Positions 1 through 36,884 of a stretch of DNA of 36,884 nt are shown here, piece by piece. Positions within the stretch are counted from its first letter, which is position 1, and every line of letters starts with the position of its first letter. The stretch is from positions 1-36,884 of the forward strand of contig JACQOS010000210.1 of assembly GCA_016202425.1 (NCBI GenBank), in the 5' to 3' direction. The notes beneath the pieces were generated by a model. It had not been told where the DNA came from and did not search any database. It saw only the letters and a list, made by a program, of their open reading frames with translations. The position numbers and the translations under genes were made by a program. This DNA is from Chloroflexota bacterium (lineage in GTDB: Bacteria; Chloroflexota; Dehalococcoidia; Lucifugimonadales; JACQOS01).

Positions 1-62
1 CCCCTGCCAAAGGGGGGCAAACCCCCTCTGGACTCCCCCAGAAGGAGTTTTGAGACAGGTCA
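1..62. repeat. Partial copy (cut by the window edge) of the modular palindromic intergenic repeat family
   Basis: ccccctctggactccccc and the preceding G/C hairpin match the distal module of the copy at 15984-16134. It lies just downstream of the htrA stop. Confidence 0.6.
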
Positions 63-156
63 CTACTCTGACGACTCCTTCCTGAGGAGCCGGAAGGCAA
101 CCTCCAGGCGGATGTTGTCTTCCACGCTCAGGCCCAGGAGCACCCTGGGCGACGCG

Positions 157-1299
157 CTATCGAGGAGGGCTTGCCAGGGTCTCCGGCCATTCCCCCAGGG
201 CTACGTTGAGCTGAAGCGTCTGTCCCTCGCGGACTACGCTCAAGTCCACGGTATCCCCGGGCTGGACCGTGTTGAAATAGCTGGCAAGCTCCTCCACGGA
301 CCTCACTGCGCGCCCGTCCACCGCCGTGATCACGTCACCCTCCGGTCCGGGTATGCCGCTGGCGTCGGGACCTGCCCCACGCAGCCCCACCGCCGCAGCA
401 GGGCTGCTGGGCGCCACCGTCACAATGTAGATGCCTCGCGAAACGGTTAGACCTAGCTGTTCGGCCAGCTCTTGGGACAACGCTACGCCGCTAATCCCGA
501 GCCAGGGGCGCTTCACCGTTGTGGCTTCCAGGAGCTGCGCCAGGACGCTCTTCGCGGTGTTGATGGGCACTGCGAAGCCAACGCCTGTGGCGCCGTTCGC
601 CGACGCCTCGATGGCGGTGTTGATCCCTATCACTTCGCCCCGCGAGTTGAGCAGGGGACCGCCGGAGTTGCCTGGGTTGATGGAAGCGTCCGTCTGGATT
701 ATGCCCGTGATGGGCCGGCCCAGGGCTCCTGCCCGGCTGCGGTTCACGCCGCTCACGACGCCAACAGTTATGGAGTTCTCCAGCCCGAAGGGACTACCCA
801 GAGCGATAGCCATCTGCCCTGGCTTCGCCGCGTCGGAGTCTCCCAAGGGCAGGGGCGTAATCCCCTCCACGGCCTGGGCCTCCACTTTGAGAAGAGCGAT
901 GTCGTCCGCCGGGCTCGTGCCGGCAACCTGGGCTTCCAGCGTTCGCCCGTCGGAAAGGGCCACTCGTATCTGGGTGGCCGCTTGAATCACGTGGTAGTTG
1001 GTGAGAATGTGGCCTTCCCGGTCCACCAGGAACCCTGAGCCCTGTCCTCGTTGGGGGGCCGCCGACCTGGACCGGCTGGACGCCGGCTGCACGACGCTAA
1101 TCTCCACCGCAGCAGGGCTTGCCCTTTCGTACAGGGACACCACCGCCTCTTCGTCGTAGAGCACCACCGCCGATGCCGTATTGAAGAGGACGCCCGAAAT
1201 CACGGCGCCCGCCGCTCCACTGGCGCCCAGCAACATCACCAGAAGGACCATGATGGACATCCTGGAAAAGCGGGGTGCCCTTGTCGTTGGCCACTCCAT
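157..1299 (-). CDS. htrA: HtrA/DegP-family periplasmic-type serine protease with a C-terminal PDZ domain
   Basis: N-terminal TM/signal segment. Trypsin-fold triad contexts are present: TNYHVI (His), DIALLKV (Asp), GNSGGPLLN (Ser). The C-terminal region is PDZ-like (GIYIVTVAPSSPAA..GDVITAVDG). Confidence 0.93.
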   Translation of the reverse strand: MEWPTTRAPRFSRMSIMVLLVMLLGASGAAGAVISGVLFNTASAVVLYDEEAVVSLYERASPAAVEISVVQPASSRSRSAAPQRGQGSGFLVDREGHILTNYHVIQAATQIRVALSDGRTLEAQVAGTSPADDIALLKVEAQAVEGITPLPLGDSDAAKPGQMAIALGSPFGLENSITVGVVSGVNRSRAGALGRPITGIIQTDASINPGNSGGPLLNSRGEVIGINTAIEASANGATGVGFAVPINTAKSVLAQLLEATTVKRPWLGISGVALSQELAEQLGLTVSRGIYIVTVAPSSPAAAVGLRGAGPDASGIPGPEGDVITAVDGRAVRSVEELASYFNTVQPGDTVDLSVVREGQTLQLNVALGEWPETLASPPR

Positions 1300-1363
1300 T
1301 GCTGTGCCTCCCTCTCGCTATCTCGGTCTGGCCATGCCCTGCTGCCCTGGCACTCGTTCGACG

Positions 1364-1897
1364 CTACGGCGACCGCTGGTCGCGCTGCTGGCGGTCCCCG
1401 AAAAAGAACTCGCCGGCACCCTCAGGGGTAATGAGAACAGACTGGGCCGCAAGGGTGCCGTCCTCACCACGCTGGCCGACCACCGTTACCCGCAGGCCCT
1501 TCGTGAGGTCTTGAAGGGTGCCTTTCGCGAGCTTCTGGATGGTCGTATCGGCGCCGATGGCCGCCCGCAGCGGCCCCTGGGGCGTGTTGACGGTCAACGT
1601 GTTGCCCTGGACGCTCTCAACGGTGCCGGTCAGCCCACCGCCGCCCATGAAGCCAGTCCGGCTCCCCTGGCCGGACTGGCCCTGGAACTGCTGACGGAGC
1701 TGCTGGAGCTGCTCCTGGCTCATCTCGCCCTGGAATTGCTGCCCGGCGCCTGAAGTTGATCGCGCAGGCAGGGCGCTGCTCGCCTCTTTCTTCCCCTGAC
1801 TTTTGCCCATGGCCATGCCACCGGCAAAGGCTCCCCCTATGCTCCCGCCCAGGGCAAGGACGACGACCAGGAGCAGCACAAATGCCTTGGTAGTCAT
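1364..1897 (-). CDS. Secreted or membrane-anchored hypothetical protein: Gln/Gly-rich linker plus a C-terminal small beta domain (DUF5666-like)
   Basis: Signal/TM segment (AFVLLLVVVLALGGSIGGAFA) and a low-complexity Q/G region, then GTVESVQGNTLTVNTPQG..VTVVGQRGEDGTLAAQSV. Co-directional and tightly spaced within the efflux/HtrA block. Confidence 0.6.
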   Translation of the reverse strand: MTTKAFVLLLVVVLALGGSIGGAFAGGMAMGKSQGKKEASSALPARSTSGAGQQFQGEMSQEQLQQLRQQFQGQSGQGSRTGFMGGGGLTGTVESVQGNTLTVNTPQGPLRAAIGADTTIQKLAKGTLQDLTKGLRVTVVGQRGEDGTLAAQSVLITPEGAGEFFFGDRQQRDQRSP

Positions 1898-1924
1898 GCA
1901 GTTCTCCTTTCCGTACTTATCGGC

Positions 1925-3169
1925 CTACTCGTACCGCAGCGCCTCGATGGGGTGCAGCCGCGCCGCCCGCACCGCAGGGTAGATGCCGAAGAAGAGTCCG
2001 ATGGCCGCCGACACGATCAATGCCAGGAGGGCGATGTCACCGCTGAAGGCCGTCCGGAAGGTCTGGCCGACGAGGTTGCGTCCGCTCAGGGCTTGTGACA
2101 GCCCGAACCCCAGCAGGACTCCCAAGCCACCTCCACCCAGGCTCAGCAGCGTCGCCTCCGACACGAACTGGAACAGGACGTCCCGGCGCTTGGCCCCCAT
2201 GGCCTTGCGGATGCCGATCTCCCGGGTGCGCTCCGTCACCGAGACCAGCATGATGTTCATGATGCCGATGCCGCCCACCAGCAAGGAGATGCTGGCAATG
2301 GCACCGAGGAACACCACGAAGGTGTTGGTGGTCTCTTCCAGGGTCTCGATGGTCTCCTGCTGGCTGCTTACGTTGAAGTCGTCCTCGCCGGTGATCCGGT
2401 GTCTTAGGCGCAGCACCGTGGCGATCTCCTGCACCGCGCTGCCCATGGCGTCGCCGCTGCGTACCTGCACGTTGACCGTCTGGACATTGACGCCGCCCTG
2501 GGCCGTACGTTGCGAGACGAGGCGGTAGTACGCCGTGGTGATGGGCACCAGCACCTGGTCGTCGAAGAGTCCCTGGGCACCACCGCCCTGGCTCTTGAGC
2601 ACCCCGATGACGGTGAACTGCCGCCCGTTGATCCTCACCGTCTGGCCCACGGGGTCCCGGAAGCCAAAGAGCGTCTCCGATACCCTCGACCCCAGGACGA
2701 CCACTTCAGAGCGATTGTCTACCTGCCCCCAGGTAACGAACTGGCCTGAGGCAGCGGGAACATTCCGCACGAACCGGTACTCGGGGGTCACGCCCACCAC
2801 CTGGGTGAAGGTGTTCTTGCTACCGGCCACCACCTGGCCCGTGGAACGAAGCTCAGGGGCCACGGCTGCCACCGAAGGCGCGTACACGGGGTCCAGGATG
2901 GCGAAGGCATCGTCTAGCGTCAGGGTGGAGGCGCTTCCCAGCCCGCCGAAGACACCTCCCTGGCTCGATGCTCCTGGCCGCACAAAGAGCAGGTTGGTCC
3001 CCAGGGCCTCGATGTTGGCGGTAATGGCGCGCTGGGCGCCCCTGCCGATGGCCATGAGGGAGATCACCGCCGCCACCCCAATGACAATGCCCAGGAGGGT
3101 GAGGCCGGACCGGAGCTTGTTCGCTCCCAGGGACGACAGGGCGGTGTAGAGGGTCCTCAGGGGGTTCAC
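1925..3169 (-). CDS. ABC transporter permease, MacB/FtsX family
   Basis: N-terminal TM helix, a large extracytoplasmic MacB_PCD-like domain, and a C-terminal FtsX-type 3-TM bundle ending AARLHPIEALRYE. Overlaps the upstream ATPase gene by 4 nt. Confidence 0.9.
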   Translation of the reverse strand: MNPLRTLYTALSSLGANKLRSGLTLLGIVIGVAAVISLMAIGRGAQRAITANIEALGTNLLFVRPGASSQGGVFGGLGSASTLTLDDAFAILDPVYAPSVAAVAPELRSTGQVVAGSKNTFTQVVGVTPEYRFVRNVPAASGQFVTWGQVDNRSEVVVLGSRVSETLFGFRDPVGQTVRINGRQFTVIGVLKSQGGGAQGLFDDQVLVPITTAYYRLVSQRTAQGGVNVQTVNVQVRSGDAMGSAVQEIATVLRLRHRITGEDDFNVSSQQETIETLEETTNTFVVFLGAIASISLLVGGIGIMNIMLVSVTERTREIGIRKAMGAKRRDVLFQFVSEATLLSLGGGGLGVLLGFGLSQALSGRNLVGQTFRTAFSGDIALLALIVSAAIGLFFGIYPAVRAARLHPIEALRYE

Positions 3170-3888
3170 TGGCCTCGCTCCATCCCCTGGCCGTCCGAAG
3201 CGGCCTGGCGAGGTTCTTTGACAGGCTCGTCCCTCACCACTCGCCCGTCCCGCATAGAGACGACCCTCTTAGTGTGAGCGGCGATGTCGGCCTCGTGGGT
3301 CACGATGACCACCGTGAGCCCTTCTTCCCGGTTCAGCCGCTGGAGAATGACGAGGATCTCGTAGCTGGACCGGCTGTCCAGGTTCCCCGTGGGCTCGTCC
3401 GCCAGGAGGATGGAGGGGTTCTTGACCAGCGCCCGGGCGATGCCCACTCGCTGTTGCTCTCCTCCCGACAGCTCGGCCGGGCGGTGGCGAGCCCGGTGTC
3501 CGAGTCCCACCCTCTCCAGGGCCCCCAGCGCTCGCTTCCTGGCGTCATGCCCGTTGCCGTAGAGCAGAGGCAGCTCCACGTTGGCCAGGGCGGTGAGGCG
3601 CGGCAGGAGGTTGTAGGTCTGGAAGACGAAGCCGATCTTGCGGTTGCGTATCTCCGCCAGCCGGTCGTCTCCCAGGCGTCCCACCTCTGCCCCTTGCAGG
3701 ACATACCTTCCCGAGGTTGGCACGTCAAGACAGCCGAGGACGTTCATCAGGGTCGACTTGCCGGACCCGGAAGGGCCCATGATGGAGAGCATCTCGCCCT
3801 GCTGGACGCTCAAGCTGACGCCCTGGAGGGCGGGGACCTGCACCCTGCCCATGCGGTAGACCTTGGTCACGTTCTCCAGTTCGATCAA
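3166..3888 (-). CDS. ABC transporter ATP-binding protein (MacB/LolD-type)
   Basis: Walker [10 protein letters not shown], signature LSGGEQQR, Walker [10 protein letters not shown]-loop VTHE. The track ORF runs to 4086, but that extension overlaps the adaptor gene and is Arg/Ser-rich junk. An in-frame TTG at 3888 gives [11 protein letters not shown], a typical N-terminus. Confidence 0.88.
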
Positions 3889-3895
3889 GGCCCAC

Positions 3896-5698
3896 CTACC
3901 TTTGTGCCCGAGGCGTCGGTTGGGCTCGTTGGCCAGTCCCGCCCGTACCCTGTCGCTGGCCTTGCCCTCCCGGCGCCTGGAAGACCTCTCTGCCGGAGAG
4001 CTGGCCCTGGAACCCGCGCATAGCCTGGCCGAAACCCAACTGGCTCGTGGTTGCCGCCTGGGCCTCCATGACCACCTGCTCCCCATCGGCCAGGCCCTGG
4101 CGGACCGCCACCCAGTAGTCGTCGCTGTTGCCCAACACCACGGGCCGCTCCTCGACCCGCCCGTTGGTCATCACCCGCACCACGGGCTGGTCAAAGGTGC
4201 CGTACAGGGCCTGGATGGGTACCAGCAGGACGTTGTTCTCTTGGCGGATGACGATGCTGGCCGTGGCACTCAGGCCCTCCCGGAGCTCCACGCCCTGGGG
4301 GACCTGGACCTGAATGCGTATGGGATAGCTCACGACCCCCTGCTGGCTCCGGGCTGCGGAGGCGATGGTAGAGACGGATGCCCGAAGCACCTGGCCGGGC
4401 AGGGCGTCCATGGTCACGGCAGCCTCGGCCCCTTGGCGCACGAACAACACGTCGATCTCATTCACGATACCGTCCAGCTCCACCACCGTCGGGTCCACGA
4501 CTTCGGCGATGACGGCGTTGGCGTTGACCGTTTGCCCGGCCACCACGCCCACGGCGGAGACGGTTCCGGCCATGGTAGCCCTGAGGGTCGCGCCCTCCAG
4601 CCGCTGGACGGCTGTCTCGAGGGCCACCCGCGCCGAGGTGACCTCAGCTTCTCGGAGGGCCACGTCGAGGGGGTCAGGGCCTGTCTGGAGGTCCGCCAGC
4701 GCCTGCTCCGCCGCGGCAAGGCTGTCCTTGGCCCGCGCTAGAGCGCTCTCCGCGCTGGCGATGGCCTTCGCCGCCTGGGTCTGCACGGTATCCAGACTGT
4801 CCCGCTCCTTCTCATAGGCATCCCAGGCGTTGTCCATCTCCTTCTTGATACAGGCACCTTGGGGAGGGACGACGCCATTCTCACAGGTGGGTAGTATGGA
4901 ACCGGGGAACATATTGAGCCAGACATACACCACAGGCTCGCTCCACGGTGTGGCAGGAGCATCGGGCGGAGAGCCCACAACGAGCCATCCCATCCCGATG
5001 TCCTGGAACCGCCGGTCGGGGGCGAAGAGCACCGTCAGGTCAACCTTCCAGGAGCCCAGGAGAGTCTCTGGGGCCATGTCCACCTGGTCTTTGCTCAACT
5101 CGATCCCCAGCCACTTCGCGAACACTCGGCCGTAGCCGTCCTTGGCAGTGGTGACGGCCTCCTGGGCTGTCTGCAACTTGCTGGTCCAGTCCTTCTGGGC
5201 GAGCTTCAAGTCCCTCTCGGCATTGGCCAGGGAGGTCTTGGCGGAGTCCACCTGCAACTGGGCCCTGGCGACATCGTCGGGCGTGTAAGGGGCCTTCTCC
5301 TTGGCGAGGGCCTCTTCAGCATTGCGCAGGTTCACCCGTGCCTGGGCTACCGCCCTCTCCAGGGACGCCACTGTCGCCGCGTCCAGCCTGGCGATGACCT
5401 CCCCTGCCTTCACCTGCGTTCCTTCCTGCACCAGCAGCTCCCCCACGGTGCCCTGGGTACCGAAGGTGAGCTCTATCCGGTTGGGGAACATTAAGCTCCC
5501 GTTGGTGGAGACCTGATTCACCAGGTTCCCGTACCGCACCGGGATGAGCTGCTGGTTCTCACCTGTTCTGGTACGGCCCGGGCCAGCGGCCAGGGCGTAC
5601 ACCCCGTAGGCGCCGCCCACGGCCCCTACCAGCACGGCGGCCAGCACGCCGACTTGCCACAACTTCAAGGTCTTGAACGTGTCCAGAACGCCTCCCAT
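3896..5698 (-). CDS. HlyD/MacA-family periplasmic adaptor (membrane fusion protein), unusually long
   Basis: N-terminal TM segment. Lipoyl half-motifs (VKAGEVIARLD; ATMAGTVSAV), a long coiled-coil hairpin, beta-barrel and membrane-proximal domains, and a Gly/Gln-rich tail. Confidence 0.85.
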   Translation of the reverse strand: MGGVLDTFKTLKLWQVGVLAAVLVGAVGGAYGVYALAAGPGRTRTGENQQLIPVRYGNLVNQVSTNGSLMFPNRIELTFGTQGTVGELLVQEGTQVKAGEVIARLDAATVASLERAVAQARVNLRNAEEALAKEKAPYTPDDVARAQLQVDSAKTSLANAERDLKLAQKDWTSKLQTAQEAVTTAKDGYGRVFAKWLGIELSKDQVDMAPETLLGSWKVDLTVLFAPDRRFQDIGMGWLVVGSPPDAPATPWSEPVVYVWLNMFPGSILPTCENGVVPPQGACIKKEMDNAWDAYEKERDSLDTVQTQAAKAIASAESALARAKDSLAAAEQALADLQTGPDPLDVALREAEVTSARVALETAVQRLEGATLRATMAGTVSAVGVVAGQTVNANAVIAEVVDPTVVELDGIVNEIDVLFVRQGAEAAVTMDALPGQVLRASVSTIASAARSQQGVVSYPIRIQVQVPQGVELREGLSATASIVIRQENNVLLVPIQALYGTFDQPVVRVMTNGRVEERPVVLGNSDDYWVAVRQGLADGEQVVMEAQAATTSQLGFGQAMRGFQGQLSGREVFQAPGGQGQRQGTGGTGQRAQPTPRAQR

Positions 5699-5704
5699 GG
5701 CTTC

Positions 5705-7087
5705 TTACCCCCTGTGCTCGTGAGTGCTGCCTGGTGCCGACAGTGGCAGCTCGAAAACGAATCGGCTCCCCTTTCCCGGGGTGCTCTCGGCGCGGATGGT
5801 GCCCCCGTGGGCCTCCACCAGTTGTCTGGCGATGGTGAGCCCTAGGCCGACGCCCCCTGTGGCCCGGCTCCGCGATGGATCAACGCGGAAGAACCGCTCG
5901 AACACATGGGGGAGGAGATCTGGAGGAATGCCTTCCCCGGTGTCGGCGACGGTGACCGTGGCGCTGGGCCCTGCCACTTCCGCCGTGATGGTCACCTGGC
6001 CAGCCTCTGGAGTGTGAAGGACGGCGTTTTCCAGCAGGTTACCCACCACCTGGGCGATGCGCCTTCTGTCCATCTCAACCAGAGGAAAATCGGGCGGGAC
6101 ATCGAGAGCAATGGTGACGCCCTTGGCCTCTGCGCGGGGCCGCATGGCTTCCGCCGTCTTGCGAAGCACCTCTACCATGGAGTCCGGCTCGCGGTTCAGG
6201 CGTAGCGCTCCCGCCTCCGCCAGGGCCAGCAGTCTCAGGTCCTCCACCAGGTGCGCTAGCTGCAACACCTGCTGGTAGACAGTGTCAATGGTGGCGCTGT
6301 CGGGCTGCAGGAGGCCGTCCTTCACCGCCTCCAGGTAGCCCTGGATGTTGGAGAGCGGCGTTCTCAGCTCATGGGCCACATCGGCGACCAGATTGCGGCG
6401 CTGCCGCTCCGCCTTCTGCAAGCTGTCCGCCATGGTGTTGAAGGTACGGGCCAGCTCGCCGACCTCGTCGCGGCCCGGGGCCTGCACCCTCCTGGCCAGG
6501 TCGCCCTGGCCGAGGCTCCGTGCCGCCGAGCCCAGGAGCCGCACCGGAGCCAAGACCCGGCGGGCCATCAGGGAGACCAGCAAGATTCCGGTTGCCCCCG
6601 CCGCCAGACCGGTCCAGAGGAGGGACCGGTTCACTGCCGACACCAGTCGAGACAAGGGAGGCTCTGGAGCTATTTCCGGGGCGTCGCTGGGAGCGATGGC
6701 AAGAGAGCCTACCTGGCTGCCTTCGCTGAGGACGGGAAAGAGCTGGCCCCCTTGCCTGGCCTGTCTCCAGGGTCTGCCAAACTGTAGGTGAGAATCGCCG
6801 AGCACCCGCCCCTCCCGGTCCGTGACTACGATGCGCCATCCATACAGGGCGCCGGCCTGCTCGATGGCAGGTTGAAGGTCGGTCCAACCGCGCCGGGCTG
6901 AGTAGTACCGCTCGACGATCTGCTCGATACGGGCAGCCCGGCTCTCCGCCATCTGTCGCTGGAAGCGGTCTGCTTCTCGCTGCGCGGCGACCCCCACGTA
7001 CCAACTGATGCTCCCCAGAGCCAAGACCAGCGCGAGCGTGAAGCCCAGGACCAGACGGAACTGGAGACCGAAGAACCAGCTAGGCAT
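5705..7087 (-). CDS. Sensor histidine kinase (2 TM helices, HAMP, HisKA, HATPase_c)
   Basis: H-box VAHELRTPLSNIQGYLE, N-box NLLENAVLHT, G1 DTGEGI, G2 GGVGLGLTIA. A HAMP-like segment follows the second TM helix. Confidence 0.93.
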   Translation of the reverse strand: MPSWFFGLQFRLVLGFTLALVLALGSISWYVGVAAQREADRFQRQMAESRAARIEQIVERYYSARRGWTDLQPAIEQAGALYGWRIVVTDREGRVLGDSHLQFGRPWRQARQGGQLFPVLSEGSQVGSLAIAPSDAPEIAPEPPLSRLVSAVNRSLLWTGLAAGATGILLVSLMARRVLAPVRLLGSAARSLGQGDLARRVQAPGRDEVGELARTFNTMADSLQKAERQRRNLVADVAHELRTPLSNIQGYLEAVKDGLLQPDSATIDTVYQQVLQLAHLVEDLRLLALAEAGALRLNREPDSMVEVLRKTAEAMRPRAEAKGVTIALDVPPDFPLVEMDRRRIAQVVGNLLENAVLHTPEAGQVTITAEVAGPSATVTVADTGEGIPPDLLPHVFERFFRVDPSRSRATGGVGLGLTIARQLVEAHGGTIRAESTPGKGSRFVFELPLSAPGSTHEHRG

Positions 7088-7775
7088 CGCCGAACCTGTA
7101 GCCTACGCCGTAGACGGCGTGAATATAGCGGGGCCTCTGCGGGTCTGCCTCGAGCTTCCGGCGGAGGTTGGAGACGTGAGCGTCCACCGTTCTATCGAAG
7201 CCGTCGAAGTCCTCGCCAAACACCCTGTCCATGATCTCCTGCCTGGTGAAGGTCCTGCCCGGCTGGCGCAGGAGCAAGACCAGCAGCCGGAACTCGGTGG
7301 GCGTAAGACGCACTGGTGTCGCCCCGACGCGCACTGCTCGGTGGCGGAGGTCTGCCGTGATGTTCCCATGCCGTAGCTCGGCAGGCCCCCGGTCCACGGC
7401 GCCGGTCGCTGTTCGCCGCAGCACCGCCCGGATCCGCGCTGCCAGTTCCCTGGGGCTGAAGGGCTTGGCGACGTAGTCATCGGCTCCCAGGTCCAGGCCC
7501 ACCAGGCGGTCGTCCTCCTCGACCCGGGCCGTGAGCATGACTATGGGCACGTCCGACTCCTCTCTCAAGATGCGGCACACCTCCATACCATCCAGGCCCG
7601 GCAACATCAGGTCCAGGACCACCAGGTCCGGGTGGGCTTCCCGGGCCAGGCGCAGCCCTTCGGGGCCGTCGGAAGCGATCAGCACCTTGTGGCCATCGCG
7701 GCCCAGGTACAGGCGCACCAACTCGACGGTGTTGGGGTCGTCCTCCACTATCAGGACCGTGCTCGCCATCTCCAT
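7080..7775 (-). CDS. OmpR/PhoB-family response regulator (receiver plus winged-helix DNA-binding domain)
   Basis: Receiver domain: VLIVEDD, DLVVLDLMLPGLDG, YVAKPF. The C-terminal trans_reg_C region ends YIHAVYGVGYRF. Overlaps the kinase gene by 8 nt. Confidence 0.93.
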   Translation of the reverse strand: MEMASTVLIVEDDPNTVELVRLYLGRDGHKVLIASDGPEGLRLAREAHPDLVVLDLMLPGLDGMEVCRILREESDVPIVMLTARVEEDDRLVGLDLGADDYVAKPFSPRELAARIRAVLRRTATGAVDRGPAELRHGNITADLRHRAVRVGATPVRLTPTEFRLLVLLLRQPGRTFTRQEIMDRVFGEDFDGFDRTVDAHVSNLRRKLEADPQRPRYIHAVYGVGYRFGDA

Positions 7776-7822
7776 TGCCTCGGAGTCACTGCCGTAGCCC
7801 GCCTCGGTACCGCATGGAAGCA

Positions 7823-7845
7823 GGGACGGGGCAAGGCCCCGTCCC
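7823..7845 (-). terminator. GC-rich hairpin about 25 nt downstream of the 7870-8313 gene (candidate intrinsic terminator)
   Basis: gggacgggg / ccccgtccc arms form a 9-10 bp perfect stem with a short loop. The U-tract is weak on the transcribed strand. Confidence 0.45.
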
Positions 7846-7869
7846 TCGATTCTATCCGGGTCCCGCGCC

Positions 7870-8313
7870 TCAGAACGAGGTGGTCCCGGAACTCTGCGGA
7901 GTGGGAGTCGGGGCAGCCATGTGGTTGAATCCCTTGCCTCCCCACATCCAGCCGCCGCGGTGGAACCCGTGCCCTCGGAACCCGGGGAACGGAAACCCGG
8001 GAGAGAGGGCTTCGGGCCGGGACTGGTACCACGTCTTGATCTGGTCCGCCTGCTCCCGCGTCAGCCTGCCCTGCTCCACCATGCGGTCCAGCTTCTGCTG
8101 GAGGGCTTCGTCCTCCATCTCCTTGGCTGCCTGCTTGAAGGCGCCCTGGACTTTGGCCTCGTCCAGGCCCAATATAGCGGCCACTCGCGAGACGAAGCTG
8201 TTCAGGGGCGAGCCTCCGCCCGAGTCGCCACTCTGCGCCAGAACGGTGCCGCCCGTGATGCCGAGGGCCAGGACCCCCGCAAGCAGACCTAGAAAGAGCC
8301 AGCGTCTTTTCAT
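7870..8313 (-). CDS. Small secreted Spy/CpxP-like protein (LTXXQ motif)
   Basis: Signal peptide (RRWLFLGLLAGVLALGITGGTVLAQ), a helical core containing GRLTREQADQIK (LTXXQ), and a Gly/aromatic-rich tail. RBS GGAGG lies upstream of the ATG. Confidence 0.6.
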   Translation of the reverse strand: MKRRWLFLGLLAGVLALGITGGTVLAQSGDSGGGSPLNSFVSRVAAILGLDEAKVQGAFKQAAKEMEDEALQQKLDRMVEQGRLTREQADQIKTWYQSRPEALSPGFPFPGFRGHGFHRGGWMWGGKGFNHMAAPTPTPQSSGTTSF

Positions 8314-8351
8314 GTCTCCAACCTCCTATCTCGTGCCTCGCTCCTGCATCC

Positions 8352-8385
8352 TTTATAACGCAAGACTTTGAAGAAAGTTTGAAGA
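8352..8385 (-). promoter_or_regulatory. Candidate response-regulator box: two 8-bp direct repeats at 11-bp phasing, next to a -10-like TATAAA
   Basis: The minus strand reads TCTTCAAA-ctt-TCTTCAAA-gtcttgcgt-TATAAA (repeats at 8367-8374 and 8378-8385). This is pho-box-like geometry directly upstream of the LTXXQ gene. Confidence 0.45.
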
Positions 8386-8554
8386 GGCTGGCTGCCGTGG
8401 GACGCGTTGGACGTTCGAACGTGCAGCGGCGGGGTTGGCACGAGGTGACGTTGGGTGATCATGGGAAGGGCTTCGGGGTGTGTCTCATGGCGGGTCAACA
8501 CCAGAGGTTCGGAGAACGCCGACTCGGTCTGGCCGAAGCTTCCCCGGCGGGTCC

Positions 8555-9451
8555 TTACGGCGGCTTGAACCCCACCAGGCGCGCGGTAACCAGCAGCCGG
8601 TAGTCGTAGGTGATGGGAGGGACGCAGGTGACCAGGGTGAGGATGGGCTGGTCCGAGGGGTAGAGCCACAGCTCGGTCCCGTGGACGACTCTGGTCTCCG
8701 CCACTTCATAAAGGTAGCTGCCCAGGGAGCTCTCCAGGAACACGTACACTCGCTGGCCCCGGCGCAGGACCTCGGGAACCTTGGGGAGGTCCTGGAACAC
8801 TGCCCCCTCGTTCCGGATGCGGCTTTCCAGGTGGCCGAAAAGCCAGTTGTTCCCCACTTCTCCGGGACCGGCGCTCTGGGGGATGTGGCCGACGACGAAC
8901 TTGGGGGTCTCGTACTCACGGTCGTCGCCCAGGTTGACGATGGCCAGGTTACGGACCTCGGCCTCCAGCTCTATGGCGGGGATGCGTATCCGGGTGGCTG
9001 GGGGGAGCGACCCCATGGGGGCGGGAGCGAACTGGCCCAGAGGCAGGAAGCCTTCGACCCCTGCCTCCAGGGGCACGGGCACTTCGGCCACGGCCCAGGG
9101 CTGGGCCCAGGAGTAGAAAGGCAGGTACTCCCCCGGGTACAGGCGAAGACTGCCAGCGTCTGGGGATGGGGAGGCGGAGGCTTGGGGGCGCAGCCACGCC
9201 AGGGTCAGCGGCTTTTGCGCCGCTCCCGTGGCCCCGCCAGGCGTGGGAGGCGTGTAGACGAGGGACTCCAGCCCTTTCGTGGCGACCCACGAGTACAGGA
9301 AGTACCCACCCCCAACGAGGAGGAGCAGGGCCCCCGCAACGACCATGCCGAGGGCGACGCCCCCCGGGGCGCGGCGCTTTCGGGAAGAGCGGGACACCAT
9401 CGTCATCGCGGGCCGGATAAGCGCCCTCCGGCAGGGCCCCTGGCCTCCCAT
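8555..9451 (-). CDS. Sortase-family transpeptidase (membrane anchored)
   Basis: N-terminal TM anchor, His context NNWLFGHL, catalytic Cys motif LTLVTCVPP, downstream Arg (VTARL). The start is uncertain (9451 or the ATG at 9406). Confidence 0.8.
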   Translation of the reverse strand: MGGQGPCRRALIRPAMTMVSRSSRKRRAPGGVALGMVVAGALLLLVGGGYFLYSWVATKGLESLVYTPPTPGGATGAAQKPLTLAWLRPQASASPSPDAGSLRLYPGEYLPFYSWAQPWAVAEVPVPLEAGVEGFLPLGQFAPAPMGSLPPATRIRIPAIELEAEVRNLAIVNLGDDREYETPKFVVGHIPQSAGPGEVGNNWLFGHLESRIRNEGAVFQDLPKVPEVLRRGQRVYVFLESSLGSYLYEVAETRVVHGTELWLYPSDQPILTLVTCVPPITYDYRLLVTARLVGFKPP

Positions 9452-9587
9452 CGCCTCTCCATCTCCCTTGCGACGATCAGGGAGCCAGGGTCAGCCCAAG
9501 GTCTCATGGTGGGGCCGGCTTCTGACCCCTTCTCTCGTGCGGCGCCGCCGCATCCTGAAGAGCTGCTGGAAGGCCAGGGCGCTGGCT

Positions 9588-9797
9588 CTAGCGCATCCGC
9601 GGGAGGTGGGCCGCCCCGTTGGTGATGGGCTCGTTGATGTAGACGTCTCCGTTGCGGATCTTGATGTTGAAGCCACAGGAGGGATTCGTGCAGACCCAGG
9701 CCTTGTAGTGGATGGGAGCCCCCTGACCGCCGAAGTCGGAAAGGGGTACCAGGTCCCCCGCCGTGCATTTCTGACATTTGGGAAGTGTCGCCTCCAC
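9588..9797 (-). CDS. Small Zn-ribbon protein (CxxC ... CxxxxC), function unknown
   Basis: GTG start is preceded by GAGGAGG with 5-nt spacing. Four Cys are arranged CQKC ... CTNPSC. Confidence 0.6.
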   Translation of the reverse strand: MEATLPKCQKCTAGDLVPLSDFGGQGAPIHYKAWVCTNPSCGFNIKIRNGDVYINEPITNGAAHLPRMR

Positions 9798-10032
9798 AGA
9801 TACCTCCTCACATACCGTCTTGGAACCCCGCGTAGTCTACCACGGGCGGGGTGGGGACGCAAACCGTCGGTGCCCGCGCTCCATGGGGAGGAACACATCC
9901 TCGGCTGCGCGGTCGCGAAGGTTGTGGCGAGAAGCCCGGTGGATGGGAAACCTCGGAGCGGCGTTGTCAGCCCACCGCCGGTGCTGCTACACTTCCCAGT
10001 GGCCGGACCGGTCTCTTTTCGGAGCTGTGGCC

Positions 10033-11073
10033 ATGCAAATAGCGGAAGGGGTGTTCCAGTTCCAGGTGCCCATGCCCAGGGACCCGCTGGTCCCCGACGG
10101 CGGCCTGCGGTACACGTTTGTCTACGCGGTCAAGGCGCCCCAGGGCTGGGTGCTCATTGATGCCGGCATGAACACCGACGCCGGGTTCCAGGCTCTACGG
10201 AAGCAGCTCTCGGAGGCGGGGGTCCCTCTGCGGGACATCGTTCTGCTCATCGTGACCCACGCTCACCACGACCACGCCGGGCTGGCCAACCGCGTCAAGG
10301 AGGTCACCGGCGCCCGCGTGGCGATGCACCGCCTGGATTCGCCCGGCACCGGCAACCCCTCCCTCTACCATCGAACGTGGGACGCCGAGGCAGCGCGCCG
10401 GTTCCTGGTGAGCCACGGGTTCCCTCCGGAGGAGGCGAAGGAGGCGTCTGAAACGTCCCGAAGGCGGCCGGGCAGCAGCCAGCCCCAACGGGAGCACCGG
10501 CAGTGGGAGCCGCCGCTGGTGGACGTCCGCTATGAAGGAGGAGAGGAGGTCCTGCCGGACTCGGGCCTCTGGGCCAGGTGGACGCCCGGGCACACGGCGG
10601 GTCACCTCTGCGTCCACGATGCCCGGAGGCGGCTGCTGTTCTCGGGCGACCACGTCCTTCCCAGCATCACTCCGCACGTGAGCCTGTCCCCCGGGGAGAA
10701 GGGTGACCCCTTGGGAGCCTTTTTGGAGAGCCTGAGGGGCCTCAGTGGCCTGGACGTGGACATGGTCCACCCGGCCCATGAGCGCTCCTTTCCCGGGCTG
10801 GCGAATCGTGTAGACGAGCTCCTGCGCCATCATGAGCACCGCACCCAGGAGCTGCTGGCCCAGCTTCGGGATGGGCCCAGGACGGCGTACCAGGTCGCGT
10901 CGGGCATTACCTGGAACGTGGCCCCCTGGCGCGATCTGAGGCCCGTCACCCGCCGCATGGCCCTCATGGAGACCCTGGCCCACCTCCAGCACCTCGTGCT
11001 GGGACGAACGGTCCACCGAAGCGACACGGGCGAGACCGTCGCGTTCGGTGCGGCGGGGGGCGGGGCTACCTGA
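10033..11073 (+). CDS. MBL-fold metallo-hydrolase
   Basis: HxHxDH motif (THAHHDHAG) with downstream His/Asp ligands (GHTAGH, SGDH). I start at the internal ATG 10033 (MQIAEGVFQF). The track's upstream extension is Arg-rich and overlaps the divergent promoter region. Confidence 0.85.
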   Translation: MQIAEGVFQFQVPMPRDPLVPDGGLRYTFVYAVKAPQGWVLIDAGMNTDAGFQALRKQLSEAGVPLRDIVLLIVTHAHHDHAGLANRVKEVTGARVAMHRLDSPGTGNPSLYHRTWDAEAARRFLVSHGFPPEEAKEASETSRRRPGSSQPQREHRQWEPPLVDVRYEGGEEVLPDSGLWARWTPGHTAGHLCVHDARRRLLFSGDHVLPSITPHVSLSPGEKGDPLGAFLESLRGLSGLDVDMVHPAHERSFPGLANRVDELLRHHEHRTQELLAQLRDGPRTAYQVASGITWNVAPWRDLRPVTRRMALMETLAHLQHLVLGRTVHRSDTGETVAFGAAGGGAT

Positions 11074-12661
11074 AGGAGACCAGGGCGGCGAAGATGGCCC
11101 TGCCATCGGTGTCCCTGGCCTCGTAGAAGTCGTTCCCCTCGTCGGGCCCCTCTGGGTACAGGGCCCGCAGGTCGTCGGCGAGGCGCGTGTACTCGCCCAG
11201 CAAGACGTAGACCACCTTGCCGCTATGCCGCCGCTCCAGCGTGCCGTCGCCGCCGAACTGCGTCGAGCGGTCCTCGCCGGGCAGGCCCGGCAGCAGGAAC
11301 TGGCGGGTCTCGTAGTTGAAGGACCAGCGGTCGGCGTAGAAGTACACGTAGGCGCCGGAGCCGTGGGCCTTGAGATACTCGATGGCCTTGACGAGGTCGA
11401 AGGCGTAGGTCAGCTTGGCTTGATAGCTAGCAGGCCAGGACACGAAGTAGTAGCTCGCGTTGGTGATGGCGAAGGAGAGCAGGAAGAGTGTCAGGCCAAC
11501 GTTCGCGGAGGCACGCAGAAGCCGCTCCCGGCCCTGACGTTCCCGAGCCCACCCCTTCAGCTTGATGGCCAGGCGTGTGCCCCAGAGAATCGCGGCCTCC
11601 AGGCCCAGGGCGGCGTAGGCCATCATGAAGGGCATGGCCCCCAGGAGGCGTCGCTGCTCCCCCGTGACCGCGAGCATGGGGGGCAGTGAGCCTGCCAGCC
11701 AACCGATGGCCAGGAGCTGGTAGGCGGGCTCTTTCAGGCGGCGCGCCGTCACCACCAGGCCCAGCCAGAAGAAGGCCGAGAGGACCACGCCCATGAGGGG
11801 CCTGCCGCCGGTCCCGTCCACGTAGTCCACGGGCGTCCAGAAATGAAAGAGGAACAGCACCTCCAGGACCCGCAGCATGGTGGCGCCGGCCTTGCCGAGC
11901 ACGCCCGGCGCGTTCTGGAAGAAGGGCTGCTCGAAGAAGGACTCCAGCTTGAGCCGCTGGAGGAACAGCCCGTAGTTCCCCGCGAGGAAGTCCAGGAAGG
12001 GAGCCGCCGCAACTACCGAGAGGAGGAGGAACACCCCGGTGAGCTGCCGGCGGGCGACGGACCGGTCCAGGACGATGCGGGCGAGGCCAAAGGCCCAGAC
12101 GCCCGCGTAGTAGAAGGGGAAGTTCTTGTGGGTGTAGAACCCAAGGCCGAGGAGGATGCCTCCAGCAATGGCGAAGGGCCAGCTCCCTCTCTGCCACGAG
12201 CGGAACAGGCAGGCGAGGCTCAGGAGCAGGAGGAGCACCGCGGGGGCGATGGTCCAGCCCGCGCGGCTGTAGACCAGGTGCCAGAAAGAGAAGGCGATGA
12301 AGGCGCTGGCCGTGAAGGCGACCCTGAAGGAAAAGAGCTGCCGGAGCAACAGGTACGCCGCCGGCACGGTGAGGGTGCCCACCAGGGCCATGGCCAGCCG
12401 CACGGAGAAGACCGAGGGGCCGAAGACCTTGACCAGGAGCGCCGTCCAGTACAGGTGGCCGGTGGGGTGGCCCAACGTGACGCCCGTCCAGATGCCGATC
12501 CACTCGCCCCGGGCGATCCTCGCTGCCTCCATTCCGAAGGCAGCCTCGTCGCCGTGAAACCCTGGGGGGATGGCCTCCAGCCGGTACAGCCTCAGGGCCA
12601 GGGCGACGGCAGTGAGGCCAGTGAGGAGGATGGCCTCCCTAAGGAGAGACCGAGAGGCCAT
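11066..12661 (-). CDS. Glycosyltransferase family 39 (ArnT/PMT-like) polytopic membrane protein
   Basis: Many TM helices and an N-terminal LRLYRLEAIPPGFHGDEAAFG loop typical of GT-C/PMT_2 enzymes. I use the ATG at 12661, since the longer track ORF would overlap pheA. Confidence 0.8.
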   Translation of the reverse strand: MASRSLLREAILLTGLTAVALALRLYRLEAIPPGFHGDEAAFGMEAARIARGEWIGIWTGVTLGHPTGHLYWTALLVKVFGPSVFSVRLAMALVGTLTVPAAYLLLRQLFSFRVAFTASAFIAFSFWHLVYSRAGWTIAPAVLLLLLSLACLFRSWQRGSWPFAIAGGILLGLGFYTHKNFPFYYAGVWAFGLARIVLDRSVARRQLTGVFLLLSVVAAAPFLDFLAGNYGLFLQRLKLESFFEQPFFQNAPGVLGKAGATMLRVLEVLFLFHFWTPVDYVDGTGGRPLMGVVLSAFFWLGLVVTARRLKEPAYQLLAIGWLAGSLPPMLAVTGEQRRLLGAMPFMMAYAALGLEAAILWGTRLAIKLKGWARERQGRERLLRASANVGLTLFLLSFAITNASYYFVSWPASYQAKLTYAFDLVKAIEYLKAHGSGAYVYFYADRWSFNYETRQFLLPGLPGEDRSTQFGGDGTLERRHSGKVVYVLLGEYTRLADDLRALYPEGPDEGNDFYEARDTDGRAIFAALVSFR

Positions 12662-12849
12662 GCTCACGACAATTGAGCCAGGGGCCAACACCGCACGCTC
12701 AGAGTTGCTGGCCAGGAGCCGGGGGCGCCAACGCTTGGGGGCGCATGTCGCGGCTGGCGGCCGGCGTAGGTGGCATGGCGTAGAGGCGCGGGCCGTGACG
12801 CGGCTCCAGGGGTCCCTGAGGTGTTCCTGTGGACAGCGTTCGGGCTCTC

Positions 12850-13680
12850 CTACTGGATGGCGTTCCGGTAGCGGGGGTAGGACCCGAAGACTTTGAAGAA
12901 CGAGACCCGCCTTTGGAGTCCACGGAGGGCCCGCTTCACCACGGGGTCTTCTTTGTGGCCGGCCAGGTCTACCAGAAAGATATATTGCCCCAGGCTCTGC
13001 TTGGTGGGACGGGACTCCACTTTGGCAAGGTTGATGTTGCGTCGAGCGAACTCCCCCAGGGTACGATAGAGAAGCCCGGGGCTGTCCTCGGCGAAAGAGA
13101 AGCAAAGGGAGGTCTTGTCATCCCCGGTGGGCGGATGGTCGGCGTGGCCCAGGACGACGAACCGGGTCGCGTTGGAGGGGTTGTCCTGGATGCCCCGGGC
13201 GAGCACCTCCAGGTGGTACAGCTCCGCGGCTCGGGCTGTCCCTATGGCCGCGGCAGGCTCGCGGGTCTCGTGCACCTGCTGGGCAGCCGCGGAGGTGCTC
13301 AGGGCGGCCACCAGCGAGGCTCCCGGCAGATGGCGCTCCAGAAACTGGCGGCACTGGCCCAGGGCCTGCGGGTGGGAGTAGATGACCCGCACCTCCTGCG
13401 CCCTGGTCCCCGGGCGGACGAGCAGGCAGTGCTCGACGGGGAGCACCAGCTCCTGGCGGATGAAGAGGGAGGAGTCGTGGATGAGCAGGTCCAGGGTGTC
13501 GGTCACCGAGCCCTCCAGGCTGTTCTCTATGGGCACGACACCTTCGTCGGCGGTGCCGGTGGCGACCCCTTGGGCAACGGCCGAGATGGTGGTGCAGGGG
13601 AGGAGCTGGGCCTGCGGGGCGTACCGCAGCGCGGCGGCCTCTGCGAAACTCCCGGCGGGGCCCAAGTAGGCTACGCGCAT
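12850..13680 (-). CDS. pheA: Prephenate dehydratase (PDT plus ACT domains, no chorismate mutase domain)
   Basis: N-terminus MRVAYLGPAGSFAE, TRF motif (NATRFVVLG), ACT region (TSLCFS..PGLLYRTLGEFARRNINLAKVESRP). Start set at the ATG at 13680. Confidence 0.9.
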   Translation of the reverse strand: MRVAYLGPAGSFAEAAALRYAPQAQLLPCTTISAVAQGVATGTADEGVVPIENSLEGSVTDTLDLLIHDSSLFIRQELVLPVEHCLLVRPGTRAQEVRVIYSHPQALGQCRQFLERHLPGASLVAALSTSAAAQQVHETREPAAAIGTARAAELYHLEVLARGIQDNPSNATRFVVLGHADHPPTGDDKTSLCFSFAEDSPGLLYRTLGEFARRNINLAKVESRPTKQSLGQYIFLVDLAGHKEDPVVKRALRGLQRRVSFFKVFGSYPRYRNAIQ

Positions 13681-13892
13681 GCTGTTGAGGGCGATTCTAG
13701 TTGTGCCCCCTTCGGCTGTCAACTCAGCGTGCTCGAGCCGCTGGTGCCGTAGCCGCCGGCGACGCCTCTTGACTGGCAAAAGTACGTGGGGTAGCATCCA
13801 GCTCGGACAGGCCCCGGGGCTCCTCTTGGCCGCTGGGCGGCTGTGGCGGAGCGTGTGCCCGAGGGCGGCGGCTTCCTTGAGGGAGGGGGAAG

Positions 13893-14444
13893 ATGTCCTG
13901 CGGCAAGACCTATCTGACGGACGAGGTAAAGGCGCTGGTTGGAGTCACGGGCGAGCGGGTGCCGGCGTCCTTGTGGGGGATCGAGAGAGAGGGGCTCAGG
14001 CGCTTCTGCCAGGCCCTCATGGACCCGGACCCCCGCTACTGGGACGACCAGTTCGCCCGCACCACGAAGTACGGGGAGACCATCACTCCCGCCATCTACT
14101 GCACCTACCTGGACCGGACACCGCCGGGGGCGGAGGACCCGGTCACCCGGGCCTTTCGGGAGAACCCCGCGTCCGACGGGATAGGGGGCGTCCGGAGGGG
14201 CCGGGGCGCGCTGCCCGACGTGCCCACGGAGCTCAAGCGCATCCTGAACGCGGGCAACGAGATCGAGCTCTACAAGTACCCCCGGCTGGGCGACAACATC
14301 TTCTCTCAGGCCAAGTACGCCAGCATCGCGGAGCGCGTGGGCAGCGATGGCTCTCACATGCTCATCGTCACTGCGGAGACCAGGTACACGGACCAGCAGG
14401 GCCAGTTGCTCTGCATCACCCGCGCTTCGACCATCCGCCGGTAA
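13893..14444 (+). CDS. MaoC_dehydrat_N-type hotdog protein (HadA/HadC-like non-catalytic subunit), paralog 1
   Basis: 183 aa. Conserved block EGLRRFCQALMDPDPRYWDD is shared with the paralog at 15376-15927. RBS gggaggggg upstream. Confidence 0.75.
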   Translation: MSCGKTYLTDEVKALVGVTGERVPASLWGIEREGLRRFCQALMDPDPRYWDDQFARTTKYGETITPAIYCTYLDRTPPGAEDPVTRAFRENPASDGIGGVRRGRGALPDVPTELKRILNAGNEIELYKYPRLGDNIFSQAKYASIAERVGSDGSHMLIVTAETRYTDQQGQLLCITRASTIRR

Positions 14445-14481
14445 GAGCCAAGGGACTGGCCCAGGCGAGGAGGGACGAGCA

Positions 14482-14982
14482 ATGCCAACCGCCGAAGAAC
14501 TGCGCAGCAAGAAGCAGGTGCACTACGATGACGTGAAAGAGGGCCAGGAGATGCCCCCTTACGTCATCGGCCCCATCACGCCCACCCACATCTTCCGGTG
14601 GAGCGCCGCCATCGAGAACTGGCACAGGATCCACTACGACCAGGACTTCGCGGTGTATCACGACGGCCTGCCCAACGTGGTGGCCCAGGGGACCTGGAAG
14701 CAGAGCGTCATGCCCCAGTACCTGAAGGACCTCTGCTTGCCCGATGGCTGGGCATGGAAGGTCTCCTTTCAGCACCGGGCGATGATCGTGCCCGGGGATA
14801 CGCTGACCTGCCACGCCAAGGTGACCAAGAGGTACGTGAAAGAGGGGCTCGGGTTCGTTGAGCTGGAGGTAGGCATGAAGAACCAGGACGACGTCGAGAC
14901 GTGCCCCGGGTCGGGCACCATCGTGCTGCCCCTGCGAGGCGGCCGGCCTGTGCCCTATCCTTTCGTTCCGCCCAAGGAGTAG
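14482..14982 (+). CDS. MaoC-like hotdog-fold protein (HadB-like position) with a deviant hydratase-2 motif
   Basis: Sequence ..FRWSAAIENWHRIHYDQDFA.. aligns to the hydratase-2 motif G-D-x-N-P-[LIV]-H-x5-[AS] through I-H-x5-A. It has E-N where G-D is expected. Start set at ATG 14482. Confidence 0.7.
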   Translation: MPTAEELRSKKQVHYDDVKEGQEMPPYVIGPITPTHIFRWSAAIENWHRIHYDQDFAVYHDGLPNVVAQGTWKQSVMPQYLKDLCLPDGWAWKVSFQHRAMIVPGDTLTCHAKVTKRYVKEGLGFVELEVGMKNQDDVETCPGSGTIVLPLRGGRPVPYPFVPPKE

Positions 14983-15044
14983 GGGAGTCCCCGGAAGCCC
15001 ATGTTCGCCGGGGCGGGGATGGGCCCGCCCTCGAAAGGAGCGCA

Positions 15045-15317
15045 ATGCCACGCTGGCTCGCCATTGGAACGGCCCCAGGTTGGGATGACCCCAAGAAGTT
15101 CCGGGCTGAACTGGACGACACACGCGAGTGGCGCGTAGACCCAAGGACGACCGTCACCACCGTCTATGCCCTGGGCGACGGCCGGCTGCTGGCCGAATGC
15201 CACGGGACGAGGCAGGAGGACTTCGAGGCCTGGCTGAAGAAGAAGGGCTGGAAGGTGGAGACCGTTCAGCCTATCAAGCTCCTGGCCAAGACGGGAAGCA
15301 TCTGGGAGGTCCGTTAG
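15045..15317 (+). CDS. Small (90 aa) hypothetical protein embedded in the hotdog cluster
   Basis: ATG at 15045 is preceded by gaaaggag. No motif I can name with confidence. GC and codon style match the neighbours. Confidence 0.5.
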   Translation: MPRWLAIGTAPGWDDPKKFRAELDDTREWRVDPRTTVTTVYALGDGRLLAECHGTRQEDFEAWLKKKGWKVETVQPIKLLAKTGSIWEVR

Positions 15318-15375
15318 TACAGGCTGGCCGTCGCGGAAGCGAGGTCGACAAGACTCTTCGAGGGGAGCTGAGAGC

Positions 15376-15927
15376 ATGGCCACCGCAGTCACCAAGCTGA
15401 CACCTGAGGTCAAGGCGATGGTGGGGGTGCAGGGCGAGTTCGTCGAGGCCTCCTGGTGGGTGGTGGAGAAAGAGGGGCTCAGGCGTTTCTGCCAGGCCCT
15501 CATGGACCCGGACCCCCGCTACTGGGACGATGAGTTCGCCAGGACTACCCGCTACGGGGAGGTCGTCGCACCCCATATCTACGTGAGCTACCTGGGCCGG
15601 ACATCTCCCTCAGCAGGGGACCCCGTCAGCCGGGCCTTCAAAGAGGACCCGGTGTCCGATGGCATCGGCGGGGTGTGGGAGGCCCGCGGCGGCCTGCCCA
15701 ACGTGCCCACCGACCTGAAGCGGATCCTCAACGCCGGGAACGAGCTGGAGGTCTACCAGCTCCCCACCCTGGGCGACCGCATTTACTGCCAGTCCAGGTA
15801 CGCCAGCATCGCGGAGCGGACCGGCACGGACGGCAGCCCCATGCTCATCGTCACCACGGAGACGGCCTACTACAACCAGAGGGGCGATCTCCTCTGCGTC
15901 ACCCGCGCCTCCGCCATCCGCCGGTAG
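15376..15927 (+). CDS. MaoC_dehydrat_N-type hotdog protein, paralog 2
   Basis: Same length (183 aa) as 13893-14444 and collinear with it. By eye roughly two thirds of positions are identical. Confidence 0.75.
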   Translation: MATAVTKLTPEVKAMVGVQGEFVEASWWVVEKEGLRRFCQALMDPDPRYWDDEFARTTRYGEVVAPHIYVSYLGRTSPSAGDPVSRAFKEDPVSDGIGGVWEARGGLPNVPTDLKRILNAGNELEVYQLPTLGDRIYCQSRYASIAERTGTDGSPMLIVTTETAYYNQRGDLLCVTRASAIRR

Positions 15928-15983
15928 CCCCCCGGACGTCGCCACCCCGCTCATGGTTGGTTAAGCGAGGCATATTGCTAGAA

Positions 15984-16134
15984 GCTACTCGGGAAACCCT
16001 CACCCCCTGTACCCCCTCTCCCTTGCCAAGGGAGAGGGGGAAGAAAAGATAGCTGGGGGACACCCCCAGACCCCCGCCTGAGGGGGTCACAGCCCCCCTC
16101 TGGACTCCCCCGATAACGTATTTCCGAACCACTC
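15984..16134 (+). repeat. Modular palindromic intergenic element (MITE/REP-like), copy A
   Basis: Near-identical to 26551-26695 over gcta(c/t)tcgggaaaccctcaccccctgt..ctctcccttgccaagggagaggggg aagaaaagatagctgggggacacccccagaccc ... tatttccgaaccact. Contains hairpins ctctccctt-gccaagggagag and ctggggg-a-cacccccag. Sits between two convergent genes. Confidence 0.85.
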
Positions 16135-16440
16135 CTAGTCATTGCCTCCTGGAGAGTCTAGATGCTGCAAGACAGCAGACAAGGTTTCAGCATCGAATCC
16201 GAGTGCATCGCCCAACTGGACTATGCCTTGAAAGAACTCTGGGAACAACTCCTTGCGGAACGTTACGCCCTTCTTGGATGGCCTGAATCCTTGGCCAGAT
16301 TGGTAGAAGAGTCTGACATCAATGTAGCTGAAGCCTCGGTACTCGTTAAGACTGATTCTTATCTGCTCACGATTATTCTTGGAGAACACGTGGACAGGCA
16401 CGCCGAACTCGTCAGGTTCAGCCATATCTCGCTGTTCCAT
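16135..16440 (-). CDS. PC4/Sub1-like (YdbC-type) ssDNA-binding domain protein
   Basis: EQIRISLNEYRGFSYIDVRLFYQSGQGFRPSKKGVTFRKELFPEF follows the PC4 core pattern (x-V-S-x-F-K-G-x-x-IDIR-x-Y ... P-x-[KR]KG-[IV]-[ST]). The likely start is ATG 16440, preceded by GGGAGGGG with 6-nt spacing. The track ORF starts at TTG 16521. Confidence 0.7.
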   Translation of the reverse strand: MEQRDMAEPDEFGVPVHVFSKNNREQIRISLNEYRGFSYIDVRLFYQSGQGFRPSKKGVTFRKELFPEFFQGIVQLGDALGFDAETLSAVLQHLDSPGGND

Positions 16441-16487
16441 ATTGCCCCTCCCGCCGGTTGTTGCCTTGGGCAGTATAATATCCCCAG

Positions 16488-16509
16488 AGCCTGCGCTGCA
16501 GCGCAGGCT
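16488..16509. repeat. Perfect 22-bp palindrome between the DGQHR and PC4-like genes
   Basis: agcctgcgctgcagcgcaggct is its own reverse complement (CTGCAG at the centre). It lies between the stop at 16525 and the ATG at 16440. Confidence 0.9.
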
Positions 16510-16524
16510 TATGGTCTCCAAAAG

Positions 16525-17610
16525 CTACTCTGTCGTGTGACCTGCGGCAACCAGTTCTTCTTCCATAGAATCGGCCAATATGCTGAATCCCTTCATGGAC
16601 CCGGCAAGAGCGGCACCGTCTGCGTTATCCCTTTTCCAAAAATCTTCCGTAGCATACGCACCAAGGTCTTGCAGCACGTTCTGGAAATCGGATTTCCCGG
16701 GATCGCTCACCCCTCGAGCGCGTAGCACCTCCAAAACGTGATAGGCTAGTTGGTGTAAGCTGAATACTCCAGGCGTCTTCAATAGCACGTAGTCCTCCGG
16801 TTGCTGGAACGCACTCGGGATGAGCGCTTCGCACGCCTGCCAGTATGCCTTGAGCACTCGCGCTATGCGGTCGGCCGGCCAGGTACGGTAGGGGCGCTCA
16901 TTCAGGATTGGTTTCAAAGACGTGCTAAAAGAAAGCTCCCTGATCACGTGACTTGACTGCTTACGCACGTTCGGAGGCTGGATACGTCCAACCCAAGGGG
17001 AATCAGCATCCTGGCTTAGACTTCTCATAACGCCGACAGCTACAGCTTCCCAAAGACGCCCAGCCATCCGGACTTCTTGCCGTCCGGACTGTCCGAGGCC
17101 TGATATTCGCATAGCCAGGATGCGCCTAGCTAAGTCCGTACGGACCTTCTTCATCGTCTCGTTGATGACCCTGAACTGATTGGCCTCGTCTTCTAGAGAG
17201 AGGTTCTCCAGAATTACTACCGGCAGCGGGTAATCACGCAAGCGTTCCAGGCCAAGCTCATTGATAGCACGCTGGATACCGTACAAGCGGTGTTGCCCGT
17301 CGACGATCCACAGCGTCCCAGTCTCGGCGATCTCTACAGTCAACCAACCATCTTCGGACGCACCACGACTCAGTGGTCCCCTGTAGCTAAGGAGCACCGA
17401 TGTCGGCAGAAGCGCCTTGGGGCTGGATTGGAGATACCTGGCAACTTTGCCCGTCCGCGCGGTTTCTGGCACCCTCTGGTAGCCCATGTCGACTCCGTTC
17501 TCTTGGCGCCAGACATCCACCTTCGCTATGCTGAGTAGATCACCCACCTTTGCCACCCCGGCATACATTTGTACACCCTCCTGCTTGAACGGATACACTG
17601 CGAGACGCAT
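16525..17610 (-). CDS. DGQHR-domain protein (DndB/DpdB family, ParB/sulfiredoxin fold)
   Basis: TLWIVDGQHRLYGIQRAI (DGQHR motif) is followed by EDEANQFRVINETMKKV, the family's second signature. Length of about 360 aa is typical of DndB-like proteins. RBS GGAGG lies 6 nt before the ATG. GC is markedly lower than the flanks. Confidence 0.85.
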   Translation of the reverse strand: MRLAVYPFKQEGVQMYAGVAKVGDLLSIAKVDVWRQENGVDMGYQRVPETARTGKVARYLQSSPKALLPTSVLLSYRGPLSRGASEDGWLTVEIAETGTLWIVDGQHRLYGIQRAINELGLERLRDYPLPVVILENLSLEDEANQFRVINETMKKVRTDLARRILAMRISGLGQSGRQEVRMAGRLWEAVAVGVMRSLSQDADSPWVGRIQPPNVRKQSSHVIRELSFSTSLKPILNERPYRTWPADRIARVLKAYWQACEALIPSAFQQPEDYVLLKTPGVFSLHQLAYHVLEVLRARGVSDPGKSDFQNVLQDLGAYATEDFWKRDNADGAALAGSMKGFSILADSMEEELVAAGHTTE

Positions 17611-17665
17611 GACAAACCTCCATGTGTATTATTGATCAGCTCTGTCTAGAACTGATCTACTATCT

Positions 17666-17694
17666 ACTATATCAGATCAACTCAACTTTGTCAA
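17666..17694 (-). promoter_or_regulatory. Near-consensus sigma70-type promoter of the DGQHR/PC4 operon
   Basis: The minus strand reads TTGACA (17694-17689), a 17-nt spacer, then TATAGT (17671-17666). This is followed by a leader of about 50 nt and GGAGG-6nt-ATG. Confidence 0.65.
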
Positions 17695-17762
17695 GGCCCC
17701 ATCTGCCGCACTCCTCGTTGCACCCAGCGCATGGCAGAAATCGAATCTGACCCTGGTAGGCG

Positions 17763-18010
17763 GGTCTCAGAATGAGTGGCTCGCAGGTATCGCCGGCTCA
17801 AGCCCCCTTAACCCGTCCAATCCCTGCTACCGGCCCCAGAAATAGTGCAGGTATTGCTGCCCTGAGGCTCTGTGCCTCACCATGTCACCCTGAGCCCTTC
17901 GTCCCTCAGGGTGAACTCCGCGAAGGGTCTAAGGCCCATGCTTTAGATTCTTCGTCCCGACAAGTCGGGACTCAGAATGACACCCACAGGTATTGCCGAG
18001 CTTGTCCCTG
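17763..18010. repeat. Cluster of a second class of short palindromic/REP-like units in gene-free DNA
   Basis: ctcagaatga-N9-caggtat(c/t)gcc occurs twice (about 17767 and about 17972). Hairpins: caccctgag/ctcagggtg (17886-17913) and gtcccgac-aa-gtcgggac (17954-17971). Confidence 0.7.
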
Positions 18011-18294
18011 GCGAAGTGCGGCATGAGCGTCTGTTGAAGGGTGACGCGGGGTAGGCAGGTATGCGGCTCCGGGTTCTCGCCGGGTTGCGGTAGCGCCTTA
18101 CGGTGAAACGGTGCACAAGTAAGAGCTAGAGCCCTCTAGCTCCCAAAGAGCACCCCTGACCACCTGCAGCTACAACGGCCCTGCTTCTCCTGCTAACTCC
18201 TTTCGTGTATGCTCCCCCAGGCCTGAGCCGGGCCTCGCATCACCATGGCCTACCAAGTCACAAGCCCCGAAGCCGTCTCTCGGGGAGTTGCCGC

Positions 18295-19086
18295 ATGACG
18301 CCGGCCCTCTGGCTCGTCGTGGCCGGCCTCAGCTTCGGTGGGGGCGTCGTCACGGGGCTGCTGGGCGGCGGCGGCGCCTTGGTCATGGTGCCTCTGCTCC
18401 TCTACGGCCCGCCCCTGCTGGACGTCGGCGTCCTCCCCGTCAAGACCGTGGCGGCCATCGTCATCGTGTACGGCGTGTGTGCCACCGCCTCTGGCATCGT
18501 CGCCTACTACCGGCGGCGTCAGGTGTCCCTAACCGTCGCCGGGGCAGCGGGCGGCCTCATCGCCGGCGGCGCCCTTCTGGGAGGCGTGCTCTCCAAGTGG
18601 ACTCCGGATGCCCTGCTGCTGGCGGCCTTCGCGACCATGGCCACTCTCGGGGCCGTCCTCATGCTTCCGTCCGGCGGCCCCAGCCACGCCCCCAGCGGCG
18701 GCTACCGGCTGCGCCGGCCCTGGGTCCTGGGCCTTTTCTTCCCTGAGGGCGTCCTGGCCGGCATGGTGGGCGTGGGCGGCGGCTTCCTCACGGTGCCTGT
18801 GCTCCACGTCTTCATGGCGGTCCCCCTGCGCATGGCCATCGGCAGCTCCCTGGCCGTCAGTTGGTTTGGCCTGAGCGCGGGCCTGGCGGGCAAGCTGGTC
18901 ACCGGCCAGGTCCCCTTCTGGCTCTCCCTGGCCGCGGCCATCGGCGGCGTCGGCGGGGCGCAGCTAGGCGTCCTGGTCAACCGGCGAATCCGGGCGGCCT
19001 ACCTGCGCCACATGCTCGTGGGCCTTCTGGTGGTCGTCGCCGTGCGCTTCTGGTGGGAGACGCTCTCCAGGGCCGGTGTACTATAA
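18295..19086 (+). CDS. TauE/SafE-family (sulfite/anion exporter-like) membrane protein
   Basis: About 8 TM helices with Gly-rich repeats (GLLGGGGALVMVPLL; GMVGVGGGFLTVPVL). Start set at ATG 18295 (MTPALWLVVAG). Confidence 0.8.
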   Translation: MTPALWLVVAGLSFGGGVVTGLLGGGGALVMVPLLLYGPPLLDVGVLPVKTVAAIVIVYGVCATASGIVAYYRRRQVSLTVAGAAGGLIAGGALLGGVLSKWTPDALLLAAFATMATLGAVLMLPSGGPSHAPSGGYRLRRPWVLGLFFPEGVLAGMVGVGGGFLTVPVLHVFMAVPLRMAIGSSLAVSWFGLSAGLAGKLVTGQVPFWLSLAAAIGGVGGAQLGVLVNRRIRAAYLRHMLVGLLVVVAVRFWWETLSRAGVL

Positions 19087-19168
19087 TGGGGCGCCCAAAG
19101 GCCGCCTGAGCCGATGGGGAGACGCGAAAGGAGGGCTCCCAGCGAAGGGCCGGGGCGGGTGAGCCACC

Positions 19169-20335
19169 ATGTCCGTGACCTTTGACCTCGTCGGCACCGA
19201 TGGCGCGGCCCGCGTCGGGGTCCTGCACACGCCCCACGGGGACGTGCCGACGCCCGCCTTTCTCCCCGTGGCCACCCAGGGCTCCGTCAAGACCGTGGCC
19301 CCTCAGGAGCTGCGGGAGGCGGGGGTTCCCATGGTCCTGGGAAACACCTACCACCTGTTCCTTCGCCCCGGGGTGGAGAGGGTCCGGTCGCTGGGCGGGC
19401 TGAGCGCCTTCATGGGCTGGAACGGCCCCGTGATGACCGATAGCGGCGGCTTCCAGGCGTACAGTCTCGGCAGCCGGGTCCGCGTGAGGGAGGAGGGTCT
19501 CCAGTTCCAGTCGCCCGTGGACGGCAGCGTCCACCTGCTGACCCCCGAGGGGTCCATCGCCTACCAGGAGGCCCTGGGGTCCGACGTCGCCATGGTCCTG
19601 GACCAGTGCCTGGCCTACACGCAGGACCAAGAGGTCATCCGCTCCGCCATGGAGCGCACCCATCGCTGGGCGCAGCGGTCCAGGGCCGCACACTCGGATG
19701 CGCGACAGGCCCTCTTCGGCATCGTCCAGGGAGGTGTCTTCCCGGACCTGCGCGAGACATCGGCTGCCCTTGTCACGTCTTTGGGGTTCGCGGGATACGC
19801 CATCGGTGGACTCTCCGTGGGGGAACCCAAGGCCATGACCTACGCAACAGTCGCCGCCACCGCCTCCCTCCTTCCCCAGGAGCAGCCGCGCCACCTGCTG
19901 GGGGTAGGGTCACCGGAGGACCTGGTGGAGTGCGTAGCCCGTGGGGTGGACCTGTTCGACTGCGCCCTCCCCACCCGGGTCGCCCGCCACGGCGCACTGT
20001 TCACGTCCCAGGGGCGGGTCAACGTCACCAGCGCTGCGTTCAAGACGAGGCAGGGGCCCGTGGAGGAAGGGTGCGACTGCTTCGCCTGCCGCCATTTTTC
20101 TGCGGCCTACCTGAACCACCTGCTGCGGGCCAGCGAGCTTCTGGGCCTCCGCCTGGCCACCATCCACAACCTGCGGTTCGTCGCCAGGACCATGGAGCAG
20201 ATGCGTGAGGCCATCCTGAAGGGGGCCTTCTCAGCCTTTGCCGAAGATTTCCTCCGCCGGTACCGGCCAGCCCACGAGGAAGAGCGCGTGGAGCAGCGCC
20301 GCAAGAGGCTAGCTATCCGCGCTCGCGTAACCTAG
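19169..20335 (+). CDS. tgt: Queuine tRNA-ribosyltransferase (tRNA-guanine transglycosylase)
   Basis: Collinear with bacterial Tgt: LGNTYHL, MTDSGGFQ, GGLSVGEP, LLGVGSPEDL, and Zn site CDCFAC..x..H (AYLNHL). Confidence 0.95.
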   Translation: MSVTFDLVGTDGAARVGVLHTPHGDVPTPAFLPVATQGSVKTVAPQELREAGVPMVLGNTYHLFLRPGVERVRSLGGLSAFMGWNGPVMTDSGGFQAYSLGSRVRVREEGLQFQSPVDGSVHLLTPEGSIAYQEALGSDVAMVLDQCLAYTQDQEVIRSAMERTHRWAQRSRAAHSDARQALFGIVQGGVFPDLRETSAALVTSLGFAGYAIGGLSVGEPKAMTYATVAATASLLPQEQPRHLLGVGSPEDLVECVARGVDLFDCALPTRVARHGALFTSQGRVNVTSAAFKTRQGPVEEGCDCFACRHFSAAYLNHLLRASELLGLRLATIHNLRFVARTMEQMREAILKGAFSAFAEDFLRRYRPAHEEERVEQRRKRLAIRARVT

Positions 20336-20481
20336 CCCAGCAGAGGGGCACCGGGCCACTGCCGTCGCACGCCTGGGCAAGGGAACGTTGACACACCCGC
20401 CGCTTTCTGGTACAAGAGGCGCCTAAGAAGAGCAAGTCCATCGCAGGGGCCGGACCACCCCCGGCCCAGAGGAACGCCCGC

Positions 20482-21012
20482 ATGGATGCCCAGGAGTTCG
20501 TTCGCTTCGCCATCGAGAGGACGAGGGGGGCCACCCTGGCCATGGTCCGCGACGTGCGCCAGGAGGACCTGGCCTGGCGGCCCGGCCCGGAGGCGAACCC
20601 CATCGGTTTCCTGCTCTTCCATATCTTCCGCTCCGAAGACAGGCTGCTGCACAGGCTCCTGGGTGGGACCGACGAGGTCTGGGACCGCGAGGGATGGGAT
20701 CGCCGCTGGCGCCTTCCCCCGCCGCCGCCCGACGCCGCAGAGCTCTGGTTCACCGGAAACAGTTGGACGCCAGCTCAGGTAGCCGCCTGGAAGGCTCCGG
20801 CCAAGGAGGAGCTGCTCGCCTACGGCGAGCAGGCCCACCGCAGCGGCCTGGAGGTCCTCCCCAAGCTCGATCCCGCCCAGTGGCACGTCCTGGTGCGGCC
20901 CGAGCGGACGCGCGCCTTCTACCTTCATCTGGTCATGCATCACGAGGCCCAGCACCAGGGACAGATCGACTACGTCGCCGGCATCCTGAGGACGCGAGGC
21001 GGGACCCGCTAG
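20482..21012 (+). CDS. DinB-family (DinB_2-like four-helix bundle) protein, paralog 1
   Basis: ANPIGFLLFHIFRSEDR ... HHEAQHQGQIDYV shows the His triad pattern of DinB/YfiT-like proteins. Confidence 0.75.
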   Translation: MDAQEFVRFAIERTRGATLAMVRDVRQEDLAWRPGPEANPIGFLLFHIFRSEDRLLHRLLGGTDEVWDREGWDRRWRLPPPPPDAAELWFTGNSWTPAQVAAWKAPAKEELLAYGEQAHRSGLEVLPKLDPAQWHVLVRPERTRAFYLHLVMHHEAQHQGQIDYVAGILRTRGGTR

Positions 21013-21038
21013 CGCAACGTTCGGCAAAGGGGAGCAGC

Positions 21039-21620
21039 ATGGACCTCCGTGAGTACGTGGCCCAGGCCCTGGAGAGGACACGCCAGCGAACGCTGGACAT
21101 GGTGCAGGACCTGCGCCAGGAGGACCTGGCCTGGCGGCCCGGCCCGGAGGCCAACCCTGTAGGCTTTCTCCTCTTCCACGTCTTCCGGTCAGAAGACCGC
21201 TACTTCCACGTCTGGCTGAGCCCCGCCGGGGAGGTTTGGTCCCGAGAAGGGTGGGACCGGCGATGGCCAATGCCCCAGCCTCCGCCCGACGCCCCCGACC
21301 AATGGACCACAGGCTTCTCCTGGACGCCGCAGCACGTAGGCGCCTGGGCCCCGCCACCCAGGGAGGAGCTGCTCGACTACGGCCAGCGGGTCCGCAAGAG
21401 CGCCCTGCTGGTGCTGGGGCGTCTCGACCTCGGCCTGCTGCCCGTGCCGGTGCGCCCGGATCAACCTCTCAGGACCCGCGCCTACTTCCTCTACCAGGCC
21501 TCCCATCACGAGGCCCAGCACCAGGGGCAGATCGACTACATCAGCGGCCTGAGAAAAGCAGGAGCGGCCCCCTCGCGAGGGGGCCGCTCCTCGGCGTCAC
21601 GTGCCAGGAAGCGCGCCTAG
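21039..21620 (+). CDS. DinB-family protein, paralog 2
   Basis: Same motifs (ANPVGFLLFHVFRSEDR ... HHEAQHQGQIDYI). Start set at ATG 21039 (MDLREYVAQ). Its stop overlaps the moaD-like stop through a shared CTAG. Confidence 0.75.
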   Translation: MDLREYVAQALERTRQRTLDMVQDLRQEDLAWRPGPEANPVGFLLFHVFRSEDRYFHVWLSPAGEVWSREGWDRRWPMPQPPPDAPDQWTTGFSWTPQHVGAWAPPPREELLDYGQRVRKSALLVLGRLDLGLLPVPVRPDQPLRTRAYFLYQASHHEAQHQGQIDYISGLRKAGAAPSRGGRSSASRARKRA

Positions 21621-21892
21621 CCTCCCGCCACTGCGGGAACGATGCTCACCTCGTCCCCGGGCTTGGTAGCGGTGTCCAGGCCCTGGAGGAACCGAACGTC
21701 CTCCCCGTTCAGGTAGATGTTGACGAAGTACCGGAGGTCCCCCGTCTCGTCGCACAGGCGCTCTTTCAGCCCGGGATACCTGGCATCCAGGACGTTGATG
21801 GTCTCTGCCAGGGTAGTGGCCTCCACCTCTACCCGCGGCGCTCCTGCGGTCACGCGACGCAACGGGCCAGGAATTCTCACCACGACAGCCAT
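21617..21892 (-). CDS. MoaD/ThiS-family ubiquitin-like sulfur carrier ending in Gly-Gly
   Basis: 91 aa beta-grasp-like sequence ending ..VSIVPAVAGG directly before the stop. Confidence 0.85.
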   Translation of the reverse strand: MAVVVRIPGPLRRVTAGAPRVEVEATTLAETINVLDARYPGLKERLCDETGDLRYFVNIYLNGEDVRFLQGLDTATKPGDEVSIVPAVAGG

Positions 21893-21953
21893 GCGATCAT
21901 GCCTCCCCCCCCCCGTTGCCGATAGACCCCCGAACGGGGGAAAACAGGAAACG

Positions 21954-21962
21954 ATTATACCA
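21954..21962 (-). promoter_or_regulatory. Extended -10 element (TGgTATAAT) upstream of the MoaD-like gene
   Basis: The minus strand reads cTGGTATAATcg, then a leader of about 55 nt with hairpin cccccg-tt-cggggg and a G-rich RBS. Confidence 0.4.
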
Positions 21963-21984
21963 GAAGCGCCAACTCTCCCCTACC

Positions 21985-22227
21985 CTACCCCTCCACCACG
22001 TCGCCGCTGACCGGATCCACCCGGACCCCCACCTCCCGGACCCATTTGAGCCCCCGCTCGATCTCGCCCGCCTCGCCGTCTATCTCCAGGACTACCCACC
22101 CCATGTCGGCGCGGACGTCGGCGCGGCGGATGTTGGTGACCACCCGGAACTTCTGGCCCAGTCGGTAGATGACGGGCTCAGTGATGAGGCCGGGCGGGAA
22201 GGTGAACTTCACCCGTTTCGTGACCAT
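21985..22227 (-). CDS. Stand-alone NIL-domain protein
   Basis: 80 aa. VKFTFPPGLITEPVIYRLGQKFRVVTNIRRADV...GWVVLEIDGE matches the NIL (MetN C-terminal-like) pattern. Confidence 0.7.
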   Translation of the reverse strand: MVTKRVKFTFPPGLITEPVIYRLGQKFRVVTNIRRADVRADMGWVVLEIDGEAGEIERGLKWVREVGVRVDPVSGDVVEG

Positions 22228-22289
22228 GCCTGCCCCTCCTATGAAAGTCGAAGACTCTTCGAGCTGGGCTCCGTCTCCGGGCTCCCGAC

Positions 22290-23594
22290 CTACCTGGCCA
22301 CGGCACCCCGAAGGGCCTCTTCAAAAGATGCCAGCGTCGGCCGGATGGCCAGGGGATGGACCAAGTGCTCCACGACCTCCTGGGTCTTCAGGCCGTTGCC
22401 GGTGATGTAGGCCACCGTCAGCTCTTGGGGCTTGATGGCGCCTTCCTCCGCCAGGTGCCGCAGTCCAGAGACCACCACACCCCCAGCGCCCTCGGTGAAG
22501 ATCCCCTCCGTCTCCGCCAGCAACTTGATGCCCTGGGCTACCTCCTCCTCGGGGACGGCCGTGGCCGTGCCGTGGGAGTCCCGGATGGTCCTGAGGGCGA
22601 AAAGGCCGTCGGCGGGATTGCCGATGGCCAGGGACTTGGCGATGGTGTGGGGGCGCACCGGACGCACGTGCAGGCTGTTGGCCCGATGCGCCTCCACGAT
22701 AGGCGAGCATCCTTCCGCCTGCGTGAGGTGCATCCGGGTGGCCACCTTGCCAATGAGCCCCAGAGACGCGAACTCGTGGAACCCTTTCCAGATCTTGGTG
22801 AACATGGAGCCGGAGGCGACGGGGACCACGGCATGGTCTGGGGCCCGCCAGCCCAGTTGCTCGGCCACCTCGTAGGCCAGGGTCTTGCTCCCCTCCGCGT
22901 AGTACGGCCGGATGTTGATGTTCACAAAAGCCCACGGGTACGCATCGGCCAGCTCCGAGCACAGGCGGTTCACGTCATCGTAGGAGCCGTCCACGGCCAC
23001 CAGGGTCGGGTTATAGACGGCCGCACCCACCACCTTGCCCCGCTCCAGGTCGGCTGGAATGAACACGTAGGCCTTCATGCTCGCGCGAGCGGCGTGAGCG
23101 GCGACGCTACACGCCAGGTTCCCAGTGGACGCGCACGCGAGAGTATCGAACCCGAACTCGCGGGCTTTGGTCGCCGCCACGCTCACCACCCGGTCCTTGA
23201 AGGAGTAGCTGGGGTTCACCGCATCGTTCTTGACGTACAGGTGCTCCAGGCCCAGGAGCCTGCCCAGGTTCCGGCAGCGGACGAGGGGCGTGAAGCCGGC
23301 GTTGATGTCCACCGCCTCCTCGCCGTCCACGGGGAGGAGAGCGGCGTAACGCCACATGGAGAGAGGCCCCTGGACGATGCGCTCCCGGCTCAGCACCCGG
23401 GCGATGGCGTCGTAGTCGTACACCACCTCCAGGGGGCCGAAACAGAACTCACAGACGTTCAGAGGTTCGACGGCGTATTCCCGGCTGCACGAGCGGCAGC
23501 GGAGCGCTGTCACGTAGGCCAAAGCACTGCTCCCGTGGGCGCCTCCCGACGGACTCCCGACGCTGCGACGCACGAACGCCGAAGCGGAGTCCAT
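22290..23594 (-). CDS. Threonine-synthase-like fold-type II PLP enzyme with an N-terminal Zn ribbon
   Basis: CRSCSREY..CEFCFGPLEV Zn ribbon. PLP-lysine context PSYSFKDR. Gly-rich PLP phosphate loop (VPVASGSMFT). Clustering with a sulfur carrier makes plain ThrC function uncertain. Confidence 0.8.
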   Translation of the reverse strand: MDSASAFVRRSVGSPSGGAHGSSALAYVTALRCRSCSREYAVEPLNVCEFCFGPLEVVYDYDAIARVLSRERIVQGPLSMWRYAALLPVDGEEAVDINAGFTPLVRCRNLGRLLGLEHLYVKNDAVNPSYSFKDRVVSVAATKAREFGFDTLACASTGNLACSVAAHAARASMKAYVFIPADLERGKVVGAAVYNPTLVAVDGSYDDVNRLCSELADAYPWAFVNINIRPYYAEGSKTLAYEVAEQLGWRAPDHAVVPVASGSMFTKIWKGFHEFASLGLIGKVATRMHLTQAEGCSPIVEAHRANSLHVRPVRPHTIAKSLAIGNPADGLFALRTIRDSHGTATAVPEEEVAQGIKLLAETEGIFTEGAGGVVVSGLRHLAEEGAIKPQELTVAYITGNGLKTQEVVEHLVHPLAIRPTLASFEEALRGAVAR

Positions 23595-23646
23595 GGTAGC
23601 AAGCCCAGCTACAGAGTGTCAACCGCAGGGCAACTACGGGCCCGAT

Positions 23647-24909
23647 CTACACAAAGCCCCGAAGCTCCACCGCCCGGGCCACCCGCTCCACGCTGATCTC
23701 GAAGGCCGCCTCCCGCAACATGAGCGAGTCCCGCCGGGCCCGTTCATACACCTCCTGGAAGGCCCGCGTCATCACCTTGCGGAGCTCCTCGTTCACCCGT
23801 TCCTCGTCCCAGCGGAACTCCTGGATGTTCTGCGCCCACTCGAAGTAGGAGACGGTGACGCCCCCGGCATTGACGAGCAGGTCCGGGAGCATCACCACGC
23901 CCCGCTCGTTCAGGATAGCGTCCGCCTCAGGCGTGGTGGGCATGTTGGCCCCTTCCAGCACGATCCTGGCGCGCACGCGAGGCGCGTTCGCCTTGTGCAG
24001 CACGTGCCCCACGGCCGCGGGCACCAGGATGTCGCACGGCAGCTCCAGCAGTTCCGCGTTGGTCACGGGCTCGCTATCGCGAAAGCCAGCCACCCACCGG
24101 CCTTCGCGGACGTGGTCCAGCAACGCGCGAAAGGCAAGACCCTTGGGGTTGTGGATGCCTCCCCGCACGTCGCTCACAGCGATCACCTTGCAGCCTGCGC
24201 CCTCCAGCAGCCGCGCCACCCACGAGCCCACTTGGCCAAAGCCCTGGACGGCTACCGTGGCGCCCGACAGCTCCTGCCCGACGAGCCGACAGTACTCCTG
24301 GAGGCAGTACACGGCACCCCTCCCGGGGGCCGCCTCCCGGCCGTAGGACCCGCCAAGCTCCACGGGCTTGCCGGTGACGATGCCTGGCTCATAGCCGTGC
24401 AACTGCCCGTAGGCGTCCATCATCCAGGCCATGGTCTGGCTGTTGGTGTTCAGGTCAGGGGCGGGGATGTCCCGGTTCACCCCCAGGATGTGGGAGATGT
24501 TCTGGGTGTAGCGACGGGTCAGGCGGTTGAGCTCGCCCTGGCTCATCTCGTCGGGGTCGCACTGCACGCCGCCCTTGGCGCCGCCGAAGGGGACCCCCAC
24601 CAGGGCCGTCTTCCAGGTCATGAGAGCGGCGAGGGCCCGAACCTCATCGATGTCTGCTTCGGGATGATAGCGCACTCCCCCCTTGTACGGCCCGCGGGCG
24701 CCGTTGTGCTGGACCCGGTAGCCGACAAACACTTTCAGGCGGCCGCTGTCCAGGCGCACCGGCACCTCCACCCGCAGCTCTCGCCACGGCCAGCGCAGGA
24801 GCTCCCGGAGGTCGTCGTCCACCCCCAGGCGCTCCGCAGCCCCGTCGAAGTAGAGGCACACCTCCTGGAAAGGGTTCAGCTCCCCGCGGGGGTCTTCCAT
24901 CGTCGTCAC
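23647..24909 (-). CDS. gdhA: Glu/Leu/Phe/Val-family dehydrogenase, most likely glutamate dehydrogenase
   Basis: Catalytic Lys box VPFGGAKGGV and dinucleotide fold VQGFGQVGSW. The 420-aa length is typical of hexameric GDH. Confidence 0.9.
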   Translation of the reverse strand: MTTMEDPRGELNPFQEVCLYFDGAAERLGVDDDLRELLRWPWRELRVEVPVRLDSGRLKVFVGYRVQHNGARGPYKGGVRYHPEADIDEVRALAALMTWKTALVGVPFGGAKGGVQCDPDEMSQGELNRLTRRYTQNISHILGVNRDIPAPDLNTNSQTMAWMMDAYGQLHGYEPGIVTGKPVELGGSYGREAAPGRGAVYCLQEYCRLVGQELSGATVAVQGFGQVGSWVARLLEGAGCKVIAVSDVRGGIHNPKGLAFRALLDHVREGRWVAGFRDSEPVTNAELLELPCDILVPAAVGHVLHKANAPRVRARIVLEGANMPTTPEADAILNERGVVMLPDLLVNAGGVTVSYFEWAQNIQEFRWDEERVNEELRKVMTRAFQEVYERARRDSLMLREAAFEISVERVARAVELRGFV

Positions 24910-24963
24910 CTCCGGCCTGCAACCACCGGCCTCCCCAGCATACGGCCATCTGCCGGAAAGCGC

Positions 24964-25118
24964 CAGCAGGCTGCTGAAAAAGGGGAGTCCAGTCCCGACT
25001 CGTCGGGATTGGCGGGGGCCTGGGGGTGTCCCCCAGATACAATTTCTTCCCCCTTCCTGGCAAGGAAGGGGGCGCGGGGGATGGTCGTCCCGACCAGTCG
25101 GGATTCAGCAGCCTGCTA
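24964..25118 (-). repeat. Modular palindromic element, copy D, bounded by about 15-bp terminal inverted repeats
   Basis: cagcaggctgctgaa (24964-24978) pairs with ttcagcagcctgct (25104-25117). The interior carries the cccgac-N4-gtcggga, ctgggggtgtcccccag and cttcctggcaaggaag hairpin modules in reverse order relative to copies A and B. Confidence 0.8.
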
Positions 25119-25179
25119 GGGAGGGCGCTGCCATACCCCTCCCCTGGTGCTCCAGTCCATCCATGATGGTGATGTCTCT

Positions 25180-25242
25180 ATGTCAAGACTCCTACAAGAT
25201 GTTCGCAGCAATCTTGACATGAGGAATGTCAGCTGCTATGAT
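25180..25242 (+). promoter_or_regulatory. Promoter (TTGACA-17-TATGAT) with HAIR-like inverted repeats; candidate HspR operator
   Basis: TTGACA at 25214-25219 and TATGAT at 25237-25242. CTTGACA-N7-TGTCAGC spans the spacer. A perfect partner half-site TGTCAAG lies at 25181-25187. Confidence 0.55.
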
Positions 25243-25261
25243 GGCTGCGGCGGGTGGAGAC

Positions 25262-26182
25262 ATGACCAGGGACTACTACGAGGTCCTGGGGGTCCCGCGC
25301 ACCGCCTCCGAGAAAGACATTCGGCAGGCGTACCGGAGGCTGGCCAGGAAATACCATCCTGACGTGAACCCGGGGAAGCGGGAGGCGGAGGCGCGCTTCA
25401 AAGAGGTCAACGCCGCCTACGAGGTGCTCTCCGACCCCGAGAAGCGGCGCAAGTACGACCAGTTCGGTGAGAACTGGAAGCACGCCGACCGCTTTGCCCA
25501 GGCCAACGCCCACCCCGGAGCGGAGACGTTCTTCCGCCGCGGCCCTGCGGACACCCGGCGCCCCTTCGACGTCGGGGACATGAGCGACTTCGGCCTGGGT
25601 GACCTGTTCAGCGACATCCTGGGCGGCTTCCGGCGCGGAAACCGGCCCACCACGTCCTGGTGGGAGGCGACCCCCGAGGCCCCCGTGGACGTACCCATGG
25701 AGCTCACCCTGGAGGAGGCCTTCGCGGGCGTCCTGCGCACCGTCCAGCTTCCGGCCGTCGGGGGCATGCCTGCCAGGCGTCTGGAGGTGCGCATCCCGCC
25801 CGGGGTGGACTCGGGCTCCCGCGTCCACGTGAACGCCGACGGCAGAGACCTCTACCTGGTAGTCACGCTCCGCCCTCACCACCGGTTCACCCGCAAGGGC
25901 GATGACCTGCATGTGGAGCTCCCCGTGTCGCTGGTGGACGCCCTCTTGGGCAGCGAGCAGGCGGTGGAAACGCTCAAGGGGAAAGTGATGCTCACCGTGC
26001 CGGCCGAGAGTCAGAACGGCCAGGTATTCCGACTCAAGGGTTTGGGCATGCCCAACCTTCAGCAGCCAGCCCTCCGCGGCAGCCTCTTCGTCACCCTCAA
26101 GGTGGTCCTGCCCGCCAATCTCTCCGAACGGGAGCGCCACCTCTTCGAAGATCTCAGGCGGTACCGCGCTGGCCGGAGGTAG
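25262..26182 (+). CDS. J-domain co-chaperone lacking the Cys-rich Zn finger (CbpA/DnaJ class II type)
   Basis: [17 protein letters not shown] domain, a G/F-like linker, C-terminal DnaJ_C beta domains, and no CxxCxGxG repeats. Start set at ATG 25262, because 25226 lies inside the promoter. Confidence 0.88.
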
Positions 26183-26186
26183 TCCC

Positions 26187-26549
26187 GTGACCCGGCACCA
26201 AGACGAGCCCCTGTACGTCATGGGCGTGGCGGCCCGCATGGCGGGGCTGCACGCCCAGACCCTGCGCTACTACGAGCGCGCCGGGCTCCTCACCCCGGCC
26301 CGCTCCGAAGGCAACCGCAGGTACTACTCGGAGCGGGACCTGGAGCGGGTCCGGCGCATCAAGACCCTCATGGACGACCTGGGCATGAACCTGGCGGGCG
26401 TCGAGGTGGTGCTCCGTCTCATGGAGCGCCTCACCGAGATGGAGCAGCAGGCCCAGCAGCTCTTGGCGGAGGTGGAGCATCTGCGGGCCCAGGGTCGCCC
26501 TCCGGCCCTCCGGGAGGGGAAGCCCCACGAGCAAGGCCAACAGCCGTGA
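26187..26549 (+). CDS. hspR: MerR-family heat-shock repressor HspR
   Basis: YVMGVAARMAGLHAQTLRYYERAGLLTPARSEGNRRYYSERDLERVRRIKTL. Positioned directly after a dnaJ-type gene, as in known dnaJ/cbpA-hspR operons. Confidence 0.85.
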   Translation: MTRHQDEPLYVMGVAARMAGLHAQTLRYYERAGLLTPARSEGNRRYYSERDLERVRRIKTLMDDLGMNLAGVEVVLRLMERLTEMEQQAQQLLAEVEHLRAQGRPPALREGKPHEQGQQP

Positions 26550-26550
26550 G

Positions 26551-26695
26551 GCTATTCGGGAAACCCTCACCCCCTGTTCCCCCTCTCCCTTGGCAAGGGA
26601 GAGGGGGAAGAAAAGATAGCTGGGGGACACCCCCAGACCCCTGCCATCCCGACCCGTCGGGATGGACTCCCCCGAGACGTATTTCCGAACCACTT
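26551..26695 (+). repeat. Modular palindromic element, copy B (between hspR and the Clp ATPase gene)
   Basis: Near-identical to copy A in its first ~90 nt and last ~25 nt. The central module is swapped for catcccgac-ccgt-cgggatgg. Confidence 0.85.
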
Positions 26696-26775
26696 CGTGA
26701 GCCTGGAGGCGGCCCCGGGCAGCCGCGCATTCCATTGGGGAAACGACAAACAGAGAAAAGCGCAGGTGAACGACC

Positions 26776-29229
26776 ATGGTGCTGAGACCTGAGAACTTTA
26801 CAGAACAGGCCCAGGAGGTGCTGGGCACCTCCCAGGAGCTGGTGCGTCAGTACCGACACAGCCAGTGGGACCTGGAGCACATCCTTCTGGCCCTCCTGCA
26901 ACTGGAGCGGGGCGTGCCTGCGGAGATCATGGAGGCCCTGGGGGTCAACGTGGACTCCCTGAAGGCGCGCGTGGAGCAGTCCCTGGAGCGCACGCCCAAG
27001 ACCGTCCACGAGGTCTCCCAAATCTACGCCACTCCCCGGGCCCTTCGGGTCATCGAGAGCGCCAAGGCGGAGGCCAGCCGCCTGAAGGACGAGTTCATCG
27101 GCACCGAGCACCTGCTCATCGGCTGCATCCTGGAGCGGGAGGGCGAGGCCGCCCGGACCTTCAAGGAGTTCGGCATTGACCAGGAGAAGGTCTACAAGGC
27201 CCTCCAAATGGTCCGGGGCACCGCCAGGGTCACGGACCCGCGCGCCGAGAGCAAGTACCGGGCCCTGGACAAGTACACCGTTGACCTCACGGCCATGGCC
27301 CGGGAGGGCAAGCTGGACCCGGTCATCGGGCGTGAGGAGGAGGTCCGCCGGGTGATGCAGACCCTGGCCCGGCGCACCAAGCACACCCCGGTGATCATCG
27401 GCGCTGCGGGCGTCGGCAAGACGGCCATCGCCGAAGGGCTTGCCCAGCGCATCGTCGCCGGCGACGTTCCAGACATCCTCCAGGGGCGGCGGGTCCTCGC
27501 CCTGGACCTGGGGGCCCTCATCGCCGGCTCCAAGTTCCGCGGCGAGTTCGAAGAGCGCCTGAAGGCGGTGATGGACGAGGTGAAGCGGGCCAAGGGGGAG
27601 GTGATCCTCTTCATAGACGAGCTTCACAACGTGGTGGGGGCCGGCGCCGCCGAAGGCGCCATCGACGCCAGCAACCTCATGAAGCCCGCCCTGGCCAGGG
27701 GAGAGCTCCAGTGCGTCGGCGCTACCACGCCCGACGACTACCGCTAGTACATCGAGAAAGACTCCGCCCTGGAGCGGCGCTTCCAGCCCATCTGGGTGGA
27801 GGAGCCCTCGCTGGACGACGCCATCGAGATGCTCCGCGCCTTGCGGCCCCGCTACGAGGCCCACCACAAGGTCAAAATCGACGACTCCGCCCTGGTGGCG
27901 GCCGTCAAGCTCAGCAGCCGCTACATCACGGAGCGCCACCTGCCCGACAAGGCGGTGGACCTCATAGACGAGGCGGCCAGCAAGCTTCGCATCGACGCCC
28001 AGGGCCTTCCGGTCTCCCTCAAGGAGAAGGAGCGCCAGTTGGAGCAGCTTCAGAACGAAGAAGAGGCCGCGGCCCAGCGCTCCGACTATGAGGGGGCGGC
28101 GAGGCTCAAGGCCCAGCGCCTCAAGCTGGAGCAGGAGTACAACCCGGCCAAGGAGGCCTGGATGGCCGGGAAAAAGATCGAGACGGTAGTGAACGCCGAG
28201 GTGATCGCTGACCTGGTGTCCCGGTGGACGGGTATCCCCCTCAGCGGACTCCTGGAGGAGGAGGCGGAAAGGCTTCTCCACATGGAGGAGCGCCTCCACC
28301 AGCGGGTCATCGGCCAGGACCACGCCATCGGCGTCGTGGCCGAGGCCATCCGCCGGGCCCGGGCAGGCATGAAGGACCCCAAGCGGCCCATCGGCAGCTT
28401 CATCTTCCTGGGACCCACGGGGGTGGGCAAGACGGAGCTGGCCCGCGCCCTTGCCCAGTTCCTCTTCGACTCAGAAGAGAACATGGTGCGCATCGACATG
28501 TCGGAGTACCTGGAGAAACACACCGTCTCCCGCCTCATCGGCGCTCCCCCCGGCTACGTCGGCTACGAGGAGGGAGGCCAGCTCACCGAGGCCGTCCGCC
28601 GCCGCCCCTACCGAGTGGTCCTCTTCGACGAGATCGAGAAGGCCCACCCGGACGTGTTCAACATCCTCCTCCAGATCCTGGAGGACGGCCGCCTGACCGA
28701 CGGCCACGGACGCACGGTGGACTTCCGCAACACCGTCGTGATCATGACCAGCAACCTGGGCACGGCGGAGCTGGGACGTCAGGCCCTGGGCTTCCGCCGG
28801 GAGGAGCCTGGAAGCGAGCCGGAGCGCAGGAAGCTCCGGGCGTCCGTGGAGGAGGCGCTGAGGAAGGCCTTCCGGCCGGAGTTCCTGAACCGCATCGATG
28901 AGATCGTTATCTTCGACCCCCTCAGCCAGGAGCAGATCGAGCAGATCGTCGGGCTCATGATGGGAGAGGTGCAGAAGCGCCTGGCCGAGCGAGGTGTGAC
29001 CGCGGAGCTTGCGCCTGCCGCCCGCCAGTGGCTGGCCAAGGAGGGATTTGACCCCACCTTCGGCGCCAGGCCTCTCCGTCGCGCCCTCCAGCGCTACGTG
29101 GAGAACCCCCTCTCCAAGCGCATCCTCGCCCGGGAGTTCCCCGAGGGGAGCCACGTTATCGTCGACGTGGGGCCCGAGGGCCTCACCTTCCAGCAGGCGA
29201 AGGCGCCCGCCGGCACTGCGGCCCGCTGA
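26776..29229 (+). pseudogene. clpC: ClpC-type AAA+ unfoldase (two NBDs, short UVR-like middle domain) interrupted by one in-frame TAG at 27745-27747
   Basis: The two track ORFs (26776-27747 and 27796-29229) are in the same frame. The junction reads [22 protein letters not shown], where homologs have R-[KQ]-Y. Walker [10 protein letters not shown] and GPTGVGKTE. Walker B ILFIDELH and [14 protein letters not shown] loop present. Confidence 0.8.
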
Positions 29230-29319
29230 ACGCCTGGGCTTCCCTCACCTCCGCGCGTGGTTCGACAGGCTCACCACGAGCGGAACAATGGCGGAGAAAC
29301 TACAGGGCCACCGCAGGGA

Positions 29320-29772
29320 TCACTTGACGACCCGGACGGTCCCCACCATGCCGGCCAGCTCGTGGAAAGAGCAGACGAGCTTGAGTTCCCCAGCGGTCCC
29401 CGCTGGCACCAGGAACTCCACAACCTGAGACCTGGCACCTTCCGGGACCGCAACATCCACTTCCAGGGCCGCGATGGTGAAGGTGTGGGCCAAGCCGTCC
29501 CCTAGAAGCTCGATGCGGGCCTTCTTGCCGGCCTCGACCTCCAGGACGCCGGGGGTGAACTGATAGCCTCCCAGGTCGAGCCTCACGGCCGTGGGCGTTG
29601 GGCTCTCGGTGGAGGCCGGAGCAGGTGTCCGGGCCGGGGTCGTGGCGGTGGGCCTGGGGGCGCCGTAGCCTCCCTGGCCGCACGCAGCGCTCAGGAAGAG
29701 CCCCAGCACCAGACCGCAGAGAGCAACGGCACGCCACGGCCTCCCCCGGAAGGTCGGCCCCGCCGGGACCAC
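29320..29772 (-). CDS. Secreted/lipid-anchored type-1 (blue) copper cupredoxin
   Basis: Signal with ..LSAAC. C-terminal ligand pattern C-x2-H-x4-M (VCSFHELAGMVG) plus an upstream His (GLAHTF). Confidence 0.75.
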   Translation of the reverse strand: MVPAGPTFRGRPWRAVALCGLVLGLFLSAACGQGGYGAPRPTATTPARTPAPASTESPTPTAVRLDLGGYQFTPGVLEVEAGKKARIELLGDGLAHTFTIAALEVDVAVPEGARSQVVEFLVPAGTAGELKLVCSFHELAGMVGTVRVVK

Positions 29773-29773
29773 C

Positions 29774-31579
29774 TCAGTATCCGTAGTCGCCGGAGCTAGT
29801 CCCCGTGCCGGGTGTGGAACTCGGCGCGGCGCCCACCGATGGGTTGCCCGCCGCCGTCACCGTCACCGTGCCAGTGAGGTTGGTGTGGACCTTGCAGGTG
29901 TAGGGGAAGGTGCCCACGGTGGTGAAGATGTAGCTGAAGGTCTGCCCAGGAAGGAACCTGCCGCTATCGAAGCCGCGCCCGTCCCACCGGCCGCTGGCGC
30001 CCGAGGTGATGGTGTGCTCAATGTGCTCGTTCACCCAGGTCACCGTGCCCCCCACCGGGATGGTGACGTCCGGGAAGGAGAAGGTGCGGATGACGACCTG
30101 CGCCACCACAGGAGTGGCCGTGGCCGCGGGCGCCCTCGTGGGCGTGGGCGTCGGTGCGGCGACCAAGGGGACCTCCCCGCAGGCAACGTACGTCGCCACC
30201 TCCTGCGCCGACTTGTGGACGCGGATGGCGAACTGGCTCCCCTGGAGGCTCGCAAGCGTGGCGCTCACCACCGTCCTGGACTTCCCATCCACCACGCTGG
30301 TCAGAGGGTACTTCACCGCACCCGCCGTCGTGCAGTCCTTATCGTGAATGTGCGCCGGCTGCGCCACGCCGGCTGCGCCCGGCTTGATGCTGACGGTCAC
30401 TTCCGTCTTGTCCCCTTGGGAGGTGAGCTCAGCTTCACCACTCTGCCCGGAGCCGCCTACCTCCTTGATGGCCACCGTCAACTTCTGGGGGACCTCTCCG
30501 CAGGCAACGTACGTCGCCGCCTCCTGCGCCGACTTGTGGACGCGGACGGCGAACTGGCTCCCCTGGAGACTCGCAAGCGTGGCGCTCACCACCGTCGTTG
30601 ACTTCCCGTCCACCACGCTGGTCAGGGGGTACTTCACCGCACCCGCCGTCGTGCAGTCCTTATCGTGAATGTGCGCCGGCTGCGCCACGCCGGAGGCCCC
30701 AGCCTTGATGTCGATCGTCACCTCCGTCCTGTCCCCCACAGCCTTGAGCACGGCGACGCCCGTCTGCCCGGACTTGCCCAGCTCGCCCAGAAGGACCACC
30801 GTCCCCTTCCTGGGCGACTCCGCCTTCTCCGCGGGAGCGGCCGCGCCCAGCTTCACCACTGGCTTGAACTGGACCCTTGGCCCCGCCAGCACCACGGACT
30901 TGTCGGCGTCGAAGTCCAGCGTCAGGACAGTCGTCTTCCCGGCAGCCACCTGGAACGTTCCGACAACCTGCAGCTTGTCACTGGGGACCTCGGCCTCCTT
31001 GTCCTGGCCTGCCTCCGTCACCACCACCTTGGTGACGGCCAGGCGTACCTGCTGGTACGAGCCTTCCGGCAAAGTGGCTGACCCCAGGACCCCCTCCAAC
31101 CCCGTCACCGCTACCAGGTCGAAGACGGGAGGGCTCTCCACAAGGGTCGTCCAGCCAGCTTCGCCATCGGCGCCGGAGCGCTGGGCCTCGATCTTGGAGG
31201 CGGTCACCAGCACCTTGGTGACCCCTTCGGGAGGCCGGTCCGTCACGCGGACCTCCACGGTACCCGTCCCGGGCACGGGAGCCGGTGTAGCCGTGGGCGC
31301 AGGCGCCCTCGTGGCCGTCGCCACAGGAGGGGCAGAGGTGGCGGTGGCAGTCGGCGTCGCTGGCGCTGTCGTGGGCCTGAGTGTCGGCGAAGGTGCAGGG
31401 GTGGCCGTAGGAGTAGCCACCACCCTCGTAGGCGCAGAGGTAGGTGTCGGCTCAGCGCCGCAGGCCGCCAGGAGCAGCGTCAGTCCAAGACCCAGACCCA
31501 GGAGCAACTTGCTGTACCTCATGGAGCCTCCTCGGATAGGTGCCTTTGAACAGAGATGGAACTCCCCGGTACTTGTCAC
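29774..31579 (-). CDS. Large secreted lipoprotein: Pro/Thr/Ala linkers, a DUF4382-like domain, two tandem CHRD-like repeats and a C-terminal cupredoxin domain
   Basis: Lipobox LLLAAC. DUF4382-like segment (GTVEVRVTDRPPEG..FDLV..YQQVRL). Two 107-aa repeats carry AHIHDKDC..RVHKSAQE. C-terminal cupredoxin with YTCKVHTNLTG. Confidence 0.75.
   Translation of the reverse strand: MTSTGEFHLCSKAPIRGGSMRYSKLLLGLGLGLTLLLAACGAEPTPTSAPTRVVATPTATPAPSPTLRPTTAPATPTATATSAPPVATATRAPAPTATPAPVPGTGTVEVRVTDRPPEGVTKVLVTASKIEAQRSGADGEAGWTTLVESPPVFDLVAVTGLEGVLGSATLPEGSYQQVRLAVTKVVVTEAGQDKEAEVPSDKLQVVGTFQVAAGKTTVLTLDFDADKSVVLAGPRVQFKPVVKLGAAAPAEKAESPRKGTVVLLGELGKSGQTGVAVLKAVGDRTEVTIDIKAGASGVAQPAHIHDKDCTTAGAVKYPLTSVVDGKSTTVVSATLASLQGSQFAVRVHKSAQEAATYVACGEVPQKLTVAIKEVGGSGQSGEAELTSQGDKTEVTVSIKPGAAGVAQPAHIHDKDCTTAGAVKYPLTSVVDGKSRTVVSATLASLQGSQFAIRVHKSAQEVATYVACGEVPLVAAPTPTPTRAPAATATPVVAQVVIRTFSFPDVTIPVGGTVTWVNEHIEHTITSGASGRWDGRGFDSGRFLPGQTFSYIFTTVGTFPYTCKVHTNLTGTVTVTAAGNPSVGAAPSSTPGTGTSSGDYGY
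30168..30810. repeat. Tandem intragenic duplication, 321-bp period, with long near-identical stretches
   Basis: acctc(c/t)ccgcaggcaacgtacgtcgcc... recurs at 30171 and 30492. About 230 nt of each unit differ at only a handful of positions. Confidence 0.85.
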
Positions 31580-31765
31580 CGGGATTCCATCACGACATAC
31601 ATACGGCGCCCCACGCGGCCCGGATTCATGACTTCCGCCCCCCCCGGGCAGGGATGGTCAGGCCTTGTCAAGGCGACGCTCCCACAGTAGCATGGTCTAC
31701 CGGAGGAAGGAAAGCCCCCACCTGGCGACCTACCTGCCGCCGGGGGCGAGCGAGGGCGCGCACAT

Positions 31766-32521
31766 ATGGACCTTGCCTTTGACCAGGGAAGCCAGGAAGA
31801 GCCCCGGGGGCACGCCATCCTCTACTTCCGGTCCGGTGCGGACGTGCTGGCCACGTACCTGGTGGTGCTCCCCATGAAGGTGGACTTCGCCAAGTACGTG
31901 CCTCCCGTGCTGGCAGCCCACGTGAAAGATGTTGGCCTGGAGGAGTTCTCCGCCTTCGCGATTCCGCCCGCGCCGGAGGCGGTGCCCGGAGGAATGGCCT
32001 CCCTGGAGGCCCTGGCCCAGCGCCGGCAGGACGACCTGGTCTCGGCGGGCGAGCTTCCGACGGGCGGCTTCCTGGAAGCGGCGCAACGGGTCCACGATGC
32101 GGTCCTCGCCTACGCCCGCGTCTACGCCCAGCGTGCAGAGGCCCCGGGAGAGCGACCCTCTCCCGCTGCCGAACCCGTCCTGTCGGACCTGGGCGTTGAG
32201 GAGGTCCTCTACTCCTTCATGAGCGAGCGGGACAAGCTGGGGGAACTGGCCAAGCTGGTGGGTAAGCTCCAGTTCGCCGTGGAAGGCAACGACCGCCATC
32301 TGGTCCGCGAGACCGTGGGCCAGATGCGCTCCCTGGCACGCTACCTTCCCGATAGCTACCGCATCCCTCAGCTCGTCGAGGCGGTGGAGCGCTCCCCAGG
32401 CCTGGGCTTGCGGCTCGCCCAACTGTACCTGGACAGGTGCTACAAGCTGTCTGACCAGGACTACCCGGGTGTCCGGCAAGTGGAAGAAGCCATCCGCCAG
32501 GCGGAGAGCGCCAACGGCTGA
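31766..32521 (+). CDS. Conserved-looking hypothetical protein (251 aa), directly upstream of ftsK
   Basis: Long ORF with host-like GC3 bias and a 12-nt gap to the next gene. No recognisable motif. Confidence 0.55.
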   Translation: MDLAFDQGSQEEPRGHAILYFRSGADVLATYLVVLPMKVDFAKYVPPVLAAHVKDVGLEEFSAFAIPPAPEAVPGGMASLEALAQRRQDDLVSAGELPTGGFLEAAQRVHDAVLAYARVYAQRAEAPGERPSPAAEPVLSDLGVEEVLYSFMSERDKLGELAKLVGKLQFAVEGNDRHLVRETVGQMRSLARYLPDSYRIPQLVEAVERSPGLGLRLAQLYLDRCYKLSDQDYPGVRQVEEAIRQAESANG

Positions 32522-32533
32522 GGGGGCAAAGGG

Positions 32534-34543
32534 GTGAGCAGGCGTCGAAAAGGCCGCCGTCGCGGAGGCGGCTGGAAGCTCCCTGTTCTGCTTCTCGTGG
32601 CCCTGGTCGCCTGGGGCGGCGTAGTCCTGGCTGGCCCCGCCGCGCTGCGAGACCCCTTCTGGAAGGCCCTGGGACCGCCGGTAGCCGTTGCCCCTCTCGC
32701 TCTGGCTGGAGTGCTTTGGGTGGCCTGGCGGCGGCCCGGCCTCTTCGTGCGCCGGTGGAACCGGTGGCTGGGAGGGCTCAGCCTTGCCCTGGCAGGCATG
32801 CTCCTCTTCTCCTTCTTCCACCCCACCCAGGGGGCCTTCGCCAGCAGCGGCCTGGCCGGGGACCTGGGGAAGGGGCTGAGGGACTTCTTTGGCCCGGGCG
32901 CTTGGGGCACCTGGTCCCTATCCAACCTGAAGATAGAGCTTCCGGCATGGGGGGGCCTGGGTGGCCTCCTCCTGTTGGGCCTCGGCGGCGCCTTCGTCTT
33001 TAGCCCCAGAGCTACCGCCCGGGCCTTCAGGCGAGGCGTCCTGGTTACAGCCGAGGGAGGGCTCCGCTTGGGCCGGGGAGCAGGACGGCTGGCCCGGCTG
33101 GTGCGGCGCCGGCCCCCTGCGGTAGCCCCCGCTGGCCCAGCGGCGACGGCTCCTCCGTCGCCTGCTGCCCAGGCGACCATGCTGGCGCCAGCTCCCGCTC
33201 CCACCCTGTCCCCAGAGAGCCCGGCCCGGCCGGCGCGCCTCCCTCTGCCAACCATCGCGGCTCCCTGGACCCTGCCGCCTCTCGAGCTCCTCGACCCGCC
33301 ACGGGCCATCTCTTTCGACCAGGAGGAGGCCCAGGGCATGGCCCGACGGTTGGAGGAGGCCCTGGCCAGCTACGGCATCGAGGCCCGCACCGTAGCGGTG
33401 AACCCCGGGCCCACAGTCACCCAGTTTGGCGTGGAGCCCGGGTGGGTACGCCGGGCCCGGCCCGGCAAGCCACGGGAGAGCGCCGGGCCACCGGAGCAAC
33501 GGCAAGAAGAGGCTGCCGGCACCCGAGTAAAGGTGGAGGCCATCGCTGCCCTGGACAGGGACCTCGCCCTGGCCCTGGCAGTCTCTTCCGTCCGCATCGA
33601 GGCGCCTGTGCCTGGCAAGGGGTACGTGGGCGTCGAGGTGCCCAACACCAACGCTGCGACCGTGGGCCTGCGCAACGTGGTGGAGGCGCCTGCCTTCGCC
33701 GAGGTGCATGCCCAGACCAAGCTGGCCCTGCCCCTGGGACTGGGAGTGGGAGGCCACCCAGGGGTGGCCGACCTGACGCGCCTCCCCCACCTCCTCATGG
33801 CGGGCGCCACGGGCAGCGGGAAGAGCGTTTGCCTCAAGTCCTTCCTCACGAGCCTCGTGCTCACCACCACGCCTCAGGAGGTACGCCTGGTCCTCATCGA
33901 TCCCAAGCGCGTGGAGTTCACCAGGTTCTGGGACCTGCCCCACCTCCTCTACCCTCCCATTGTCGAGGCCGACCAGGCGGCCCTGGTCCTCCAGGACCTC
34001 ATCCAGGAGATGAACGAGCGCTATCGCCTCATGGCAGGCCAGCGGGCGAACATCTTGCACGCGTACAACCAGCAGGCGGCGGTGCCCCTGCCCTACATTG
34101 TGGTCATCGTGGACGAGCTTGCGGACCTGATGATGACCACGCCCAAGGAGACCGAGCACGGGCTTACCCGCCTGGCGCAGTTGGGCCGGGCCGCGGGCAT
34201 CCACCTCATCGTTGCCACGCAGCGTCCCTCGGTGGACGTGGTGACCGGCCTCATCAAGGCCAACTTCCCGTCCAGGATCAGCTTCGATGTCGCCTCCCAA
34301 GTAGACTCGCGCGTCATCCTGGACATGCCCGGAGCGGAGCACCTCCTGGGACGCGGCGACATGCTCTTTCTCCCCTCCGACGCCTCCCAGCCATGGCGCT
34401 ACCAGGGCTGCCTGGTCTCGGACGCAGAGATGGAACGCATCGTAGGTTTCTGGGCCCGGCAGGTTGCCCCCGCTCCCACCGGCAGCCCAGGTGTGGCATC
34501 TTCGCCTGGGCCCGGCCCCGGGCCGCGGCAGCCGCCCCTTTGA
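32534..34543 (+). CDS. ftsK: FtsK/SpoIIIE-family DNA translocase (4 TM helices, Pro/Ala linker, alpha/beta motor), no gamma domain
   Basis: Walker A AGATGSGKSV, Walker B IVVIVDELADL, ATQRPS motif. The ORF ends about 30 aa after the motor domain. Confidence 0.9.
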   Translation: MSRRRKGRRRGGGWKLPVLLLVALVAWGGVVLAGPAALRDPFWKALGPPVAVAPLALAGVLWVAWRRPGLFVRRWNRWLGGLSLALAGMLLFSFFHPTQGAFASSGLAGDLGKGLRDFFGPGAWGTWSLSNLKIELPAWGGLGGLLLLGLGGAFVFSPRATARAFRRGVLVTAEGGLRLGRGAGRLARLVRRRPPAVAPAGPAATAPPSPAAQATMLAPAPAPTLSPESPARPARLPLPTIAAPWTLPPLELLDPPRAISFDQEEAQGMARRLEEALASYGIEARTVAVNPGPTVTQFGVEPGWVRRARPGKPRESAGPPEQRQEEAAGTRVKVEAIAALDRDLALALAVSSVRIEAPVPGKGYVGVEVPNTNAATVGLRNVVEAPAFAEVHAQTKLALPLGLGVGGHPGVADLTRLPHLLMAGATGSGKSVCLKSFLTSLVLTTTPQEVRLVLIDPKRVEFTRFWDLPHLLYPPIVEADQAALVLQDLIQEMNERYRLMAGQRANILHAYNQQAAVPLPYIVVIVDELADLMMTTPKETEHGLTRLAQLGRAAGIHLIVATQRPSVDVVTGLIKANFPSRISFDVASQVDSRVILDMPGAEHLLGRGDMLFLPSDASQPWRYQGCLVSDAEMERIVGFWARQVAPAPTGSPGVASSPGPGPGPRQPPL

Positions 34544-34658
34544 GCGTATGTCCAGGAAGCTCGCCCCGGGGCTCCCCACTCGGGGCGGGCCATGGCCGGC
34601 GGCTGATGGTCCCGGCTCGACCCTTCCCAGCAAGCGGAGCAGAAAGGATGAGATAGGC

Positions 34659-36674
34659 ATGCCCCAGCGCATCGTCGGCGTCGACGTCGGCGGCACGTTC
34701 ACGGATTTCCTCCTCCTGCGAGACGGACACTGGCGGGTCCACAAGGTCCTCTCCACACCCCAGGACCCGGCCCGCGCCGTGGCCAGGGGGCTGGAGGACC
34801 TTCAGGTGCTGAACCAGGTGCCCGTGGTGCACGGCTCCACCGTCGCCACCAACGCCCTGCTGGAGCGCCGCGGCGCCCGCACGGCCCTCATTACCACCCG
34901 AGGCTTTGAAGACATCCTCCAGATCGGCAGGCAGGCACGCCCCTCCCTGTACGACTTGCTCCAGGACAAGCCCCCTCCTCTTGTGGAGCCGGCCCTCTGC
35001 TTCGGCGCGCCCGAACGCATGGACAAGGATGGCCGAGCGGTGCTCCCCCTGGCTCCTCAGGAGGCCCGGCGCGTCGCCGGGCAGGTCGCCACCGCCGGAA
35101 TAGAGGCGGTGGCGGTCAGCCTGCTCTTCTCCTTCCGCAACCCTGCCCACGAGGACATGCTCTTGGAGCTCCTGGAGGCCCTGTCGCCGCGTCCTTTCGT
35201 GTCCCTCTCCAGCCGGGTGCTTCCCGAGTACCGCGAGTACGAGCGGACCAGCACGGTGACGGTGAACGCCTATGTAGGCCCCGTCATCAGGCAATACGTC
35301 GAGCGCCTGGAGGCCCAGGTGGGACGCCTGGGCCTCAGGGTCATGCAGTCCTCCGGCGGCAGCATCTCGGCCCGCCTCGCGGCGCAGCAGCCGGTGCGGA
35401 CCATCCTGAGCGGCCCCGCCGGGGGCGTTGTCGGCGCCTTCTGGGTCGCGGCCCAGGCGGGCCATCCTGACGTCATCACCTTTGACATGGGCGGCACGTC
35501 CACCGACGTCTCCCTCTGTCCTGGGCGTGTCCAGGAGACGACGGCCAGCGCCATAGGCGGCGTTCCCGTGAGCGTTCCCATGATCGACATCCATACCGTC
35601 GGCGCCGGGGGTGGCTCCATCGCCCGCGTGGATGCCGGCGGCGCCCTCGGGGTCGGGCCTGAGTCCTCGGGGGCCGACCCCGGCCCCGCATGCTACGGCA
35701 AGGGCACCCAGGCCACGGTGACCGATGCCAACCTGCTCCTGGGCCGCCTGGTCCCCGACCATTTCCTGGGGGGCCGCATGGCCCTCTACCCGGAGCGCGC
35801 GCGGGTCGCGCTGGCCAGCCTGGCCGGGCAGATGGGCACGGACCCCGTGGCTGCTGCCAGAGGCATCGTGAGGGTAGTGAACTCCAACATGGAGCGGGCG
35901 GTGCGCGCCGTTTCCCTGGAGCGGGGTTTCGACCCCCGCGAGTTCACCCTGCTGGCTTTTGGCGGAGCGGGCCCCATGCACGCCTGTGAGCTTGCCCATG
36001 AGCTCCGCATCCCCCGAGTGCTGGTGCCCGCCTACCCGGGCATCCTCTCGGCCATCGGCGTGGCCATCGCCGACGTGGTGAAGGACTACTCCCGCACGCT
36101 CCTCCTCCGGGGCGATGGCCTCTCCTCCGCCGCCCTGGAGGAGGCCTTCCGTCCCCTGGAGGCCCAGGCCCGCTGGGAGCTGGCCCAGGAGGGGTTCGGG
36201 GACACCCGCATCTCGCTCCAGCGTCTTCTGGACGTGCGCTACGTAGGGCAATCGTACGAGCTCACCGTCTCCTACCCCACGGAGGCGGGGGACCTCTTCG
36301 GCCCGGCCCTGGCCCGCGCCTTCCACGAGGCCCATGACCGCCGCTTCGGGTACGGCGACACGACCCAGCGAGTGGAGGTGGTCAACGCCAGGCTCAAGGC
36401 CGTCGGCCTGGTGGAGAAGCCGGAGCCACCGGTCCCCAGCTCGGCACGCGGGGCGACTCCTCCCCAGCCCACCGCCACCCAGCCGGTGGCCTTCGAGAAC
36501 GGGTCGTACTCCACGGTCCCGGTGTACAAGAGGGACGGGCTGGGGGCTGGGACGCGGCTCCAGGGCCCTGCCCTGGTGGTGCAGATGGACGCCACTACGG
36601 TGCTGCCCCCTGGCTGGGAGGCCGAGGTGGACCGGTGGGGGAATCTGCTAGCCCAGCCGACGGCACGAGCCTAG
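34659..36674 (+). CDS. hyuA: Hydantoinase/oxoprolinase family protein, A subunit-like (HyuA)
   Basis: N-terminus IVGVDVGGTFTDF, with hydantoinase_A core blocks (GPAGGV; FDMGGTSTDV). Start set at ATG 34659. Confidence 0.88.
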   Translation: MPQRIVGVDVGGTFTDFLLLRDGHWRVHKVLSTPQDPARAVARGLEDLQVLNQVPVVHGSTVATNALLERRGARTALITTRGFEDILQIGRQARPSLYDLLQDKPPPLVEPALCFGAPERMDKDGRAVLPLAPQEARRVAGQVATAGIEAVAVSLLFSFRNPAHEDMLLELLEALSPRPFVSLSSRVLPEYREYERTSTVTVNAYVGPVIRQYVERLEAQVGRLGLRVMQSSGGSISARLAAQQPVRTILSGPAGGVVGAFWVAAQAGHPDVITFDMGGTSTDVSLCPGRVQETTASAIGGVPVSVPMIDIHTVGAGGGSIARVDAGGALGVGPESSGADPGPACYGKGTQATVTDANLLLGRLVPDHFLGGRMALYPERARVALASLAGQMGTDPVAAARGIVRVVNSNMERAVRAVSLERGFDPREFTLLAFGGAGPMHACELAHELRIPRVLVPAYPGILSAIGVAIADVVKDYSRTLLLRGDGLSSAALEEAFRPLEAQARWELAQEGFGDTRISLQRLLDVRYVGQSYELTVSYPTEAGDLFGPALARAFHEAHDRRFGYGDTTQRVEVVNARLKAVGLVEKPEPPVPSSARGATPPQPTATQPVAFENGSYSTVPVYKRDGLGAGTRLQGPALVVQMDATTVLPPGWEAEVDRWGNLLAQPTARA

Positions 36675-36675
36675 C

Positions 36676-36884
36676 AGTGGTTCGAAAATTCGTCTCGGGG
36701 GAGTCCATCCCGATGGGTCGGGATGGCGGGGGTCTGGGGGTGTCCCCCACTGGGCACTGCCCAGACCCACGACTCGCTACCGTCGCCTGTCGTAGGTACG
36801 CGGCAACGCGGGGACAGGGGAGTGCAGGGCGAGCCCTGCTCCCTCTCTCCCTTGGCAAGGGAGAGGGGGTACAGGAGGTGAGGG
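36676..36884 (-). repeat. Modular palindromic element, copy C (reverse orientation, runs off the window)
   Basis: Its reverse complement matches copies A and B at both ends (..ctctcccttgccaagggagag.. and ..ggggacacccccagaccc..catcccgac..gtcgggatggactcccccgagacg..ttcgaaccact). A ~100-nt extra insert replaces the aagaaaagatagc linker. Confidence 0.8.

What the first reader, a model, noticed from the sequence alone, without database searches (positions are those of the whole stretch)
16135..17694. Foreign two-gene island pairing a DGQHR (DndB/DpdB-like ParB-fold) protein with a PC4/Sub1-like ssDNA binder, with no Dnd/Dpd partners: candidate uncharacterised DNA-surveillance/defence module
Seen in sequence:
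- Two co-directional minus-strand genes share one near-consensus promoter.
- Gene 1 (361 aa) has both DndB-family signatures (IVDGQHRLYG and QFRVINETMKKV).
- Gene 2 (about 101 aa from ATG 16440) has the PC4 core pattern (IRISLNEYRGFSYIDVRLFY...PSKKGVTF).
- Hand-counted lines inside the island are 31-32 of 60 G+C, against 45 of 60 in a flanking gene.
- The island is bracketed by a palindromic repeat element on one side and about 680 bp of repeat-filled gene-free DNA on the other.

Established knowledge: DGQHR proteins are known as DndB (regulator of DndACDE phosphorothioation) and DpdB (partner of the TGT-like DpdA in 7-deazaguanine DNA modification). They belong to the ParB/Srx NTPase/nuclease fold. 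PC4/YdbC domains bind ssDNA.

Inference: no cysteine desulfurase, DndC/D/E, DpdA/C-K, Ssp, restriction or helicase gene accompanies this pair. It therefore looks like a self-contained, horizontally acquired module in which an ssDNA sensor is coupled to a ParB-like effector or regulator. I do not know of a described system with this composition.
Basis: partly seen in the sequence, partly recalled or inferred. Interest (0 to 1): 0.85.

Follow-up and report, generated by a model that had tools for sequence, protein, structure and literature searches.

The report
ParB-like DGQHR plus PC4 gene cassette
A low-GC two-gene insert in a Chloroflexi genome pairs a ParB-like (DGQHR) NTPase-fold protein with a small PC4-type single-stranded-DNA binder; the pair recurs in about 30 other genomes and metagenome contigs with its own promoter carrying evenly spaced GATC repeats, looks like an undescribed DNA-surveillance or defence-associated module, and has no tested function.

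Summary
ORF 16525-17610(-) is a DGQHR-domain protein (TIGR03187 113 bits, cutoff 58.9). ORF 16135-16440(-) is a PC4-family protein (PF02229 41 bits; model TM 0.81-0.88 to the bacterial PC4 homologue BPSL1147). GC falls to 55% against 65-70%. The 36.9-kb contig otherwise carries housekeeping genes, with no Dnd, Dpd, restriction or integrase genes.

The pair is conserved: 11 distinct loci show direct adjacency and 19 more share a contig. The two proteins' divergences correlate (Mantel r 0.67). GC is below the flanks in 13 of 15 loci.

New findings:
- Close orthologues carry 3-6 TGATCT/AGATCA hexamers spaced 20-21 bp over their promoter (17 of 20 fetched loci; 0 of 165 loci of other DGQHR clades). 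This looks like an operator.
- The pair is often extended by a UvrD-like helicase, which is fused to a DGQHR domain in one protein, or by a PLD-SNF2 helicase plus a Type ISP enzyme. It also sits next to McrBC or other restriction genes.

Best reading: an autoregulated, horizontally mobile DNA-surveillance or defence-associated cassette. It is not a DndB or DpdB orthologue. No paper describing it was found. Function is inferred, not shown.

The parts
16525..17610 (-). DGQHR-domain protein gene (361 aa). It has an N-terminal ParB/Srx-like NTP-binding fold with the DGQHR and QFRVINETMKKV motifs, and a C-terminal helical half with no structural match.
   Evidence: TIGR03187 113 bits (cutoff 58.85) and Pfam DndB 57.4 bits. 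The AF2 model has pLDDT 87. Foldseek PDB finds Noc, PadC, pNOB8 ParB-N and sulfiredoxin at probability 0.8-0.98. BFVD finds DndB-like, DUF262 and ParB proteins down to E 5.6e-11. 52 columns are invariant across 20 homologues, including D104 G105 Q106 H107 R108, Q145, F146 and N150.
16135..16440 (-). PC4-family ssDNA-binding protein gene (101 aa from ATG 16440; the alternative start ATG 16425 gives 96 aa).
   Evidence: PF02229 41.2 bits against a cutoff of 25. An alignment profile hits solved PC4 structures: BPSL1147 at E 9e-12 and human PC4 at E 5e-9. The AF2 model is beta4-alpha with pLDDT 84. Foldseek gives TMt 0.81-0.88 to BPSL1147, and also finds T5 PC4-like, MoSub1 and human PC4.
17666..17694 (-). 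Sigma-70-type promoter: TTGACA (17694-17689), a 17-nt spacer, then TGn-TATAGT (17671-17666).
   Evidence: It matches 11 of 12 positions and is the only promoter-like site in 15800-18400. Most homologous loci have a TTGACA-type promoter at the same relative place.
17633..17679 (-). Array of three GATC-core hexamers at 17674-17679, 17653-17658 and 17633-17638 (TGATCT / AGATCA / TGATCA type), spaced 21 and 20 bp apart. They bracket the -10 element and run into the 5'UTR. This is a putative operator or loading site.
   Evidence: These are the only phased hexamer pairs in the 36.9-kb window, with 0 expected from shuffles. The same 20-21-bp arrays occur upstream of close orthologues (17 of 20 fetched loci) and in 0 of 165 loci of other DGQHR clades. 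Binding has not been tested.
17617..17621 (-). Shine-Dalgarno sequence GGAGG, 6 nt upstream of the DGQHR ATG.
   Evidence: Read directly from the sequence. GGAGG is also present at the equivalent position in most homologous loci.
16488..16509 (-). Perfect palindrome AGCCTGCGC-TGCA-GCGCAGGCT in the 84-nt spacer between the two genes. Its role is unknown.
   Evidence: Read directly from the sequence and seen in the fold. The spacer as a whole folds no better than shuffles (z -1.08), and spacer length is not conserved in homologues (0-155 nt).
15981..16134 (.). Copy of a dispersed REP-like palindromic repeat of the host genome (core 16012-16040), plus a terminator-like hairpin at 16053-16069(-) downstream of the PC4 gene.
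   Evidence: Other copies lie at 26548-26694, 36670-36884 and 25011-25072. The terminator-like site was found.
17695..18294 (.). Low-GC gene-free stretch between the cassette promoter and the TauE-family gene.
   Evidence: GC is 0.544 at 17501-18000. There is no Rfam family and no tRNA. No remnant of the helicase or other partner genes of homologous loci was found by tblastn; only chance-level hits appeared.

Best explanation
The region is the minimal two-gene form of a horizontally mobile, self-regulated DNA-transaction cassette.

- Gene 1 encodes a DGQHR protein with a ParB/Srx-fold NTP-binding domain and a private helical domain. It most likely binds cooperatively to the phased TGATCT hexamers that overlap its own strong promoter, and so represses the operon. 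This is how its relative DndB behaves at the dnd promoter.
- Gene 2 encodes a PC4-type dimer that binds single-stranded or melted DNA.
- Together they are proposed to recognise unusual DNA states such as ssDNA, replication or transfer intermediates of invading elements. They would then either block these directly or hand them to partner enzymes.
- Larger versions of the cassette encode such partners in the same operon: a UvrD-like helicase, or a PLD-SNF2 helicase plus a Type ISP restriction-modification enzyme.

Shown here: the identity and fold of both proteins, conservation and co-divergence of the pair, conservation of the promoter array, the accessory partners, and the foreign composition.

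Inferred only: who binds the array, NTP use, a physical DGQHR-PC4 interaction, and the anti-invader role.
For: - Family and fold.
- Pair conservation: direct adjacency in the window, L001, L166, L168, L169, L173, L006, L007, L085, L087 and L203, and a 2.5-kb separation in L002. There are also 23 exact contig-length matches between the DGQHR and PC4 hit lists.
- Co-divergence: Mantel r 0.67, with 0 of 2000 permutations as high.
- Operator: GATC is 5.8-fold enriched in the 150 nt upstream (50 observed against 8.7 expected, Poisson p 5e-22). 32 of 50 sites are TGATCT or AGATCA. Spacing of 20-21 bp is seen in 17 of 20 fetched close-clade loci and 0 of 165 others. The arrays are the only ones in each locus, apart from one extra phased pair in L086. 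They persist where PC4 is absent (L004, L171, L086), which points to the DGQHR protein as the binder.
- Precedents: DndB represses its own operon through promoter palindromes (PMC4507180). DpdB is a DNA-stimulated ATPase (PMC10164549).
- Link to nucleic-acid enzymes: a UvrD-like helicase lies directly downstream in L006, L007, L173 and L169. P0331 is a helicase-DGQHR fusion. A PLD-SNF2 helicase plus Type ISP enzyme follows in an operon in L168 and L203. McrBC is adjacent in L085. L002 sits in an island with SNF2, Dcm and Vsr genes.
- Mobility: GC is below the flanks in 13 of 15 loci. Flanking genes differ in every locus, and hosts include Chloroflexota and a Trueperaceae (Deinococcota) genome.
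Against: - No experiment exists on any member of this clade.
- PADLOC v2 models give nothing for PC4 and only weak DpdB similarity for the DGQHR protein.
- In the window, L001 and L166 the pair sits among housekeeping genes with no effector, so an autonomous killing or blocking activity has to be assumed.
- No nuclease motif was identified in the C-terminal half, and Foldseek found no match for it.
- PC4 is missing from 5 of about 17 distinct close loci, and close PC4 relatives occur alone.
- No close relative was found in phage, plasmid or IMG/VR collections, so a vehicle for transfer is not identified.
- The Mantel correlation could partly reflect shared host phylogeny.
Confidence: 0.4

Rival explanations
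1. The pair is only a regulatory unit: a DndB-like repressor plus a PC4-type co-factor that senses ssDNA. In complete systems it would control adjacent restriction or helicase genes. In the window it would be an orphan left after the effector genes were lost, with no present function beyond autoregulation.
For: - DndB is a transcriptional repressor (PMC4507180).
- The pair sits at the 5' end of the PLD-SNF2/Type ISP operon in L168 and L203.
- The operator-like array overlaps the promoter.
- The window has no effector gene.
Against: - The two-gene form recurs intact, with all motifs invariant, in several unrelated contexts (window, L001, L166). An orphan remnant should decay.
- No trace of lost partner genes lies in the 680-bp flank.
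- The NTP-binding motifs are strictly conserved, which a plain repressor would not need.
Confidence: 0.2
2. The pair is a DNA repair, replication-restart or nucleoid accessory rather than a defence module. A ParB-like clamp plus an ssDNA binder would assist helicases at stalled forks or lesions.
For: - The partner helicases are UvrD-like.
- Lhr lies next to the cassette in L006, L007 and L173.
- A sister DGQHR clade sits next to class II ribonucleotide reductase in 19 Dehalococcoidia loci.
- PC4 proteins act in repair in eukaryotes (established knowledge).
- Solo PC4 lies next to priA in L205.
Against: - The pair has a patchy cross-phylum distribution, GC consistently lower than its flanks, and a different genomic position in nearly every host.
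- It recurs next to restriction genes.
- L006, L007 and L173 are syntenic and count as one lineage.
Confidence: 0.15
3. The pair is a partition-like or centromere-binding module left by an integrated mobile element. The layout would be an iteron array that doubles as the promoter, then an NTPase, then a small dimeric DNA-binding protein, as in type II/Ib par loci (parC-parM-parR; the pSK41 centromere has 20-bp repeats).
For: - Phased 20-21-bp repeats overlap the promoter upstream of an NTPase-fold gene followed by a small DNA-binding dimer gene.
- The ParB fold gives structural hits to Noc and pNOB8 ParB-N.
- L168 lies in an ICE-like region with a TrwC relaxase and an integrase.
Against: - No ParA- or ParM-type motor lies in the cassette.
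- The loci are chromosomal and mostly lack other mobile-element genes.
- No close relatives occur on plasmids or phages.
- The operon link to helicases and restriction enzymes is not a partition feature.
- The comparison with par loci rests on recalled knowledge and was not tested here.
Confidence: 0.1
4. The DGQHR protein is a DpdB-like helper that works in trans with the queuosine or 7-deazaguanine machinery (Tgt, QueA, QueG) to modify DNA or structured ssDNA. Alternatively, the PC4 protein is an anti-defence factor like the PC4-fold nickase AcrIIA22.
For: - The DpdB model is the second-best NCBIfam hit, after the generic DGQHR-domain model (57.9 bits).
- tgt lies 1.5 kb from the window cassette, and queA (divergent) and queG flank the orthologue in L004.
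- DpdB ATPase is needed for DpdA (PMC10164549).
- AcrIIA22 is a PC4-like nickase (PMC8545432).
Against: - Queuosine genes lie near the cassette in only 2 of about 17 close loci and in none of the other roughly 190 loci. The rough post-hoc binomial p is about 0.007.
- The Tgt here is the canonical tRNA enzyme.
- The window PC4 keeps the C-terminal helix that AcrIIA22 lacks.
- The cassette is chromosomal, not phage-borne.
Confidence: 0.06

Closest known systems
DndB (regulator of DndBCDE DNA phosphorothioation)
   Same: - It has the DGQHR motif and the same overall domain family (Pfam PF14072, TIGR03187).
- Its gene lies at the 5' end of its operon.
- DndB binds repeated motifs in its own promoter and autoregulates (PMC4507180). 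The window gene has an operator-like array at the same place.
   Different: - The DndB equivalog model scores 16.5 bits against a cutoff of 328.
- There are no dndA, dndC, dndD or dndE genes.
- The cis motif is a phased GATC hexamer array, not TACG-N10-CGTA.
- The partner is a PC4-type protein.
DpdB (ParB-like ATPase partner of the DNA transglycosylase DpdA in the Dpd 7-deazaguanine system)
   Same: - It is the best specific model hit, with full-length alignment over residues 9-320.
- Dpd clusters, as recalled rather than tested here, also combine a DGQHR protein with SNF2-type helicases and a PLD protein. Similar proteins follow the pair in L168 and L203.
   Different: - The score is 57.9 bits against a cutoff of 300.
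- There is no DpdA or DpdC, and the neighbouring TGT is the tRNA enzyme.
- PC4 is not part of Dpd.
ParB/Noc/KorB-type CTP-dependent DNA clamps and their repeated loading sites
   Same: - The N-terminal domain has the ParB/Srx fold.
- A specific repeated DNA site lies next to the gene.
- KorB-type members are also repressors (recalled knowledge).
   Different: - There is no ParA partner.
- No ParB-type HTH was detected.
- The motif is DGQHR rather than GERRxR.
- NTP specificity is unknown.
Bacterial and phage PC4-like proteins (BPSL1147, YdbC, SP_0782, phage T5 PC4-like SSB) and eukaryotic PC4/Sub1
   Same: - It shows sequence and fold membership.
- It has the beta4-alpha topology, and the columns aligned with MoSub1 'FKK', 'REYY' and 'PGKKG' are conserved. 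These correspond, from memory, to human F77, W89, R100 and K101.
   Different: - None of those proteins is known to be paired with a ParB-fold NTPase.
- The physiological roles of bacterial PC4 homologues are largely unknown.
DUF262-type ParB-fold defence proteins (GmrSD, SspE, BrxU)
   Same: - They share the superfamily and an NTPase-sensor logic coupled to DNA-cleaving or DNA-processing partners.
- Viral structural neighbours of the model include GmrSD N-terminal domains.
   Different: - PF03235 scores only 12.3 bits against a cutoff of 33.2.
- There is no fused DUF1524/HNH nuclease domain.

Membership tests
DGQHR domain family (TIGR03187 / Pfam DndB PF14072) | Profile score above the curated cutoff | tested here: met
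   TIGR03187 scores 113 bits against 58.85, and PF14072 scores 57.4 against 29.1.
DGQHR domain family (TIGR03187 / Pfam DndB PF14072) | DGQHR motif and the downstream QFxxINxxxKK motif are present and conserved | tested here: met
   D104-R108, Q145, F146, I149, N150, E151 and K155 are invariant in 20 homologues.
DndB proper (Dnd phosphorothioation system) | Equivalog model TIGR03233 above cutoff | tested here: not met
   It scores 16.5 bits against 328. TIGR04172 scores 47.1 against 450.
DndB proper (Dnd phosphorothioation system) | Linked dndC, dndD and dndE (and a cysteine desulfurase) | tested here: not met
   The 27 window ORFs scanned, which span the contig, are all housekeeping. No close-orthologue locus shows Dnd genes.
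DndB proper (Dnd phosphorothioation system) | Binds repeated motifs in its own promoter and represses | not testable with these tools
   A conserved phased hexamer array overlaps the promoter. Binding needs EMSA or footprinting.
DpdB (Dpd 7-deazaguanine DNA modification) | Equivalog model NF041060 above cutoff | tested here: not met
   It scores 57.9 bits against 300. PADLOC DpdB gives 55 bits.
DpdB (Dpd 7-deazaguanine DNA modification) | Adjacent DpdA (DNA transglycosylase) and DpdC | tested here: not met
   The nearby TGT is Tgt (TIGR00430 474.5 bits against 306.75), and the DpdA model scores 17.5 against 200. No DpdA was found in any close locus.
DpdB (Dpd 7-deazaguanine DNA modification) | DNA-stimulated ATPase activity | not testable with these tools
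   The motifs are intact, but a biochemical assay is needed.
ParB/Srx superfamily | N-terminal ParB/Srx fold | tested here: met
   Foldseek PDB finds Noc 7nfu, PadC 6ryk and Srx 3cyi at probability 0.9-0.98, although with weak E-values of 0.05-0.4. BFVD finds DndB-like, ParB and DUF262 proteins at E 5.6e-11 to 1e-3.
ParABS-type partition system | Cognate ParA/ParM motor gene in the cassette | tested here: not met
   There is none in the window or beside the pair in any close locus. One unrelated ParA lies 6 kb away in L166.
PC4 family (PF02229) | Profile score above the gathering threshold and the PC4 fold | tested here: met
   It scores 41.2 bits against 25. The profile gives E 9e-12 to BPSL1147 and 5e-9 to human PC4. 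TMt is 0.81-0.88.
PC4 family (PF02229) | Dimeric binding of ssDNA or melted duplex | not testable with these tools
   The aromatic and basic columns aligned with MoSub1 and PC4 DNA-contact residues are conserved. The residue roles are recalled from the literature.
Catalogued anti-phage defence systems (PADLOC-DB v2.0) | Significant match of the components to a system model | tested here: not met
   PC4 has 0 hits and DGQHR has only a weak DpdB hit. The accessory helicases match only generic GajB/UvrD and HKD+Snf2 candidate models.

The most novel reading that the evidence does not exclude
The cassette is a previously undescribed, self-regulated anti-mobile-element system with the following proposed logic:
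- A ParB-fold NTPase loads at phased GATC-core iterons.
- Occupancy of these sites could depend on GATC methylation, so that foreign Dam-type methylases or unmethylated incoming DNA would be read out.
- A PC4-type dimer senses single-stranded or melted DNA.
- The two-gene form is active on its own.
- The helicase and PLD-SNF2/Type ISP versions are modular extensions of the same sensor.
Probability: 0.22. Interest if true: 0.8.

Novelty: new variant of a known kind. Interest (0 to 1): 0.62.

Why it matters
DGQHR proteins are so far understood only as accessories of two DNA-modification systems, DndB and DpdB. This clade shows the same protein type without any modification enzyme. It is tied instead to a PC4-type ssDNA binder, to its own conserved repeat array, and to interchangeable helicase or restriction partners.

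If the function is confirmed, it would do three things:
- Define what the DGQHR/ParB-like component contributes on its own, which is an open point for both Dnd and Dpd.
- Give bacterial PC4 homologues their first defined partner.
- Add a compact cassette with a clear, testable cis element of three hexamers over 47 bp.

It may also be a defence or defence-regulatory module typical of poorly studied phyla such as Chloroflexota, and possibly CPR bacteria and DPANN archaea, where more distant relatives carry related 13-bp GATCT arrays.

Tried and rejected
- **Hidden Dnd or Dpd context.** Rejected. The window ORFs scanned across the contig are housekeeping, and the TGT is the canonical Tgt.
- **Lost partner genes in the 680-bp flank.** Rejected. 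tblastn with all ORFs of 16 close loci gave only chance-level hits.
- **Island boundaries.** No tRNA gene, no att-like direct repeats and no integrase were found. The palindromic element is a dispersed host repeat.
- **Non-coding RNA in the region.** No Rfam family reached its threshold. The intergenic hairpin is no more stable than shuffles.
- **DGQHR-PC4 fusion proteins.** None occur among 120 homologues.
- **Divergent PC4 in the loci without PC4.** None was found with a permissive HMM search. The small downstream ORFs of L003 and L004 have no Pfam match.
- **Phage or plasmid origin.** No relative above about 28% identity was found in INPHARED, PLSDB or IMG/VR.
- **Solved-structure homologue of the DGQHR protein by sequence.** None was found. 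The C-terminal half has no fold match.
- **Literature.** No paper holds DndB together with PC4, and searches for DGQHR and for PF14072/PF02229 turned up no description of the pairing.
- **Queuosine link.** Only two loci show it, so it is kept as an aside.
- **Hetero-complex prediction.** This was not possible with the tools at hand.
Full report
**Observation**

The window is a whole 36,884-bp contig of a Chloroflexi MAG, going by the source name of the identical protein P0001. On the minus strand, ORF 16525-17610 (361 aa) and ORF 16135-16521 (start most likely ATG 16440, 101 aa) lie 84 nt apart.

- The first is a DGQHR-domain protein. TIGR03187 scores 113 bits against a cutoff of 58.85, and Pfam DndB scores 57.4 against 29.1.
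- The second is a PC4-family protein. PF02229 scores 41.2 against 25.
- GC is 0.54-0.57 across 16001-18000 and 0.62-0.75 elsewhere.
- A near-consensus promoter, TTGACA-17-TGnTATAGT, lies at 17694-17666(-).
- The 27 window ORFs scanned, which span the contig, encode housekeeping functions: HtrA, a MacB/HlyD transporter, a two-component system, PheA, MaoC-type dehydratases, TauE, Tgt, DinB, DnaJ, ClpB and FtsK. None is a Dnd, Dpd, restriction, helicase or integrase gene.
- The TGT gene 1.5 kb away is the canonical tRNA enzyme. TIGR00430 scores 474.5 against 306.75, and the DpdA model scores 17.5 against 200.
- The palindromic element beside the island is one copy of a dispersed REP-like repeat.
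- No tRNA gene, att repeat or Rfam family marks the island.

**The proteins**

The AlphaFold model of the DGQHR protein has pLDDT 87.

- Its N-terminal roughly 150 residues match ParB-family and sulfiredoxin structures (Noc, PadC, pNOB8 ParB-N, Srx) at probability 0.8-0.98, though with weak E-values.
- Among viral models it matches DndB-like, DUF262/GmrSD-N and ParB proteins.
- The C-terminal helical half has no structural match, and no solved structure is detectable by sequence.
- The specific family models fail: DndB scores 16.5 against 328, DpdB 57.9 against 300, and DGQHR_dnd_1 47 against 450. The protein is a member of the DGQHR domain family but not an orthologue of DndB or DpdB.
- Twenty homologues at 43-71% identity keep 52 invariant columns along the whole length, including DGQHR and QF..INE...K.

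The PC4 model (pLDDT 84, beta4-alpha) superposes on the bacterial PC4 homologue BPSL1147 (TM 0.81-0.88, 33-35% identity). It also matches T5 PC4-like protein, MoSub1 and human PC4. A profile of the family hits those structures by sequence (E 9e-12 to 5e-9), with the aromatic and basic columns conserved.

**Conservation of the pair**

Loci of close DGQHR orthologues were retrieved by gene look-up and by collection scans.

- The PC4 gene is directly adjacent in the window, L001, L166, L168, L169, L173, L006, L007, L085, L087 and L203. It lies 2.5 kb away in L002.
- Five distinct close loci lack it: L003, L004, L086, L171 and L008.
- Independently, 23 PC4 hits share an exact contig length with a DGQHR hit. 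That is 20 of the 39 high-scoring PC4 hits on contigs of at least 1.8 kb, against 1 of 26 low-scoring ones.
- Over 30 pairs the two distance matrices correlate (Mantel r 0.67; 0 of 2000 permutations as high).
- Close PC4 relatives also occur alone (L204, L205).
- The cassette's GC is below its flanks in 13 of 15 loci, in hosts from 42 to 68% GC. Flanking genes differ from locus to locus, and hosts include Chloroflexota and a Trueperaceae genome.
- No relative above about 28% identity is present in the phage, plasmid or IMG/VR collections.
- The close clade is narrow: about six 50%-identity clusters score above roughly 400 bits, out of 3,736 clusters of the wider DGQHR superfamily.

**A conserved cis element**

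The 150 nt upstream of close orthologues holds 3-6 GATC-core hexamers.

- GATC is 5.8-fold enriched there (50 observed against 8.7 expected; Poisson p 5e-22).
- 32 of 50 sites are TGATCT or AGATCA, with T at -1 in 86% and T at +4 in 78%.
- Successive sites are 20-21 bp apart in 17 of the 20 fetched close-clade loci (about 14 distinct) and in none of 165 loci of other DGQHR clades.
- Phased pairs occur nowhere else in the loci, apart from one extra pair in L086, and never in shuffles.
- In the window the hexamers lie at 17674-17679, 17653-17658 and 17633-17638. That places them just upstream of the -10 element, near the likely transcription start, and in the 5'UTR.
- In several loci an inverted pair of hexamers brackets the -10 element.
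- The arrays persist in loci without PC4, so the DGQHR protein is the more likely binder.
- More distant relatives (L088, L089, a Parcubacteria locus, a Nanoarchaeia locus and the L006/L007 lineage) have GATCT repeats with a 13-14-bp period instead.
- This parallels DndB, which represses its own operon through repeated promoter motifs (PMC4507180). Binding here has not been tested.

**Accessory partners**

- A UvrD-like SF1 helicase of about 780 aa follows the DGQHR gene directly in L006, L007, L173 and L169.
- One protein of the superfamily (P0331) is a UvrD-like helicase fused to a DGQHR domain.
- In L168 and L203 the pair is followed, with overlaps or gaps of about 20 nt, by a PLD-SNF2 helicase of about 1,060 aa and a Type ISP/Eco57I-type enzyme. 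The best PADLOC match for the helicase is the HKD+Snf2 candidate model at E 9e-57.
- L085 has McrB and McrC upstream of the pair, one ORF removed.
- L002 lies in an island with SNF2, PLD-SNF2, Dcm, Vsr and DUF6339 genes.
- Other DGQHR clades have other partners: class II ribonucleotide reductase in 19 Dehalococcoidia loci; a B12-radical-SAM enzyme with an SMC-like ATPase and an AlbA_2 protein in archaea; and a GIY-YIG nuclease on Sinorhizobium plasmids.

**Interpretation**

The data support a horizontally mobile cassette. Its core is a ParB-fold DGQHR protein with a cognate phased repeat array over its own promoter, usually joined by a PC4-type ssDNA binder, and modularly extended by helicases and restriction-type enzymes.

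The most likely working model has two parts:
- The DGQHR protein autorepresses the operon at the array.
- The DGQHR and PC4 proteins act together on single-stranded or melted DNA of invading or replicating elements, alone or by recruiting the partner enzymes.

Only the anatomy is shown. The binding, NTP use, complex formation and biological role are inferred. Confidence in the whole model is about 0.4.

The rivals are:
- a pure regulatory pair, orphaned in the window;
- a repair or replication accessory;
- a partition-like relic;
- a DpdB-like helper of queuosine enzymes, or a PC4-fold anti-defence factor like AcrIIA22 (PMC8545432).

The queuosine idea rests on two loci only, the window (tgt) and L004 (queA, queG).

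**Novelty**

No paper in the held library mentions DndB together with PC4, and searches for DGQHR and for the two Pfam accessions turned up no description of the pairing. PADLOC v2 has no model for it. It is best filed as a new variant of the DGQHR (DndB/DpdB-type) kind: same protein type, but a different partner, a different cis element and no modification enzyme.

Noticed in passing
window 17633-17679; L001, L002, L004, L085, L086, L166, L168, L169, L171 and L203 in the -130 to -4 nt upstream of the DGQHR start: There is a phased array of TGATCT/AGATCA hexamers, 20-21 bp apart, overlapping the cassette promoter. It is specific to the close clade. The GATC core raises the question of whether Dam-type methylation affects it.
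   Followed up: yes
L088 about -93 to -41; L011 -85 to -46; L089 -94/-81; L020 -56/-43; L006 and L007 -40/-26: More distant DGQHR relatives, including Parcubacteria and Nanoarchaeia loci, carry GATCT direct repeats with a 13-14-bp period upstream of the gene instead of the 20-21-bp array.
   Followed up: partly
window 19169-20335 (tgt); L004 4503-5627 (queG) and 6683-7738 (queA, divergent from the DGQHR gene): Queuosine tRNA-modification genes lie next to the cassette in two independent loci and in none of the other roughly 200 loci. This is curious given the DpdB-DpdA (TGT-like) relationship, but it is statistically weak and post hoc.
   Followed up: partly
window 15981-16134, 26548-26694, 36670-36884, 25011-25072 and 1-39: A dispersed REP/MITE-like repeat family has a perfect 14-bp-arm palindrome core (CCCCCTCTCCCTTG N CAAGGGAGAGGGGG). 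At least three full copies lie in the contig, all in intergenic positions.
   Followed up: partly
P0331 (1053 aa; from the representative search): This is a Rosetta-stone fusion of a UvrD-like SF1 helicase (residues about 190-670) with a C-terminal DGQHR domain (698-1043). P0289 instead fuses HhH/HTH-like segments to a DGQHR domain.
   Followed up: partly
L014-L040 group (for example L026 7393-9810): A sister DGQHR clade (about 30-34% identity) sits immediately next to a class II ribonucleotide reductase with a TSCPD domain in 19 Dehalococcoidia loci. It has no GATC array and no PC4.
   Followed up: partly
L163 4912-7126, L150 3516-5504 and related Bathyarchaeia loci: An archaeal DGQHR clade is linked to a B12-binding radical-SAM-like protein (32 loci), an SMC/AAA_23 ATPase and a Schlafen AlbA_2 protein. 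This may be a separate DNA-modification or defence system.
   Followed up: partly
window 26776-27747 and 27796-29229 (+): ClpB appears split into two same-frame ORFs. One holds Clp_N plus the first AAA domain; the other holds AAA_lid_9, AAA_2 and D2-small. This could be an in-frame stop or an assembly error.
   Followed up: no
window 13893-14982 and 15376-15927; 20482-21012 and 21066-21620: There are tandem paralogues: two sets of FAS1-like/MaoC dehydratase genes just downstream of the island, and two adjacent DinB_2 genes after tgt.
   Followed up: no
L207 (Sinorhizobium mexicanum plasmid pEmeITTGR7b) 4734-6427: A distant DGQHR protein (25% identity) forms a two-gene unit with a GIY-YIG nuclease, preceded by a 3'-5' exonuclease. 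This is another example of a DGQHR protein paired with a small nucleic-acid enzyme, in a cultured and tractable host.
   Followed up: no
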